A stretch of 64,000 bases of DNA from Candidatus Binatota bacterium (GTDB lineage: Bacteria > Desulfobacterota > Binatia > UBA1149 > CAITLU01): positions 1,268-65,267 of the forward strand of contig JAJRWY010000131.1 in assembly GCA_024276575.1 (NCBI GenBank), in the 5' to 3' direction. Made by a program: the position numbers and the translations under genes. The notes under the pieces were generated by a model that was not told the origin of the DNA, searched no databases, and saw nothing but the letters and a program-made list of their open reading frames with translations. Positions within the stretch are counted from its first letter, which is position 1. Each line of letters starts with the position of its first letter. Below, piece after piece: positions 1 to 64,000 of this stretch.

Positions 1-157
1 AGCGCACGGTTGTTGCGCTGGGGTTCATCTCCCAGCCGTGATTACGGGCGATAGGGACCTTCGACGCTGCTGCAACTTGCTTCCCAGGGCGGTCCTGGGG
101 CTTTCGACGCTGCTGTAACCTGCCGGTGTGCCAGCGTTAGCAAAGCTAGCCATTGCC

Positions 158-1069
158 CTACTGGTGACGCAGCGAGTTAAGGTAGCCCGCGCCCAGGTGG
201 TTCATCTGCGAAAGAATCTTTCGCCGCCTTTCGAGCACATAGGCCGAGGGCTCGTCTACCCGGTAAAGATGTGGGTTGGGCAATACGGCTGCCAGTAGGG
301 CGGCGTTGCCCGGACCCACCTGCCGTGCGCTGCGAGCGAAAAAACGCCGGCTTGCGGCCTCGACTCCGAAGACCAAGTCGCCGAGTTCCACGGTGTTCAT
401 GTAGACCTCGAGGATGCGTTTCTTGGTCCACAAGCCCTCCATGATCATCGTGAAGTAGGCCTCGAGCACTTTGCGAAAATAGCTGCGCCCCGGCCACAGA
501 AACAGGTTTTTCGCAAGCTGTTGGCTTATCGTGCTGGCGCCGCGCAGCTTGCCGCCGGCCTCGTAAGCCTTCCTGGCTTCACGAATCGCATCGAAATCGA
601 AACCCTCGTGACGCATAAACTTTTGATCTTCGGCGGCAACGAAAGCGAGCGCGAGGTCGGGGGAAATCTCTTCATAGCGCTTCCATTGGTAGCGGGGGGA
701 TTCCCATCGGCCGCTTTGCAACCAAGCGGCGACACTGCGCTGCAGCATGAACGAGGTAAAAGGAGGTGCGACCCAACCAAACAGCGCTACTGTCAGGTAA
801 GTGCTGCCCAAAAACAATACCGCGAGGGTCAGCACCATACGTAGTATTATCCTTGACGGCGAGGTCTTTTTGTCTTTGGGTGCTGCCGATCTCCCGCTGC
901 GTTCCCAGGCTGAGAATCGCTTACGTACTTCCGAACGGCTGATGGGCCATGGGCTTTCGGATTGCTGTGCCGCTTCCTTCTTGGTGCGGCGCGGCGAAAC
1001 CTTGGATGGGGCAGTATGGCGGCGCGCCCTGTGGGCGCCGGCAGGACCGCTGGAACGCCTCCTGAGCAT
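158..1069 (-). CDS. mtgA: monofunctional peptidoglycan transglycosylase (GT51)
   Basis: Translated ORF carries the GT51 motifs (AAEDQKFMRHEGFD, RGASTISQQLAKNLFLW) and a single N-terminal TM segment. The true start may be the internal Met near 840, since the N-terminal extension is Arg-rich and low-complexity. Confidence 0.75.
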   Translation of the reverse strand: MLRRRSSGPAGAHRARRHTAPSKVSPRRTKKEAAQQSESPWPISRSEVRKRFSAWERSGRSAAPKDKKTSPSRIILRMVLTLAVLFLGSTYLTVALFGWVAPPFTSFMLQRSVAAWLQSGRWESPRYQWKRYEEISPDLALAFVAAEDQKFMRHEGFDFDAIREARKAYEAGGKLRGASTISQQLAKNLFLWPGRSYFRKVLEAYFTMIMEGLWTKKRILEVYMNTVELGDLVFGVEAASRRFFARSARQVGPGNAALLAAVLPNPHLYRVDEPSAYVLERRRKILSQMNHLGAGYLNSLRHQ

Positions 1070-1123
1070 GTCCGTATTGTACTCGCTTGGTGGTCTTGGG
1101 ACGAGACGTATGGCGTTGTAGAT

Positions 1124-3036
1124 TCAGCGAGGAGGCTTCATGCCCATGGTGAAGCTCATGCTCATGGTCCGTCCGTTGCGCAAGATGTCGAGAATCCGGC
1201 TTTGACCTACCAGGGACGTAGTTTCCCATTCACGCAACTGATTTCGTTCGTCGAAATGTTCGCCCGGAGGCCCCAGAATAATGTCGCCGGCCAGCAAGCC
1301 GGCTTCGAGCGCGGGTGAACCCGGGTAGACTCTGCTTACGGTTACCGCACCGTCGCGGAGCTGATGCTCCCGGCGGATGCGGGCATCCACGCCGCGATAC
1401 TCGACACCAAGCCACCCCGGTAGCAGGGAAGCGAGCAGTTGCAACTCGTCGACCAAGGGCGGAAAGGGCCTGCGTAGCGAGTCGCTGCCGGTGGCTCTAC
1501 GCCGCTGGCGCCTTCGGGTCGTTGCGCTCGCTAGTTCCAGGTTCTCGCAGGCTTCCAGAGCTTCCCAAGCTGCTCTTTCTTGATCGCTTCCGAAGCGGTC
1601 AAGATATACCTGGCCGGCTATTCGGGTGAGCAGGGTGCGCATTCTCAGTACCGCGGCCAGCCGGACTTCCATCCGGTAAGCTGCGGCTTCAGCTTCCTTC
1701 TCGAACTTGGCCAGGGCTTCCAGCCGCTCGAGTGTGGCGGTGTCGGCCGAGCTGAACTCCCATAAATCTGCCAGTAACCAGGCTCCGAGTTCGCGCTTGT
1801 CCTCGTCGTCCAGGCTGTCTATGAAGCCGGTCTCCACGTACTCCGCCCAGAAGGGATAGGCTTCTAGGAAGCGTGAGAAGTTCTCACGCTTTAGCGTGTT
1901 GTGAGCTGTTCGCCAGCTTCCCGCGTAAGACTTGAGGTCTTTGCTCAGGTTGGGAAGTATCTTGGCACGCTCCGAGAGTTCAGCCAGCGAGCGAGGGCCG
2001 AAAGCGCCGAACGCCTCTCCTATGCGATCAATCAAATCGAACTCACCGATATAGTGAAACTCGTCGGCCCAGGCCTGGCGAAGATATGTGTCAATGAGTT
2101 CATCGGGGTCAGTGTGCTCACTGCGCGCCTGTCGTAGCAGCAGGCGTTCGATGTAGAAGTCTGAACTGCGCAATGGGACATCCGGGGTCTGGTCTTCAAG
2201 CAGGGTGCGTTGGTGGGCCTCGGCAAGGCTCGAGCCGTCGCGCAACGCATTCAGGAAATGAAAAGAGTGCCCGACTCCGTCTTTGTCTCGATTTTCAGGG
2301 TAGCATCCGTAGGCGGGGCGGGAGGGAGTGGATGAGAAGTATCCGCAGACTCTGCCGTCGGGAATATTGCCATGCCGGTAGGCCAGATTTGCGAAGGAAC
2401 CCGAGTAACACTGGGACATCAGTGCGACTGTACGCACGCCCTTCGGCAGCTTGGCGAGCATCGCTGCGACTTCGTTTACGTAAAGGTCTTCACCCCATAG
2501 CGAAATGGTGTTGTTGTCGATGTCGGCTACGTTCTTGCTCCCGTGGTCGGTGACATAGAGCAACAGAGTGTCGCCTGCCCGCATGAAATCCTCAGTGGAT
2601 TCGAACCACCGCCGCAAGCCCTGCTTGGTCGCCGCCTCGGTTCGCCATCCGTCAATACGCGAGTCGGTGTAGTAGAGTTTGGTTCTCAAGGTGGCACCCA
2701 CCGGTAGCGAGTCGATCAGTTCGAAGTGCTTTTCCGGCTGCCGGTCTCTTACCGCGAGATCCGGGGAGGGGTCGTCTCCATCGCTCGCAAAAACAGTTAT
2801 ATTCTCCTTGGGCAGGCCCGCGGCGGTCAGTATCTCGATTGCGTTTCGTATGTGGACGAGGTGCGAGTGGTAGTTTTTTTCGGGGCGCGATCCACCGTTG
2901 ATCAAAAGTGCATAGATTCGTCCCGGCACGGCCTTGGGGGAGGCAACGTTCGGCATTTCAGTGCGGCTTGCTGCCTGGCGGCCATCGTCGCAACCGCCGG
3001 CCGTGAGCAGCGATGCAGTTACAATCAACGGCATGA
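1124..3036 (-). CDS. legumain-like (peptidase C13) lipoprotein with C-terminal PDZ domain
   Basis: Lipobox LLTAGGC follows an internal Met. His/Cys dyad contexts (LLLYVTDHGS and MSQCYSGSF) resemble C13/caspase-fold peptidases. A PDZ-like segment (GAVTVSRVYPGSPALEAGLLAGDIILG) lies at the C-terminus. The track ORF extends to 3289, but that extension overlaps the cupin gene at 3112-3453, so the start was trimmed. Confidence 0.5.
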
Positions 3037-3111
3037 GTATCCTCGAGCTTCGCCCGCTGCGGCAGTTGAAGATACGGTGGAGCGATCGGAAGCTCTTTAA
3101 TACGGCGTTTA

Positions 3112-3453
3112 TCAAGCGCCGGGATCGAAATGCAGAGCCAGCCATACACTGGGTTGTCCGGCGTCGCTCGCTTCTACTCGGTGGCGCCGGTGGGCGGGAA
3201 TAAGCAGGTAGTCGCCGGGACGGAGCATCCTTGGCTGCGGTTCTTCTTCGAAGAGTATGGCCGCGCTTCCGCTCAACAGTACTACCCACTCGTCGGTGTC
3301 TTGATCGTACCAGTAGCCGGGTGGGCTACAATGGTTGAACGAGACGATACGGTGAAGACTCAAGGCTCCTGTGTCGAGCAGCGTGTCGGTCAACTCGCCG
3401 CCGGCTGGGTTATCGGCATGAATGAACAAATTGCCCTGCGTAATTTCCTTCAT
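3112..3453 (-). CDS. cupin-domain protein
   Basis: 113-aa ORF with cupin-like conserved-barrel motifs (GDYLLIPAHRRHRVEA). Confidence 0.5.
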   Translation of the reverse strand: MKEITQGNLFIHADNPAGGELTDTLLDTGALSLHRIVSFNHCSPPGYWYDQDTDEWVVLLSGSAAILFEEEPQPRMLRPGDYLLIPAHRRHRVEASDAGQPSVWLALHFDPGA

Positions 3454-3457
3454 TGAG

Positions 3458-3558
3458 CCTGCATTATTGATGAAAGTTGGTCACGAGAGTAGCGGGCGGC
3501 GAACGGCCCGAGATGGCGGGCGGTTGCGGCTCGTAGCAGAGCTTTCATGAACTTTGCA
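3458..3558. repeat. truncated copy (C) of the MITE/REP-like intergenic repeat
   Basis: Shares both ends (GCATTATTGATGAAAG ... GGCGAACGGCCCGAGATGGCGGGCGGTTGCGGCTCGTAGCAGAGCTTTCATGAACTTTGCA) with the full-length copies at 5723-5911 and 11298-11489. The internal segment is deleted. Confidence 0.6.
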
Positions 3559-3573
3559 AGTCAAGAGCGCAGG

Positions 3574-4605
3574 TCAGGAAATCATGCGCATAACTCTCTC
3601 CAGGGTCCAGAAGGCCGCGATCGACCCAATGGCGTGAGACGGCAGTGTCGCCGGGAAGGTGCGTTGCACCGCCTGGAAATAGTGAAGGGGTAGGGACCCG
3701 GCGTCCCAGGGCAGTGAGTTCCAAGCCCTGCGCAGGGACAACACGCATGCAATGAACGCGATCTGTCCGAGTTCGATTCCGACATTGAAACTCAGCAAGG
3801 CCGACGGTATGTCGGAAGCCGGCAATCCAGCTTGCCGCAGTGCTCCGGCGAAACCGAAACCGTGCAATAGCCCGAATAGTAATGCCATTGTCCAGGGCCG
3901 TCGTGACAGCAGTCCTGGGCTCTTGCCTTGACGCTCCAACTCGGCCGCTAGCGCGACGATGCTCAGTGCGATACCGATTTCTATGAGATCCACCGGAGCC
4001 GCGACCCAGCCCAGCGCTGCGGCCGATAGGGTGACGCTGTGGCCGGCGGTGAAAGCGCTGACAGTGGTGCACAGTCGTCTGAAGTCGCCGATGAGCAGGA
4101 CCAACGCGAACACGAAAAGTAGGTGGTCGAAGCCGCCGCTTATATGGTGCAATCCGAGCATCAGATAAGCCAAGAATACTTCGGTGGAGTTTTGCTCCAT
4201 AGGGACGACGGCTGAGGATTTCGAGCCGTTGAGGATGGTCCTGAACGATAGGCCTTGCGCGGTGCGCACCTGGAGCAGGACGTTCGCGTTGCTGCCTTCC
4301 AGGCCCGTAACGTTGATGCGTTTCCCGTTGAGCTTGCCGTCGCATACCAGCGTACTGCGGTAGGTGATACTGGATGCGCCGTGTTCTTGCCCGGTGGGTC
4401 CCAGCGTCTTGCATCCTTCGGGCAGTCGTGGCCGGATCGCCGGGCCGCCGGGCCGGAACGTCGAGATCTTCCACTTCATCGCGATGGTTCCGGTGTCGCT
4501 CGCTATGAACTCGAGCAGCGATGGGGCGAGACGATGGGCGTGAGCGGGTGCTGCGGGACACAGCGCAAACACGGCTGCCAAGATGAAGGCTGTAGTGGTC
4601 TTCAT
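3574..4605 (-). CDS. HupE/UreJ family Ni/Co transporter
   Basis: Signal peptide MKTTTAFILAAVFAL and a His-rich periplasmic start (AHAHRLAPS), followed by a HupE/UreJ-like 6-TM core. The start codon overlaps the upstream gene's stop as ATGA. The track ORF extends to 4899, and that extension is rejected. Confidence 0.65.
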   Translation of the reverse strand: MKTTTAFILAAVFALCPAAPAHAHRLAPSLLEFIASDTGTIAMKWKISTFRPGGPAIRPRLPEGCKTLGPTGQEHGASSITYRSTLVCDGKLNGKRINVTGLEGSNANVLLQVRTAQGLSFRTILNGSKSSAVVPMEQNSTEVFLAYLMLGLHHISGGFDHLLFVFALVLLIGDFRRLCTTVSAFTAGHSVTLSAAALGWVAAPVDLIEIGIALSIVALAAELERQGKSPGLLSRRPWTMALLFGLLHGFGFAGALRQAGLPASDIPSALLSFNVGIELGQIAFIACVLSLRRAWNSLPWDAGSLPLHYFQAVQRTFPATLPSHAIGSIAAFWTLERVMRMIS

Positions 4606-5675
4606 CCCGCTGCCCCGATCCAGGGGTAGAATCGCTCGAGTTGCCCGATCGCCCCCGCCCGGTCGGCTGCGGTCAAAGACCCGGGCCACTCGATCTCGAT
4701 TCGGTAGTTTTCGCGAAAGCGTCGCAAGCGCTTTTCCAATTCGGCTTGGCGTTGGCGGCGCGACCAAGCGTAAGTGACTTCGGATCGGACTTGTTCCAGA
4801 GACGGCGCTTGCGGCAGAGTCTTTTCGTATATCCACAGCAGGTGAAAGCCGTAGGCAGATTCCACAGGGTCGCTCCACTGACGGGTTTCCAGAGACCACA
4901 GGCGGCGGGTGAATCCCGGCCCGAAATACTTGGCGATTTCGGCTCGAGATCCTGTCATCCGTGCTGGGCCGAAGCGCCAGGGATCACCGGGTCCGGCCGT
5001 CCACGGCACGTATTTGCCCTCGAGTTTGCTTGCGAGTTGCTCCGCGTCCGTTCGTGCGGCGCTACCTCGCTGGTCCTTGCTGAAGAAAATCTGGGTGAAG
5101 TCAATGGTTGCCGGCAACGCGAAACGGGAAGCGGATTCGCCGAGAAAACTCAGCAGCTCGTCTCGAGACGGAGAGCGGCGGTCGGCCGCTTGGTAGGCGA
5201 GCCTTTTCATAGTTTCGATCATGCGACGGCGTACCACGGGGTCGCTGGACGGCATGTCCAGGTCCAGAGCGCTTGCTAGCAAGCTTTGGACTTCCACTGA
5301 GCTGTCCGAACCCTCGTGGTCGGAGACGAAGCGCATGTTATTGATCAGCCGCCGCTCGCTTACCGCATCGTCGAGATAGAGCCGTCTTTTCAAGGCTTCC
5401 CTGAGCAGAATTTCATCGTCGAGTTCACGAGCGAGAATACGGCCGAACTCGGCGCCGCCGGGCAAGTGGCCCGCGGCGCGCAGATTATCGCGCAGGATCG
5501 ACGCCGCCCGGGCAGCGTCGATCTTGATGACGGGCGAGGGGCCTCCCCCGAAAATCGGACCGTCGAGCGTAGCGAGCCCGTTGCGAATGAGTAGCGCGAT
5601 CGCGCCGAGTGCGAAGAAGCGCAGTACGGGCGAGTGGCGCAAGAACAGCCATTTCTTTCGATCGATAGTTTCCAT
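4602..5675 (-). CDS. parvulin-type peptidyl-prolyl isomerase (PpiC/SurA-like)
   Basis: The C-terminal segment (AYGFHLLWIYEKTLPQAPSLEQVRSEV) resembles a PpiC-type PPIase domain. There is an N-terminal TM/signal segment after METIDRKKW. The track's N-terminal extension (to 5789) translates repeat copy A, so the start was trimmed. Confidence 0.5.
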   Translation of the reverse strand: METIDRKKWLFLRHSPVLRFFALGAIALLIRNGLATLDGPIFGGGPSPVIKIDAARAASILRDNLRAAGHLPGGAEFGRILARELDDEILLREALKRRLYLDDAVSERRLINNMRFVSDHEGSDSSVEVQSLLASALDLDMPSSDPVVRRRMIETMKRLAYQAADRRSPSRDELLSFLGESASRFALPATIDFTQIFFSKDQRGSAARTDAEQLASKLEGKYVPWTAGPGDPWRFGPARMTGSRAEIAKYFGPGFTRRLWSLETRQWSDPVESAYGFHLLWIYEKTLPQAPSLEQVRSEVTYAWSRRQRQAELEKRLRRFRENYRIEIEWPGSLTAADRAGAIGQLERFYPWIGAAG

Positions 5676-5722
5676 CGGGCGTCGCTCTCGATCCTCGCAA
5701 CAGTGTAGCTTAGCCGGCGTTA

Positions 5723-5911
5723 GCCCGCATAATTCAGGAAACCTCGTCGCGAGAGTCGCAAGCGCCCGTGAGATCGGCCAGATAGGCATACGCGCAGCGA
5801 TGGGGCCAACAGTACGTCGAGTGCCGAAAAGTGGTGAGCCGGCGAGCGGCGAACGGGCCGAGATCGCGGGCGATTGAGGCTTGTAGCAGAGCTTTCATGA
5901 ATTATGCGCTC
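5723..5911. repeat. MITE/REP-like intergenic repeat, full-length copy A with ~20-bp terminal inverted repeats
   Basis: Left end GCCCGCATAATTCAGGAAACCTC; reverse complement of right end GAGCGCATAATTCATGAAAGCTC. About 85% identical over ~190 bp to copy B at 11298-11489. Confidence 0.65.
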
Positions 5912-7937
5912 TAGGGGGCCGGTACCAGAGCGGGGAACTCCAGGCTCGCTCTTGGATGACCTTACGGTGTTCTTCGCTACAGCAAGCTTGCAGGCCCTCC
6001 GGCACCTCGCCCAATTTGTCGCAGTCCACATGGTTGGCTACGCATATGTGCTGGCTCCATCTGCAGACCGGGTTCTCCAGCACGCGTACATAGTAGAAAG
6101 CACGCTCTTGCCGGTCGAAGTCGGGGTCCGTCCACACCGTGCACAACTCGTTGAATCCGGGGCCTCCGCTTTGGCAGCTTCGCGGGTTTACCCATGCCCC
6201 GTTGCCGGGATCCCCCGCTATCTCGTAGACCTTTTCGTGGGTCTTTCCGTCCGCAAGCCAGCCTTTGACGATCTGTAGATGCTGCAGAGGGGTTCCTTGC
6301 GCATGCTCGCTCCCGGGGTCTTTCAAGGCCAGAACCGCGAAACTTGGGGCCTGCGGCTGATCACCTTCCCTGCTGTCTTCGTGGCTGTGGGGACCCAGGG
6401 AAGCGGCGGGCTGGGCGGGGAGGTCGGCCCCCATGGGAACGCCGAGACGATAGCCTAGTTCCACGAAATCGGGCCGCTTGCACATGTCGTCAGGAAAACG
6501 CCAGCCACCGAAAACGCGTAGTAGAGGGCGGGTGCCACTGGTTGCATAGGCTTCGCGGCGCTTCATGGCCGCGAACAGGGAGTCGCGGGTGTTCTCCTCT
6601 GCCCACAGTACGGCCAATCCTCCGGGATTGAGTTCCAGTTCATCCGGTAGGGACGGCGCTTGGTTGGCATCAGCTGGTGCCCCCGCGCCGCCGTGCCCCT
6701 TGTAATTATCTTCCTCGACCGCACCGGGGGTGCCCAGGTGAGTGTCGGTGCTACCCACGAAGCCGAACTTGAAGGGGTTGACGCCGAGTTTCTGCTCTTG
6801 TGCCAATCCTTGCTTGAGGGCCTCGCGCAGGAAAGAGGAAGGCTTGGGATCTTCGGCGAGCCAACTCACGTAGTTCCCCGCAAAATTCGAGTAGGGCAGC
6901 TTTTCGAAGCCGCACAACTCGTCTTCGGCGCTACCGGTGATGATGCATTCCGAGTCGCCTTTGTGCTGCGTGATCTCGACCAGGGGCTCGTTGGCAGCGC
7001 GCTCGGCCGCGTCGCCGGCATCGATCTCGGACCCGTCGGGGTTGACGGTCTGGAACATCAGCCCGTTGCTGAGGTTCGAGTTGTGGGGGATGGTGAGCGC
7101 TTCGCAGGCGCCTTTGCACTGCGTGGCCAGCTGGCGCCATAGGCTCTGCGGCGTGACCGCTTCGTAGTAGCTTATCGGAAGCCGCAGAGTGTGCTTGTTA
7201 CGGAAAATGACGTTTCTATGGAGGTTGTTCGAAGCCGGAGACCCGGTCCATTCATAAGCGACGAAACTGCTGAAACTACAGGCGGCGCTGCGATCGTATG
7301 CGCCTTCGGCTGCTTTCTGTATCTCTTCCCACATGCTGCCGGCCGCACGAAGGCAGTTGGCTCCGTCTTCCCCACAGAAATCATAGCGAGTCGGAGATCG
7401 AGAGTTGGAACTGCGGTTGTTCATCAAGAAAAAGGCGGCGCGCGGCCAGTAGCGAAATATCTTGCAGATGAGAGAATCGTGGCCGGGAAGGCCGGGGGTC
7501 AAACAGATGTGGGTTTCTCCAAGCATCTCGGCATGATCGGTAACCGCCGCGAAATCCAGCGGACGCGAAAGCTTGAGCGAACGCAAGGGGCGGCCGGAGT
7601 CGTCGTAGGGCTGCAAGCCGAGCGTCTCGCCTCGTGCGAAGCGGTAGGCGTCGTAAGGGGTGTTGCGCGTTCCTTGAGAACTGGCGTCTTGGGAAAACGC
7701 GGTGTGAACATGCAGGTCGCCGAAGAACGGGCGGCGCCAAGGATCGTAAGAGTTGCAGGGTTCGCGCTGTTCGCTTATCGAGTAAGGGCGGCGCGGATCC
7801 TTTGCCACATCAGCGGCTGCGTTACTTGCCAGCGGCAGCAGCAGCGGGATCAGCAGTGTCGGCAGCGCTGCCGACAGCAGCAACCTCGGTATTCGGAGCA
7901 GCCCCGGTCTTGCTGAGCACCGTTCGAAGATTCCCAT
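5895..7937 (-). CDS. secreted DUF3604-family protein (PHP-like metallo-phosphoesterase fold)
   Basis: Signal peptide, then the FFGDLHVHTAFSQDA motif typical of DUF3604. The stop codon lies inside the right terminal inverted repeat of repeat copy A. Confidence 0.55.
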   Translation of the reverse strand: MGIFERCSARPGLLRIPRLLLSAALPTLLIPLLLPLASNAAADVAKDPRRPYSISEQREPCNSYDPWRRPFFGDLHVHTAFSQDASSQGTRNTPYDAYRFARGETLGLQPYDDSGRPLRSLKLSRPLDFAAVTDHAEMLGETHICLTPGLPGHDSLICKIFRYWPRAAFFLMNNRSSNSRSPTRYDFCGEDGANCLRAAGSMWEEIQKAAEGAYDRSAACSFSSFVAYEWTGSPASNNLHRNVIFRNKHTLRLPISYYEAVTPQSLWRQLATQCKGACEALTIPHNSNLSNGLMFQTVNPDGSEIDAGDAAERAANEPLVEITQHKGDSECIITGSAEDELCGFEKLPYSNFAGNYVSWLAEDPKPSSFLREALKQGLAQEQKLGVNPFKFGFVGSTDTHLGTPGAVEEDNYKGHGGAGAPADANQAPSLPDELELNPGGLAVLWAEENTRDSLFAAMKRREAYATSGTRPLLRVFGGWRFPDDMCKRPDFVELGYRLGVPMGADLPAQPAASLGPHSHEDSREGDQPQAPSFAVLALKDPGSEHAQGTPLQHLQIVKGWLADGKTHEKVYEIAGDPGNGAWVNPRSCQSGGPGFNELCTVWTDPDFDRQERAFYYVRVLENPVCRWSQHICVANHVDCDKLGEVPEGLQACCSEEHRKVIQERAWSSPLWYRPPRAHNS

Positions 7938-7969
7938 CTTCAACTCCCCGTCTCGTTTCGTTCGCCGCC

Positions 7970-8740
7970 TCAAAGGCAGCCGGACATACCCCCGTCCACC
8001 GGGATGACAGTGCCGGTTAGGTACGAACCGGCGCGTGAAGCCAAGTAGATGGCGATGCCGGCCATGTCCTCGGGCTCGCCGATACGAGACAAGGGGACCT
8101 GCGCTACTATCATGTCTCCGAAGTTGTCGAGAGTTTCCGCCATCATCTTGCTGCGGAATGGCCCCGGCGCGATCGCGTTTACGGTTACCTTGGAGGCCGC
8201 CAAGCGTTTGGCAAGAACGCGGGTGAGGTGATGCACGGCCGCTTTGCTCGAAGAGTAAGAATAGGTGTCGAGAGCGGGAACGTGAAGGCCGTCGATGGAC
8301 CCGATGTTGATCACTCGCGACGGGTCGTCGGGCGACGCGTTTTTCTCCAACTCCGGGGCCAGTTCACGGGTGAGGAATAAGATTGCTTTCAGGTTGAGCG
8401 CCAGCACTTTGTCCCAGGCCGAGTCCGGAAAATCTTCGAATGAAGCACCCCAGTTGGCTCCGGCGTTGTTGACCAGTACATCGAGCCCGTCTTCATGCGC
8501 CCTGTACGCAGCGGCGAGTTGCTTGCATCCCGCTTCGCTGCCCAAGTCGGCTGGCAAGGATACGCATTTCCCCGCTTGCGACAGGCGTCCGGCGACTTCG
8601 TCGCAAACTTTCTGCTTGCGAGAGGATATATAAACCCGTGCGCCGGCCTCCACGAAACCGGTGGCTATCATTTCGCCGATGCCGCGCGACCCTCCGGTGA
8701 CCAGCACTGTTTTTCCTTCGACTGAGAACAGATCTTTCAT
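7970..8740 (-). CDS. SDR-family oxidoreductase (3-oxoacyl-ACP reductase/RhlG-like)
   Basis: TGGSRGIG Rossmann motif, NNAG, and a catalytic S...YxxxK (YSSSK). Start trimmed to MKDLFS. Confidence 0.75.
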   Translation of the reverse strand: MKDLFSVEGKTVLVTGGSRGIGEMIATGFVEAGARVYISSRKQKVCDEVAGRLSQAGKCVSLPADLGSEAGCKQLAAAYRAHEDGLDVLVNNAGANWGASFEDFPDSAWDKVLALNLKAILFLTRELAPELEKNASPDDPSRVINIGSIDGLHVPALDTYSYSSSKAAVHHLTRVLAKRLAASKVTVNAIAPGPFRSKMMAETLDNFGDMIVAQVPLSRIGEPEDMAGIAIYLASRAGSYLTGTVIPVDGGMSGCL

Positions 8741-8790
8741 AGATCCAAAGCTTAGCCGAGGCTGCTCATCGAGCGAAACGCCCGGAATTC

Positions 8791-9393
8791 TCAACAGCGC
8801 TTGAGTGCTTCGCCGACGAGGCTCAGGCGGTCGTTGCCGAAGTACATGTCGTCGCGATTTACGAAAATGGTCGGAGACCCGAATCCGCCGCGCTCGATCA
8901 ATTCGTCGGTGTTGGCCCGGAGCTTTTCCTTGTAGGGTGGGGAAGAGATCTTCTCAAAGAACTCCCGGCTGTCGAGTTCGGCCTGCTCGGCCACGATCAG
9001 CAGCACGTCATCGTCGGAAATATCTTGCCCGGCGCTCCAGTAGATTTCGAAAACGCGGCGCACATAGGTGGACATCTTCCCATGTTCCTCCGCGACCAGG
9101 GATCCGCGCATGGCTTTAGCGCTGTTTACCGGGAAGACCTCAGGCTGCCCGATCTCGAGCCCGTAAACGCGGGCCCAGTCCTGCATGTCCTTGAGTGCGT
9201 AGCGCAACTTGGGCATTACCGGATTGCTGCGTTGTTCGTAGACCGATGGATTTACGGAGTTGAACACCCCGCCCACCAGGATCGGTTTCCACATCAATTC
9301 CGCGCTGTGATCGAGAGCCAACTCTTCAATCTTGTGGAAGGCCAAGTAGGTCCAGGGACTCGAACAATCGAAAAAGAACTCCAACGTAGGCAT
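8791..9393 (-). CDS. 2-hydroxychromene-2-carboxylate isomerase/DsbA-like thioredoxin-fold protein
   Basis: FFFDCSSPWTYLAF N-terminal motif typical of the HCCA isomerase family; 200 aa. Confidence 0.65.
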   Translation of the reverse strand: MPTLEFFFDCSSPWTYLAFHKIEELALDHSAELMWKPILVGGVFNSVNPSVYEQRSNPVMPKLRYALKDMQDWARVYGLEIGQPEVFPVNSAKAMRGSLVAEEHGKMSTYVRRVFEIYWSAGQDISDDDVLLIVAEQAELDSREFFEKISSPPYKEKLRANTDELIERGGFGSPTIFVNRDDMYFGNDRLSLVGEALKRC

Positions 9394-9607
9394 CTATAGT
9401 CTCTCCGGGTGAGGCGCTTGGCCGGGCTTTGTCGGGTTGGTGCCGACGAGAAAGCTGAGCCGCCATGCTGCCACAGCTTCAGCTACTGAGAAAGGAACGC
9501 TGGTGCAAGGGGTCTCCTGGGCGCAAGCTTGGGTGCCGCTGATGCCGGTGCAAGGGAGCCTCCCGGCGGGATTGTCCAAAGATGGGCGCAAAAGATATGG
9601 TGCCGTT

Positions 9608-10375
9608 ATGGCGGCTCGTAATATCGCGTTCTTGGCCGGAGACAGCCCCCAGGCGCTCCGCGCTCTGGAGCGGCTCAGCGAGCGCTACGGCCAGACCGAT
9701 CCCGACAGTGCGGAAGTGGTCGTTGCCTTGGGTGGGGACGGTTTCATGCTGCAGATTCTTCATCGATTCGCCAACCGCAAAGTGCCGGTTTATGGGATGA
9801 ACCGTGGCAGTGTTGGCTTTCTGATGAACGACTACGATGAGGAGGGGTTGCCGCAGCGTCTCGATGCGGCGGAGTTGACCTCGCTTCACCCACTGCGCAT
9901 GCACGCGGTGTCGGTCTCTGGAGCGGAGGCCGAGGCCTTGGCGATCAACGAAGTGTCGTTGCTTAGGCAGACTCATCAAGCCGCCAAGATCAAGGTGTCG
10001 GTTGACGGTCAAGTGCGCTTGGAACAGTTGATATGCGACGGCGTACTGATCGCTACGCCTGCGGGAAGCACTGCCTACAACCTGTCTGCCCACGGCCCTA
10101 TTCTGCCGATCGATTCGGGGATTCTCGCACTTACGCCGATAAGCGCTTTTCGCCCGCGGCGTTGGCGCGGTGCGCTGCTACCCTCGCGGGCGGAGGTTTC
10201 TTTCGAGGTTCTGGATGCCGCCCGCCGGCCGGTCAGTGCCGTTGCCGATACCACCGAGGTTCGCGACATTTCGCGCGTGCAGGTGAGTAAGGATCAGAGT
10301 ATCGATCTCGACATACTCTTCGATCCCGGCCACGGCCTCGAAGAGCGGATTTTGAAAGAGCAGTTCTTCCCCTGA
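9608..10375 (+). CDS. nadK: NAD+ kinase
   Basis: GGDGF(M) motif, NRGSVGFL, and a [17 protein letters not shown]-terminal motif. Start taken at MAARNIAFL rather than the track's 9437. Confidence 0.8.
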
Positions 10376-10478
10376 CGCTTTCGGTGCCGTCGGGCGTATA
10401 TCGTGCGGCGGCTGTAGCGCGGCGAGAGCCGGGTAGTAGGGATGGGGTCGGGGAAAGGGGGAGATCCAAGGAGTTGTC

Positions 10479-11273
10479 ATGAGTTTCAAAGATATCTTGG
10501 TCGACCGCAGCGACGGGGTCGAGTGGATACGCATCAATCGTGAGGAACGCGGGAACCGCTTCACATACACCACTGTGCGCGAAATGATCGACGCGCTCGA
10601 GCGTGCGCGTCGTGATATCGAGTGCCGCAGTATCGTCATCAGCGGCGTCGGGAACAAATTCTTCTGTATCGGCGGGGATCATGAAGGAGCCCACGTAGAA
10701 GACGAAGAGATGTTACTGCACTACGGTAACACTTTCCCGGTGGTCGACCTTTACGATCTGATCGACAAGACTCCCAAACCGGTCATCGCCATGGTCAACG
10801 GGTATGCGGTGGGCGGCGGCAACGTCCTGGCCCTGATTTGCGATCTCACCATCGCTTCATCGAAAGCCGTGTTTCGACAAGTGGGCCCTTTGATGGGGAG
10901 TTTCGACGCGGGTTTCGGTACCTGGTACCTGGAGGCGGCGGTCGGGCGTAAGAAGGCCAAAGAGATATGGATGTTGAATCGTAAGTACAGCGCGGCGCAA
11001 GCGCTCGACATGGGGTTGATCAACGAAGTGGTCGAACCTGAGGAGCTACGCGATCACGTCGCTGCACTTTGCGCCGAATTGGCCGAGCGTGGGCCGCAGG
11101 CCCTTGCTGCTCTGAAAGCCTCCTTTCATGCTTGCCACAACGGCGTGGCCGGACTGTCGCGGGTGGCCCTGGATTTACTTACTCCGAACTATTATCGCAG
11201 CCAGGAGTCGGGCGAGCTTGGCCGTTCTTTTGCTGCTGGAGAACCGCCGGACCAGGGCAAGTTCCACCGCTAG
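10479..11273 (+). CDS. enoyl-CoA hydratase/isomerase (crotonase superfamily)
   Basis: Crotonase-fold motifs (ISGVGNKFFCIGGD, VNGYAVGGGNVLALICD). Confidence 0.75.
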   Translation: MSFKDILVDRSDGVEWIRINREERGNRFTYTTVREMIDALERARRDIECRSIVISGVGNKFFCIGGDHEGAHVEDEEMLLHYGNTFPVVDLYDLIDKTPKPVIAMVNGYAVGGGNVLALICDLTIASSKAVFRQVGPLMGSFDAGFGTWYLEAAVGRKKAKEIWMLNRKYSAAQALDMGLINEVVEPEELRDHVAALCAELAERGPQALAALKASFHACHNGVAGLSRVALDLLTPNYYRSQESGELGRSFAAGEPPDQGKFHR

Positions 11274-11297
11274 CCCGACCCGGGTTTCCCCGCCTGG

Positions 11298-11489
11298 CCC
11301 GCATAATCAATGAAACCTCGTCGCGAGAGTGGCGAGCGTCAATGAGATCGGCCAGATAGGCACACGCGCATCGATGAGGCCCGCAGGCGTACTAACGAGT
11401 GCCGAGAAGTGGTGAGCCTTGAGTCGGCGAACGGGCCGGGATTGCGGGCGATTGAGGCTCGAAGCAGAGGTTTCATTAATAATGCGGGC
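11298..11489. repeat. MITE/REP-like intergenic repeat, full-length copy B
   Basis: Terminal inverted repeats GCCCGCATAATCAATGAAACCTC / reverse complement CGCCCGCATTATTAATGAAACCTC. The internal sequence (GGCGAACGGGCCGGGATTGCGGGCGATTGAGGCTCGAAGCAGAGG) is shared with copies A and C. Confidence 0.65.
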
Positions 11490-12201
11490 GAGCTGAGTAT
11501 AGGAGCCGGCGTGACTGACTTTCGTCGAGTCCGAAGGAATCGGCCAGGATGAGTTCCATGTTGCGCTCGACGTAGGTGCTCGAGAGAGCAAGCGTGACTG
11601 ACGGATGCTTGGCCACGATTAGCGATGCTGGTGGGGAGCCGTCGAGTTCGACCTGTGACAACACCACCCAAGCCCCAGGCGGGTCGGAAATGAACTCGAT
11701 CGCGATCTTTACCTGGCGGTGGTGCTGCTTGATCGAAGCAGCGGACCGCGGCATTGCTGCCCCACGGGGTGGGGCGGAGTCCTCGCCGAATCTCTCCAGG
11801 GCCTCTATGTAGGATTTCGCATCTTCATGCCCGATTTTACCGGCCGGCCAATTCGATAGTTCGGCCTCACGCAGTTTGGCGGTGACTCGCGAGTAGAGAA
11901 ATGTGCTCAGTACCGTCTCGACCACCAAGGCGTTTCCGCGTCGTATGAGGCGAACCTCTCCTATGGGCTTACGCTCGCGCGGGACCGCGCTGCGGGCGAT
12001 TATGATCTGCTTGCTTTCGTCGAGCTGGACCGCGCCGCCGGCGTCCCCGTAAGCTATGTTGCCGGTGTCGTCCGTAGCGGTTTCCGCCAAGGCGGGACGG
12101 TCGTGGCCAGCAAAAACATATGCACAGACGGCCGCGACGAGGATTCGACTCGCCGTGAGAAGCGCGGTGCTGTTGGCTTCGTGGGTTCGGAAGGTATTCA
12201 T
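11476..12201 (-). CDS. secreted hypothetical protein
   Basis: Signal peptide after MNTFRTHE; no recognisable domain; last gene of the minus-strand cluster. Confidence 0.35.
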   Translation of the reverse strand: MNTFRTHEANSTALLTASRILVAAVCAYVFAGHDRPALAETATDDTGNIAYGDAGGAVQLDESKQIIIARSAVPRERKPIGEVRLIRRGNALVVETVLSTFLYSRVTAKLREAELSNWPAGKIGHEDAKSYIEALERFGEDSAPPRGAAMPRSAASIKQHHRQVKIAIEFISDPPGAWVVLSQVELDGSPPASLIVAKHPSVTLALSSTYVERNMELILADSFGLDESQSRRLLYSARPHY

Positions 12202-14516
12202 GCCGGCGGCCGCCGAGGGCCGGTAACGATCAAGAGAGCGGGCAAGACGAAGAGATCGCATAAAAGAGCCGTGAGCATCGACAGGCCGGCCAGGAACGAG
12301 AACTGAACGGTTGGTTGAAAGCTGCCTAAACAGCCGACCCAGAAACCCGAAGCCAGTACCAGCGAAGATACTACCAGCGCGGCTCCGATACGTGTGGTTG
12401 TCGCTTCGATCGCGGCGGACTCGCCGCCGCCGCGCTCGCGCAGGAAATTCATGAGGTAGTGGACAGTGTCGTCCACCGCGATGCCGATTACCACGGACGC
12501 GATCATCACCGTGCCACTACTCAACTCGACGCCCGCATAACCCATCATCCCAGCCGTCCATAGCACGGGCAACAGGTTGGGCACTACCGCGACGAACATC
12601 AAGCGGCGCGATCGAAACAGAACGCCGATCGTGCCGAATGCCAGAGCAAAGGCCAGCGCGAAAGATTTTATCTGCGTCGCGACAAGGCGGTTGGAGTCGC
12701 GTGCCACTTGATAGAAAGATCCCGTTGCGATGAGCTTGTAGGTGTTCCCCAACGTAGCGCGGGCAGACGAACGTACACGGCGAACGATTCGGGCCGCTTG
12801 TGCCGTACCGGCGACATGGACCGAGACGCGTAAGCGCGCAGTAACGTGATCGGGGGAAAGTAAACGGCGAAGCATTTCGACCTCGTCGCTTGACTCGAGG
12901 ATCTCGAGATAGGCGGCGAGAGAGTCGTCGTCTGCCGGCAGGGCGAGTGTAGTGGCTCCGCTTTCGGCCCGGTGCAACTGTTTGAGCAATGGCAGCAGGC
13001 TCCACACCCCGGTGATGGCGGGATCACCATGCAGGGACTTGGCAAACTCATCGAGTGTGATGAAGTCGGCAGCGTTCAACGGGGCATGGTCGCGTCGTGC
13101 GACGGTCAGTTCCAGATTGTTAGGCCCGGTGAGACTGCGATCCACGAATAAAGTATCGACTCTCAAACGGCTGTCGTTGCGCAAGAAGCGGATAAGGTCG
13201 GTGTTGTTGCGAATCTGTGGAACTCCTGCCGCCGAGATTATGGCGAGTAGAGCTGCGATCTTCAGAATGTCTCGCGGCCGGTTTCGGCAGATCCGAGCCA
13301 CGCCACGCAACATGGGCTCGAGCAACCGACCCAGGGGGGCTTGTGAGCCGGGCACCGCAGGGGATGGCGGAGTAAGAAAACTCAGAGCGGCCGGCGTAAG
13401 GGTGATTCCCACGAGGAAGGAGAGCATCACCCCGAAGGCCGCAAATGTACCAAAATAGCGGATTGCCGGGATATCGCTCAACGCCAAGGAGCCGAATCCG
13501 AAGGCGGTGGTGAGTGCGGCTACGAAGCAAGGCGCCCGGAGTTTTACGACGATCTGCGCGAGCCGTCGTAGAGGATCGCGTGTCGTGGAGTGAATCCAAG
13601 CGTAATAGATATGAACGCTGGTACTGATCGAAAGTACGGTGACCGCCGGGGCAAGCAGCGAGGTGATCGGATTGAGTTTGAGCCCGGCCAGGCTGTAGCA
13701 TCCGAGAGTAGCGGCTAGGCTGACCACGGTGACCAGTAGCGGCAGGAATACTCCTGAAAAGCGGCCGAACGAAAGCGCCAGCACCAATGCGATCACTACC
13801 AACGATACCGGCAACAACAGTAACTCATCTCGCCGGACTTGCACGGCGACATCGTGTTTCTGCAACGCTATACCCGTGAGGTGCAGCTCGGTTTCCGCGC
13901 TTTCGGACTCCGCGACTATGCCGCGCAAAGCCGTGATAAGGCCGTTTGGGGACGCTACGCTTTGCGAGTCCGGTTGAATCAGAATCGCTGCCGTCGAACG
14001 GTCCGCCGAAATCAGCAGCCCGGTCAGATGAGGATTGCGGTCTAGTGCCTCTTCGATGCTGTGCCTGAAGCTTTCCGGCGAAGAAGCATACGCTGGTTTC
14101 TGCGGTGTCCCATCGATGGGCGTAAGAGGGACGCTTTCGGCGCCGCTAGGGCCACTTATTATCTGGCTGGCGTTGGCTAGGCTGTATACCCGTTCGACCG
14201 AGCCCAGCGCTGCGATTCGCGAGCTGATGGACGCCAGGGTTCGCAAACCTTGGGGAGACAGTAAGTCCTCTCGAGTCACGGTCAGCAGGAACTCCTCGTC
14301 ATCCCCGAAGACCTGCTTGAAGTGTGGGTATATGCGTAGTTGTTGGCGGCTACGAGCGTTCAGCGCCTCGCTGCCGTGATCTATCTCGAGATCTCGCAGT
14401 TGTAGCGCGCAGAAGACCGTGAATAGGGCTATCGCGAGCAGATATAGGTAGCGCCAACGTAGGAACGCTAGGGATTCATTTCGTAAGCCCCTGAAAGAGC
14501 GTGGACTTGGTGCCAT
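12198..14516 (-). CDS. MMPL/RND-superfamily exporter (HpnN-like)
   Basis: 772 aa with two 6-TM bundles around large periplasmic loops, typical of SSD/MMPL transporters. Its start overlaps the acyl-CoA dehydrogenase end, so the true start may be an internal alternative codon. Confidence 0.65.
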   Translation of the reverse strand: MAPSPRSFRGLRNESLAFLRWRYLYLLAIALFTVFCALQLRDLEIDHGSEALNARSRQQLRIYPHFKQVFGDDEEFLLTVTREDLLSPQGLRTLASISSRIAALGSVERVYSLANASQIISGPSGAESVPLTPIDGTPQKPAYASSPESFRHSIEEALDRNPHLTGLLISADRSTAAILIQPDSQSVASPNGLITALRGIVAESESAETELHLTGIALQKHDVAVQVRRDELLLLPVSLVVIALVLALSFGRFSGVFLPLLVTVVSLAATLGCYSLAGLKLNPITSLLAPAVTVLSISTSVHIYYAWIHSTTRDPLRRLAQIVVKLRAPCFVAALTTAFGFGSLALSDIPAIRYFGTFAAFGVMLSFLVGITLTPAALSFLTPPSPAVPGSQAPLGRLLEPMLRGVARICRNRPRDILKIAALLAIISAAGVPQIRNNTDLIRFLRNDSRLRVDTLFVDRSLTGPNNLELTVARRDHAPLNAADFITLDEFAKSLHGDPAITGVWSLLPLLKQLHRAESGATTLALPADDDSLAAYLEILESSDEVEMLRRLLSPDHVTARLRVSVHVAGTAQAARIVRRVRSSARATLGNTYKLIATGSFYQVARDSNRLVATQIKSFALAFALAFGTIGVLFRSRRLMFVAVVPNLLPVLWTAGMMGYAGVELSSGTVMIASVVIGIAVDDTVHYLMNFLRERGGGESAAIEATTTRIGAALVVSSLVLASGFWVGCLGSFQPTVQFSFLAGLSMLTALLCDLFVLPALLIVTGPRRPPA

Positions 14517-16162
14517 ACTTTTTGGTAGCGCTCGGGGTCGACGGCCGGTTTCTTGATCATACGCATGCAGCAGTCCATTTGAGTCTCGGAGGTGCTGGCT
14601 TTGCCGTAGAGTGTCAGCGCGTGTTTGGAGACGTCACGGATCATGAAGTCGAAGATTTGATCGACCAGCGCATCTTCGATGCCGTAGATTCGCGCATTTT
14701 CCAGTATCAACTGCCCGTAGACCACACAGACGAAGATCTCGCCGGCAGCCATGAGCAGATCGACGTCTTTGCGCTGCTGTTCGTCTGGCGGCGCGGTCAT
14801 CAGCATTTCCTTGAATACTTCGATTTGCTCCTTGAACAGTGCGACGTTGGGGAGGTCGAATTCGTCGAATATCGGGGCGGGGTCATGGAAACGGATCTTA
14901 CCCAGTCCCCGTGTGGGCGCTTGCCGGAACAAGTAGGAGTCGTCCGAGGGATCGTCACGGCGCTCGACCAAGGGGTACTCGGCACTGTTGAAGAAATAGT
15001 TCGGCATGAACTTCAAGATCAGCGCGATATTGACGTGGACGGTACCTTCCAGTTTCGGAAGAGCACGGATATCGCGTGCCGCCGCTTCGAAGTAGGTGTC
15101 TTCTTCGAAGCCCTTGGCGGCGATGGCATCCCACATACTGTTGATCACATCCTCTCCCTGAGTGGTCACTTTCATTTTGACCACCGGGTTGTAGAGCAGG
15201 TAACGCCGGTCGTCGTCCGAAGCGCTGCGCATGTAGTCCGCTGCGCGCAAAGCTACCAGTTTCATCGCGACCAGCCGTGTGTAGGCGTCAACGAACATCT
15301 GCTGCACGTGGGAAAAGTCGGTGACGTACATGCCGTAAAGGCGGCGGTTGGCCGCGTGAGTGATCGCTTCATACAGAGCGTGGGTGCAGATTCCTATAGA
15401 TGCCCAGCCGAGGTTGAATTTGCCGATGTTGACCGTGTTCAACGCGGCATTCCAGGCGTCGTCTCCACGGTGGAGAATATCCGTTTCTTTTACCGGGTAG
15501 TCGTGTAGCGCGAAGTGGGCAACGAAATTCTGGCTGTTACATACGTTCTTCACGACCTCGAAGCATTCGTGCTGCGAGTCGGCAACAAAGAACACGTAGT
15601 CTCCACTGCCGGCCATTTTGCCGAATACCGAAACCATGCGTGCCTTGTTGGCGTTCCCGATGTAGTACTTCTCGCCGTTCGCGCTAAAGCCGCCGTCCGG
15701 GTTCGGGCTCAGTGTCATTGCGGTGGAGTAGACGTCGGCGCCATGATCTTTCTCCGACAAGCCGAAGGCGAAGATCTCTCCCTGTCGTAGTAGCTCGGCT
15801 GCCCGTTCTTTCTGCTCCTCGTTGCTGCTCATCCACACCGGTCCCAGGCCAAGGACCGAGACCTGCCATGTGTACCAGTACTGGAGCCCGTAAAAGCCGA
15901 GGATTTCCGCGAATTCGCAGATCCTCCAGGTGTCCCAGCGCGCGTCGGGCTTGCCGTATCCGGAGGGAGTCAAGATGTCGGCGAACAGTGACTCGGCTCC
16001 GGCGTGTTCGAGGAAATCTCCGTACCACTCGCGCTCGTGATCGGCATCCTTTAGTTTCCTCTTCCCTCGCTCTTCGAAAAAGTCGATGGTGCGGAGCATC
16101 AGCTCGCGCGAGCGCTGGTCGGGATAAGGACGCACATGTTGCTTGGGATTGAGAAGAATCAT
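14468..16162 (-). CDS. acyl-CoA dehydrogenase family protein
   Basis: About 560-aa ACAD fold (EKDHGADVYSTAM, GEKYYIGNANKA). Confidence 0.7.
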   Translation of the reverse strand: MILLNPKQHVRPYPDQRSRELMLRTIDFFEERGKRKLKDADHEREWYGDFLEHAGAESLFADILTPSGYGKPDARWDTWRICEFAEILGFYGLQYWYTWQVSVLGLGPVWMSSNEEQKERAAELLRQGEIFAFGLSEKDHGADVYSTAMTLSPNPDGGFSANGEKYYIGNANKARMVSVFGKMAGSGDYVFFVADSQHECFEVVKNVCNSQNFVAHFALHDYPVKETDILHRGDDAWNAALNTVNIGKFNLGWASIGICTHALYEAITHAANRRLYGMYVTDFSHVQQMFVDAYTRLVAMKLVALRAADYMRSASDDDRRYLLYNPVVKMKVTTQGEDVINSMWDAIAAKGFEEDTYFEAAARDIRALPKLEGTVHVNIALILKFMPNYFFNSAEYPLVERRDDPSDDSYLFRQAPTRGLGKIRFHDPAPIFDEFDLPNVALFKEQIEVFKEMLMTAPPDEQQRKDVDLLMAAGEIFVCVVYGQLILENARIYGIEDALVDQIFDFMIRDVSKHALTLYGKASTSETQMDCCMRMIKKPAVDPERYQKVWHQVHALSGAYEMNP

Positions 16163-16230
16163 GCAGAGCCTCCACTGCGGACTGGCGGCAATCCTTACAC
16201 GGGCGTTCTGCGGAGTTTAACGGCGAAGCT

Positions 16231-16300
16231 CTGCGCTGCGACGGTACTGGACCCGATACGACGGTACTGGATCCGATACGGCGGACGGTGCCGGCCCCGA
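16231..16300. repeat. 20-bp tandem direct repeat (GACGGTACTGGAYCCGATAC x2 plus a degenerate third unit)
   Basis: Seen directly between the diiron-oxygenase gene and the acyl-CoA dehydrogenase gene. Confidence 0.7.
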
Positions 16301-16332
16301 TGCGGCGGAGAGCTTCGGTGTAGTATTGTTTG

Positions 16333-17481
16333 CTACTGGAGTTGTGTTGCGGACTCCCCGCTACGGACTCTGCGCTCCTCTTCAATGTCAGCGTCAACGT
16401 CGGAAGTGGTGTTGTGCTCGTGCTGAAGTATGTCCAATGCGGCGAAGCGCTCTCTTTGACGATCCGAAAGCAGCCCGAGGCTTTTTACGTTGGGCACGAT
16501 CTTCGAAAACAGCCGGTGTCTGAACTCCTTGGCCAGCGGAGACTGCATGGTCGCTTCTATGCAAGCGTCGGCGTCGAGCCCCATGCGCTCCCAAACTTCC
16601 CGGTTCAGAATCCTGTCGCGCATCAAGACCGCGGCCTCAAAGATGAAGTCCTCGCGCTCGAGCCGGTCCTTCTCGCTTAGATCTTCGCAGAACTCACGTA
16701 GGCTCAGGACACCGAAAGCCACGTGGCGGGTCTCGTCTTCCATCACGGCAGCGGTAAGATCGCGTAGAAGCGCATTGGTAGTAGTGTCGCGGATGGTTCC
16801 GAACGCTGCCAGTGCCAATCCCTCCACCATTATCTGCATGCCCAGAAACTTCATGTCCCAGCGCGAGTCGGTGAGGATGATGTCGAGAAGCTTCCTCAAC
16901 TCGGGGTTGATCGGATATTCGTGTTCGAGTTTTTCGGTCAGGAAGCGGCGGTAGACTTCGACGTGCCGTGCTTCGTCCATGACCTGCGTGGAGGCGTATT
17001 GCTTGCCTTCGTACCACGGCACCGTGTCCACGAGTTGCGCGGTGGCCAGTAGAGCACCCTGCTCACCGTGCAGAAACTGCGCAAGCTGCCAGGTGACCGC
17101 TTCATGTCGCAAGCGGCGTTTTTCCTTGTCGGTCATCTTGTTCCACATGTCGGTGCCGTAGATACCGATGCCCATGTCGGGGATGAGTTCGCTCTCAGGG
17201 TCCACGTCGATACTCCAGTCGAGCCGGTCGGTGGAATTCCACTGGTAGCGCTTCGCGTTCTCGTACAAACGCATGAGCTTTTCCCGGTCGGCGTCGTAAC
17301 ACCAGTTGTAGGCAACGCTTTGTGAGACCTCGAGTTGCTCTACTGCGGGGTCGGCGGTGAGGTGAAATGTTCGGGGTGTGCTGTTCATGTCCTGTCTCCT
17401 GCTTGGGGTGTTGCCCTTGTACCATTGGGCCCTTGTACCATTGGGATCGGGTGGGGATGTCTCGCGCATGTTTTGCTCCAT
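16333..17481 (-). CDS. ferritin-like diiron oxygenase (AurF-like)
   Basis: Two ExxH motifs (MDEARHVEVY, MEDETRHVAFG) plus additional carboxylates in a four-helix arrangement. Confidence 0.5.
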   Translation of the reverse strand: MEQNMRETSPPDPNGTRAQWYKGNTPSRRQDMNSTPRTFHLTADPAVEQLEVSQSVAYNWCYDADREKLMRLYENAKRYQWNSTDRLDWSIDVDPESELIPDMGIGIYGTDMWNKMTDKEKRRLRHEAVTWQLAQFLHGEQGALLATAQLVDTVPWYEGKQYASTQVMDEARHVEVYRRFLTEKLEHEYPINPELRKLLDIILTDSRWDMKFLGMQIMVEGLALAAFGTIRDTTTNALLRDLTAAVMEDETRHVAFGVLSLREFCEDLSEKDRLEREDFIFEAAVLMRDRILNREVWERMGLDADACIEATMQSPLAKEFRHRLFSKIVPNVKSLGLLSDRQRERFAALDILQHEHNTTSDVDADIEEERRVRSGESATQLQ

Positions 17482-17513
17482 TGCTCAGCTCGTGAGCCGG
17501 CGCTCTCGCCGGT

Positions 17514-18170
17514 TCAAACGACCCCCAGGTAAGCCGTAAATAAACGTCCCAGCTCGCCGGCCAGACCTTCGTCGTCGTCGACCAGTTCCGCGACCGGTAT
17601 GCGTACCGGATTGGTCAACGCTCCGATAACTACATGCAGCCCCAAGGCTGCCGCTAGGGATGGGTCGGGGTGGGAAATGTGTTCCCGATGGTCGATCAGC
17701 AGGTCGTTTAGACGGCCGCAAATGTACTCGAGCAATTCTTCGGTGCTTTCACGCATCGCCGCATCACAAGAGCTACGCTGCATGAAGGCGCTGAACAGGC
17801 CGTCTCGCTCGCGGTGGATCTGCACCAGGAAACTCGTGAAGGCGTAAACGATATTTTCCAGGCTGGCCCCGGCCCAGCGTGTGGGTTCGAGGGCCACGTC
17901 GGTGGTCGCGCGCGCGTCGGCCGAAAAGCGGGCGTGCAGGGCGTGGAGCAGGCCTTCTTTGTCGCGGAAACGGCGATAGAAAGCTCCAACCGAGGATCCG
18001 GCGTGTTTGGCGATCTCGGCGATGGAGATCTCATCAAAGCTTTTCTCGGCCAGGAGTTCTTCGGCCGCGTCGAGGATGCGGGTAAGTCCCGCCCGCGTGC
18101 GCTCTTGTTGCGGTGCGCGCACCCATTGGAGCACGGCGGGAGATTGTATTGTTGCTACTTGCGCCATCAC
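17514..18170 (-). CDS. TetR-family transcriptional regulator
   Basis: N-terminal TetR HTH (RILDAAEELLAEKSFDEISIAEIAKHAGSSVGAFYRRF). Confidence 0.8.
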   Translation of the reverse strand: MMAQVATIQSPAVLQWVRAPQQERTRAGLTRILDAAEELLAEKSFDEISIAEIAKHAGSSVGAFYRRFRDKEGLLHALHARFSADARATTDVALEPTRWAGASLENIVYAFTSFLVQIHRERDGLFSAFMQRSSCDAAMRESTEELLEYICGRLNDLLIDHREHISHPDPSLAAALGLHVVIGALTNPVRIPVAELVDDDEGLAGELGRLFTAYLGVV

Positions 18171-18176
18171 GAAAGC

Positions 18177-18196
18177 GGAACCGAAGTTTCGGTTCC
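18177..18196. promoter_or_regulatory. perfect 9-bp inverted repeat GGAACCGAA-GT-TTCGGTTCC, candidate TetR operator
   Basis: Sits immediately upstream of the TetR start in an AT-rich divergent intergenic region (18171-18503). Confidence 0.4.
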
Positions 18197-18503
18197 TGTT
18201 TAGAGAAAAAACACGATACTGTCAAGAAGAGTTCTCAGAAACGTAAAACAGACCATAAAACCACAAGGTTAGCTGAACCTACATACTGAAGGTAAAATGC
18301 GATAATTTGCGAATGCCGCATTGCGTTACCGATGTTCAGGGCTTATTGTTTGTTAGCGGGGATCGTTACGGTGAGAAGCATTCTCCTGGGACGAAGGCTG
18401 GCTCCCCTGTACGGGCTTGCCGCGCGGTGGGCAATCAGGCTAGGAAGGCGCAACTCGTAAGGAGCGAAGCCGGGCCTCGCGGTGGTGGAGGGGAGAAGAG
18501 ATT

Positions 18504-19169
18504 ATGGATATCAAGAGTGAACTTGACAAGTACATGCCGCCCGCATGGCGCGGTTTGCTGGGTTTGGGCGCTGGTCTACGCGAGCCCTTCGAACCCGTGG
18601 ACTTGACGATAATGTTCACGGATATCGACAATTACGCTGCGATCACCGACGAACACGGAGACCGTCGCTCACATAACCTAGTGGGCAGGCATAATCGCAT
18701 CGTGCGCCGGGCTTTGCGCCATAACGGGGGCCATGAGGTCAAGCACACCGGCGACGGAATAATGAGCTATTTTCTGTCGGCGGCGCGGGCGATCGAGTGC
18801 GCCATCGAGATTCAAAGGGAAGTGGCGGAGTCCAATCTGGAGGGCAAGGCGCCGGAGCTTCACATAGCCATAGGCCTCAATACTGGGGCGCCTGTATTCG
18901 AAGACGGCGATTTGTTCGGCACCGCGGTGATAACTGCTGCGCGGGTGACCGATGCCGCAAGGGGTGATGAGATATTGGCCTCCGAGGTGGTGCGGTTGCT
19001 GGCTGCCGGCAAGGGATTCACATTCCTGCCACGCGGGCGCCGGCTGCTCGAGGGACAGCGCGAGCCCGTGGGCCTGTTCGAAGTGGACTGGCATCGCCGC
19101 GAGGCCGCCGCGCTGGAGCAAATGGAGGAAGTGGAGCAAGGCGCAGTCAAAGCGCTTTCTTCCGTTTAG
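18504..19169 (+). CDS. class III nucleotidyl cyclase (CHD) domain protein, possibly degenerate
   Basis: MFTDIDNYAAIT ... HTGDGIMSYF ... resembles an adenylyl/guanylyl cyclase catalytic domain, but the usual GFT motif is altered. Confidence 0.55.
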   Translation: MDIKSELDKYMPPAWRGLLGLGAGLREPFEPVDLTIMFTDIDNYAAITDEHGDRRSHNLVGRHNRIVRRALRHNGGHEVKHTGDGIMSYFLSAARAIECAIEIQREVAESNLEGKAPELHIAIGLNTGAPVFEDGDLFGTAVITAARVTDAARGDEILASEVVRLLAAGKGFTFLPRGRRLLEGQREPVGLFEVDWHRREAAALEQMEEVEQGAVKALSSV

Positions 19170-19189
19170 GGGGGGTACCCCTGCCGGCT

Positions 19190-19624
19190 TCAGGCAAGCG
19201 TTGCGGTCGTGGCTTTCAGTGGCCGGCGGGGCCGGTCCACCCGCAGAGGGCGCAATCCGCTGATATTGCCTTCAAAAAGCCATTGCCAAGCTTTGTCGAT
19301 GTCACGACAGCGGTAGTGCCGGAGCTGAGCGGGCACGAAAGGCCGGAGCACGGCGACATAGGCGGCGTGCCAGCGGGCATCGCCGACTAGCGCGAGGCGG
19401 TCCAGGTCTCCGAAATGCCGCAGGGAAAAACGTATGTCGGCGCAGAATGCCGATAGATCCATGGCCGGGAAAGACTGGAGATGGACCAGCAAGCGTAGGG
19501 ATCCGTATTCCTCTATGATGTGCTCCGAGCGTTGGGCAATCTCATCGAATGCGGGTCTAGTGATTCTCCCGTTCACGCGGACGCCCAAAACCAGCCCGTC
19601 GCTTTCCTCGAGTACTAGCAGCAT
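19190..19624 (-). CDS. STAS/SpoIIAA-like DUF3478 protein
   Basis: MLLVLEESDGLVLGVRVNGRITRPAFDEI ... VGDARWHAAYVAVL fits the DUF3478 pattern. The track's N-terminal extension was rejected. Confidence 0.5.
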   Translation of the reverse strand: MLLVLEESDGLVLGVRVNGRITRPAFDEIAQRSEHIIEEYGSLRLLVHLQSFPAMDLSAFCADIRFSLRHFGDLDRLALVGDARWHAAYVAVLRPFVPAQLRHYRCRDIDKAWQWLFEGNISGLRPLRVDRPRRPLKATTATLA

Positions 19625-19852
19625 CGTTGCAATCCTGAACGCGTCGCGGCCGCCCAAAGGCGCCGCTGCGATTCCGCCGAACATTGCTGCCCGGCGCGGA
19701 GTCCGGTCTGCCTCGGCCAGGGACTCTCGAAATGCAACTGCCAAGTTAGCACATTTCGCGCCGGGCTTCCGCATCGGCAGGCACGGCGTGCACTCGGAAT
19801 TTCCCGGGGCAGTCTGGGGCTGGTTTTCTCGGCTCCAAGGAGTCAGCATAAC

Positions 19853-21244
19853 GTGATGGAGATGACTCTGGCTGAACTTGCTGAGACTACCGGGGAATCG
19901 CTGGCGGATCTCGAACGTTGGCGCGCGCTGGGGCTACTCGGCTCCGGCGACCGTTTTGACCATGTCGACGTCGAGCGCGTCCGGCTGTGTCGTTTGTTTT
20001 TGCGCTGCGGGGTTTCCCTAGAGGATATAGTTAGCGAGTTGCGCGACGGCTCTTTGGCGCCGCGGCTCGAGCGCTACTTGAGCGCGCGCTTTCCCGGTAG
20101 CGGGCGCCGGGCATGTTCAGTGGCGCAGGCCGCAGAACGTGTGGGTATGGAACTAGAACTCTTCACACGGCTGTGGAACTCGGCCACCGTCGGTAAGCAA
20201 CTGGCGGTTTTGAACGAGAAAGACATCGAGATGATGCGCGGAGTGAAGGCTGCCATGGAGGCCGGTTTTCCCGAAGAGGCCTTGACCCAACTGCTGCGTG
20301 TCTACGCCGATACGCTGGGCCGCGCGGCGGGCGCGGCGGGCGCTCTGTTCCATTTTTATGTCGACGGGCGGGCCGGTGGGCCCGCAGAGAAGCTCAGCAT
20401 CGGAGATCATGAGGCGCAGCGCCTGGAAGCTAGGCTGGTGGAGTTGAGCGAGCCCGCGGTTTTGTATTTCCATCGCCGTGGGGCGACCCGCGCCATGCGT
20501 GAGGACATGGTATGGCATCTGGCCAGCGCGACCGGCCTAGTCGAGCCCTCCGATGTTCCGGGGCAGCTTCTGCTTGCCATGGCGTTCGTTGATCTGTCGA
20601 GCTTTACGCCGTTGGCCGAGGCGATGGGCGATCTCAAGACGGCGGAGGTGCTGCAGCGCTTCGGTGCGTTGGTGCGGGAGTCCGTCAGCCCTCTCGACGG
20701 GCGCGTGATCAAGCAAATCGGCGACGCGTTCATGCTGAGTTTTCCTGAACCGGGTTCGGCGGTCAGTGCGATGCTGAACATCGTCGAACGAGCGGGGAGT
20801 GAATCTCAGTTCCCGGCGGTGCGGGGCGGGGTTCACTGGGGGCCGGTGCTTTACCGCGAAGGAGATTACTTGGGGAGCAGTGTCAACATTGCCTCTCGTA
20901 TCGCCGAAGCGGCTGGACGTAGGCAAGTGCTGGTTACGGCTGCCGTGCGCCAACAGGTTCGCGATCTCGTCGGGGTCGAGTTCGCTGCTATCGGCAAGAA
21001 GAAGCTGAAAGGTGTGGTGGACGAAATCGAGCTGTTCGAAGCGCGCCGCGAGCGCTGGAGCGATGTAGTGAAAGGCGTGGACCCGGTGTGCGGCATGGAA
21101 CTAAGGCCGGCTGAGGTGAGCGCCCGTGTGGAAATCAGCGGCCATGAGAGCGTGTTCTGTTCGCAGGAGTGCCTGCGACGCTATGTCGCGGCCCCGGAAC
21201 GCTATCCTCACGGAAGTTCCGGGCCGGCCAACCTGCGTTGTTAG
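19853..21244 (+). CDS. MerR-like HTH / class III nucleotidyl cyclase / YHS (TRASH) fusion protein
   Basis: N-terminal MerR-type HTH. A CHD domain follows (AFVDLSSFTPLAE ... IKQIGDAFML). The C-terminus has a CGMEL ... FCSQEC YHS/TRASH metal-binding motif. Confidence 0.6.
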   Translation: MMEMTLAELAETTGESLADLERWRALGLLGSGDRFDHVDVERVRLCRLFLRCGVSLEDIVSELRDGSLAPRLERYLSARFPGSGRRACSVAQAAERVGMELELFTRLWNSATVGKQLAVLNEKDIEMMRGVKAAMEAGFPEEALTQLLRVYADTLGRAAGAAGALFHFYVDGRAGGPAEKLSIGDHEAQRLEARLVELSEPAVLYFHRRGATRAMREDMVWHLASATGLVEPSDVPGQLLLAMAFVDLSSFTPLAEAMGDLKTAEVLQRFGALVRESVSPLDGRVIKQIGDAFMLSFPEPGSAVSAMLNIVERAGSESQFPAVRGGVHWGPVLYREGDYLGSSVNIASRIAEAAGRRQVLVTAAVRQQVRDLVGVEFAAIGKKKLKGVVDEIELFEARRERWSDVVKGVDPVCGMELRPAEVSARVEISGHESVFCSQECLRRYVAAPERYPHGSSGPANLRC

Positions 21245-21392
21245 TGATGCGTGAAGGCTCGTAGCAAGAATTTTGCGAATAATGCAGCCGAAGGCTTCCG
21301 AGAAGTTCTCTTTGGCCGTGCCGGTGCCGGGCACCGCCGATGTTACCTTGTGCTTTACCGGGGTTTGGAGAATCCCAGCGCCGTCGCCGCTG

Positions 21393-22979
21393 TCACTGCG
21401 CCGTACTCGTCGTCTGCCGCGCAGGCATCGGGCCGGCAAGCGATTGTCGGCCTTGTTGCCAAACCGCCAGTGCTCTGGATTCGAACTGCCGCGAGGTTTC
21501 GATATCTCCACGCAGCAGATGGACATAGCCGATGTTACGTAATGCCCAAGCGCGATCAGGGCTGCCGGGCGGCCGTGCCTTGCGTACGCGGTCGTAAAAG
21601 CGCCTGGCGTAGTCGAGAGCGGGCTGCAATTCGCCCATTTCACGATACACGGTGGCGAGGTTGGCAAACTCATTTAGATAAAGTGCGTCGCCGGGATCGA
21701 GGTTGCGAGCCGCCACCTGCAGGGCTCTTCCGTAAAGCCGTACGGCATTGCTATAGCGCCGCGTGGAACGCTCTATAACCGCCAGGTTGTCGTAGTTGGC
21801 GAGGTAGTCCGCAAGCATCTCTCGGTGGCCGAGCACGTCGAGTTGTGTCCACAACGCCTCGAGTTTGACCAGAGCTTTGGAGTAATAGTTGGCGGCTCGT
21901 GTATAGCGCCCCTTGTTGAAGTACGCATAGCCGACCGTTTGCAAAGCGCGGATCTGCGCAAGGGCGTCCGACGAGCGGTCGGCTTCGGCCAGAACGTCGA
22001 GGGCGCTTTGTTCGGCTCGAGTGTCCGCCATCCACAGGTTCTTTTGCAGTTCCAGGGCTTTTGCCGCGTCGGCGGAGCGGTTGAGCCGCGTAAGGACGGT
22101 GGCTTGGGAATCCAGGCCGAAAGGAACCGTGAACGGGAAATGTCCTTGCCGGGGAGTCACGAAGCGTGCTGAGAAAGGACTCGGCAGCCCTGCCTGTATG
22201 GCAGCATAATGCATGTCCCGCGCTTCCTCATGCACGTTCGTCCAGATCGCCAATCCACGTGCGAACAAAGGCTGTGACAAGCGGTACTTGCCCTGGCGCG
22301 AGTAAAACCCGGCCGCTTCTGCCAGTACCTGCGCCAGCCTGATGTCATGGGCGCCGTGGGCGTATTGGGCGCTGGCCACGCGTTTGAGAACCAACGGCTC
22401 GGCGTCCTTGTAGCGGCCATTGGCGACGAACACACGGATGAGGGCGGATCTTTCGATGTTGCATTCTCCGCGATCCTCATATTCGGGGTCGTCCTGGCAC
22501 ACTTGCAGGCCCTTGTAGTAATGCTCTTCGGCGTCGGCGTCATGCCCGGCCGCTTCATAGCCGCGTCCCAGCCGAAAATGGGCACTGCGTTGCGAACTCG
22601 GTTCGTCGAGCGGTCCGGTGGGATTCGCGATAACCAGCGCGCGCGTAATCACCGAGCGTGCCATCTCGAAACGGCCCTTACGGAGATGCGTTTCAGCAAG
22701 CAGCACCAGTAAGCTTACGGTTTCGTCATCGCCGGGTTCGAGCTTGCCTCGACGCCGCTCCAGAGCACCGAGTAGAATACGCTCGGCGGTGTCGTAGTCC
22801 TTGCGCGCGACCGCTGCGGCTGCAATATCGACCTCCTGGCGCAAGACTTGTTTCTCGTCGGGTAGCGGGGCGCTCGGCGCCGGCATCGCAATATAGATCT
22901 CTCCGCTTTGCTTATCGACGGTTATGCAGCCGGAGGCGAGTAGCAGCAGCAAAGAAGCACTCGCGAATGCTGCCATGGC
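21393..22979 (-). CDS. TPR-repeat lipoprotein
   Basis: Lipobox LLLASGC after the internal Met MAAFASAS; multiple TPR-like repeats. Confidence 0.55.
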   Translation of the reverse strand, partial: AMAAFASASLLLLLASGCITVDKQSGEIYIAMPAPSAPLPDEKQVLRQEVDIAAAAVARKDYDTAERILLGALERRRGKLEPGDDETVSLLVLLAETHLRKGRFEMARSVITRALVIANPTGPLDEPSSQRSAHFRLGRGYEAAGHDADAEEHYYKGLQVCQDDPEYEDRGECNIERSALIRVFVANGRYKDAEPLVLKRVASAQYAHGAHDIRLAQVLAEAAGFYSRQGKYRLSQPLFARGLAIWTNVHEEARDMHYAAIQAGLPSPFSARFVTPRQGHFPFTVPFGLDSQATVLTRLNRSADAAKALELQKNLWMADTRAEQSALDVLAEADRSSDALAQIRALQTVGYAYFNKGRYTRAANYYSKALVKLEALWTQLDVLGHREMLADYLANYDNLAVIERSTRRYSNAVRLYGRALQVAARNLDPGDALYLNEFANLATVYREMGELQPALDYARRFYDRVRKARPPGSPDRAWALRNIGYVHLLRGDIETSRQFESRALAVWQQGRQSLAGPMPARQTTSTAQ

Positions 22980-23248
22980 CCGGCTTCGGCGAAGCGGGGC
23001 CGGAGGGGCGGACAGTGTCGATGATACGGCTCGTCTCGACGAGTCGGAGCGTGTTGACGGGTAATGCAGCACTTTCATCGGATCGGATACGTCGGCGCAG
23101 TGTAGCAGAAATCCCCCTGGATCGTCTCAAAGAAACTTCGCTATCGCCGCTACAGGGTTAGAAATGGAACCCGATTCCATCCTAAAATCAATATTCGGAA
23201 GCGGCCCAGGTGTCCAGCACCATGTTTTCGCTTCAGGGCCGCCGTAAA

Positions 23249-24304
23249 ATGACCAGTTCCAGTCTTCATCAAGCCCAACGGATTCTGATACTGCGTTTGG
23301 GGGCAATCGGGGATGCCCTGCGCGTGCTGCCCGCCCTGGCGCGGATTCGCCGCACTCGTCCCCGGGCTTTCATCGGTTGGGCCGTGGAACACTGGGTCCA
23401 TCCCGTGTTAGCCGCCAATTCCGCGGTGGACCGGTTTCACATACTTGACCGGCGCCTTGTCAAAGCCGGGGGGATTGCTGCGCTCCAGGAGTTGCGCCGC
23501 CACGCCGCGGAGATTCGTGATTGCGGTTACGATGTGGTTCTGGATTTCCATGGCCGTTTCAAGAGCGGGGTGATCTCGAGGATGTCCGGCGTCTCCGCTC
23601 GTGTGGGCTTTGCCGCCGGAGACAGTACCGAGGCCAACCACCTGTTCAACAACGTACATGTGCGGCTAGAGGATCGATGGGAGAACCGGGTCTTGCGTTT
23701 CCTTCATCTGCTCGAACCCCTGGGCATGGATACCGGTTTCGATCCCGACGATATGGGCATAGTACTCGACCGCGAGTCTCTCGAAGCCGCACGGTCGTGG
23801 TATCTCGAAGCCGGCAAACCGCCCCTTGCGCTCTATCCGGGCTGCAGTGCGGTGCGTAGCGGCGAGCGTTGGCCTTTGGATAAATGGCAATCCTTACTAC
23901 GTGAACTTGATCAACGCAGTGTCGAGTCAGTAGTTTTCTGGGGGCCGGCCGAGCAGGACTTAGCGGCGGCCGTTGCTGCGGCGGGGCCGAACAGGTGTCG
24001 CTTGGCCCCGGCCACTTCACTGCCCGAGATGATGGCCATGCTCGGCTGTTTCCGAGCGTTTCTGGGCTCGGATACCGCGGCCATGCATATGTCGTGGATG
24101 CAGAAAGTCGCGACGGGCGTGTTCGTAGGGCCCAAGCCACCACGCACGGTAGCGCCGCTGCCGCCGGTGAGTTCACGCATACTGCGGGTGGAATCTCACT
24201 ATCGCGAGGGGTTGGGAAGGCGTAAACAGCCCGTTGAGATCATCAGTGAAGTGCCGGTTCCCGACGCTTTGGAAGCGGTGGATTACTTGTTGCAAGGCGA
24301 TTGA
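23249..24304 (+). CDS. glycosyltransferase family 9 (LPS heptosyltransferase-like)
   Basis: ILILRLGAIGDALRVLPAL N-terminal motif and overall GT9 architecture. Confidence 0.7.
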   Translation: MTSSSLHQAQRILILRLGAIGDALRVLPALARIRRTRPRAFIGWAVEHWVHPVLAANSAVDRFHILDRRLVKAGGIAALQELRRHAAEIRDCGYDVVLDFHGRFKSGVISRMSGVSARVGFAAGDSTEANHLFNNVHVRLEDRWENRVLRFLHLLEPLGMDTGFDPDDMGIVLDRESLEAARSWYLEAGKPPLALYPGCSAVRSGERWPLDKWQSLLRELDQRSVESVVFWGPAEQDLAAAVAAAGPNRCRLAPATSLPEMMAMLGCFRAFLGSDTAAMHMSWMQKVATGVFVGPKPPRTVAPLPPVSSRILRVESHYREGLGRRKQPVEIISEVPVPDALEAVDYLLQGD

Positions 24305-24481
24305 ATCTTAGCTGCCAGCCTGGCGCTGCTTCAGCCTGCATTAGCCAGGAAAGTTTGCTACGAGTCGCATGCGGCTCTCGCGGCGAGTTTTCATGAAACA
24401 TGAAGGTTAGCGGATAGACGACCGCGGGCCGGCTGTGCAAGGGTGGTCGCTTGCAAGCTTGGCCCGGCGGCGCGATACGAA

Positions 24482-25084
24482 GTTATGGAACTTTCCGACC
24501 TTGACGTTGTTTCTCTGCACGATGAAGCTCTCCGGCAATGGTATGCCTTATCAGAGCAACCCGAAGTCGAGGCCGGCGATTCTTTGGAGTCGGTGGTCCT
24601 CGCCCAGCATTTTTGCAATTTCTCGTTGTGGAATCTCGAAGATGAAGCCCGCCGCATCGACGTGGACGACTCCTATATTGCGAACATCAAACGGGCCATC
24701 GATGCGCGTAACCAGAAGCGTAACGATTTGGTCGAAAGGGTTGATGAACGGTTGCTGGCAGAACTTGAAGGTGTCGATGTTTCCGCAGCCGAGCGCCATT
24801 CGGAAACCGCCGGCGCGATCATCGACCGGCTGTCTATTCTGTCTCTTAAAATATGGCACATGAGCCTGAATGCCCGGCGCGAGGACGATGCCGGGTTGGC
24901 GTCGGAGTGCCGGGAGAAATTGAAGGTGTTGGAGAGACAGCGTTCGGACCTTGCGTCTTGTCTGCGCCGTTTGCTTGAAGACTTTGCGGCCGGCCGGCGT
25001 TTCTTTTGCGTCTACAGGCAGTACAAAGCCTACAACGATGAGCGTTTGAACCCCTCGCTTTACAAGAACAAGGCCGGCGCATAG
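24482..25084 (+). CDS. DUF4254-like hypothetical protein
   Basis: About 200-aa protein following the GT9 gene; the pattern FCNFSLWNLEDEAR resembles DUF4254, which is often linked to heptosyltransferases. Confidence 0.4.
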   Translation, partial: VMELSDLDVVSLHDEALRQWYALSEQPEVEAGDSLESVVLAQHFCNFSLWNLEDEARRIDVDDSYIANIKRAIDARNQKRNDLVERVDERLLAELEGVDVSAAERHSETAGAIIDRLSILSLKIWHMSLNARREDDAGLASECREKLKVLERQRSDLASCLRRLLEDFAAGRRFFCVYRQYKAYNDERLNPSLYKNKAGA

Positions 25085-25121
25085 CGGCTGTGGAGTTGGT
25101 GCGGAGCCGACACGGAGGCTG

Positions 25122-25210
25122 GGCCCGCACGTGACCGGTAAGGGCGCGGCACGTGACCGGAAAGGGGCCCGCACGTAGCCGGTAAGGGGGCGGCACGTGG
25201 TTGGCACGGA
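25122..25210. repeat. four tandem ~23-bp repeats with CACGTG/CACGTA cores
   Basis: Units: GGGCCCGCACGTGACCGGTAAGG / GCGCGGCACGTGACCGGAAAGGG / GCCCGCACGTAGCCGGTAAGGGG / GCGGCACGTGGTTGGCACGG. Confidence 0.7.
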
Positions 25211-25251
25211 CGGCGGCATGAGAATGGCCGGTTGAAGGAGCACACTCGAGA

Positions 25252-26130
25252 ATGAAATCAGTAGAAACGATCAAACTTTCCGCCAATGGGCTCGATTTTA
25301 CTGCGTTGATGGCAGGACAAGGGCCTTTGTTGCTGTGCCTGCACGGCTTTCCTGACAACGCGAAGAGTTTCCGCTTCCAGTTCGAAGCGCTGGCCGGGGC
25401 CGGCTACCGGGTAGTTGCGCCCTACATGCGCGGTTACGCGCCGACCCAAGCCTGCCCCCGGGGCCGTTATCAAAGCGCGGTGCTGTCTCGCGATGTAATT
25501 GCTCTCATCGATGCCCTGGGTGCAGACAAAGCGCATGTGCTCGGCCACGATTGGGGAGCGGTTGCAGCATACGGGGCCGCACTCGCCGAGCCCTCGCGCT
25601 TTGAGAGCCTCATCGCGGCGGCCGTTCCTTACGGACCTGCAGTGGGGCAGGCGCTGATGAGCGATTTCGATCAACAGAAGCGCTCCTGGTACATGTATTT
25701 TTTCCAGACTCCGTTCGCCGAGGCAGCGCTTGCCCATGAAGATTTCGCTTTCATAAAGCACCTGTGGCGAGATTGGTCTCCCGACTACCATTGTCCCGAT
25801 GCCGATATGGAGGCGTTGATCGAGACCTTCAAGGAACCCGGAGTAGTCGAGGCTGCGCTGGGATACTACCGCTGTATGTTCCAGCCCGAGCTTCAGGACC
25901 CGGCTTTGGCTGATGAGCAGATGCAGTTTGGTTTTGCGCCCATTGCGGTGCGTACGCTGTATCTGCACGGGGCCAACGACGGGTGTATTGGCGGCTACCT
26001 AGCTGCCGGCATGGAGGAGATGTTGCCTGCCGGACTGACGAAGGTGACGATCGAGGGCGCCGGCCACTTCATGCACGTAGAGAAGCCCGATGAAGTCAAT
26101 CGTGCCGTAATGGAGTTCCTGGCGCGATAG
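25252..26130 (+). CDS. alpha/beta hydrolase (epoxide-hydrolase-like)
   Basis: HGFPD oxyanion motif, a GHDWG nucleophile elbow and a C-terminal HF.H motif. Confidence 0.75.
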   Translation: MKSVETIKLSANGLDFTALMAGQGPLLLCLHGFPDNAKSFRFQFEALAGAGYRVVAPYMRGYAPTQACPRGRYQSAVLSRDVIALIDALGADKAHVLGHDWGAVAAYGAALAEPSRFESLIAAAVPYGPAVGQALMSDFDQQKRSWYMYFFQTPFAEAALAHEDFAFIKHLWRDWSPDYHCPDADMEALIETFKEPGVVEAALGYYRCMFQPELQDPALADEQMQFGFAPIAVRTLYLHGANDGCIGGYLAAGMEEMLPAGLTKVTIEGAGHFMHVEKPDEVNRAVMEFLAR

Positions 26131-26607
26131 GAGCTGGCCGCGGCGGGCTCATACTGGAACGCCTTCCCCTTTAGCGAGTCGGTCGGGGTCCGGTCTTCCT
26201 TGCGAGGATCGGTCCGGCGGACGGGGAAGGCGTCCTTGCCATGCGCCAGGCGGCGCGGTGACAATCCTTTGAAAACACGGATTAGATAGCAGCCGTAGCC
26301 CCGCGTCTGCTACCACAAAATCGTTTTTTCTTTTGTCCAGGGCTCGCCCCTTGCGCTTAGCGCTTCCCCGGATTGCGTTTTCCGCCCGGGTTAGAAGGCT
26401 GCTGGGAGCGTTGCCGTTTCCCTTGGTTTGGACAAACCATGCTTCCGTTCTATGTGTTGAACATCCGAGCGGGCATCCGGTCGCTGCTGGATGCCGGGCC
26501 AAGATCTTGAAAAGTATAGATAAAATGAGGGGTGAGGGTATCTCGGTGAGGTAAGGGAGTAGCTCGGCGTCTAGCAGGGCCGGTTCGCTGCGCATTGGGG
26601 AGTAGGA

Positions 26608-27333
26608 ATGGAGACACAAGCAAGGATTGACGGACGCGGCCCTTCAGACCTGCGCCGGGTAAAGATAACTCCGGGTTTCATCGAGCAGGCCGAGGGCTCG
26701 GTTTTGATCGAGGCCGGGCGCACCAAGGTCATCTGTACCGCCAGCGTGGAGGACGGGGTGCCTCCGTTCCTGGAAGGCAAGGGGCGCGGATGGGTGACTG
26801 CCGAGTACGGGATGCTCCCGCGTGCTACCAACACGCGCAATGACCGGGAGGCTGCGCGTGGCAAGGTCGGCGGCCGCACCATGGAAATTCAGCGCTTGAT
26901 CGGGCGCAGTATACGCGCGGCGGTTGATATGGCCGCCCTGGGAGAGCGCACCATAAAGCTCGACTGTGATGTCATTCAAGCCGACGGCGGCACACGAACT
27001 GCCTCGATCACCGGAGCCTGGGTTGCGTTGGCGCTTGCCTGCCGTCATTTGCAGGCCGAGGGCCGCATGGACCGCGACCCGCTACTGCTCGGAGTGGCGG
27101 CGGTAAGCGTTGGTATCGTTGAAGGCCGTGCGTTACTCGACTTGTGCTACCAGGAGGATTCCGCCGCTGGTGTGGACATGAACGTGGTGATGACATCGGG
27201 GCGGCAGTTCGTGGAGATACAAGGAACTGCCGAGGGGGAAACCTTCAACAAGGCCGAACTCGAGGTGCTGACCGATTTGGCTTGGTCGGGAATACAGCGC
27301 CTGCTGCTTGCGCAAAGGACTGCGCTTGGCTGA
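26608..27333 (+). CDS. rph: ribonuclease PH
   Basis: [11 protein letters not shown] ... [22 protein letters not shown]; classic RNase PH. Confidence 0.85.
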
Positions 27334-27940
27334 GCGCATAGCTAAGCTGGTCTTGGCCAGTGGCAACCGCGGCAAGCTCGAAGATTTCCGCGCGCTGTTG
27401 TCGGGCAGCGCTATCGAATGCCTGCTCCCCGAGGATTTGGGATTGCGTTTCGAAGTCGAGGAGAGTGGCAGCAGCTTTGCGCAAAATGCCCTGCTGAAGG
27501 CTCGCGCTTGCGCCGGACTCCTTGGCGACCACCGCCTGCCCGTTCTTGCCGACGATTCAGGATTGGAAGTCGACGCGCTCGGAGGCCGCCCCGGTATCCA
27601 TTCCGCACGTTTCGCCGGCGACGCCGCGACCGACGCCGACAATAATGCCAAGTTGTTGCGTGAACTGGCTGACAGTTCTGATCGCTCTGCCTCTTTCGTC
27701 TGCGTGCTCGCCTTGCTGTTGCCCGGGGGTGGCGAACTGCTGTTAGAAGGCCGCTGCCGGGGCCGCATTCTCCACCAACCAAAAGGGCAGGGGGGCTTTG
27801 GCTATGATCCTCTGTTCTTTCAGGAGGACATTGCCTGCAGTTTCGGCGAGGCCACCCACGCGTTGAAGAATGCCAACAGCCACCGCGCTGCAGCAGTTGC
27901 CGAACTGCTGCGCGAACTGTACCTTCGGGGCCTACTGTGA
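27308..27940 (+). CDS. rdgB: dITP/XTP pyrophosphatase (Ham1/RdgB)
   Basis: [14 protein letters not shown] ... FGYDPLF motifs. The true start is probably an alternative codon just after the rph stop near 27334. Confidence 0.75.
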
Positions 27941-27962
27941 GAGCCGCTTCTCATCCCTGACC

Positions 27963-29114
27963 ATGGCCTTCCCTTCTTCTTCATCCCACGTCCCCAACAC
28001 ATACTCATGGCGCGAGTTTTCCGGGTCCTTGGGAGATCTCGGCTTGTTCGTCCCACTGTGCGTGGCGATGGCCGCAGTCGGCGGTTTGGATTTCGGAACC
28101 ATATTGGTCGCCGCCGGTTTGATGAATATAGCCACTGGTTTGTTTTTCCGGCAGCCGATCCCCGTGCAGCCCATGAAAGCCATTGCGGTAGTGGTCATCA
28201 CCGAAGGGCTCAGCAAGGGTGAAGTCATGGCTTCGGGCCTGGTGATGGGATTGCTTATGTTGCTGCTAGCAGTCACCGGCTCGATAGAGCTGATTGATCG
28301 CAGAATCCCTGCCGCGCTGGTACGCGGCATTCAGCTTGGCGTAGGCCTCAAACTGGCGGCTAAGGGGGTAGAGTGGGTCTCCGAGTTGCCGCTGCTTGGA
28401 TGGGACAGCGTCCTTGTCGCCTTGCTCGCGGGACTGGCGCTCTTGCTTTTCATCGCCCGCGAGAAGCCCTGGCTACCCTTGATCTTCTCGGCAGGCTTTG
28501 TCGTCATCTATTTTGCCCATCCCGAAGCGTATGCGGGTATCGATTGGTCTTTTTCGTTGTCTCTTCCCTCCTGGCCCGCACTCCCCGACTGGGAAGCAGG
28601 TTTCTTGCGTGGTGCCCTGCCGCAGTTGCCTCTGACTTTGCTCAACTCGGTAGTCGCCGTTTGCGCGCTTAGCTCCGCCTACTTCCCCGGGCGTGGGATA
28701 AGGCCGCGCGAGATGGCTATCAGCGTAGCCCTGATGAATCTGTTGTGCTGCCCCTTCGGAGCCGTTCCAATGTGCCACGGTTCGGGCGGTTTGGCCGCGC
28801 AGTACCGCTTCGGTTCGCGCAGTGGCGGTAGTGTAGTGATGCTGGGGATCGCGAAGACCGTGGTCGGATTGTGTTTCGGAGGAGCGCTTCTCGGCTTGCT
28901 CGGCGGCTATCCTAAAGCGATCTTGGGGCCTATGTTGGTTTTTGCCGGCGTGGAGCTTGCCCGCGCTTGTGCCGACCTTGCCGGCGACAAGCGTGCCCTT
29001 CCGGTGCTACTTCTGACCGCAGCGGCCATCGTGGGCAGCAACACTTTCATCGGCTTCATGGTCGGTGCGGGTTATTACTTACTCTCTTCGCAGCATGAAC
29101 GGCGTACGCAGTAG
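27963..29114 (+). CDS. MOT1-like putative molybdate/sulfate transporter
   Basis: WREFSGSLGDLGLFVPL motif; a polytopic membrane protein; start taken at the internal Met. Confidence 0.5.
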   Translation: MAFPSSSSHVPNTYSWREFSGSLGDLGLFVPLCVAMAAVGGLDFGTILVAAGLMNIATGLFFRQPIPVQPMKAIAVVVITEGLSKGEVMASGLVMGLLMLLLAVTGSIELIDRRIPAALVRGIQLGVGLKLAAKGVEWVSELPLLGWDSVLVALLAGLALLLFIAREKPWLPLIFSAGFVVIYFAHPEAYAGIDWSFSLSLPSWPALPDWEAGFLRGALPQLPLTLLNSVVAVCALSSAYFPGRGIRPREMAISVALMNLLCCPFGAVPMCHGSGGLAAQYRFGSRSGGSVVMLGIAKTVVGLCFGGALLGLLGGYPKAILGPMLVFAGVELARACADLAGDKRALPVLLLTAAAIVGSNTFIGFMVGAGYYLLSSQHERRTQ

Positions 29115-29189
29115 GCAGCATGAACGGCGTACTCGGTAGGCAGCATGAACGGCGTACGCGGTAGGCAGCATGAAGGGTGCATGCGGTAG
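29090..29189. repeat. 4 x 25-bp tandem repeat (GCAGCATGAACGGCGTACGCAGTAG) spanning the transporter stop codon
   Basis: Unit 1 encodes the last residues and the TAG stop of the transporter; three more copies follow. Confidence 0.75.
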
Positions 29190-29245
29190 CATTCGAGCAG
29201 TCTTAGTCTTGGATAGCGTTTGAGCGGCGCAGAGAAGCGCGATAT

Positions 29246-29353
29246 CGAACCGTCGAACCGTTGCTTGGTTCGTCTGCTACGGCGAGTCCTGTTGAGAAAA
29301 GGGAGGCGGGCTAGGCCTATAGAACCGTTGTTTGATTCGTCTGCTAACGCGAG
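29246..29353. promoter_or_regulatory. two ~32-bp direct repeats, each containing the palindrome GAACCGTTGYTTGRTTCG
   Basis: GAACCGTTGCTTGGTTCGTCTGCTACGGCGAG and GAACCGTTGTTTGATTCGTCTGCTAACGCGAG lie 20-120 bp upstream of the rhodanese start. Confidence 0.4.
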
Positions 29354-29372
29354 ATGGCGGGAGGTGGTTGCA

Positions 29373-29879
29373 ATGAAAGTCTTTTCAAGTGTTTCGGGCG
29401 TTTTGCCGGCAGTTTTGCTCTTTGCCGTTTCGACCACGTCGCTTTGCTTCGCGAAAGGAGGCGGGGCCGAAGTGCTAGGCGGCGGTAGCGGCGGTAACGG
29501 CGGTGCTGCGGTGGCGGGTGTTGCCGGGGGTGCCTCGGGAGGTACTGCGGCCGCTGCCCTTGAAGCCGCCGAGGTGGATGTGGACGAGGCGCGCCGTTTA
29601 CACGATGCGGGCGTTTACTTGCTCGATGTAAGATCGCAAGAAGAGTGGGATACCCGGCATGTTGCCGGTGCGGTGCTCATTCCGCTTGATCAGCTTGCCA
29701 AGCGCAGTGGCGAACTGCCGCGTGACCGGCGTATTCTGCTGATCTGCCGTTCCGGGAGGCGCAGCAAGGCCGCCCGCGAGATCCTTGTGCAAGCGGGCTT
29801 CAAGAACGTAAGCAGCGTGACCGGCGGCTTGAATGCCTGGATTGCGAAGGGATTCCCCGTGGTGGGCGATACGCGCTAA
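29373..29879 (+). CDS. periplasmic rhodanese-domain sulfurtransferase
   Basis: GGAGG RBS, a signal peptide and a Gly-rich linker. Rhodanese motifs YLLDVRSQEEW and the active-site loop CRSGRRS are present. Confidence 0.7.
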   Translation: MKVFSSVSGVLPAVLLFAVSTTSLCFAKGGGAEVLGGGSGGNGGAAVAGVAGGASGGTAAAALEAAEVDVDEARRLHDAGVYLLDVRSQEEWDTRHVAGAVLIPLDQLAKRSGELPRDRRILLICRSGRRSKAAREILVQAGFKNVSSVTGGLNAWIAKGFPVVGDTR

Positions 29880-29968
29880 GAGAAGTGTCCCGGGCCAGGA
29901 TATCCTGTGGCGGGCTTGCGCGCTTGGCCTTGAAACCGGCGCGAGGCTAGGAAACAATCCCCGCACTT

Positions 29969-30045
<77 letters not shown>

Positions 30046-30082
30046 CTTTCCGGCGGTTCCGATTCTCGAGGTTCCGCCGAGC

Positions 30083-30159
30083 GCGCCAGTAGCTCAGTTG
30101 GATAGAGCATCGGCCTTCTAAGCCGGTGGTCGCAGGTTCGAGTCCTGCCTGGCGCGCCA
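30083..30159 (+). tRNA. tRNA-Arg (anticodon TCT)
   Basis: Acceptor GCGCCAG/CTGGCGC, D-arm AGCTCAGTTGGATAGAGC, anticodon loop CTTCTAA, T-loop GGTTCGAGTCC, and an encoded CCA. Confidence 0.85.
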
Positions 30160-30561
30160 AATTCAGGCAAGGTCTCGCGGAGGCTAGCTTTTCTCGCAAA
30201 CAGTGCGAACTCGAAGCGCTGTGTCAGCGAGACCAAATAGCCCTCATTTCTGCGCTCGTTAGCGGTCTCGCTCCGGTGTGTTTCGGCGCGCCGGTTGGGG
30301 CCTGTGTCGAACTGCACTTTGACCGTTTGGTCCCTCTTTGCGGCGCCGCGGATGGCGGATGGTTGTGGGAGCGTTGTGGCGGCGCGTTTGGGGGTTATGC
30401 CCCGTCTCAGGAAATGTTCGCATCTCCCGAGGCGGGGCTTCTTTTTTTCGGGGATACCCCGTTCCCCGGCGGTGGGCAGCCGGCAGAGTCCCCTCCTTTC
30501 TTTGCTCCTGTGGGGCAATCCCATGGGGCCCACCGATTCTTTCCTGACTCGGAGGTATCTC

Positions 30562-30750
30562 ATGAAGGTCATAATCAATGTTTCTACGGGCAACTCCGAC
30601 TGGCCAGCTCTAAAACGCGAGCTCGAGTTCGACGGCGAGATGAGCGATCAAGAGTGCAAGGCCATCGCGGACTCTTTCGCCGTCGCAGTGAAGGCGAAGG
30701 TCTACGAGCTGCTCGGCGGCAAGCCCGATCTACCCGACGAAGCTGCATAA
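30562..30750 (+). CDS. small hypothetical protein (62 aa)
   Basis: GGAGG RBS then ATG; MKVIINVSTGNSDWPALKRELEFDGEMSDQECKAIADSF ... Confidence 0.35.
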   Translation: MKVIINVSTGNSDWPALKRELEFDGEMSDQECKAIADSFAVAVKAKVYELLGGKPDLPDEAA

Positions 30751-30893
30751 CTTCTCCTCCCGCGGTGACTGTCCCCCCCGTACGTCACCGACGGGACACG
30801 GCCCAGGCAAGGGTGGCGACCCGATCCACGACCGTGCAACTGACCGCCTGTGAAAGCCTGATAGCGGGCGGTCACCAATTCTTGGGGGCTCCA

Positions 30894-30983
30894 TGAAAGT
30901 GTACATCTGCTTGACCGGGCTTCTTCTGATCATTGCCGGCGCTCTGTATTACCTCGGCGCGATCTCGATGAGGGAAGAGTGAT
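30894..30983 (+). CDS. small single-TM peptide (29 aa)
   Basis: MKVYICLTGLLLIIAGALYYLGAISMREE; its stop overlaps the next small ORF's start. Confidence 0.3.
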
Positions 30984-31101
30984 GGCGAACCCGTTCTTCC
31001 ATGTACTCGTTTATCCGCCGTGGTGGGCGGGTTGGATCCTGCCGGTGCTTCTGGGGCCGGTGATGCTGGTCACTCTCATCTACAGGGGGTATCGGCCATG
31101 A
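30982..31101 (+). CDS. small single-TM peptide (39 aa)
   Basis: MANPFFHVLVYPPWWAGWILPVLLGPVMLVTLIYRGYRP; ATGA overlap with the next gene. Confidence 0.3.
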   Translation: MANPFFHVLVYPPWWAGWILPVLLGPVMLVTLIYRGYRP

Positions 31102-31454
31102 GACACATCGATTTTGTCCGGTGCTGTCCGTGCTGGGTGTGCGGCAAGGTTTCTTCTGATCGTCAGCCCACCCACGCCGATCATCGTCCTACTCGTGGAT
31201 CCGGCCAGTCGCGAGACGACCATACCTGGCCGCTGTGTGCCGACCACCACATCGGACCGCAGGGGATCCACAGCTTGGGCGAAGACACTTTCCAGGAGCG
31301 CTACGGCGTCGGCTACGTGACGGCGATCTACTACCTGATCAGCGTCTACCAGGTGGCGTGGGTGTCCGAGGTCAAGGATCGCGACAAGGCGCGCGAGATC
31401 GGATACCGCGCGGTCAGCCTCGTGCGTGAGTCGGCTTGGAGGGAGGCGGCATGA
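31098..31454 (+). CDS. putative HNH-like nuclease (DUF968-like CxxC...HH motif protein)
   Basis: CPCWVCGK ... THADHRPTRGSG ... PLCADHH. Start taken at MRHIDF, coupled via ATGA. Confidence 0.4.
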   Translation: MRHIDFVRCCPCWVCGKVSSDRQPTHADHRPTRGSGQSRDDHTWPLCADHHIGPQGIHSLGEDTFQERYGVGYVTAIYYLISVYQVAWVSEVKDRDKAREIGYRAVSLVRESAWREAA

Positions 31455-31777
31455 GAGCGAGTCGTCCCTACTACGGTCGTGACCAGGATCTACAGCCTGA
31501 GCTGTTCGCTCCCCACAACCACACGGACACGAGCAAGGCCGCGGCCAAGTACATCGCCATCACATCCCAGACCAAGCGGGAGCGCATTTACCGGCTGCTC
31601 TGCGAGCTCGGGATCGAGGGGGCAACAAACGAAGAGATGTCGCGCGCGCTCGGCATGCCGATTCAGACGGTGTGCGGGCGGGTAGCGGAGCTACGGGAAG
31701 AAAAACGGGTGGTTGATTCCGGCCGGCGTCGTCCGGGCGCGTCTGGAGTCAACGCGAAAGTATGGAGGGCCACATGA
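31451..31777 (+). CDS. winged-helix DNA-binding protein
   Basis: RERIYRLLCELGIEGATNEEMSRALGMPIQTVCGRVAELREEKRV is wHTH-like; ATGA overlap. Confidence 0.4.
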   Translation: MRASRPYYGRDQDLQPELFAPHNHTDTSKAAAKYIAITSQTKRERIYRLLCELGIEGATNEEMSRALGMPIQTVCGRVAELREEKRVVDSGRRRPGASGVNAKVWRAT

Positions 31778-32184
31778 GCGAACTACTAGATACGGTTCTT
31801 GAGCGCATTTACGACGATAACAGCCGCCGACGTGACGTCACCATGGCGCCAGAGCGGATGCTGCAACTCGCGATCCTCGAACAGGCGATCGAGGACTATG
31901 CGTATCTGAAATTCCGTCGTTTCGGCTACACGACCGGTCGCTCATATCGCGATCTGAGTGACGTTGAAACGTGGATCGAGGCGGACGGCCCCAATGACAA
32001 TCCGATGAGCCAAGCTTGCCCGGAGATGGGCACATTCGTCGGGATTTGCGAGAGCCTGGGCATCAACGCCGACAGTTTGCGCGAGAAGATCCGCGCGCGA
32101 ACCACCTTCGGCCGACGCCGCAACCGCCTCGCGAGTACTGGTCGGGTCCATAAGATCGTGCCGCTGGAGCCGAGGACTGCGTGA
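31774..32184 (+). CDS. hypothetical phage protein
   Basis: 136-aa ORF in the coupled early operon. Confidence 0.35.
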   Translation: MSELLDTVLERIYDDNSRRRDVTMAPERMLQLAILEQAIEDYAYLKFRRFGYTTGRSYRDLSDVETWIEADGPNDNPMSQACPEMGTFVGICESLGINADSLREKIRARTTFGRRRNRLASTGRVHKIVPLEPRTA

Positions 32185-32347
32185 GTCCTATTCGCGGTGC
32201 GCTCGCGCGCGAACTCGCCAAGAAGGCGGGGATCCGCGTGTCGGGAAAGCCCAAGACGGTGACTGAAAAGACGATCGAAGCGGAGAAGAAGAGACGGGCT
32301 GACGAGCTCGAAAGGAAGTGGTTGGAGAGGGGGAAGAGAGATGTTTG
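32180..32347 (+). CDS. small basic/acidic hypothetical protein (GTG start; not in ORF track)
   Basis: GTG overlaps the previous stop (GTGA). It encodes about 55 aa (VSPIRGALARELAKKAGIRVSGKPKT ...), and its stop overlaps the next ATG. Confidence 0.25.
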
Positions 32348-32610
32348 AGCAACAGACGCTGCCTTTAAAACGTCGCCGAGAAGTGCCGGCATTCATGGTT
32401 CTACGGCCGATCGGCCGCTTCCGTGGGGAAGATGACGTCTACGAGCGAAAAGACGCTTACGGCGCCTGGAAATACGCGCGCGTGGACTGCGGGACGCACG
32501 TCGAGTGGTACGCCTGGTCTAAAGGCCAGTGGGCCTACATGCCGGGCAAGGACTTAGATGGCCAGGTGGTGGTTGCGGATGCGGTGGAGGAGCTGGAGCG
32601 ATGTCACTGA
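32341..32610 (+). CDS. hypothetical phage protein
   Basis: 89 aa, coupled to its neighbours. Confidence 0.35.
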   Translation: MFEQQTLPLKRRREVPAFMVLRPIGRFRGEDDVYERKDAYGAWKYARVDCGTHVEWYAWSKGQWAYMPGKDLDGQVVVADAVEELERCH

Positions 32611-33380
32611 AAGCGTACGCATGGGCTTGGGAACAACACGACATCAAGGGGACAGACAAGCTGGTGCTTCTTGCTTTGGCGGATAGTGCCGACAACACGG
32701 GCAAATGTTGGCCCAAGCAGGGCACTATCGCGCTCAAGGCCGGCGTTCATCGGGTGACCGTTTCGAAGACGATCGCGCGCCTGGAAGAGGGTGGAGAGTC
32801 GGCGCCGGTGCGCTCTGTCCAGACCCGTAAGACGAACGGCGACTTTGGTGGAAAGGAGTACTATCTCAACCTTTCACGTGTAGCGCAGGACTACACGCCG
32901 CGTGTAGCGGAGGACTACACGCGCGAGCAACCCACGGCTACACGCGCGTGTAGCGCAGGACTACATGCGCGTGTAGCGGACGGCTACAGCAAAGAACCGT
33001 CATATGAACCGTCATTAGAACCGTCAGAGGGAACCAGCCCCCCTTACACCCCCCCTCGAACCGATTTGGAACTCCGGGAGGGAGTCAAAGCCGTCAATCG
33101 GGCAGCCGGCCGTCACGGGAAGGCGGCGATCCCATACCAGCAACTCGGAGCCGAGCGCTTACACCGAATGTGCCGCGGAGATCTCGACGAGCTCGGCCTA
33201 GTCGTCAAATGGCTGGTCGAGCGGGAAATGCCTACCTGGCCGGGAGGCTCGAAGTTGAGTCTTGCGCTGCTGGCTCGCAACTACGAGACCTACTGCGCCA
33301 ACGCGTATGCCGATAGCGACGGCGCCGGCGGGACGTGGGCCGATACGGTGGCGGCTCTTACTGGGGGCGGCCATGCCTGA
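32601..33380 (+). CDS. phage replication initiation protein (HTH_36/O-like N-terminal domain)
   Basis: MSLKAYAWAWEQHDIKGTDKLVLLALADSADNTGKCWPKQGTIALKAGVHRVTVSKTIARLEEGG; iteron-like repeats lie inside the gene. Confidence 0.55.
   Translation: MSLKAYAWAWEQHDIKGTDKLVLLALADSADNTGKCWPKQGTIALKAGVHRVTVSKTIARLEEGGESAPVRSVQTRKTNGDFGGKEYYLNLSRVAQDYTPRVAEDYTREQPTATRACSAGLHARVADGYSKEPSYEPSLEPSEGTSPPYTPPRTDLELREGVKAVNRAAGRHGKAAIPYQQLGAERLHRMCRGDLDELGLVVKWLVEREMPTWPGGSKLSLALLARNYETYCANAYADSDGAGGTWADTVAALTGGGHA
32878..32990. repeat. iteron-like repeat array (candidate phage origin) inside the replication gene
   Basis: GTGTAGCG occurs four times. GACTACA and GGCTACA repeats and the palindrome CTACACGCGCGTGTAG are also present. 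This mirrors lambda ori within O. Confidence 0.5.
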
Positions 33381-33840
33381 TTCTACGAAGGATGTCTTTC
33401 TGCGTGAGTTCGAGCGGCTGGCCAAGCGGTATCGCGTAAACCTGGACGACATCGTCTACCGCGAGCAGGTGGCGATGCTGCTAGACGACTTCGGGTCAAG
33501 CGGCCCGGAAACGATTTCGCTGGCGTTCGAGCTGCTACGCCGGCAAGGCCACGAGTTCTTTCCCAACTATGGACAGATCGCCGCGGCGATCTCGCGCGCG
33601 CGGCAGGTCATCGCTGATCGCCGGGCCGCGGATGAGCGCCGGCGGTGGTCCCGGCCTCAAGCCCGGATAAGCGGCGCCTTGGGCAAAGCGGTCAGCTACG
33701 CGATCCGAAATCAGCGGCTCTTATCCAAGCCGGAAATGTCGCATCAGATCGAGAAGATCCTTTCCGGAGACGAGCCGGGAGTGGATCCAGGGCAAGCGAG
33801 TGCAGACGTCTGCACTGCCGACGGAGGAACCCAGATATGA
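33374..33840 (+). CDS. hypothetical phage protein (replication-module)
   Basis: 155 aa; ATGA-coupled. Confidence 0.35.
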
Positions 33841-35351
33841 TCGAAGCTGCAGAATTACCTGAAGAGTCGGCCACTCGAGTGGACATGATTCCGCTGTGTG
33901 CGATCGCGGAATCGCCGAGCAACCCTCGAAAGACGTTCGGAGATCTCAGCGAGCTGACCGAGAGCGTGAAGGCCTGCGGAGTACTTCAACCGATCTTGGT
34001 AAGGCCCGACGCTGACGGCTACGAACTCGTCTTTGGCCACCGCCGTGTTCGAGCCGCGCGCGCGGCCGGTCTCGAACAAGTGCCGGCGATGATTCGAGAT
34101 CTCGACGACACTCAAGTCCTCGAGGCCCAAATCATCGAGAACTGCCACCGCGAGGACATCCACCCGCTGGAAGAGGCCGACAGCTACCGGATCTTGCATG
34201 AGGAGCACGGCTACGAGGTCGAAGAGCTTGCGGCGAAAGTCGGGCAATCAAAAAGCTACATCTACGCCAGGATGAAGTTGTGTGCTTTGGGTGAAGAAGG
34301 GCGCAAGGCCTTCATTGAGGGGAAACTCACTGCGTCGACAGCGCTGCTTGTGGCGCGGATTCCGAACACAGAGCTGCAAGTCGAGGCAACCAACGACATT
34401 ACCAGGGAGACCGAGTGGAGTTCTCCTATGTCGTATCGCTACGCCAAGGAGTATGTTCGCAGGACCTACATGCTGCAGCTCAAAGGGGCGCCGTTCTCGA
34501 GGAAAGCCGAAGATCTTGGCGCCGGCGCTTGTACTACTTGCCCTAAGAGGACCGGCAACCAGAGCGAATTGTTCGAGGACGTTGGTAGTGCAGACGTCTG
34601 CACGGATCCGCCCTGCTACCAGCGCAAGGTCGACGCGACGTGGCAAAAGACGGCTGAGCGATACCGCAAGAAGGGTATAACCGTTATCGACGACCCCAAG
34701 GAGATCAAGAAGATCTTCCCCTACGGTGACAATTTGGCTTGGAACTCGGGTTACGTCGATCTTCATGACCGATGTGAGGACGATCCCGAAAACCGGCAAT
34801 ATGCCAAGCTGCTTGGAAAACGGGCCATCGGAGACATGGTGCTGGCGCGCGATCCAGACGGCAAAGCACGCCAGCTCTTCCCCAACGACAAGCTCGTTGA
34901 GGCGCTCAAGGCGGTGGGCCACGATTTCTCGACAAGCAGCTCTGACGAGGATGGTCCCGAGGACCCACATGAAACCATAGATAGCGAGTTCGAAGCTCGG
35001 CTCTGCAATCGTGTAATGGAGCGCCTAGTAGCGGCCGTTGAAGCGAGAGAGCCCGACGAGGCATTCTGGCGCGCGTGTCTGGCTGATCACGACATGATCG
35101 ATTGCGTGATCGACCGACGCCAGTGGAATAGTGACGAATATCCGGGTCCAGAAGAGATCGATGCTCGATTAGCCGAGATAACGGTTCCGCAACTGCGAGG
35201 CCTTGTGTTCGAGACCTGCGTTACCGGGCTTGTGCTGCCGGTTTGGCGCGAAGAGCAACGTCAGAAAACCTCTGGGTTCTGTGCGCGTCTTGGACTCGAT
35301 TACGAGCAGATTAGGGAAGAGCTGCGCCAAGAAGAGGCGGATACGGCATGA
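33837..35351 (+). CDS. ParB-like nuclease domain protein
   Basis: ParB N-terminal domain (VLQPILVRPDADGYELVFGHRRVRAARAAG ... IIENCHRED) with a C-terminal Cys cluster (CTTCPKRTG ... CTDPPC). Confidence 0.6.
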   Translation: MIEAAELPEESATRVDMIPLCAIAESPSNPRKTFGDLSELTESVKACGVLQPILVRPDADGYELVFGHRRVRAARAAGLEQVPAMIRDLDDTQVLEAQIIENCHREDIHPLEEADSYRILHEEHGYEVEELAAKVGQSKSYIYARMKLCALGEEGRKAFIEGKLTASTALLVARIPNTELQVEATNDITRETEWSSPMSYRYAKEYVRRTYMLQLKGAPFSRKAEDLGAGACTTCPKRTGNQSELFEDVGSADVCTDPPCYQRKVDATWQKTAERYRKKGITVIDDPKEIKKIFPYGDNLAWNSGYVDLHDRCEDDPENRQYAKLLGKRAIGDMVLARDPDGKARQLFPNDKLVEALKAVGHDFSTSSSDEDGPEDPHETIDSEFEARLCNRVMERLVAAVEAREPDEAFWRACLADHDMIDCVIDRRQWNSDEYPGPEEIDARLAEITVPQLRGLVFETCVTGLVLPVWREEQRQKTSGFCARLGLDYEQIREELRQEEADTA

Positions 35352-35899
35352 CGAAGATTGAGCGGACTGACGAGACGTGCCCGAAGTGTGGCGGGAGCGG
35401 CGAGATCGGCGGCGACTGTGGGGACTTTGGCAGTTATATGTCGCCGCAAAACCAGCCGACGCCTTGCCCCACATGTTTTCCACGCAACGAACCAAAGAAC
35501 CGGTCTCAGTTGCGGGCGAAGGAAGAATACCGTTCGCACTTCATTTCGTATTTGCATGCTGGCCGGGCTGACAGGTCTCTGCAGGCTGAGGACAGCCACG
35601 ATAAGCGGCTACCAGGGCGCATCACTGGTCAGCATTGGTGGCAGGTGATGTGCGAGCGATTGAGCACGGGTGAGGACGAAGCGGCCGTGCTTAATGACTA
35701 CGGACTTAGGCGTGGGTCCGGGAACCGTCATGACATGGGAGTACGGTGCGGGACCATCGGAGAGTGCATTGCTGTGGTTGAGGCTGACAAGACGTTGGGT
35801 GATCTGACCAAGGACCGGCTTGTGAAGCGACTAGAGGCGCTGACCTACGATGTGTACTGGTCGGCGGGTCCTTCCAGCGGAAGTGACATACGCAGTTGA
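35348..35899 (+). CDS. zinc-ribbon hypothetical protein
   Basis: CPKCGGSG ... CPTCF motifs. Confidence 0.35.
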   Translation: MTKIERTDETCPKCGGSGEIGGDCGDFGSYMSPQNQPTPCPTCFPRNEPKNRSQLRAKEEYRSHFISYLHAGRADRSLQAEDSHDKRLPGRITGQHWWQVMCERLSTGEDEAAVLNDYGLRRGSGNRHDMGVRCGTIGECIAVVEADKTLGDLTKDRLVKRLEALTYDVYWSAGPSSGSDIRS

Positions 35900-36014
35900 A
35901 GGGGGGCCCGCTAGGTCAGCCATTTTAGCTCTGGAAAAATCACTAAATTAAATTTCAGTTACTTCGAGGTGACGATGGAGGCTGTGAACGCGGTGCGGAT
36001 GGCGGAAGAGGTGG
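35900..36014 (+). promoter_or_regulatory. AT-rich intergenic region, candidate late promoter
   Basis: TTTTAGCTCTGGAAAAATCACTAAATTAAATTTCAGTTACTTCGAGG is the only strongly AT-rich stretch in the module. Confidence 0.3.
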
Positions 36015-36530
36015 ATGGGGACCAGCAAGAAAAAGGCTACGAAGAAAGCTTCGACGAAGAAATCGACGAAGAAGAAAGTCGCCAAGAAGAAAGTCGCCAA
36101 GAAGAAGGTCACCAAGAAGAAGGTCACCAAGAAGAAGGTTGCTGCGAAAGCGGCTACGCCCGCGAAGCGAGGCCGAAAGCCCGGCCAAGTTGATACCGAA
36201 CCGCGCAAGCTGCGCGAGGATCCGGTACAGCCGTCCCTGGATCTTACCTACGAAACAGATCGCAAGCGTAAGCTCAAAGCTGAGGCGGACCTCAAAGAGG
36301 CCCAGGCCGCCAAAGCGAAGCTTGAGCGTGATGCAACGCTCGGTCGGCTGATCTCGTTGGAAGACCATGAGGCCGCGCTGGTCGAGCGCGTGCGCGTGTT
36401 GAAGAAGGCGCTACTGCGTCAGGCTCAGCGCTTGGGGCCCATGGTTGCCGGGCTAGATCCACGTGAAGCCACGGCACTGATTCAGCGTGAGAACGAAGGG
36501 CTCATCCGGGAGTTCGCGGGGCAGTTGTAG
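36015..36530 (+). CDS. Lys-rich DNA-binding protein, candidate terminase small subunit
   Basis: N-terminal (A/T)KKKV repeats encoded by a 15-bp tandem DNA repeat; a C-terminal helical domain; sits immediately upstream of the terminase large subunit. Confidence 0.35.
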   Translation: MGTSKKKATKKASTKKSTKKKVAKKKVAKKKVTKKKVTKKKVAAKAATPAKRGRKPGQVDTEPRKLREDPVQPSLDLTYETDRKRKLKAEADLKEAQAAKAKLERDATLGRLISLEDHEAALVERVRVLKKALLRQAQRLGPMVAGLDPREATALIQRENEGLIREFAGQL

Positions 36531-36532
36531 CG

Positions 36533-38515
36533 ATGGCCGGAAGTGCACTAGCGCGAGTCTGGACCGAGCCCGAGCGCGATGCGTGGAAGCTGCCAGGAGA
36601 GATCACTCCGAGTGAGTGGGCCGATGAGAACCGCCGGCTGAATCCGAAGTTCTCAAATGAAAGCGGCCGATGGCGGACGGCTCGCACTCCATATCTGCGT
36701 GAGATCATGGATACCCTGATCGACCCTCTTGTCGAGCAGGTCACGTTCATGAAGGCGACTCAGATCGGCGCCACGGAGGCAGTGCAGAACCTCGTGGGCT
36801 ACACGATCGATCAAATGCCGTCCCCCCTGCTGTACGTGATGCCCACCGAAGAAGATGCCAAGGGTATCGCCGGCGAGCGTCTGAAGTCACTGGTCAACGA
36901 GACGCCGGCGGTGGCGGCACACAAAACCGATCGATCCAACGATCTACGCGGGTCCCTGTGGATGCTCGACGAAATGGTCATGCGGCTGGCGTGGCCGACG
37001 GCCTCAAAGCTTGCGTCGATGCCGGTGCGGATTGTCATCATCGACGAGGTCGACAAGATCGAGAAGTTCACGGGGAAAGAGGCCAACCCGCTTGAGCTCG
37101 CCCGCGACCGCACCGACACCTTCAAATCTACCCGGAAGCTCTACGTGGTCTCGAGCCCGACCAACGAAGACGGCCATGTGCATCTGGAGTTCGAGGATTC
37201 CGACAAGCGGCGCTACTGGGTGCCTTGCCCGCACTGCCACGGCTATCAGCCGCTTGTGTTCGGCGGCAAGGGCGGTGGTGGCGGGATCAAGTGGCCGGTA
37301 GACGAGCGGGATCCGGAACGCATCAAGGCGCTCGACCTGGCTTACTACGAGTGTGATCTGTGCGCCGGCGAGATCCGCGATCACTACAAACCGTTGATGC
37401 TCGAGGCCGGCGTATGGTGCCCGGAAGGCTGCGAAGTCGGGCCCGGCGGGAAGATCAAGGGGGATATTCCGCAGACGACCCACCGCGGCTATCACCTGTC
37501 GGCACTGTACTCGCCGTGGAAGGATTTCTCCGAGCTCGTTGCCGAGTGGCTGAAGGCCAAGTCGCGCCCGGACAAGCTGCAGAACTTCCTAAACTCGCGG
37601 CTTGCTCAGGTTTGGCGTGAAAAGCTAGACTCGACGAAGACCTCAGAAGTCGAACACCTGGAGCTGCCTTACAGAAAGGCCGGTGAGGATCCGATTGTGC
37701 CGGCCGATGCCATTGTGATCACGGCTGCGATCGACGTGCAGAAAGATCATGTCTGGGTGGAGATCCGTGCGTGGGGCGTCGGTGAGACGTCCTGGCTTGT
37801 TCAGTGGCTGCGCCTACCGCGTTACTTGCATCCCTTTGAGGGCGAGACCGAGCACGACCAGTGGCGCGACGTTGTGAGATACGTGATCCGTTCCGAGTTT
37901 GAGCGCGAAGACGGCGGACCGGCGATGACTCCGCGGCTCATCGGAATCGACTCCGGCCACTTTACAGACGAGGTCTATGCGTTCAGCCGGCGCTTTTCTC
38001 CGTTACTGATTCCTTTGAAGGGCAGCAATCAACCGATGAGAGGGGCTCACTACCGGGCCAGCCACATAGAGAAGGATCGCCGCGGCCGAGTTCGCCAGCG
38101 TGGCATTGTGCTGTGGTGGGTGGATCCCTTCTACTACAAGCCGAAGCTGCACCGGATGATGCAGACCGAGCCGGGAATGCCGGGTCGCTGGCACGTCTAC
38201 CAGGACGTCGAGCAGGAATTCAAGGACCAGGTGACGGCCGAGGAGCTCGTCATCGAGCGCAATCGCCGAACAGGCGCCGCGAAGACAGTGTGGCGGCTCA
38301 AGGAAGGCCGCAACGCGAACCATCTCGGAGACTGTGCGGTCTACAACCTCGCTCTGGCCGACATTGTGGGCGTGGGGATGCTGACCGAGGCTCATCTGGA
38401 GCAGGTTCGCCGGGTACCAACGAGTGGCCGCTCGACCGAACCGGAGGAATCGCGCTCTCGGCGTGGCGGTAGCGGCTGGATCAATCGTGGCGGCGGGAAG
38501 TGGCTGGATCGGTGA
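36533..38515 (+). CDS. terminase large subunit (gpA-like)
   Basis: 660 aa; Walker-B-like IIDEVDK; central CPHCHGYQ ... CDLCAGEI Cys cluster. Confidence 0.8.
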   Translation: MAGSALARVWTEPERDAWKLPGEITPSEWADENRRLNPKFSNESGRWRTARTPYLREIMDTLIDPLVEQVTFMKATQIGATEAVQNLVGYTIDQMPSPLLYVMPTEEDAKGIAGERLKSLVNETPAVAAHKTDRSNDLRGSLWMLDEMVMRLAWPTASKLASMPVRIVIIDEVDKIEKFTGKEANPLELARDRTDTFKSTRKLYVVSSPTNEDGHVHLEFEDSDKRRYWVPCPHCHGYQPLVFGGKGGGGGIKWPVDERDPERIKALDLAYYECDLCAGEIRDHYKPLMLEAGVWCPEGCEVGPGGKIKGDIPQTTHRGYHLSALYSPWKDFSELVAEWLKAKSRPDKLQNFLNSRLAQVWREKLDSTKTSEVEHLELPYRKAGEDPIVPADAIVITAAIDVQKDHVWVEIRAWGVGETSWLVQWLRLPRYLHPFEGETEHDQWRDVVRYVIRSEFEREDGGPAMTPRLIGIDSGHFTDEVYAFSRRFSPLLIPLKGSNQPMRGAHYRASHIEKDRRGRVRQRGIVLWWVDPFYYKPKLHRMMQTEPGMPGRWHVYQDVEQEFKDQVTAEELVIERNRRTGAAKTVWRLKEGRNANHLGDCAVYNLALADIVGVGMLTEAHLEQVRRVPTSGRSTEPEESRSRRGGSGWINRGGGKWLDR

Positions 38516-38790
38516 CGGCCTGGATCGACAGAGACGGCCCGTGGCTCGGAGATCGCCGGCGCCGGTCAGAACCTGAGCCTCAGAAGGCCAAAACAGAGGC
38601 TGAAGACTACGCTGTGCCGTATCTGCCGGCCTATTGCCCGAAGTGCAACCGCGATGACAAGGTCACGGTGACCACTACACGCCGTTCCGAGCCGCCGGTG
38701 ACCCGCTACCTGCACTGTCACCGCTGCGGACACAATTTCCGCTCCTTTCAGTGCAAACTGGGCCCAAATGGCACTTTGGTCGTAACTTAG
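38500..38790 (+). CDS. small zinc-ribbon protein
   Basis: CPKCN ... CHRCGH; overlaps the terminase end. Confidence 0.3.
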   Translation: MAGSVTAWIDRDGPWLGDRRRRSEPEPQKAKTEAEDYAVPYLPAYCPKCNRDDKVTVTTTRRSEPPVTRYLHCHRCGHNFRSFQCKLGPNGTLVVT

Positions 38791-38817
38791 TACTACGTTG
38801 TAGTACGTACTTTCCCC
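38787..38817. promoter_or_regulatory. conserved palindromic motif copy 1 (TAGTACTACGTTGTAGTACGTACTTTCCCC)
   Basis: Near-identical to the motifs at 52687-52730 and 60071-60112. It begins at the stop codon of the preceding gene, ~45 bp upstream of gpW. Confidence 0.55.
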
Positions 38818-38859
38818 AAAAACCCGTCACGAGAACCCGAAATCGGCAATTCTTGGCTC

Positions 38860-39090
38860 GTGGCGACGAGTGTATCCACATTTCAGACGCGGCTTGAGGC
38901 CGCTGAGACGGCCTATGACCAGATGATGACGGACGGTCGTGGGATCGTGCGCTATCGCGAGCCCGGCGGGAACTTCATCGAGAAGGATCCGGCGGCCATG
39001 CAGGCCTACATCGAGTACCTACAGCGCCGTATTGCAGCGAAGACGGCCGGTTCGACCACTACGGTTGTCAGCCTAGGTAGGGTCGGATGA
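38860..39090 (+). CDS. gpW-like head-tail joining protein
   Basis: 76 aa between terminase and portal, as in lambda. Confidence 0.45.
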   Translation: MATSVSTFQTRLEAAETAYDQMMTDGRGIVRYREPGGNFIEKDPAAMQAYIEYLQRRIAAKTAGSTTTVVSLGRVG

Positions 39091-40700
39091 GCGTACAGAC
39101 GGCCACTCCTACGGTCACGGATCGTGTGATCACCCGCTATTGGCCTGGTTGGGGTCTCAAGCGGCTTCGGGCCCGCACAGCGGCCGCGGCCATTGGTGCC
39201 ATGGCCAGTGGCTTCCGTTCTGCGAGACAGACCCGGCTGCAATCGGATTGGGTTCCCACCTTGGGATCGGCCGACACTGACGCTCTCCGTGACCTCGACA
39301 CCTTGCGCGCGAAGAGTCGAGATCTCGTCCGAATGGACTCTTACGCCCAGGTATTGGGATCGATTGTCGACCATGTCGTGGGTACTGGGCTCGTTCCGCA
39401 CTCTCGCGTAAACGCGAAGGCACTTGGAATTACCGAGGCCGTGGCCGAGGATTTCCAGGAGCAGGCTGAACTAGCGTTCTCGGTGTGGATGCCGTTTGCC
39501 GACGCAAGACGCCAGCTCGATTTCTACGGGCTCCAAGAACTGGCCTACAGGTCAATGCTCGAGGACGGCGAGTGGTTCGGCCGACGAATCTCGGTCGACG
39601 AAGTCTCGATGCAGGCGCTTGGTATGCCGTACTCGGTTGCCTACGAGATGATCGATCCCGACCGGGTCGTTTCACCAAACAAGGCGGTATTCCAGAAGCT
39701 CGGGGGAAGGACAGAACATACCGTTCGCCATGGCATCGAAGTCAACGTCTTCGGAGCTCCGGTGGCGTATTGGGTACTCAAGCGTCATCCGGCAGAGCGC
39801 GGCTTCGTTGCGCTCAGGGGCCGTAGCAACAGTGAGTTCGTCCGCGTTCCTGCCAGCCGGATGATTCATCTCTTTCGGCCGCTTCGGGTGGGCCAGACTC
39901 GCGGCATTCCGCACATGGCTCCGGAGCTCAACACCTTCGAAATGATCAATCGGTTGTTCGAAGCCGAGCTCGTGACTGCTCTGGTGGTCGCTTGCCACTC
40001 GATCTTTATCAAGAAGGACTCTGCTGCCGAGTACGCGGCGACGGTTGCTCCAATCACGAACGACAGGGGACAGCGAGAGGAAACGCTGGAACCCGGAACG
40101 AAACAGTATCTGAACCCGGGCGAGGATGTTGTTGCCTTTAGCCCGAATCGACCGAGCAATACCTTCCCGCCGTTTGTCGAGATCTTGCTCAGGAAGATGG
40201 CTACCGGTTTGGGAATTACCTACGAGCAGCTCGCCAAGGACTTTACGAAGACCAACTTCTCCAGTGGTCGACAAGCCGCGATGCTCGCCCAGAAGTTCTT
40301 CAATCGCGAGCAGCGAATGGTGGCGCGGGTGTTGGCGCAGCCTGTCTGGCGTGACGTGCTTCGCGAAGCGGCCCAGGCGGGCGATCTACCTCGTATCAGC
40401 GAGATAAACCGCTCTCGTGAGCCCTTCTACTTCAATGCGACATGGAGCGGTCCTGGCTACGGCTACATCGAGCCGACCAAAGAGGTCGCAGCGGCCAAGG
40501 CCGGCGTCGATATGGGAATTTCTACGCTCGAGCGCGAGTGCGCAAAGCTTGGTCTTGATTGGCGCGATGTACTGGCCCAGCGAGCTCGTGAGCAGCGGAA
40601 GGCGGAGGAATTGGGGGTGACCTTGGACGGCCCTGCTGCAGTTGTGGAGACTTTGGGCGCGGTTCGCGGTTATGACGACGAAGATAGGCAAGCAGCATGA
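39087..40700 (+). CDS. portal protein (lambda gpB family)
   Basis: 537 aa; position and size; ATGA coupling. Confidence 0.75.
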   Translation: MSVQTATPTVTDRVITRYWPGWGLKRLRARTAAAAIGAMASGFRSARQTRLQSDWVPTLGSADTDALRDLDTLRAKSRDLVRMDSYAQVLGSIVDHVVGTGLVPHSRVNAKALGITEAVAEDFQEQAELAFSVWMPFADARRQLDFYGLQELAYRSMLEDGEWFGRRISVDEVSMQALGMPYSVAYEMIDPDRVVSPNKAVFQKLGGRTEHTVRHGIEVNVFGAPVAYWVLKRHPAERGFVALRGRSNSEFVRVPASRMIHLFRPLRVGQTRGIPHMAPELNTFEMINRLFEAELVTALVVACHSIFIKKDSAAEYAATVAPITNDRGQREETLEPGTKQYLNPGEDVVAFSPNRPSNTFPPFVEILLRKMATGLGITYEQLAKDFTKTNFSSGRQAAMLAQKFFNREQRMVARVLAQPVWRDVLREAAQAGDLPRISEINRSREPFYFNATWSGPGYGYIEPTKEVAAAKAGVDMGISTLERECAKLGLDWRDVLAQRAREQRKAEELGVTLDGPAAVVETLGAVRGYDDEDRQAA

Positions 40701-42097
40701 ACGACGAGGGAATCTTGCAACTATTCGCGCGACCTTGGGCGATCGAGCCGAGCGCACTGCGGCTCATCGTTGAGTCTGTAGTTAACGTAACGAAGGGGAC
40801 GGAACCAGCCGCTGCCAAAACGGCTTCACGCGGGACGTCGGCGGGTTCGGAAGCCGCCGCAGGAGACTTTGGCGGTTCGGGTCGCCCCTTCCGGCTTGAG
40901 GGAAGCACGGCCGTCATTCCCATCGAAGGAACCATCTCGAAACGGCTTTCTCCGATTTTCGCGTTCTTCTTCGGGGGCACCAGCGTTGAAAGCGTTCGCA
41001 CGGCGCTGCAGGCCGCAGAGGCGGACGACCAGGTCGAGCGCATACTGCTCGACATCGATTCGCCCGGAGGATCCGTCAACGGGATTTCCGATCTGGCCGA
41101 TGAAATCAGGGCCACGAGCAAGCCGGTCATTGCCTACAGCGATGGCTTGATGGCATCCGCAGCGTATTGGCTCGGCGTCGCTGCAGACCAGGTTTTTGCG
41201 AGTGCGGCCTCCCAGGTCGGATCCATTGGCGTGCTTGCCGTCGTCGACGACATTTCCGTTGCCCTCCACAACCACGGGATCAAGACGACCATCATCAAAG
41301 CCGGTGAGCATAAGGCGGCCGGTCATCCAGACCAGCCTTTTACCGAGAAGGATCGGGAGGTCATCCAGGAAGAGGTCAACGACTTCTATGAGCTGTTTAC
41401 CGGCGCGGTGGGACGCTTCCGATCCATGTCACGCGACGACGTGCTGAGCGCGGCTGACGGTCGTGTGTTCATAGGCAGCAAGGCTCTGGAGAAGGGCCTC
41501 ATTGACGGCATTCGCAGCCGGGGCGAACTCGGCGTGATGCTTGCGGATAACGAGACAGGAGTAACGACGATGAAAGAGAAGCAAGCCAAGGCCGAAGCGG
41601 CCGAGCAGGAACGATTGGAGGCAGAAGAGGCCGAAAAGGTGAAGGCAGAGGAGCAAGCCAAGGCCGAAGCGGCCGCTCGTGCCAAAGAAGTCGATGCTGG
41701 CGGTTTGGACGAGGAGGCGTTGAAGCTCAAGGCTCGCGAGGAAGAGCGCGAGCGGCTGTGTGCTTTGGATGCCATTGCAACGGACTGGCCCTCGCACAAG
41801 GAGCTCGTTGATCAATGCAAGGCCGACGGGACTAGCGCCGAGGAGACGAAGCAACTCGTGTTCGCTGCGGCGACCAAGCTGAATCGTGCCGAACTCGCGG
41901 CGGCTCGTAAGGGCGAGGAAGAACCCCTCGGCGGCGGAAACACCGACCACGAGGCCAAGGCCTTCAGTGAGGAGGCCGTCAAGGAGCGGTGGGAGGCCGG
42001 AGACACCTACCTCCACCGGTACTACTCGGACGTCAATCAGGCGATTCGATACGAGAGAGCCAAGCATGGCGCGGCTCAGCAAAGGGCGCAGGCGTAG
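40697..42097 (+). CDS. S49-family prohead protease with C-terminal scaffold-like coiled coil (gpC/Nu3-like)
   Basis: SppA/S49 motifs (LLDIDSPGGSV ... SAAYWLG ... GSIGV); C-terminal KAEAAEQERLEAEEAEKVKAEEQ. Confidence 0.8.
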   Translation: MNDEGILQLFARPWAIEPSALRLIVESVVNVTKGTEPAAAKTASRGTSAGSEAAAGDFGGSGRPFRLEGSTAVIPIEGTISKRLSPIFAFFFGGTSVESVRTALQAAEADDQVERILLDIDSPGGSVNGISDLADEIRATSKPVIAYSDGLMASAAYWLGVAADQVFASAASQVGSIGVLAVVDDISVALHNHGIKTTIIKAGEHKAAGHPDQPFTEKDREVIQEEVNDFYELFTGAVGRFRSMSRDDVLSAADGRVFIGSKALEKGLIDGIRSRGELGVMLADNETGVTTMKEKQAKAEAAEQERLEAEEAEKVKAEEQAKAEAAARAKEVDAGGLDEEALKLKAREEERERLCALDAIATDWPSHKELVDQCKADGTSAEETKQLVFAAATKLNRAELAAARKGEEEPLGGGNTDHEAKAFSEEAVKERWEAGDTYLHRYYSDVNQAIRYERAKHGAAQQRAQA

Positions 42098-42115
42098 CCT
42101 GCAGGAGGTGACAAG

Positions 42116-42676
42116 ATGACGACTCTTGCTGCAAATGTAGCTCGTCGGATCGATCTCAAGGGCCGGGTTCTCAACCCGCCCGTGATTGCGTCCGACATCA
42201 TCTGGGGTGGCGCCGCGGTCGGTGACAATGGCAGCGGCTATGCGCGTCCCCTGGTAGCCGGGGATCCGTTCCTCGGATTCGCCAACGAGAAAGTAGACAA
42301 CAGTCTCGGCGCCGCCGGCGATAAGGCTGTCGAGGTTTGGGCGGACGGCTATGCCTGGCTGTCGGTAAGCGGCATCAGCGGCGTCGGTAATGCGCTGCTG
42401 CCGGTCTATGCGAGCGATGACGACACGTTTACTGCAACGCGGTCGGGGAACTCGTACATCGGCCAAGCGGTTTACTACGACACAGCCACGGGCCTGGCCC
42501 TGGTTCGATTCAAGGCCAACTCGCCGCAGTCGGCGATTGCGGATGCGGTCGTCGCGCACGATGCGAACCCGACGTTCTCGGATACCGAGATCGAGGGCTT
42601 CCTCGATGCCTTGGGCACGAAGATCAACGCGATCATCGATGCGCTCGAACTCGCCGGCATCATAGTACCGAGCTAG
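42116..42676 (+). CDS. head decoration-like protein
   Basis: 186 aa between the protease and the capsid; by position only. Confidence 0.35.
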   Translation: MTTLAANVARRIDLKGRVLNPPVIASDIIWGGAAVGDNGSGYARPLVAGDPFLGFANEKVDNSLGAAGDKAVEVWADGYAWLSVSGISGVGNALLPVYASDDDTFTATRSGNSYIGQAVYYDTATGLALVRFKANSPQSAIADAVVAHDANPTFSDTEIEGFLDALGTKINAIIDALELAGIIVPS

Positions 42677-42695
42677 TCGGAGGAGGACGAAGAAA

Positions 42696-43652
42696 ATGTA
42701 CGAGATTCTCAAGAGCACGGAAATAAAGCGTCTTATCGCCGACATGATCGGTGCGACTACGCTCGAGTCGTGGGTAGGGCGCATCGCCATGGGACCTGTC
42801 GGGTCCAACTCGGCGTCGGAGACGTATGCAGGGCTGCAAGTGCCGCCTGTGATGCGCAAGTGGCTCTCGGGTCGATCGCCGAAGGAACTCCGCGAGGATT
42901 CCATCACGATCGTCAATGATGAGTACGAGGCTTCGATCATCATCCCGAAGCGTTTCATGCGGCGGGACAAGATCGGCGCCATAGATCCCATCATTCAGGG
43001 CCTGGCCGATCGTTCGGTACAGCATTGGCGCTCGCTGATCGCGACACTGATCGTCAACGCCCAGTCGACCAACTGTTACGACGGTCAGTACTTCTTCGAT
43101 ACGGATCACCCCATCGGAGATACGGGGTCGACGCAGTCCAACGACATCAGCGCCGACATTTCGACGTATCCCGTGGTGAAGGCCGGCACCACGACCAATC
43201 CGTCGGTCGAGGAGGCGTCGTTCGCTCTGCTCGATGGTATCAACCAGATCTTGTCGTTGAAGGACGGCGAGGGTGAGCCGATGAACGAGGATGTCAGCGA
43301 CTTCGTCGTGGTCTGTCCTTTGAGCCTGCGAGCGGCGTTGGCTGCCGCTGTAGGTGGAGCACCGGCGTCCACGTCGGGAGCTCCCGAGGCGTTGAGGGCT
43401 CTGGGTACGAATATCCAGGTCGTCGGAACGCCCCGGCTGAGCTCGTGGATCACGAAGTTCGCGGTGTTCGCGGCCGACGTGCCGAACCGTCCCTTCATCA
43501 TGCAAGAAGAGCCGGAGGCCGAGGAAGTCAATGTCAAGGCGGAAGGGTCGGACTTCGAGTTCGATCACAACGCCCACCAGTACGGCGTGAGCGCTTCCCG
43601 CGGCGTCGGTTACGGGGCTCCGCAGAGCGCGTGCCTCGTGACGCTGGTCTAG
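42696..43652 (+). CDS. major capsid protein
   Basis: 318 aa following protease and decoration genes; Shine-Dalgarno GGAGGAGG. Confidence 0.55.
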   Translation: MYEILKSTEIKRLIADMIGATTLESWVGRIAMGPVGSNSASETYAGLQVPPVMRKWLSGRSPKELREDSITIVNDEYEASIIIPKRFMRRDKIGAIDPIIQGLADRSVQHWRSLIATLIVNAQSTNCYDGQYFFDTDHPIGDTGSTQSNDISADISTYPVVKAGTTTNPSVEEASFALLDGINQILSLKDGEGEPMNEDVSDFVVVCPLSLRAALAAAVGGAPASTSGAPEALRALGTNIQVVGTPRLSSWITKFAVFAADVPNRPFIMQEEPEAEEVNVKAEGSDFEFDHNAHQYGVSASRGVGYGAPQSACLVTLV

Positions 43653-43662
43653 GGAGGCGGTC

Positions 43663-44070
43663 ATGAGCACGGAGATCCAGTTGGTCGCAGCTTCGGCGGT
43701 GAGGTCGATCGAGGAAGGGCAACTCCTCTTCGTAGGCAATCTCGTCGAGGGCTGTGATCTCAAGCGCACGGTGAACTGTGCCACCGGTGGCCACCTCATG
43801 GTGGTCGCCGGCGGTGCCGGTGCCGGCGCATTGGCTTTGACCATCCCGCTGATCATCAACGGCTCCAAGTGTGCTCCCGGCCACGCCTTGGCTCGCGGTG
43901 AGTTAGTCGACGACGTAAGTGCCGACGATGTCACCGAGGCCATCCGAACTGGCGCGGTGCGATTCGTCACCGTCGAGGGTGGCAAGTCCGCCGGCGAGTC
44001 ACCGGCTAAGGAGCCGCAGGAAGAGAAGTCTTCCCGTGGGAAGGGTAAAGGCAAGGGCAAGGGAAAGTAG
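43663..44070 (+). CDS. head completion/hypothetical protein with C-terminal (GK)n tail
   Basis: Position. Confidence 0.3.
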   Translation: MSTEIQLVAASAVRSIEEGQLLFVGNLVEGCDLKRTVNCATGGHLMVVAGGAGAGALALTIPLIINGSKCAPGHALARGELVDDVSADDVTEAIRTGAVRFVTVEGGKSAGESPAKEPQEEKSSRGKGKGKGKGK

Positions 44071-44073
44071 GCC

Positions 44074-44406
44074 ATGGCCTGGGCTGACGCTGTCAAGGCC
44101 GATGCCGAGGCCGTAGCCAACCCCGCCGAGCTCGGGGAGGAGATCACCTATACGCCGCACAACGGCTCACCGACGACTGTCAGAGCCGTCGTGCGGCGTA
44201 ATCCCGAGGAGATCGCCGGTAACGTCAAGCGTGACGCGGTTGAGATCACCGTCCCCAATTCCGCGACCTATGGAGTGACCAGCATCACCCGTGGCCAAGA
44301 CACGGTGACGCTAGAACCCATACTCGGCGCCGGAAATGAAACCCTACGCGTAGTGGAGATCTTGGCGCACGGCCAAGGGTGGTGGCACCTGCGGTGTCAT
44401 AGGTAG
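44074..44406 (+). CDS. head-tail adaptor-like protein
   Basis: Position and size (110 aa). Confidence 0.3.
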   Translation: MAWADAVKADAEAVANPAELGEEITYTPHNGSPTTVRAVVRRNPEEIAGNVKRDAVEITVPNSATYGVTSITRGQDTVTLEPILGAGNETLRVVEILAHGQGWWHLRCHR

Positions 44407-45057
44407 ATGGCAGACCTCGAGGTAAAGATTCACAGCGACAACGTGATTACGGCCATGCGGCTGTTTCCGGTCACGTTCGCCAGGTACATGCGCGGTGAGC
44501 TGTGGGGCCTCGGTGAGCAGTTTTGGCGAAAGGCCGGCAAAGCCTTTGGTGCGCAATCTCCGCATAAGCAGAGGCTTGCCCGCTTCTGGTTCATGGACCG
44601 GATCGGCAAGTACCTGCAGGGCAAGTACCTCAGCCAAGTCGAGATGGGGCTGTTTACTCATTCGCCGGCGATGGAGGCGCATGAGCAGGGTGCCTTAATC
44701 AGTGCGAACAGCGGAAGTCTTGCGATTCCGATTGCTGATGCTCTGGATCGGCTTGGCCGAGTGCGCACCCGTTTCAACCCCGGTAAGCGCTTCAAGCTCA
44801 AGGGCGAAGGGGGCTTTGATACGAGACTGTTGCCGTCGGACACGGAAGCGATTCCTATGCGCGGCAAGCTCTTCTTGGTCAAGAAGGACTCCTACGGTGA
44901 GGTGGCGGAGATTTACGCCCGCCTGGTCAAAGAGACTCGGCTTCGGGCCCGGCCGAGTTTCTTCAAGACTTGGGACCAGATGGGCCCGGCGAAAGCGCGG
45001 GCGATCAACAAAGCGGCTGAGCGCACTCTGCGCAAGATGGGCTTGTCTACGAGGTAG
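44407..45057 (+). CDS. head-tail connector/tail completion-like protein
   Basis: Position. Confidence 0.3.
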   Translation: MADLEVKIHSDNVITAMRLFPVTFARYMRGELWGLGEQFWRKAGKAFGAQSPHKQRLARFWFMDRIGKYLQGKYLSQVEMGLFTHSPAMEAHEQGALISANSGSLAIPIADALDRLGRVRTRFNPGKRFKLKGEGGFDTRLLPSDTEAIPMRGKLFLVKKDSYGEVAEIYARLVKETRLRARPSFFKTWDQMGPAKARAINKAAERTLRKMGLSTR

Positions 45058-45059
45058 CC

Positions 45060-45530
45060 GTGCTCAATACCGTCCAACAGCTCATCATCGACGACCTGGT
45101 TACGACTCTGCAGGGGGTTACTGCGGCCAACGGGTACGAGTTCACGGTAAAGGCCGTCGAGGAATTCGAGGTCGAAGGCGTCGGGTCGGCACTGCGGCCG
45201 CTCATCGTGGTCTGGTCTGGCGCGATGGATCTGGAGAATGAGGCCGGTGGGCGGTCTCACTGGCGGTTTCGCGTCGAGCTCGACTGCTACCTGGTTCACA
45301 ACCCCAACGAGGACTCCGATGCCTCAAGCAAGGTGCTCACTCGCTTCACCGGCGACGTAGTCAAGGCGGTGATGGCCGATCGTACTCGTGGAGGCAACGC
45401 GTTGGATTGCAAGGTGGTGGGTGTGGACCCCATCCCCATGCTTCAGAACGAGGGTCTCGACATCAATGTGGGGATCACTCTTGAGATCCGGTATCGCCAC
45501 GTGGCCACGAACCCGGCGCAGGGGGGCTGA
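45060..45530 (+). CDS. tail terminator-like protein
   Basis: Position. Confidence 0.3.
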   Translation: MLNTVQQLIIDDLVTTLQGVTAANGYEFTVKAVEEFEVEGVGSALRPLIVVWSGAMDLENEAGGRSHWRFRVELDCYLVHNPNEDSDASSKVLTRFTGDVVKAVMADRTRGGNALDCKVVGVDPIPMLQNEGLDINVGITLEIRYRHVATNPAQGG

Positions 45531-45533
45531 TGA

Positions 45534-45869
45534 ATGCCTTCGCTGACACTGGTGCCGGAGTTCCAATACGACGTGACCGAGGAGTACTCGGTGATCGAAT
45601 CGCCGGATCTCGCCATTATCCATCGCCGGCCGAAACACACGCAGAAACGACGTGTGCTCAAGCTCGTGTGGCGCAATCTTACCAAGGCCGACAAGGACAC
45701 GCTCCGAGCGTTGTTTCTTGCGGTGAAGGGATCCGCCGGAGAATTCACCTACACGCCGGTCGACGAAGTCACTTCATCGACGTGGAAGTTCAAAGACGAC
45801 GAAGCCGCGTGGTCGATGCTTTCGGCCCGCCAACGGGCGGTGGAATTGGAAATCAGAGAGGCGCTGTGA
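45534..45869 (+). CDS. hypothetical structural protein
   Basis: Position. Confidence 0.3.
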   Translation: MPSLTLVPEFQYDVTEEYSVIESPDLAIIHRRPKHTQKRRVLKLVWRNLTKADKDTLRALFLAVKGSAGEFTYTPVDEVTSSTWKFKDDEAAWSMLSARQRAVELEIREAL

Positions 45870-45887
45870 GCGCCCGGAGGTAGAGCA

Positions 45888-47267
45888 ATGCCTGAAGTAA
45901 CAAAGATCTCTCAGCTTGCGATGGCGCTCGAGGCGGCCGAGGGGACGGCCGAGACTCTGGCGGCTAGCGATGTCCGCGAAGTATTCGATCCGTCTCTTAG
46001 CTGGGACGTCTCGATGTTTGAGCGCAACCCGGTGCGTAGCCATATGGGCCGCAAGAAATCCAAGGTCGGGACGAAGGCCTTGGGCTTTGCCTACACGGAG
46101 GAGTTTCGCGGTAGCGGTTCCGCCTCTGCGGCGCCGGATTTCTTCAAGGATCTACAGTTGGCCGGATTCCAGCTCGAGGCGGCGAAATCGATCACGATCG
46201 GCGCGATCAGTGGCGGGCCTTTTCAGCACAACGAAACCGTCACCGGCGGTACCAGCGGAGCCACGGGCCGGGTTGTTTTCGACACCGCCGACGGCGCCGC
46301 AGCTCTCTACGTCGTGCCGATCGCCGGTACCTTCCAGAGCGGTGAGGTATTGACGGGCGGCACCAGTGGCGCCACGGCGACTTCGAGTGCAATCCCGGCA
46401 AGCCTCGGCGTGTTGGCGCGGCCGAGCTCGGCAAGGCAGATCTACTCGATGGGGATCGGCGCGATCAGCGGCGGGCCGTTTACGGGCGGAGAGCGAGTCA
46501 CGGGCGGTACCTCGAGCGCGAAGGGCCGGGTGCTCTTTGATACCAAGAACGGAGCCTCTACGCTGTACTTGCAGGTCCTGTCCGGTACGTTCCAAAGCGG
46601 TGAGACTCTCACCGGTGAGGACTCTGGCGCCACCGCGACCTCGAGCAGTACGGCTTCTCTGTCGGAACTCGTATGCCCGGCCGGCACGATGGCCTTCTAC
46701 GGTGGTCTCACCGTCCACAAGGTGCGTGGGGCGCGTTCCGGCGTGAAGTTCTCGTTTAAGGCCGGTGAGGTGCCTTCCGCGGCATTTGACGCCAAGGGGA
46801 TCTATGTGAGTGTCGTAGACGGTGCGTTGTTCTCTTCGGGGCTGCCGTCGATCACCAACGAGGGGCCGGTATTCTTGGGTAGCGGGGTAACTGTCGGTAG
46901 CTACCAGCCGGTGCTCGATCAGATCGAGATCGACATGCAGAACCAGGTGTCCGCTCACGCGTCAGCGGCCGAAGCCTCGGGGATGTTGCCGTTCTTGATT
47001 ACGGACCGTCAGCCCCAAATCACGCTGGACCCGGATGTAGTGGCCGAGGCTACGCATCCTTTCGTCGCGGATTGGCACGGCGAGGTCGAGCGGGCCGTGG
47101 ATTTCTCTTGGGGATCCTCGGCCGGCAACCGCTTCCGGGTCTTGGTGCCGGAGGTCCAGCCCAACGAGTTCTCGCCGGGAGACCGCGAGAACATCCGCAC
47201 CAGGCAAATCACCGGGCAGATCAACAGCTCGGCCGTGGATCAGGATCTTGTGATTCTGTCGTACTAG
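45888..47267 (+). CDS. major tail protein with two inserted GGPF ... TGGTSGAT repeat modules
   Basis: Position before G/GT and the tape measure; internal ~85-aa tandem duplication. Confidence 0.5.
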   Translation: MPEVTKISQLAMALEAAEGTAETLAASDVREVFDPSLSWDVSMFERNPVRSHMGRKKSKVGTKALGFAYTEEFRGSGSASAAPDFFKDLQLAGFQLEAAKSITIGAISGGPFQHNETVTGGTSGATGRVVFDTADGAAALYVVPIAGTFQSGEVLTGGTSGATATSSAIPASLGVLARPSSARQIYSMGIGAISGGPFTGGERVTGGTSSAKGRVLFDTKNGASTLYLQVLSGTFQSGETLTGEDSGATATSSSTASLSELVCPAGTMAFYGGLTVHKVRGARSGVKFSFKAGEVPSAAFDAKGIYVSVVDGALFSSGLPSITNEGPVFLGSGVTVGSYQPVLDQIEIDMQNQVSAHASAAEASGMLPFLITDRQPQITLDPDVVAEATHPFVADWHGEVERAVDFSWGSSAGNRFRVLVPEVQPNEFSPGDRENIRTRQITGQINSSAVDQDLVILSY

Positions 47268-47275
47268 GGGGACAG

Positions 47276-47698
47276 ATGCCCATAACAGTCGGAAGAGAAA
47301 CCTATAAGTACGCTGTGACCGACAAGGCGTCTGGTGAGAGTTTTGAGGTCACGCTCGAAACTCTTAACCAGCGCCAATACGGCGAATGCATGCAGCGTTT
47401 CAGCCGATACCTGCCAGGCACCGGCGGCGTTCTCGATGCGGATACGATCATGGGTGATTTCGCTCGGTTCATCGAGGACATGACCCACGTGGTGGCGTTG
47501 AGTCTGCGCGCAGTGCGTGGACTCAACGACCGCGGTGGCAATGACCTTGAAGTGCCCAAGGACTTCGATCAGCGCGTGGGCTTCATCGAGGAGTATTTCA
47601 CGACGGACTGGACCCAGGAGTTGGCCACGGAAGTGTTTGAGAGAAACACGGTTACGGAGGCGGAAGCGGGAAACTCCGCCTCGCCGCCCAACTCCTGA
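47276..47698 (+). CDS. tail assembly chaperone (gpG-like)
   Basis: 140 aa, acidic, immediately upstream of the tape measure. Confidence 0.6.
   Translation: MPITVGRETYKYAVTDKASGESFEVTLETLNQRQYGECMQRFSRYLPGTGGVLDADTIMGDFARFIEDMTHVVALSLRAVRGLNDRGGNDLEVPKDFDQRVGFIEEYFTTDWTQELATEVFERNTVTEAEAGNSASPPNS
47668..47674 (+). other. -1 programmed frameshift slippery heptamer G_GGA_AAC (gpG to gpGT)
   Basis: XXXYYYZ heptamer in the G frame 22 nt before the G stop. The -1 frame is open from here to about 48000, overlapping the tape-measure start. Confidence 0.55.
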
Positions 47699-47983
47699 CG
47701 GGAGGGTTTCCGGAGCACTCGGGAGGGTGCCCCTCGGATCTGGAGCAGAGGCGGCGTTTCGGATGTGACGAGGATGCACCCACGGCGACATGGAGAGATG
47801 AGCACGGAAAGCGTCATTACCGATGCCCTATGCATTACCTTGACCGGGGGATCTGGCTCTTCCTATCGGGCTATTCCCATTACAAGGCAGGACACCTACC
47901 CGAGGGGGGCGGTGTCTTGGATCAATCGGCGACCTTTCTGCAGGCAACCGAGATTCTCGGGGGAGCAATAGCGAGGCTGACCG

Positions 47984-50053
47984 ATGGCGGAAAGAAAGAC
48001 TCTTGAGATAGTCGCCAAGCTCAAAGATCTGGTTTCGAAGAACACGGGCCGGATCCGCGAGTCGATCTCGCGAATGTCGCTGGGGATCAGCCGGTCGTTT
48101 CAGTCGGCGACCCGGGCGGTCTTCAACATGCGCACGGCGCTTCTCGGCCTGGCCGGCGGCGCGGTAGCGCGTGAGTTTGTGTCGGCCGGTGCTTCGGTAC
48201 AGCGATTCCGGGTACAGCTCGAGGCCTTGATGCAAGACGAGGCGCGAGCGGCCAAGGTGTTGAACGACATCCGTCGCTTTGCCGCTGAATCTCCGCTGGA
48301 AACCGAGAACCTGGTCGAGGCCTTCGTGAACTTGGAGGCCGTTGGAGTGCCGGCCGCCGAGCGGGCCGTGAAGCAACTCGGCAACGTGGCTGTCATCTTC
48401 AACCGTGACATACGCGACGTCGCCTCCGGCTTTATCGGAGTGGAAACGGAGGTACTTCGCCGACTCGGCGTCGAGTTGAAGCGAGCCGGGGACACGGCGG
48501 TCCTGCAGTCGGGGAAGATCCGTATCGAGACCGAAAACACGACGGTTGCGATTAGAGAAGCGCTACTGGAGTTGTGGGGCAAGCGCTTTCCTAACGCTAT
48601 GGAGCGGGCCGGAACGATGTGGGACGCCCAAATGGCCAAGTTCCGCGGCGCGCTCTTCGAGTTGAGAGCCGATATGGTCGCACACGTCATGCCGTCGATC
48701 GGTAAGACGCTCGATCGGCTAAGCGATGCGATAAACCGCAACCGTGACCGCATTGTGGCCATGGCGCGGTCGATGGGCCAGGTCTGGTCTCTTGCCGTCG
48801 AGTTTATCAAGAAGAAGTTCGACAACACGCTAGGCTCCACGGCATGGTGGGCGCGCGTTCCGGAACGAGCTGTTAAGGCGACGTGGGGCATCGTTAGCGC
48901 CTTCCTCGGCGCTTTGCAGATCATCATGAAGAACTGGCGCGAGGTCGGGTCGCTGATCTTCCAGCCGATCCTTACGGCTGTAGCTATAGGTTTCCGCACC
49001 CTGTTCACCCAGATACAGGAGTCGATTCGCGCGCTGGTCAACTGGATGAGCTTTGCTTTGCCGGATTCCTGGGTTGAGGCGGTTAACTCGATGCGCCTTA
49101 CCTGGGATGAGGCCGCAAGATTCAACCAGGACGCGATCGAAGACATGCTCACCAAGGTGAAGGCGTCATTCGATGTTATCATCGGCGAGATTCGTGATGC
49201 CGGAGTCAACAGCGAGAATATCGGTGGCGCGCTCGAGGAAGCCGGCCGAAGTACAGGATTGCTCGCGCTGGTTCAGCGGATAAATGCTGTCGTCGAGCGA
49301 AACCTAGAGGCGGTAAAGAAGACGCGGGCGGCGTTGGGTGGTGGGGCACCGGCGACGGGAGGAGGTCCTGTTCTCGGTAGCGCTGGCGCCGGGGGGCAAG
49401 AGGGCGATAGAGACCCTAACAAGAAGACTTTCTGGCAGGAACTGAAAGAGTCTATCGCGAATACGCTTACGGAGCTTTCGAAGTTCGAGATCAAAGCCTC
49501 CGAGATAGCGCAGAATGTGGGTGAAGCGTTCCAGACGAGCTTTGGAAGAGCGTTCAAGAATGTCGCCAAGGGGATGCAGTCAGTTGGTGACGCTATGAAG
49601 AGCATCCTTGATTCTGTGTTGGAACGAATAGCCGACGTGCTTCTTCAGATTGCAGCCATGAAGGCCCAGGCGTTGGCCTCGAGGGCACTTCTTGGTGCGG
49701 GCTTCAATCTCGGGTTTACGGCGGCCAACGGTGCGATCATGGCGGGCGGGTGGCAGCCGGCGGCCAGTTTTGCGGCAGGTGGGATCGTTCGCGGGCCGAC
49801 ACTCGGGATTCTTGGTGACAACTCCAGTCGCGTCGAAGCGGCGGTGCCCATGCCGGACGGGAAACACATTCCCGTTGATCTACGTGGCGGCGGTCAGAGT
49901 GAGATCAACGTGAATTTCACTGTCGTGGCGACGGATCCTCGCGGGATTCAGCAGATGCTTGTCGGCGAGAAGCGAACCATCATAGATCTATTTCGGGAAG
50001 CCTTGGCGACGGAACCGGGCCTGCGGAACGAAGTTCGCGGGATACGACGCTAG
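47984..50053 (+). CDS. tail tape measure protein
   Basis: 689-aa helical protein after G/GT. Confidence 0.8.
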   Translation: MAERKTLEIVAKLKDLVSKNTGRIRESISRMSLGISRSFQSATRAVFNMRTALLGLAGGAVAREFVSAGASVQRFRVQLEALMQDEARAAKVLNDIRRFAAESPLETENLVEAFVNLEAVGVPAAERAVKQLGNVAVIFNRDIRDVASGFIGVETEVLRRLGVELKRAGDTAVLQSGKIRIETENTTVAIREALLELWGKRFPNAMERAGTMWDAQMAKFRGALFELRADMVAHVMPSIGKTLDRLSDAINRNRDRIVAMARSMGQVWSLAVEFIKKKFDNTLGSTAWWARVPERAVKATWGIVSAFLGALQIIMKNWREVGSLIFQPILTAVAIGFRTLFTQIQESIRALVNWMSFALPDSWVEAVNSMRLTWDEAARFNQDAIEDMLTKVKASFDVIIGEIRDAGVNSENIGGALEEAGRSTGLLALVQRINAVVERNLEAVKKTRAALGGGAPATGGGPVLGSAGAGGQEGDRDPNKKTFWQELKESIANTLTELSKFEIKASEIAQNVGEAFQTSFGRAFKNVAKGMQSVGDAMKSILDSVLERIADVLLQIAAMKAQALASRALLGAGFNLGFTAANGAIMAGGWQPAASFAAGGIVRGPTLGILGDNSSRVEAAVPMPDGKHIPVDLRGGGQSEINVNFTVVATDPRGIQQMLVGEKRTIIDLFREALATEPGLRNEVRGIRR

Positions 50054-50058
50054 ACGGA

Positions 50059-50595
50059 CTACTTCCGAGCCGTCCGCGTTTCGTCTTCACGGACCTTCAG
50101 TCCCCACGGGCTTTTGTACATGCGGCCCTCGCTCCATGCACGATAGAGATCCTCTTGTTCCAGCAACCAGCCCGTCTGGCCGGCGGTAAGGTCGAAGTAC
50201 GCGACCGCAGTAAATGGGACCGTGGAAATGGTCCCGCCGAACGTATTGGTCCCGTAGACATGTGATTTGCCCGGATGTCCCAGCACGTAAACCTTATGAC
50301 CTTCAAGGATAACGGTTCCCCCACGGACCGGATACTCGACGAGAACGGTGGATCCTTCGGCGCGGCTCCCAAAGCCTTCGACATAGAGTTGGAACGTTGC
50401 GCCGGTGTCCAAATCCTCACGGATCCAGAGTACCTCTCCGGAAAAAGCGTACAGCTCATCCGCATGCGCTTCGGGATTCTTTTGAATCCTCACTAGATCT
50501 TCGAAGCCATGGAGTGGATAGGACCTGACGGCCTTCTGCATTACAGCGCAACCAGAGAGAAGAGTGAGCGTGAGAAATAGAGCTATACGTTTCAT
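50059..50595 (-). CDS. lipoprotein (weak Slp-like), candidate superinfection-exclusion factor
   Basis: Lipobox LTLLSGC; ATGA-coupled to the upstream WYL gene. Confidence 0.5.
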   Translation of the reverse strand: MKRIALFLTLTLLSGCAVMQKAVRSYPLHGFEDLVRIQKNPEAHADELYAFSGEVLWIREDLDTGATFQLYVEGFGSRAEGSTVLVEYPVRGGTVILEGHKVYVLGHPGKSHVYGTNTFGGTISTVPFTAVAYFDLTAGQTGWLLEQEDLYRAWSEGRMYKSPWGLKVREDETRTARK

Positions 50596-51098
50596 GCTGT
50601 GTCCTCCATCCACCGTTTGTAGGCCCGGCGTCCTCGGCCGCTGCGCTCCGTAAGCGAGACCTTCCTCATCCGTGCGAGTTTGAAGGTTCGCTCCTCATTA
50701 CGAAGTCGGCAGAAGGCGACAAGGTAATCGTTGCCTTCAAGCTCCAAGGGGGTAACCGATCTCGTGTTCCATTCTCCCGTGCCGCCGGTGTAGTACTCCA
50801 TGGTTATGTCTTGTTGAGACTCCATCGCTTCCTCGATGATCTTCCGGTTGGGCGCTACAACATCCTGATCGTCGTAGCGATTGCGGACGTCATCTGCGTC
50901 GTCGTAGAGCTGTGGCAATTCTTCGGTTTCGACTTCTGTGGGTGCTTCTCCAGAGCGTTGGCTGCGTCGGGTCCGCCACAAGTAAAAGAATATCCCCAGT
51001 GCAACGAGCGACGCTACAGGGTTGAGTCCCGGTTGGGCGCTCGTACTCAAAGCGACTATTGCGATGAGGAAAAGAAGCACTCTCCAAAGAAATCGCAT
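50592..51098 (-). CDS. two-TM membrane-anchored WYL-domain protein
   Basis: TM1 and TM2 in the first 45 aa. A C-terminal segment (ITMEYYTGGTGEWNTRSVTPLELEGNDYLVAFCRLRNEERTFKLARMRKV) matches the WYL consensus. Confidence 0.5.
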   Translation of the reverse strand: MRFLWRVLLFLIAIVALSTSAQPGLNPVASLVALGIFFYLWRTRRSQRSGEAPTEVETEELPQLYDDADDVRNRYDDQDVVAPNRKIIEEAMESQQDITMEYYTGGTGEWNTRSVTPLELEGNDYLVAFCRLRNEERTFKLARMRKVSLTERSGRGRRAYKRWMEDTA

Positions 51099-51116
51099 GT
51101 GTTCCCCCCTCCGAAC

Positions 51117-51758
51117 TTATTCCGCCGAGCCTAGAATCGCGGCTGCGGCGCCATAGATAGTGAGTGTGCGTCTACAGTCTCCCAAGGCTCGGTGCTCTCG
51201 GTCCAGGGAAAGTCCTCTAGCTTGGGCCAAATCAGAAAGGCGGTAGCTATCCCGGCCGGGCCAAGCCCTGCGAGACATTTTCAGGGCGCAGGATACGGGA
51301 TTATGAAGTTCCCGGCCCGGCTGGCACTGACTTACCGCTTCTCTCAGAAACCCCATATCGAACGGTGCATTGAAAGAGACCAAGGGGAGGTCTCCAATGA
51401 AGTCGAGAAAAGCGCCAAGTGCGTCTTCAAGCGAGTCTCCGTCGCGGTCCACCATCCGTTGGGTGATGCCGGTGAGTTTGGTGATCTTCTTCGGAATCTT
51501 CGCCTTGGGCCGGATCAGGGCCTCGAAGCTCTGATGGTGAACAGAGTCACGGGAGACGCGGATCGCGCCGATTTCGATGATCTCATTCTGCGTTGGGCTC
51601 AGGCCTGTAGTTTCAAGATCGAACACCACGAACTGTTCCGGGAGGGCGGAGAGATCGGTAGGGGGCGGCGACGCCCTCTTACGCGAGGCTCGTCTGGCCA
51701 AAGCAACGGTTGCGATGACTAGAAAGGCGATTCCGAATAGCGTTGCCGTGACGGTCAT
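51117..51758 (-). CDS. membrane-anchored DEDDh 3'-5' exonuclease (DnaQ-like)
   Basis: N-terminal TM helix followed by a basic stretch. Exo I is FVVFDLETTG, Exo II is SFNAPFDMGFL, and Exo III is EHRALGDC. Confidence 0.65.
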   Translation of the reverse strand: MTVTATLFGIAFLVIATVALARRASRKRASPPPTDLSALPEQFVVFDLETTGLSPTQNEIIEIGAIRVSRDSVHHQSFEALIRPKAKIPKKITKLTGITQRMVDRDGDSLEDALGAFLDFIGDLPLVSFNAPFDMGFLREAVSQCQPGRELHNPVSCALKMSRRAWPGRDSYRLSDLAQARGLSLDREHRALGDCRRTLTIYGAAAAILGSAE

Positions 51759-51955
51759 CGCGCGTTCCTCGGATTCTTCAGTTCCAACCCTAAATGCTTG
51801 GCTAGCACCGAGGCATTGGAAAGCTTCATGTCGGTTCCGGACAGGAACCTAGAAATCGTGGATTGAGGTATTCCGGTCTCGCCGGCGAGAGTCCGCGCGG
51901 ACTTCCCGGAAGTCTTGATGGCGGCCCGGAGTGTGTCTGCCAGGTCTTTCGGCAT
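51755..51955 (-). CDS. XRE-family HTH regulator
   Basis: SARTLAGETGIPQSTISRFLSG is a Cro/C1-type HTH; 4-nt overlap with the exonuclease gene. Confidence 0.65.
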   Translation of the reverse strand: MPKDLADTLRAAIKTSGKSARTLAGETGIPQSTISRFLSGTDMKLSNASVLAKHLGLELKNPRNAR

Positions 51956-51972
51956 GCCTCCCCCTACGGGCT

Positions 51973-51992
51973 ATGATGCATACATGCATATA
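51973..51992 (-). promoter_or_regulatory. ATGCAT-ACATGCAT repeat upstream of the XRE gene, candidate operator/promoter
   Basis: Two ATGCAT hexamers and a TATAT box lie 20-40 nt upstream of the XRE start. Confidence 0.3.
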
Positions 51993-52015
51993 GGGTGTCA
52001 AGGGGCGGTAGACGT

Positions 52016-52282
52016 CTATCTTATTAGCTTTAGTCGTCGCAAGTCGGTCTCGGTCCAGCCGATGTCTGTTAGTAGGCTGGCCAACAAGCTCCAGCCGTAG
52101 GTCTTTGTCTTGCTTGGGTGATAGTGAATTACTACTCGTTTCGACGCGCTAGAGGTCTTGACGAACGCCCGGGTCGCGCCTCGGGTGACGTCTTCTTGCC
52201 ACCCATCTTTTTTGAGCGCTCGGATCAGGTCTTTCGGCGTAAGCTTTTTTAGCTGATCCCGTATGTTCCGGGAGAATGGCAT
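52016..52282 (-). CDS. HicA-like (YcfA fold) toxin homolog
   Basis: DLIRALKKDGW ... RVVIHYHPSKTKTYGWSLLASLLTDIGW fits HicA, but the canonical GSH catalytic His is replaced (RGAT). Confidence 0.45.
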   Translation of the reverse strand: MPFSRNIRDQLKKLTPKDLIRALKKDGWQEDVTRGATRAFVKTSSASKRVVIHYHPSKTKTYGWSLLASLLTDIGWTETDLRRLKLIR

Positions 52283-52572
52283 CCGACCGTTATGTGGTGA
52301 AGCAAGGCTCCTTCCGGTATTTCAGGAATCTCGCGCTGTTCAAGCGTAAGGTTGGGACCTACGGGGAGTGGGTCTCCGTGCTGGGCGAGCGAGTCTAGGT
52401 AGACCTTAATTGCCTCAGTGGCGTTCTGGAGCGCGTCGTTGATGGTGTCACCGGGCACATGCAGCCCTTTCAAACCCGGACAGAAAGCGTGATACGTACC
52501 ATCCTCTTCCTTCTCGACGACAACCGTCACACTCAAGCGCAACTCCACCCGTCGACGACCCAAAAGAGTCAT
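52249..52572 (-). CDS. HicB-like antitoxin (UPF0150 domain)
   Basis: VELRLSVTVVVEKEEDGTYHAFCPGLKGLHVPGDTINDALQNATEAIKVYLD matches the HicB N-domain consensus. Confidence 0.55.
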   Translation of the reverse strand: MTLLGRRRVELRLSVTVVVEKEEDGTYHAFCPGLKGLHVPGDTINDALQNATEAIKVYLDSLAQHGDPLPVGPNLTLEQREIPEIPEGALLHHITVGCHSPGTYGIS

Positions 52573-52686
52573 GAGACGTTGAAACATCCGGACCTCCCTG
52601 ATTGCGGCTGGACAACTCCCGCTAGGTCATTTATGGGGCTAATCTATCACCAGAGTCAAGATAAGTAGCAACTTCTTGCAGGCAAG

Positions 52687-52730
52687 CTAGGTACTACGTT
52701 GTAGTACCTACTTGAGCTAGATTCCCGCCA
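52687..52730. promoter_or_regulatory. conserved palindromic motif copy 2 (CTAGGTACTACGTTGTAGTACCTACTT ... GATTCCCGCC)
   Basis: Lies in the divergent region between the hicB start and the M-like tail gene. Confidence 0.55.
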
Positions 52731-52777
52731 ATAATCACGAATTTGCGCCACAGTAGGGGCTGAACCCGATCCAGTGG

Positions 52778-55288
52778 GTGCTGGAAACCCCAATGGCGAC
52801 GATTCCACGAACAGACGCTTTTCCCTCCCTTGTGGGGGGTATCCCCAGCGACGGGGCCGCCTATCTCCTCGGTGACCACATAGCCGTCGATAAGGCCTCG
52901 GATGCCTACGGAGAGGCCAACCGCTACGGTTCCAGGGACGCCGGCGTCATCTGGACCGATGCCTCGAAGGCCGCTGCGGCTTGGCTGGCCTATCGCGGGA
53001 TCGGCGCCGAGGAGAACGAGATCATCACGGGCAAGTTCTTCTGGCGGCATGTGAGCGGTGCCACCCGGCAGTCTGTCTCGCTTGGTCTCATGGCGCGCTT
53101 GGGCAATATCTCCTCGTCGTCGGCCGGGCCCCCTGAGCACTGGTATAAGGCAGACGCTTACGTCTTCGAGGCGGAGATCGACCCGGACGCCGAGACGGCC
53201 GACTTCTATCTGAGGCGCGTGGACCAAGGGGTGAAGACCACGCTGACGAGCTCGCTGGCGGTGTCCTGGCCGGAGTTTCGCAACTATGAGCTCGAACTCA
53301 GGTGCTTGTCGCTGTCCGATGGGAAGGTGGTGCTGTTCGCCAAGTTGGACGGGGACAACTTGTTATCTGCCGTCGACGCAGTAGGCAGCGCGCTTACGGG
53401 CGCTGGCCACTACGGTTTTCTGACGTCCAGCGGCAAGGCCGCGGCTGGTGAAACCAGGGCCTCAATCCGGAATTTCAAGGCGGCTGCGCTCTCCGACGGC
53501 TCGGTCTGGCTCGACGACGATTTCGACCGTCCCAACAGGGTAGGGGCGGATGACTACTACGTCCGGTCGTTTTGGAGCCACACGGAGGCTGTAACGACCG
53601 CCGGTGGGCAGATTTCGTATGGATCCGAGTCTGGAATCGAGCGCGTCTCGATGTACCAGGCCGTGCCTACGGACGAGGACTACACCGTTCGGGCCGACCT
53701 CACCTACCCGAACACCGCTGATGCGCACTGGTGCGGCGTAGTCGCGCGCGGCGGCAAGGGGTCGTCGGGCGGAGATCTCGATTCCTTCACCGGGTATCTC
53801 GCCCGGCTACGGATCGACACCTCGACCAACAACCTCGAACTCAAGAAGGTTATCAACGGGGCGGTTATCTGGACGCAGCAGGCGGACGTGTCCGGGCTGT
53901 CGGCGAGTACGCCGATCGAGCTCAAGCTCGATGTGAGCGGAAGCGGAGACGTGACGCTGAAGGTCTACGTCGACACGGTTCTCAAGCTGACAGTGACCGA
54001 CCAAGACGCCAACCGGCTACTGCAAAAGGGCCAGTCCGGGATTTACCTGAATCGTGCGTCAGGCGGATCCGGTGCGCTTGTCGCCGATGATTTCGTTCTC
54101 GGGGATCCGCCGGCGTCGGCGAGCTCGTTTACACGAGTCGCGGTGGCGGATGAGGACGTCGGTGGGATCACTCGATACTTTGTCCAGGGGGAAGATCTGA
54201 CGGGGCAAATAGACGGCGCCACGGCCACCTTCACACTGGCTCAGACACCGGCGAGCGCGGCGGAGACGGCAGTGTTTCGAAACGGGATCCGTATGGAGCG
54301 TGTGGCATCATCTCCCGGCGAGAATCAGTACACGGTCAACACGGGCGCGGCGAGTATTACGATCGGCGGAACTGTGCCGGCAAGTGGCGAGACGCTAGTG
54401 ATCGACTACCCGCTTGTCGGCAATACGGACCTGGTCATCGGTGAAGAGCCGTCCGGGACGAAAAACGGCCTGAACTACATCTTTACGTTGGCCAGCACGC
54501 CGAAGCGTTTGGAAGCGATCCGCGTTTATCTGGCCGGGGTCCGCTTGAGCTATGTGGCTGCGGGAAATCCCGGCATAGGCCAGTTTGCTGTTCCGAACCC
54601 CACCACGATCGTCGTGGGCCTGGCGCCGACTTCCACAACGGCGTTGGTAGCTGACTACGTGTCCGGCGGAAGTCTGGTCATTGAGACTCCGACCTACGGA
54701 GAGGTGCCCACGGGTGCGATCGACGGCTCGAACCGGGTATTCGAGCTCGTTGCAGCTCCGAATTCGCCGGCCGAGTGCGCGCCGGCGGTAAACGGGGTGC
54801 ATCTGAAGTACTCGGCCGCGAGCCCCGGGGCCATGGAGTTCTCTTTGGTGGATAAGACGATCACGCTGGGAGAGGCACCGCCTGCGGGTGCGGAGGTCCG
54901 GGTCGACTATGTTCGCTCTGATCTCTTCGAGCTGCTCTTCAACTACGTGCCGGATTATCCGTTCCGGGCGATCGACCGCTTCCAGACCATCAAGTACGGG
55001 TTTGAGTACGGCTACGAGCAGAGCTGGCCGGTCCGGGCTCAGAGCCGGCGGCGCTTCGAGTGCGTATTTGGCAATCGAGACAAAGCGGAGCGAGACGCCA
55101 TCATGAGCTTCATCGAGGCCCGGGTGGGCTCTCACCAGCAGTTTTCGTGGGTTCCTCCGGACGAGACCGATCCGATCACGGTGCATCTCAAGGGAGTCTC
55201 GGCCAGGGCCTCAAAGACCAACCCTGACAACTACTCGATTCACCTGGTGCTCGAGGAACTCATTACCTTCACGGCGGCCGCAGCATGA
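52778..55288 (+). CDS. minor tail protein M-like domain fused to a large N-terminal lectin/Ig-like extension
   Basis: The C-terminal ~110 aa show a gpM pattern (FSWVPPDE ... EELI). Upstream are three ~75-aa Ig-like repeats and two beta-sandwich-like modules. Confidence 0.55.
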   Translation: MLETPMATIPRTDAFPSLVGGIPSDGAAYLLGDHIAVDKASDAYGEANRYGSRDAGVIWTDASKAAAAWLAYRGIGAEENEIITGKFFWRHVSGATRQSVSLGLMARLGNISSSSAGPPEHWYKADAYVFEAEIDPDAETADFYLRRVDQGVKTTLTSSLAVSWPEFRNYELELRCLSLSDGKVVLFAKLDGDNLLSAVDAVGSALTGAGHYGFLTSSGKAAAGETRASIRNFKAAALSDGSVWLDDDFDRPNRVGADDYYVRSFWSHTEAVTTAGGQISYGSESGIERVSMYQAVPTDEDYTVRADLTYPNTADAHWCGVVARGGKGSSGGDLDSFTGYLARLRIDTSTNNLELKKVINGAVIWTQQADVSGLSASTPIELKLDVSGSGDVTLKVYVDTVLKLTVTDQDANRLLQKGQSGIYLNRASGGSGALVADDFVLGDPPASASSFTRVAVADEDVGGITRYFVQGEDLTGQIDGATATFTLAQTPASAAETAVFRNGIRMERVASSPGENQYTVNTGAASITIGGTVPASGETLVIDYPLVGNTDLVIGEEPSGTKNGLNYIFTLASTPKRLEAIRVYLAGVRLSYVAAGNPGIGQFAVPNPTTIVVGLAPTSTTALVADYVSGGSLVIETPTYGEVPTGAIDGSNRVFELVAAPNSPAECAPAVNGVHLKYSAASPGAMEFSLVDKTITLGEAPPAGAEVRVDYVRSDLFELLFNYVPDYPFRAIDRFQTIKYGFEYGYEQSWPVRAQSRRRFECVFGNRDKAERDAIMSFIEARVGSHQQFSWVPPDETDPITVHLKGVSARASKTNPDNYSIHLVLEELITFTAAAA

Positions 55289-55905
55289 AAGACCTTCATC
55301 CCGAACTGACCAAGGAAAAGAGCAAGCTCGCCCAAACCGAGCCCTGGCTTGTGCTGTGGCAGATCGACGCGAACAAGGCTGGAACGAAGAAGTACTGTTT
55401 GGTGGCCCACGACGAGGAAGTGGAGTTCGACGGAGTGGTGTACTCGCCGTTCCCGATCGTAATTGGGGAGAGCTCTGAGAACTCGGAGGGGAACCTGCCT
55501 CAGACCAACGTGACGGTGGTGGATGTCGCCCGGGAAATCACCGCTGATCTAAAGGCCGCCAACGGTTTCGTTGGCCACAACGTCAAGCTGATCATCGTCC
55601 ACAAGTACCACCTCGACGATCCCGAGGCGAAATCCGAAGCTACGGCAAAGGTGCTCTCGTGCTCGAGGACTCAGCAGAACGTGTCGTTTCGCATCGGGCA
55701 CACCAATTTTCTCGGCTTGCCGTTTCCGTCTGAGCGATTCACCGAGCGCTGTCGTTGGGTCTACAAGTCCTACGAATGCGGCTACGCCGGCGCGCTTACG
55801 ACCTGCGACAAGACTTTGAACGGATCCAACGGCTGTGTGGCACACGGTAGTGATTCCAGCATCCATCCTGCCCGCTACGGCGGCTTTCCGACGATACCGC
55901 AATGA
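55285..55905 (+). CDS. minor tail protein L
   Basis: LVLWQIDANK ... CRWVYKSYECGYAG ... CDKTLNGSNGCVAHG matches the lambda gpL pattern, including Cys cluster. Confidence 0.8.
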   Translation: MKDLHPELTKEKSKLAQTEPWLVLWQIDANKAGTKKYCLVAHDEEVEFDGVVYSPFPIVIGESSENSEGNLPQTNVTVVDVAREITADLKAANGFVGHNVKLIIVHKYHLDDPEAKSEATAKVLSCSRTQQNVSFRIGHTNFLGLPFPSERFTERCRWVYKSYECGYAGALTTCDKTLNGSNGCVAHGSDSSIHPARYGGFPTIPQ

Positions 55906-56300
55906 TCCACTACCAAGACCTCATCGGAGTCGAGTACCGAAATGGCGGCAGAGATCCGAACCAGGGCCTCGATTGCTTCGGGGTTGTCATGTTGCTGCTC
56001 GCCCGCTGCGGCGTGCTCATTGAGGACGTCCAGGGCTATCCGGAAGACTGGGACTTGGCAGGCCTCAATCTGATCATCGAGAACTTTCATCGCCCGTGGC
56101 GGGCGGTCGAGAAGCCGTACCGGGCGGGTGATGTTCTTATCGTCCAATGGCCGAACAAGGACCGTCCGACGCATCTGGCCGTCGTTGTGGACGGGATGCG
56201 CGTAGTCCATGCGGTCAAGACTCAACGGGTCTGTGTGTGGCGGATCAGCAAGATCTCTCCGTACATTTACGCGGCCGCGCGACATGAGGAGCTCACGTGA
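55902..56300 (+). CDS. NlpC/P60 tail assembly protein (gpK C-domain-like)
   Basis: NQGLDCFGVV ... H ... H is a C40 peptidase motif; no MPN domain. Confidence 0.65.
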   Translation: MIHYQDLIGVEYRNGGRDPNQGLDCFGVVMLLLARCGVLIEDVQGYPEDWDLAGLNLIIENFHRPWRAVEKPYRAGDVLIVQWPNKDRPTHLAVVVDGMRVVHAVKTQRVCVWRISKISPYIYAAARHEELT

Positions 56301-59300
56301 TTACGGTCAAGACCTGTCGCAATCCGTTCCTGGAGGGTGCGGGTCGAGAGAAGCAAGCCGATCATCGCCCCGGCCAGCCGATTGCGGCCTACCTGCCTGA
56401 ATCCTGGAGCTTGGAGGACACCTACTGCATTTGGAACGGGAAGGGCGTCTACAAGGAAGCCCTGCAGGCCATCGAGCCGCGCGACGGAGATGAACTTATC
56501 TTCGTGTCCACCTTCGGCGATCCCGTCAGCGCTCTGTACGTTCTTGCCAACGCTTTGTATGTTGCCGCGCCTTACCTGGCGACTATCGCGATTAGCACGG
56601 CGGTCTCTTACGGGGTCTCTCTGCTCATAGGCATGCCGGAGCCGCCAGACCTCGAGGACGACGGGAGCGTGTTCTCCCCGCCGCGCAATCGCAGGCGCCG
56701 CGGTGCACCCATCCCGGTCATCTATGGCGAGCATCCTGTCGGTGGCAACATACTGAGCCTGTACACTACGCTAAACGAGCGGGGGGATACTTTTCTCAAC
56801 GTCCTGCTTGCAGTGAGCCAAGGACGGATCGAAGGAATAGGGTCGCGAACTGATGCTTTCGATGCCGTGGCTCACGACGACCCTGACCTCCAGGACATCA
56901 AGCTGAACGGCAACCCCCTGTCGTCGTACTCCGGGGTGGACGTTTCCTTTCGTCCTGGCGAGATAGTCCAGAGCGTGATTCCTGGCTTCAACCAGACTCA
57001 TGATCTGCACGCGATTGGATCTGAGCTCGACCAGCCGATGGATGCCAACGGTAAGGGGATAGCTGGCCCGGGGCCCTGGTTCTCGTATTCGACGACGAAG
57101 GCGGTTGATGCGGCGGTGATCAACATCTCGCATTCGCGAGGCCTCTACTACCAGAACGGACAGGGGAAGATTCGCTCGACGCCGGTATTCTATGAGGTGC
57201 GTTATCGCTTGAGCGATGCCGGCGGCGGCTCGCCGGGTCCATGGAACTACGTGGTGTATGGAATGCCGGCGATCCCCGGTGTGCAGTTCACAGCGCAGGG
57301 CTCACAGTACACGACCTCGCTCGATCCAAACGACGCTCGCGCGATCATGGTGGAGGCAAAGAGGACAGCTCCCTTTGCCTCAGCTTTTCGCTTGACCTTT
57401 CCCACACGCGACTCCTACGACATCGACGTCCGGCGTCGCAACCGAAACACCGCGAACACGGCGGATTCCGACAAACACCGTCACGAGCCTACGAAGCGAA
57501 ACAATCTGATCCAGTTGGGATCGATCGATGAGATCCTCGACGAGGCTCTCTCGTACCCGGGAGTTGCGCTACTGGCTCTGCGTAACATTGATGTGAAACA
57601 AACGAACGGTGGCCTTCCAACCATCGTAGCGAAAGTCAAAGGGGTAAGGGTGCCGGTCTGGGACGGTGTGGATGCTGACAATCCGGTGTACGCCTACGAG
57701 TGGTCGAACAACCCTGCCTGGATCGCCCTCGATGTACTTACGAACAAGCGCTACTCGGTCGGGAACTACCTGTCGGCCACCGACCCGGACCTCGAGAGTC
57801 TCAAGGACTGGGCCGATTACTGCGACTCATTAGTGGATGACGGCCAAGGCGGGACCGAGCCGCTGGGACGTTGGGACGGGGTAATCTTTCAGGAGAAGGA
57901 AGCCTGGGAGACGCTGCGGCAAATCTGTCTGACGGCACGTTGCGCCCCGATCCTTTCGGGCCGCAAGATCAAGTTCAAAGCGGAGAAAGCGCGTCCGCGC
58001 ACTCAGCAGTTCGGGATGGGCAATATCGTGACCGACAGTTGGGAGCACCAATACCTCGGCGCTGAGGAAGATTCTCCGAACCAGGTGATAGTTCAGTATC
58101 TGAACGCTGACAAAGACTACACGGAGGACGCCGCGATCTTCGAGCTCGACGAGGTCAAGGACAACTCCGAGCCGCTTAGATCCAAGACGGTTCCGCTTCC
58201 CGGTGTGACGCGCCCGGGCCAGGCGATGCGCGAGGCGAAGCTGATAGCCTTACTTGGCCGGCGTACTGTCGAAGCTGCGGGCTTTCGCTGTGGGTTGGAT
58301 GCGTTGGCGGCTGAGGCTGGAGACCGCATTGTTCTGGCCGAGGATTACACGGAGTGGGGCATGACCGGCCGCGTGGCTGCGGGCAGCTCGTCTACGACCG
58401 TGGTTCTGGACCGGTCAGTGACCTTGGATACCGGGAAGACCTACGAGTTCGAGATTCAGTTTGATACGGGCGATCGCGAGACACGCACGGTTACTTCGCC
58501 GGCCGGCACCTACCCCGCCGGCACCGCGATCTCGGTGGCCACCGCGTGGTCTCGCCTGCCGCAAAAACACGACCTGTTCCTGCTGGGAGAGCAGGGCCAG
58601 GATAAGCTCGATTGGATCATTTATCGCATCGGTCGACGGGCGGATCTGACTCATGCCATTAAGTGCGTCAACTACGACGAGTCGATTTACACCGACTCAC
58701 TTGTGATCGGGCAGGTTATCGAGGCTAACCAAAACGCCTCGGTGCCGCAGTCCACTCTCATACCTCCGGACGTTACGGGGCTCACGTTACGGGCGGATCC
58801 ACAGGTCGCGCGGGACGGAACCGAGATCCATGCTTTGCGCGCGAGCTGGGCACCAGCCTCGGCGGCGGGTGCGCGACGCTACGAGGTATTTTACCGGCAG
58901 CAGGGGGACACCGCCTGGATCTCGGCCGGAGAAACGCTGGACGATGAGTTGCTCTTGAGCTCGGACATCAGCCCTGGAGACGCCTACGAAGTTGCAGTAG
59001 TTGGTGTCGCGGAGGCTGGCGATAAGGGGCATCCGGAAAGTTCACCGCAATCAAGCGCGACTTACGATCCGGTGGCTGAACGGCCGGTCAGACCGGTCAA
59101 CCTGTCGTACACTCGGGTCGAGAACACGTTGGTTTTGGCCTGGGACGATCCGGGTAACGACGCAGATGGTCAACCACTGAACCGCAACCTGGCCTTCTAC
59201 CGGGTAAAGCGGGGCTGGGATTGGCGCACGGCGGCCTTCGTGGGGGAGGTCAAGGGCACCCAGCTCGAGACCTCGAACTGGACTCCTGGTGGCGAGTTAT

Positions 59301-60073
59301 TCTTGGTGAAGGCCGTGGACACCCAGGGGCGGGAGTCCTACACGGCGGCTTCGGTCTGGGTCGATATGGATCTGACCTACGGGGCGCCATCATTTAGCTA
59401 CAGCGAGCGCGACTCTGGCTGGGTGGGCTCGAAGGTAAACACCGTGAAGGATTCTCAGGGCCGGTTAGCCAAGACGGGAGCGTTCGCGGGCCTGTACGCC
59501 AGCGTACTTCACGATCTTGGCCAGGAGCGGGATTGGCAGCTTTCGGTGAGCGGAGGTGCTACTCGCAACGCGTCTGCGTTTACCTCGCAGGCCAGCCGCT
59601 TTGTTATCGGGGCGGTAACCGGAGGGCCGTTCACGGCCGGAGAGACGGTGACCGGCGGGACGAGTGGCGCGACGGCTACGGTGTTGGTGGCAGCTTCGGA
59701 CGGTGACTACGCGATCTATGTAAAGCCCGTCAGCGGAACATTCCAGGCCAACGAAACTGTCACCGGCGGGACCTCTTCAGCGAGTTGCACCATCAAGACG
59801 GCAGCGTTGGCGGTGTTGGGTGACGACCTCGAGGCGGGTCGCTGGGACGCCACCGGGCGGGGAGATTTCGATAATCTCTCGTATTCGCTCGTTCTTACGG
59901 CGTTAAACGACGACCAGGAGACGGTTGGGTCCTACCAGGGCTTTTCTCAGGGCGTTGTGCGCGCTCGCTACCTACGAGTGGATCTGTCGCTCGATGAGAG
60001 CGGCGACTCCGCGCTGGGGACCCCGGTGATCCCGGATCTGCGCCTGGCGGCGTGGACGCCGGCAACAAACTAA
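56297..60073 (+). CDS. tail tip/host specificity protein J with gpI-like N-terminal fusion
   Basis: Residues ~60-165 resemble gpI (PIPVIYGEHPVGGNILS). The remainder is gpJ-like (SQGRIEG; NPAWIALDVLTNKRYSVG ... YCDSLVDDGQGGTEP). Confidence 0.8.
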   Translation: MITVKTCRNPFLEGAGREKQADHRPGQPIAAYLPESWSLEDTYCIWNGKGVYKEALQAIEPRDGDELIFVSTFGDPVSALYVLANALYVAAPYLATIAISTAVSYGVSLLIGMPEPPDLEDDGSVFSPPRNRRRRGAPIPVIYGEHPVGGNILSLYTTLNERGDTFLNVLLAVSQGRIEGIGSRTDAFDAVAHDDPDLQDIKLNGNPLSSYSGVDVSFRPGEIVQSVIPGFNQTHDLHAIGSELDQPMDANGKGIAGPGPWFSYSTTKAVDAAVINISHSRGLYYQNGQGKIRSTPVFYEVRYRLSDAGGGSPGPWNYVVYGMPAIPGVQFTAQGSQYTTSLDPNDARAIMVEAKRTAPFASAFRLTFPTRDSYDIDVRRRNRNTANTADSDKHRHEPTKRNNLIQLGSIDEILDEALSYPGVALLALRNIDVKQTNGGLPTIVAKVKGVRVPVWDGVDADNPVYAYEWSNNPAWIALDVLTNKRYSVGNYLSATDPDLESLKDWADYCDSLVDDGQGGTEPLGRWDGVIFQEKEAWETLRQICLTARCAPILSGRKIKFKAEKARPRTQQFGMGNIVTDSWEHQYLGAEEDSPNQVIVQYLNADKDYTEDAAIFELDEVKDNSEPLRSKTVPLPGVTRPGQAMREAKLIALLGRRTVEAAGFRCGLDALAAEAGDRIVLAEDYTEWGMTGRVAAGSSSTTVVLDRSVTLDTGKTYEFEIQFDTGDRETRTVTSPAGTYPAGTAISVATAWSRLPQKHDLFLLGEQGQDKLDWIIYRIGRRADLTHAIKCVNYDESIYTDSLVIGQVIEANQNASVPQSTLIPPDVTGLTLRADPQVARDGTEIHALRASWAPASAAGARRYEVFYRQQGDTAWISAGETLDDELLLSSDISPGDAYEVAVVGVAEAGDKGHPESSPQSSATYDPVAERPVRPVNLSYTRVENTLVLAWDDPGNDADGQPLNRNLAFYRVKRGWDWRTAAFVGEVKGTQLETSNWTPGGELFLVKAVDTQGRESYTAASVWVDMDLTYGAPSFSYSERDSGWVGSKVNTVKDSQGRLAKTGAFAGLYASVLHDLGQERDWQLSVSGGATRNASAFTSQASRFVIGAVTGGPFTAGETVTGGTSGATATVLVAASDGDYAIYVKPVSGTFQANETVTGGTSSASCTIKTAALAVLGDDLEAGRWDATGRGDFDNLSYSLVLTALNDDQETVGSYQGFSQGVVRARYLRVDLSLDESGDSALGTPVIPDLRLAAWTPATN

Positions 60074-60112
60074 GTACTACGTTGTAGTACCTACTTTCCC
60101 CCGATTCCCGTC
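60071..60112. promoter_or_regulatory. conserved palindromic motif copy 3 (TAAGTACTACGTTGTAGTACCTACTTTCCCCCGATTCCCGTC)
   Basis: Begins at the J stop codon, 30 bp upstream of the next gene. Confidence 0.55.
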
Positions 60113-60143
60113 TCAAAAAGAGGGATCTGGCTACGATCGACTC

Positions 60144-61733
60144 ATGATGAGTCGACAGTTTGCAGCCCTGGTTCTTGGCTTGAGTCTTGTAATCCCCTTT
60201 ACGGCGCCTGGTCAGGTGCTGCCGCAACAAGGCGGTACCGGGTATCCGAATTCCGGGACCGATGATTCGGTCCTTCTCGGTGAGGGCGGCGCGTTTCGCG
60301 AAGCCCAAATCCCGGATTGTCCAGATTCTGCGGGTCAGCATCTGAACTACACTCAGTCCACGAATCTCTTTGCCTGTGGTGTATCCGGCGCGGTCGGTAC
60401 CGATACGATTGGCACTGACGAGCTTGACGATGGGGCCGACGTCCCGGTGGCTGGCGAGTGCCTGAAAGTGCCTGCCGACACGTCGAAAATCGAGTATTCG
60501 AGCTGCGGCGCCGCCGGCCACGGCGATGGTGCGAACTGCGCCGCCGGCAACTATCCCCTTGGAGTCGATGCGGCCGGTGCGGTGCAGTCTTGTACGGCGG
60601 ACGACGACCAACCCGACGATGACTCCGAGGTTCCTGACGCCATCACTATCGACAATTCGAGCAGCGGATGGATCATCTTGGAGCAGGGGATTACGCCCGG
60701 AAACACCACCGAGGGTCGGATCCAATGGGACACCGCTACGAGTCAGTTGGCGGTGGGCAACGGTTCGTCTGTTTCTCGATTCACGCCGAGCGGCTCGGCC
60801 ATCGCCGGCAAACTGTGCGCATACGACGGAACGGCTGGGGAGATCGACTGCATTACCTCGCCTGGTATCGAGATCGAGAATCAGAACATCTCCGTGGCGA
60901 CCAACGTTGAGCGGCTCGATTTCGGGACGGATTTCTCGTGCGCACCCGATGGTAGCGGGGAGGTCGACTGCTCGCTCAACTCCACCGTGTACAAGCAGGG
61001 GGACACCATACAGAAGGCCGATTTGCCTACTGAGGCCATGCGCACAGATGCCTCTAGGACCATGAGCGCTGGCGTGACTTGGACCGGCAACTCGACGGGG
61101 TTTGCTGGCACCTGGGACATCACCGGCACGGTGAACGCGCAAAACGGTAACCTTGCGATTCCACAGCGCAGCTCATGCGCGAGTGAATCCAACGTCGGCG
61201 GGGTGTGTATCAGCACGACCAACGACGTGCCGTCGATCAAGACAACCTCCAGCGGAATTCAAGACATCCTGACGGCGCGAGATCACCGGCGGTGTCAGTT
61301 GGTGACCTGGGCGTCGTCACAGAACAGCTTTTGCACGGCGAATACGCGGCGACCGCTAAATGGCCTGGGCTCCTACTGTGTGGACAACATCGCGCCACGG
61401 ATGTCGACGAAGGTGACGATAGAAGACGCCAAGTTTGTCCTCTACTACGATTTGGCCACCGGTGAGTCTCAGACGTTCAACTTTCAGTCCGGGACTGGAT
61501 CGATAGCGGCCGCGAGTGATGGCGGCGCCGCGACCGCACCAACTTGGGTAACGGAGGGCAGTTGCACTGTTACAGGTAGTTCTGGGCTTTCGGATCTCGA
61601 GTGTACGATCACGGGGCCGCTGACCTGGGAAGCCGGGGAATTTGGCCGGATCAAGGTCACGACAGGGGGGACTCCTCCGCAAACCTGGGCGTCGGCCAGC
61701 TACGTGATTTGTGTCGAAGAGGTGACGTTGTGA
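60144..61733 (+). CDS. secreted Cys-containing protein (tail-fibre-position gene with Sec signal peptide)
   Basis: MMSRQFAALVLGLSLVIPFTAPGQ signal peptide; 529 aa. Confidence 0.45.
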   Translation: MMSRQFAALVLGLSLVIPFTAPGQVLPQQGGTGYPNSGTDDSVLLGEGGAFREAQIPDCPDSAGQHLNYTQSTNLFACGVSGAVGTDTIGTDELDDGADVPVAGECLKVPADTSKIEYSSCGAAGHGDGANCAAGNYPLGVDAAGAVQSCTADDDQPDDDSEVPDAITIDNSSSGWIILEQGITPGNTTEGRIQWDTATSQLAVGNGSSVSRFTPSGSAIAGKLCAYDGTAGEIDCITSPGIEIENQNISVATNVERLDFGTDFSCAPDGSGEVDCSLNSTVYKQGDTIQKADLPTEAMRTDASRTMSAGVTWTGNSTGFAGTWDITGTVNAQNGNLAIPQRSSCASESNVGGVCISTTNDVPSIKTTSSGIQDILTARDHRRCQLVTWASSQNSFCTANTRRPLNGLGSYCVDNIAPRMSTKVTIEDAKFVLYYDLATGESQTFNFQSGTGSIAAASDGGAATAPTWVTEGSCTVTGSSGLSDLECTITGPLTWEAGEFGRIKVTTGGTPPQTWASASYVICVEEVTL

Positions 61734-63964
61734 AGCGTGCCCTCTTGTGCACGCTGCTCATATTGCTTCCGATTGAGGCCACCGCAGCGCGCGTATTCCT
61801 GACGGGGTTCGAGTATTGCGACTACAACGCCGGCGACGAGCTCTTCATCCTGGAGGCGGACTCGTGGAGCAATCCGATAATCACGGCCACGAGCCCGACG
61901 CCTAGAGGAAACTTCTGCGACTACGTCAGCCACGATGATCGAGGCAAAGCCTGCTCGAGCAACGCGGACTGCAACGCAGGGCAAGGGACCTGCGTGAGCG
62001 AGCCCAACAACGGCTGTTCCCTCGAGGTCAGCCCGACGACCTCGGTCGAGTGGGCGCGTGTGGGCACGGACATAATCTCGGCCACGGATACGCTCTACAC
62101 CCACCTGTTGGTGAACGTGACGACGGTGGGAGACAGCGGCGATCCGCTCAAGCTGCTCACGTACAAGCAGGGCTCCAATGTAGGGATGTTTCTGCGGCTG
62201 GAGCGCGCGAGCTCCACGGAATACCAGGCGCGATTGTACTTCGAGGATGATGGGAAGGAGTGCGCCGGCGGGACCAACGATGGTACGGAGGCAACGTCCG
62301 ATGCTGACTGCACGGCAGAAACGCCGGGGGAGTCGACAGCCTCGGATTCGTCATTCGCTTCAACCCCGGTTTTGAGAACCGGTCAGTGGTACGAGATCAC
62401 CATTGGCCAGGACAACACGGCAGGCGCCGGCGGTGATGTGCGCGGTGAGCTGTGGGAATCCGGGTTCAATAGGGGGGCGCAGACGCGGCCGCAAGGGGCA
62501 TGCACTGGTGATGGCTTCGCCTGCTCGAGCAATGCGGACTGCCCGTCTCGTTGTTCAGATTGGGTGATCTCCGGCGATCCCGAAGGTGACGACACCTGCG
62601 CGACCAATGCTGACTGTTCTGTTACCTGTGACTCCCAGACTTGCTCCACGGCCGACGTTGGCCAGGTCACCGACATTCTGATCGGCCAAGAGGCGGCGAC
62701 GACGTCCGTGTGGCAGGTAAACATCGATGATCTGATCATTGACGACGCTGTGGCGGTAAAGACTGCGCGGATCGCGCGGATGACGCCCGACGGTGAAGTG
62801 GAAGCAAATCTGGCGCGCACCGGATGCTCGAGCTCACGGTGGGAGTGTATTGACGACTTGGCAACGGGGAAATCCGGCCTGGACTACTCCACGACTTATC
62901 TGTCGAGGAACGGTAACCCGAACAATGACATCTTCACGCTGAGCGACATCACGCTGGCCGCCGGCGAGTCAATTTCGACCTCGGCCGGCGTCGCCTTCTC
63001 TGGCCTATACAACGACCACGGTGATGCTGCCTCCGGCAAATATCACCGTCTTTGCGCGCACGACGGCACGAATCGTTCTTGTTGGGGCGGAATCTGCACT
63101 ACCAACGCGGATTGCAATAACGCTCAGGAGTGCAATTCCGGGCTGTGTTACAGCGACATCGCGTATCACAGCACGGGCGGCGTTTTTCTGCCGGATGCCT
63201 ACGCACTGATCACGGATCCCCCGGGGGCAGATACTCAGTGGTGCCGGGCCCCATCATGCAGTGGCTTTGACCTGAACAGCCTCGACGTCGAGGTCGGTAC
63301 GGCCTCCAATGCTTTTCACTTAACCGCCGTAGTGGCCGAGGCCGAGGTTTCTCTGCAATCCCCGACGCTGCCGGGGGTAGCCGTCGACGTGAATGGCGAC
63401 GGCTATGAGACGCTATGCGTGGCCGGGGACTCGACCGCGAACCAGACTGAGTTCCATAATCTGCTGACGGCGTCGCTTGAAGACTTCGACTCGATAATTG
63501 TGTGTACGCGCGGCTCGACCACCATTGGCGACATCGAGCAGAACATCGAGACGATCATGAACGGCCGCTCTTGCTCGAGCAACGCGGATTGCTCAGGTCA
63601 GACACCAACATGCGGATCCGGCCTGTGTAGCCCCAACTACATGCAGTGCCGCACCCTTATCGGCGGTAACCACAAATGCGACTACTTGCTGCTCGTGTCT
63701 GGTGTAAACACGCTTGTTGCGGAAATGCCGCCCCCGCGTATGCACTGCAATGGCGGAACGGATCAAGGGGATCTTTGTAGCACCAACGCCGATTGCACGG
63801 GTGGTATGTGTGAGAGCTATGAGTTCGGGTATTGCCGTGGTGGGACGGATCACGGAGCACCATGCTACTGCGGTCAAAACGGGCTGTGGGTCAACGATAC
63901 CTCCGGCTATCCCGACAGCGCGACCCGGTACTGCATCAACAACAAGGCGAGCCATTGGCTTGCT
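61730..63964 (+). CDS. secreted LamG/ConA-like protein with multiple C[ST][ST]NADC Cys-rich repeats (partial)
   Basis: GTG start overlapping the previous stop. Signal peptide VKRALLCTLLILLPIEATAA. At least six CxxNADC ... C ... C motifs. The ORF remains open to the window end. Confidence 0.45.
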
Positions 63965-64000
63965 ACCAACGTATCGTCCACCTGCCGGACCTGCAGTGAC

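Follow-up and report, generated by a model that had tools for sequence, protein, structure and literature searches.

At the distal end of the tail module of a lambda-like prophage, two overlapping genes form a conserved two-gene module, and we give about even odds (a probability near 0.5) to the proposal that their products make up an exported, disulfide-stapled complex that recognizes glycans and removes their O-acetyl groups. The genes, here ORF1 and ORF2, lie in a window, i.e. the whole stretch of DNA analysed, of 64,000 nucleotides from a Candidatus Binatota bacterium. By sequence and model, ORF2 is a lectin-plus-SGNH-esterase of predicted activity, and the esterase domain, overlooked in an earlier sequence-only reading of this DNA, is the main functional clue. 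The two protein families and the cysteine mini-module that decorates ORF2 are previously undescribed.

A conserved gene pair in phage structural modules

The locus comprises the following features.
56297 to 60073, plus strand: gpJ/TipJ central tail fibre gene, context outside the pair (phrog_31 6e-129, NF040662, Phage-tail_3)
60071 to 60093, no strand: inverted repeat with a 10-bp stem, within the 70 nt from J to ORF1
60144 to 61733, plus strand: ORF1, 529 aa, from ATG at 60144 to the TGA ending at 61733; predicted exported fibre-like partner
61730 to 64000, plus strand: ORF2, first 757 of 1008 aa, running past the window end, stop expected near 64756

Distal-tail M-like, L, K (NlpC/P60), and J/TipJ genes lie upstream of the pair, so the sequence-only reading was correct to place both ORFs at the tail-fibre position downstream of gpJ. 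It also described ORF2 accurately as starting with a GTG that overlaps the previous stop and as still open at the window end: the GTG at 61730 sits in GTGA, such that the ORF2 start overlaps the ORF1 stop, a GAGG lies 7 nt upstream of the GTG, and the frame stays open for 757 codons. A 1008-aa database protein from a public collection (P0001) is identical to ORF2 and supplies its full length. The pair has the same orientation as the tail genes. The 70 nt that separate J from ORF1 contain no promoter-like site and no convincing plus-strand terminator, consensus scans of this kind being weak evidence. The actual cargo island of this prophage is on the opposite strand. The host is represented by an uncultured MAG, and one of its own genes, DUF3604, showed 63% identity to an unclassified MAG and about 41% to MAGs of Gammaproteobacteria, a weak pointer to a proteobacterial host.

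An exhaustive HMMER search recovered the ORF2 family; a word-indexed protein search returned one relative only, with either the single sequence or a 47-sequence profile as query. Relatives number 47 for ORF2 and 27 for ORF1, and the two families comprise 57 and 27 or more clusters. Both are rare and are found only on phage-like contigs, all from uncultured phages: none of 50,697 cultured phage records was matched in tblastn searches with ORF1 and ORF2, no relative was found in 185,579 representative genomes, and a profile scan of metagenome contigs yielded no additional relatives. Neither protein matches Pfam, NCBIfam, or PHROGs above threshold, the only sub-threshold match being to a knottin, and none of these three collections recognizes a virion-attachment domain in either one. 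PDB sequence searches with profiles of the two families also gave no match.

The pairing itself is consistent; the upstream partner overlaps the start of the ORF2-like gene in all nine loci examined. The ORF1-family HMM misses divergent partners at L007, L009, L010, L018, and L020, of which a pairwise BLAST network ties in those of L007, L009, L010, and L020; the L018 partner was counted on position, signal peptide, and cysteine count only. The position of the pair varies with phage type, and it occurs in siphovirus and podovirus structural modules, including those of T7-like and SU10-like podovirus contigs. For example, the pair follows gpJ in the window prophage and at L008, follows a 1602-aa J-position gene just ahead of the endolysin at L010, sits amid adaptor and tailspike genes at L020, and lies between portal and scaffold at L009 and between capsid and connector at L001. 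In these relatives a gap of 4–10 nt, or an overlap, is all that separates the pair from the upstream structural gene. In the window prophage the position in the tail module is that of tail-fibre and receptor-binding genes.

Predicted export signals, cysteine content, and the nature of ORF1

Features bearing on export and on ORF1 are the following.
60144 to 60212, plus strand: predicted Sec signal peptide of ORF1 (MMSRQFAALVLGLSLVIPFTAPG), maximum 10-residue hydropathy 2.87 and a basic n-region by heuristic; conserved across the family
60516 to 60650, plus strand: copy of the ~45-aa disulfide-loop repeat of ORF1 (GHGDGANCAAGNYPLGVDAAGAVQSCTADDDQPDDDSEVPDAITI), the most conserved block of the family, with up to ~6 repeats in relatives
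60972 to 61082, plus strand: ORF1 motif SLNSTVYKQGDTIQKADLPTEAMRTDASRTMSAGVTW, common to partners of other ORF2-like genes
61730 to 61789, plus strand: predicted Sec signal peptide of ORF2 (MKRALLCTLLILLPIEATAA), from the heuristic, the AF2 model, and family conservation

Both proteins look exported, judging from their sequences. Each N-terminus has a basic n-region, a hydrophobic stretch of at least 10 residues, and a small-residue c-region, the type I Sec layout by a simple heuristic: ORF1 reads MMSR, then FAALVLGLSLVIPF, then TAPG, and ORF2 reads MKR, then ALLCTLLILLPI, then EATAA. Signal-peptide-like N-termini recur in 41 of the 47 ORF2 relatives, in 25 of 28 ORF1 family members, and in all eight complete upstream partner proteins, and most N-termini missed by the heuristic are truncated at the start or fall short by a K/R alone; the signal peptides that the sequence-only reading had seen on both ORFs are thus borne out at the level of this heuristic. 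AF2 models residues 3–14 of ORF1 and residues 2–11 of ORF2 as helical and places the first beta-strand of ORF2 at residues 21–25, and the predicted mature N-terminus of ORF2 opens a conserved FxTGFE strand. A lipoprotein signal was considered and rejected, as neither signal peptide has a lipobox before a cysteine.

Cysteine makes up 3.4% of ORF1 and 5.9–6.6% of ORF2, as against 0–0.64% of the TMP, portal, M-like, and J proteins of the same prophage, and the counts are even, with 66 in mature ORF2 and 18 in ORF1, the latter mainly as pairs spaced 10–19 residues apart. ORF2 carries a compact cysteine module, copies of which lie as follows.
61952 to 62017, plus strand: module 1, CSSNADCNAGQGTCVSEPNNGC, aa 75–96
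62522 to 62644, plus strand: modules 2 and 3, CSSNADCPSRC...CATNADCSVTCDSQTC, aa 265–305, an insert in domain 1 with low to medium pLDDT
63095 to 63148, plus strand: module 4, CTTNADCNNAQECNSGLC, aa 456–473, an insert in beta-sandwich 2 with pLDDT <50 at 459–475
63572 to 63628, plus strand: module 5, CSSNADCSGQTPTCGSGLC, aa 615–633, between SGNH blocks II and III, pLDDT <50
63776 to 63835, plus strand: module 6, CSTNADCTGGMCESYEFGYC, aa 683–702, an insert following SGNH block III

The CxxNADC starts fall at aa 75, 265, 290, 456, 615, and 683, which agrees with the earlier count of at least six copies; three more lie past the window end, making nine in full-length ORF2. Among 20,000 shuffles, 2% held one copy or more and the maximum was two. 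The modules are therefore real, and they belong to no curated family in Pfam or NCBIfam. The proposed resemblance to myxobacterial-type disulfide repeats did not survive: the TIGR02232 (Myxococcus) model has no NCBIfam match to ORF2 at E<=1, nor do the 47 relatives have a related Pfam match, and we rejected that assignment. A toxin was likewise rejected, as there is no toxin domain and the Toxin_23 (knottin) Pfam match to module 5 is a 22-residue cysteine-pattern match under threshold. When a profile of 48 modules was compared with the PDB, the best match (E 0.014) was the DPY module of Dumpy (PDB 1OIG), CVLNSDCPSNQACVNQKC, and knottins came next with E 0.1–1, all marginal over 24 positions. 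The DPY sequence resembles the ORF2 spacing C-x2-N-x-D-C-x(3-6)-C-x(4-8)-C, but the organisms and contexts of DPY modules and squash-type knottins are unrelated to those of ORF2, and we treat the likeness as a lead only, not as membership.

ORF1 is harder to place, its AF2 model (pLDDT 48) being too poor to use. The SLNSTVYKQGDTIQKADLPTEAMRTDASRTMSAGVTW motif and the L001 partner are 62% identical across 37 aa, and the motif is also found in the L008 and L009 partners. Tail-fibre PHROG matches are confined to one member of the ORF1 family, probably the collagen-bearing one, and another member has 54 aa in common with annotated fibres. We call ORF1 fibre-like on the strength of its repeats, its collagen-bearing relative, and the weak tail-fibre similarity of one relative.

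Two beta-sandwiches and an SGNH esterase domain in ORF2

An AF2 model (pLDDT 79.8, pTM 0.84) and fold searches give the order of ORF2 as signal peptide, two ConA-like beta-sandwiches, and SGNH esterase, as follows.
61790 to 62755, plus strand: ConA/LamG-like jelly-roll domain 1, aa ~21–342, boundaries approximate and taken from model secondary structure
62765 to 63364, plus strand: second beta-sandwich domain, aa ~346–545, approximate; modelled by AF2 as all-beta with high pLDDT
63377 to 64000, plus strand: N-terminal part of the SGNH/GDSL esterase domain, aa ~550–757 of 550–1008
63425 to 63433, plus strand: SGNH block I GDS with Ser568, in VAGDSTANQ
63512 to 63514, plus strand: SGNH block II, Gly595
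63707 to 63709, plus strand: SGNH block III, Asn660, in SGVNT

Domain 1 contains the stretch from GQWYEITIGQD to GELWESG, along with cysteine-rich loop inserts, and the fold search returned the jelly-roll beta-sandwich of ConA-like lectins and glucanases. The BFVD matches are proteins of 320–530 aa with alignments of 440–560 columns, which we take to cover both N-terminal beta-sandwiches. Pfam Laminin_G_3 (PF13385) does not match ORF2 itself; it matches five of the 47 relatives (best 2.9e-16), and a precomputed table assigns it to one relative, P0033. The LamG-like core suspected by the sequence-only reading thus finds support in the fold searches and in those five relatives.

The C-terminal domain has a three-layer alpha/beta/alpha, flavodoxin-like fold, and its catalytic blocks are conserved among the 47 relatives. 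Ser568 is invariant, with Asp567 in 43 and Gly566 in 42; the oxyanion-hole residues Gly595, Gly658, and Asn660 are kept in 42, 36, and 46, respectively. Block V, D945-x-x-H948 (DHIH), lies past the window end and was seen in full-length P0001, with Asp945 in 45 of 47 and His948 in all 47. The Pfam SGNH models (PF13472/PF00657) find nothing on the window part of ORF2 at E<=1 or on the full-length protein at E<=0.01, because large cysteine-rich inserts split the core; Lipase_GDSL_2 (PF13472) does match nine of the 47 relatives (best 3.9e-6). The best structural matches of ORF2 are polysaccharide acetyl-esterases, not peptidoglycan enzymes.

What the pair may do

A coherent scheme can be drawn from these observations. 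Transcription of both genes would accompany that of the late tail genes, ORF2 being translationally coupled to ORF1. Type I signal peptides would direct both proteins to the Sec pathway and so into the periplasm of the host, a Gram-negative bacterium, where cysteine oxidation would give ORF2 about 33 disulfides and ORF1 about 9. The two ConA/LamG-like domains would bind a surface polysaccharide (LPS, capsule, or EPS), and the SGNH domain (Ser568, Gly595, Asn660, Asp945-His948) would strip its O-acetyl groups; the target may instead be peptidoglycan or an environmental polysaccharide. The CxxN(A/S/T)DC-x-C-x-C mini-modules would serve as variable, disulfide-locked loop decorations that stiffen ORF2 for extracellular life, with ORF1 as its fibre-like partner, and lysis would free the pair as a receptor-binding, receptor-modifying device acting on host-surface glycan. 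Other phages have receptor-binding sets made up of a fibre and an SGNH esterase, and the pair would then be their exported counterpart.

Tailed-phage particles assemble in the reducing cytoplasm, and we know of no tailed-phage receptor-binding proteins with export signals or dense disulfide networks; to our knowledge, the SGNH receptor-binding proteins described so far also have neither signal peptides nor dense cysteine modules and are assembled onto the virion in the cytoplasm. Since virions assemble there, no route is known by which a receptor-binding protein, once exported, could reach a tailed-phage particle. We consider it unlikely, but worth keeping in view, that the pair is a receptor-binding apparatus of the virion whose production is extracytoplasmic, i.e. 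exported, folded with disulfides in the periplasm, and docked on finished tails only once the holin has breached the inner membrane or in the lysate.

Known systems offer partial parallels. Receptor-binding esterases of the SGNH type are an established group and are frequent in prophages (PMC13123978). Like G7C gp63.1 with gp66 and the fibres of Klebsiella and Acinetobacter (pro)phages, ORF2 combines an SGNH domain with carbohydrate-binding beta-sandwiches, is encoded in the tail-fibre region beside a fibre-like partner gene, and presumably deacetylates surface polysaccharide while leaving it unbroken (PMC13123978). It is for this architecture, typical of phage receptor-binding enzymes, that the earlier suggestion of an unconventional receptor-binding protein fits best (PMC13123978). 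ORF2 differs in having no detectable sequence similarity to such proteins (by tblastn against the 50,697 phage records and by PHROGs) and in its predicted signal peptide, a feature never mentioned for the prophage proteins in PMC13123978. NanS-p of Stx phages (phi24B gp84 / vb_24B_21, PDB 6yp6) carries an N-terminal DUF1737 capsid-binding domain and no cysteine modules; Pfam finds no DUF1737 in ORF2, whose N-terminus is the predicted signal peptide. Secreted or periplasmic bacterial SGNH esterases (the acetyl-xylan esterase 7ddy, Ape1, and AlgX-type enzymes) have a signal peptide, as ORF2 is predicted to have, and share with it the SGNH fold with its Ser-Gly-Asn-His blocks and an accompanying carbohydrate-binding beta-sandwich, but they are cellular proteins of 200–450 aa, whereas ORF2 is phage-encoded, about 1000 aa long, and always accompanied by a fibre-like gene. 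Among morons, lambda Lom, Cor of phi80/N15/HK022, and T5 Llp are exported and encoded beside receptor-binding genes, Llp and Cor acting on the receptor and guarding against superinfection or loss of progeny; unlike the ORF1-ORF2 pair, these are small single proteins (60–200 aa), often lipoproteins, with their own expression signals and with neither an enzymatic domain nor a fibre partner.

Could the pair be late-operon cargo that benefits the host, a secreted adhesin and carbohydrate esterase that helps the lysogen or survivors to use acetylated polysaccharide or adhere to surfaces, released by phage lysis like Shiga toxin and with no role in infection? We think this quite improbable. The pair is co-oriented and packed with structural genes (gaps of 4–70 nt, or overlaps), no promoter-like site precedes it, and the prophage keeps its true cargo on the other strand; this same arrangement, tight in the relatives too, argues against an autonomous moron set apart from the late genes with its own promoter and terminator, and the idea of a toxin-like moron falls with it. 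The T7-like and SU10-like occurrences, three different structural-module slots, and the restriction of both families to phage-like contigs, with 0 among the 185,579 representative genomes, point the same way. NanS-p is instructive here; this esterase, formerly held to be cargo, proved to be a capsid protein, and in phi24B the SGNH esterase is part of the virion (bioRxiv 10.64898/2026.04.10.717836).

There is also a more conventional interpretation, in which ORF1 is an ordinary cytoplasmic side tail fibre and ORF2 an esterase tailspike, the hydrophobic N-termini being buried attachment helices or gene-start artefacts and the cysteines oxidized only after lysis. The slot following J and ahead of lysis genes fits, as does the fibre-plus-SGNH pairing of G7C gp66/gp63.1 and of Klebsiella prophage receptor-binding proteins (PMC13123978); some virions do have disulfide networks, phage Milano being an example, and a VpV262 tail-module protein is among the BFVD structural neighbours. 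That VpV262 analogue, however, has no signal peptide and almost no cysteine, and the N-termini of ORF1 and ORF2 have complete n, h, and c regions and AxA-like sites, a layout kept in both families and at differing GC contents, with the first strand of the AF2 fold starting directly after the predicted cleavage site. Sixty-six cysteines are unlikely to pair correctly in a reducing cytoplasm, and neither protein has a PHROG tail-fibre or attachment domain match; all told, we hold out little hope for this interpretation. Just as slim are the prospects of an accessory role in egress or lysis, with ORF2 as a periplasmic O-acetyl-peptidoglycan (Ape1-like) or capsule/EPS-loosening esterase that opens the wall or matrix to the phage muramidase and to virion escape, and ORF1 as its scaffold or targeting partner. 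Known Ape enzymes are much simpler than a 1008-aa, two-lectin, 66-cysteine protein that has a fibre-like partner, the pairs at L001, L009, and L020 do not adjoin lysis genes, and the top structural matches are, as noted, polysaccharide acetyl-esterases and not peptidoglycan enzymes.

The result, then, is a recurring pair whose products are both predicted to be exported and cystine-rich, one of them a lectin-esterase of the kind that phages use on surface polysaccharides. If the proteins act free, they would represent a new class of phage-encoded receptor-modifying exo-enzyme, which could serve in superinfection exclusion, in protecting progeny from debris, or in loosening the matrix. If they act on the particle, an assembly step outside the cytoplasm is implied; were the docking reading true, it would mean an extracytoplasmic maturation not described for tailed phages, and cystine-stabilized receptor-binding proteins in the style of eukaryotes would become possible.

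The prophage and the position of the gene pair

ORF1 and ORF2, two overlapping genes directly after gpJ/TipJ, lie where the tail module of a lambda-like prophage ends. A pair of tRNA genes is followed by ParB, gpA-type terminase, lambda-type portal, S49 protease, tape measure, distal tail protein, L, K (NlpC/P60) and J/TipJ.

1–29.9 kb: host genes (C13 peptidase, DUF3604, MMPL, acyl-CoA dehydrogenase, molybdate transporter, rhodanese)
29969–30159: tRNA-Pro(TGG) and tRNA-Arg(TCT), precisely where the host genes (molybdate transporter, rhodanese) give way to the prophage
56297–60073: J/TipJ, 1258 aa
60071–60093: inverted repeat (10-bp stem) directly following the gpJ stop, inside the 70-nt gap before ORF1
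60144–61733: ORF1, 529 aa, ATG to TGA
60516–60650: single ORF1 copy of a ~45-aa repeat
61730 to window end: ORF2, GTG start inside GTGA, GAGG 7 nt upstream, open for 757 codons

Because the tRNA pair sits exactly at the host/prophage junction, the prophage probably integrated there. Within the window, this end of the prophage yielded no integrase; the gene may lie beyond the window (compare L010, a phage-like contig described below). The inverted repeat is terminator-like on the minus strand only, as judged by a scan, and the J–ORF1 gap holds no sigma-70-like promoter. The sequence-only reading described the second ORF as starting with a GTG that overlaps the previous stop and as still open at the window end, and this is indeed the arrangement. 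A public 1008-aa protein identical to ORF2 (P0001) and a public copy of ORF1 (P0003) both come from one 75.8-kb NCBI contig.

Between the tape-measure and distal tail genes, a five-gene island on the opposite strand (50059–52587, minus) encodes an unknown 184-aa ORF, a WYL-domain protein, an RNase_T-family exonuclease, HicA toxin and HicB antitoxin, and looks like a defence/TA cargo island. The 836-aa distal tail protein (52778–55288) matches minor tail protein M/DUF2460 in its last ~100 residues only, its N-terminal extension of ~720 aa being without a family match in Pfam, NCBIfam or PHROGs. Towards the C-terminus of gpJ (~59618–59812, aa 1108–1172) are two similar stretches, GETVTGGTSGATATV and NETVTGGTSSASCTI, in a region that matches PHROGs with tail-fibre and head-closure annotations.

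Domains, cysteine modules and predicted export signals

What kind of protein is ORF2? Curated profiles in NCBIfam and PHROGs do not match it, and its sole Pfam match, to a knottin over 22 residues, is sub-threshold. A word-indexed search returned one relative, and an exhaustive HMMER search of 1.84 billion representatives returned 57 at E≤1e-3, including 18 at E≤1e-30, with lengths of 800–1500 aa in nearly all cases. Invariant positions are few in a 47-sequence alignment, but include Ser568 and His948; Asp567, Asn660 and Asp945 are kept in 90% or more of the aligned proteins, and Gly566 and Gly595 in 42/47 each. Judged by the alignment, these residues are exactly SGNH hydrolase blocks I, II, III and V, of which I–III fall inside the window and V beyond its end. 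Among the 47 relatives, nine match Lipase_GDSL_2 and five Laminin_G_3 in Pfam. An AF2 model of ORF2, computed from this alignment, is confident (pLDDT 79.8, pTM 0.84), and a Foldseek search of the PDB with it ranks ConA-like alginate lyases, TtX122 and the lectin-like domain of clostridial neurotoxins highest. Together, the conserved residues, the relatives' Pfam matches and the model therefore give the following architecture, the boundaries of which are approximate, being taken from the secondary structure of the model since the fold-search outputs carry no aligned query residues.

aa 1–20: predicted signal peptide
aa ~21–342: ConA/LamG-like domain
aa ~346–545: second beta-sandwich
aa ~550–1008: predicted SGNH esterase domain

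By fold, ORF2 is a member of the SGNH and ConA-like superfamilies, because it has their fold and the full set of four catalytic blocks, although its Pfam scores stay below threshold. The LamG-like core noticed from sequence is borne out by the ConA-like matches and the Laminin_G_3 relatives; the esterase domain, which is the main functional clue, had been overlooked. Other assignments were rejected: ORF2 is not NanS-p (no DUF1737), nor does it belong to a recognisable tail-fibre family (no PHROG, Pfam or NCBIfam match above threshold). It is also not a TIGR02232 protein; the likeness of its cysteine repeats to myxobacterial-type disulfide repeats (TIGR02232) was not upheld, as the NCBIfam search of ORF2 gave no match to this or any other model.

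The expected six or more CxxNADC copies are present: the part of ORF2 inside the window has six (aa 75, 265, 290, 456, 615 and 683) and the full-length protein nine, whereas only 2% of 20,000 shuffled sequences held at least one copy and none more than two. A strict pattern extracted 108 modules, with the consensus G-x-x-C-[SAT]-[TS]-N-[AST]-D-C-x(3-6)-C-x(4-8)-C. In ORF2 the modules lie in loops of all three domains and coincide with low-confidence parts of the model; across the family they number from 0 to 12 per protein with the core retained throughout, and we read them as accessory inserts. No curated family in Pfam, NCBIfam or PHROGs covers the module. The best PDB match to a profile of 48 modules is the DPY module of Drosophila Dumpy (1OIG, E 0.014), followed by squash-type knottins (E 0.1–1), a resemblance of sequence pattern that offers a lead rather than membership.

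Both proteins begin with a Sec-signal-peptide layout, MMSR-FAALVLGLSLVIPF-TAPG in ORF1 and MKR-ALLCTLLILLPI-EATAA in ORF2, as had been proposed. A heuristic based on hydropathy, charge and small residues gives positive calls for 41/47 ORF2-family and 25/28 ORF1-family proteins, and most negatives have a truncated start or lack K/R alone, supporting predicted signal peptides in both. In the ORF2 model a helix spans residues 2–11, and the fold's first strand begins at residue 21. Additionally, mature ORF2 has 66 cysteines (5.9–6.6% of residues) and ORF1 has 18 (3.4%), mostly paired at 10–19 residues apart, as against 0–0.64% in four other proteins of this prophage (tape measure, portal, distal tail protein, J). 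Given the N-terminal layouts, the motif counts relative to shuffles and this contrast with neighbouring proteins, the original observation is real and well beyond chance.

ORF1 has 27 relatives by word-indexed search, all hypothetical or without annotation, that share a signal-peptide-like start, a ~45-aa disulfide-loop repeat (ANGANCxAGxYPLGVDxxGAxxSCTxDDD...; up to ~6 copies) and a beta-rich C-terminal domain. The Cys pair of the repeat is conserved in alignments A2 and A5 of the family, which give the longer consensus (A/G)NGANCxAGxYPLGVDxxGAxxSCTxDDDxPDSDxEVPD. This repeat is previously undescribed and occurs in 1 to ~6 copies per protein in metagenomic phage proteins, all with signal-peptide-like starts. 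Calling ORF1 "fibre-like" is reasonable but weakly supported, because it draws on one relative with collagen repeats, a single relative (probably the same one) with a tail-fibre PHROG match, and another that has 54 residues at ~52% identity in common with annotated tail fibres of cultured myoviruses, the AF2 monomer model of ORF1 being unusable (pLDDT 48).

A conserved pair in phage structural modules

The ORF1–ORF2 pair is a conserved phage module with obligatory pairing and translational overlap. At all nine loci examined that carry an ORF2-like gene, the upstream gene overlaps its start; all eight complete partner genes have a signal-peptide-like N-terminus and 15–29 cysteines, and seven of the eight are linked to ORF1 in a BLAST network, the partner in L018 being counted on position, signal peptide and Cys count only. 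The loci always lie in phage structural modules, in slots that vary from one contig to the next.

L008: after J, as in the window
L010: downstream of a J-position gene of 1602 aa, with a GH108 endolysin gene immediately following the pair and an integrase close by
L020: among SU10-type adaptors and a pectate-lyase-fold protein
L009: between T7-type portal and scaffold/capsid genes
L001: between major capsid and connector genes

The gap from the preceding structural gene to the pair is 4–70 nt or negative, in contrast to the prophage's clear cargo island, which is on the opposite strand. Searches of 50,697 cultured phage records matched neither family.

ORF1-like signal-peptide genes without an ORF2-like neighbour occur in L004 (10001–11461; the portal–capsid slot of a T7-like contig, as in L009) and L002 (10001–11971; the last large structural gene before lysozyme). 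In L007 (5248–11470) ORF2 is split: three signal-peptide genes follow one another, the first ORF1-like (497 aa), the second encoding a 440-aa protein that matches the family's N-terminal beta-sandwich region and the third a Cys-rich SGNH protein of 1145 aa. The gene after these (468 aa) is made of YEAL/FEAL repeats. L001, the contig with the P0002 pair, also encodes an 810-aa double glycosyltransferase within its structural module (12377–14809) and a 3413-aa tape-measure-like protein (18313 onward). L019 has a small canonical GDSL lipase gene (4619–5176, minus; 185 aa) near its ORF2-like gene, on the opposite strand.

Possible roles of the predicted exported pair

The analysis establishes which domains are present, that the catalytic residues are conserved, that N-termini of export type run through both families and that the cysteine content is of extracellular type; what, then, might the pair do? 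Our preferred explanation, to which we give a probability of about 0.5, is an exported, oxidised pair in which ORF2 binds and de-O-acetylates glycans. Both proteins would be expressed along with the late genes, exported by Sec and then oxidised in the periplasm; the lectin-like domains of ORF2 would bind acetylated surface polysaccharide, from which O-acetyl groups would be removed; and ORF1, as fibre-like partner, would be released with ORF2 at lysis for receptor recognition or modification. T5 Llp and Cor are models for receptor-destroying or superinfection-blocking action, and by analogy the exported pair may act free as such an enzyme. Within the same explanation, it may instead dock onto tails after the inner membrane is breached, a version that we hold, taken by itself, to be fairly unlikely.

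The proposed role of ORF2 would match the function of SGNH receptor-binding proteins in other phages; to our knowledge, however, those proteins have neither signal peptides nor dense cystine modules, and this sets the present pair apart. The closest functional parallels known are phage SGNH receptor-binding esterases and NanS-p. Among SGNH receptor-binding proteins of other phages, G7C gp63.1 serves as the worked example, and Klebsiella prophages are rich in SGNH tail fibres, which are confirmed esterases; the account of these prophage proteins nowhere mentions a signal peptide (PMC13123978). The phi24B NanS-p esterase, long thought to be cargo, is physically in the virion (bioRxiv 10.64898/2026.04.10.717836).

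Could the pair itself be cargo that benefits the host and is freed by lysis? Export signals and the slot downstream of J are consistent with this idea, but tight packing and co-orientation with structural genes fit it poorly, the pair is also found in podovirus contigs of virulent type, and it is absent from representative bacterial genomes (no ORF2 relative among 185,579); we consider it unlikely. Conventional cytoplasmic tail fibres with non-functional N-termini are quite improbable, given that the n-h-c layout is conserved, that the fold begins right at the predicted cleavage site and that ORF2 has 66 cysteines, whereas its structural analogue ORFO, from the tail module of Vibrio phage VpV262, has no signal peptide and almost no cysteine. 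We regard an Ape-like accessory of lysis or egress as equally improbable; it is possible, yet unparsimonious for a two-protein system this large, and lysis genes are not always near the pair.

What is new here is a predicted exported, cystine-stapled phage lectin-esterase with a fibre-like partner, the two representing undescribed families. Universal signal peptides combined with a position in structural modules would surprise a phage specialist, and the combination is directly testable.
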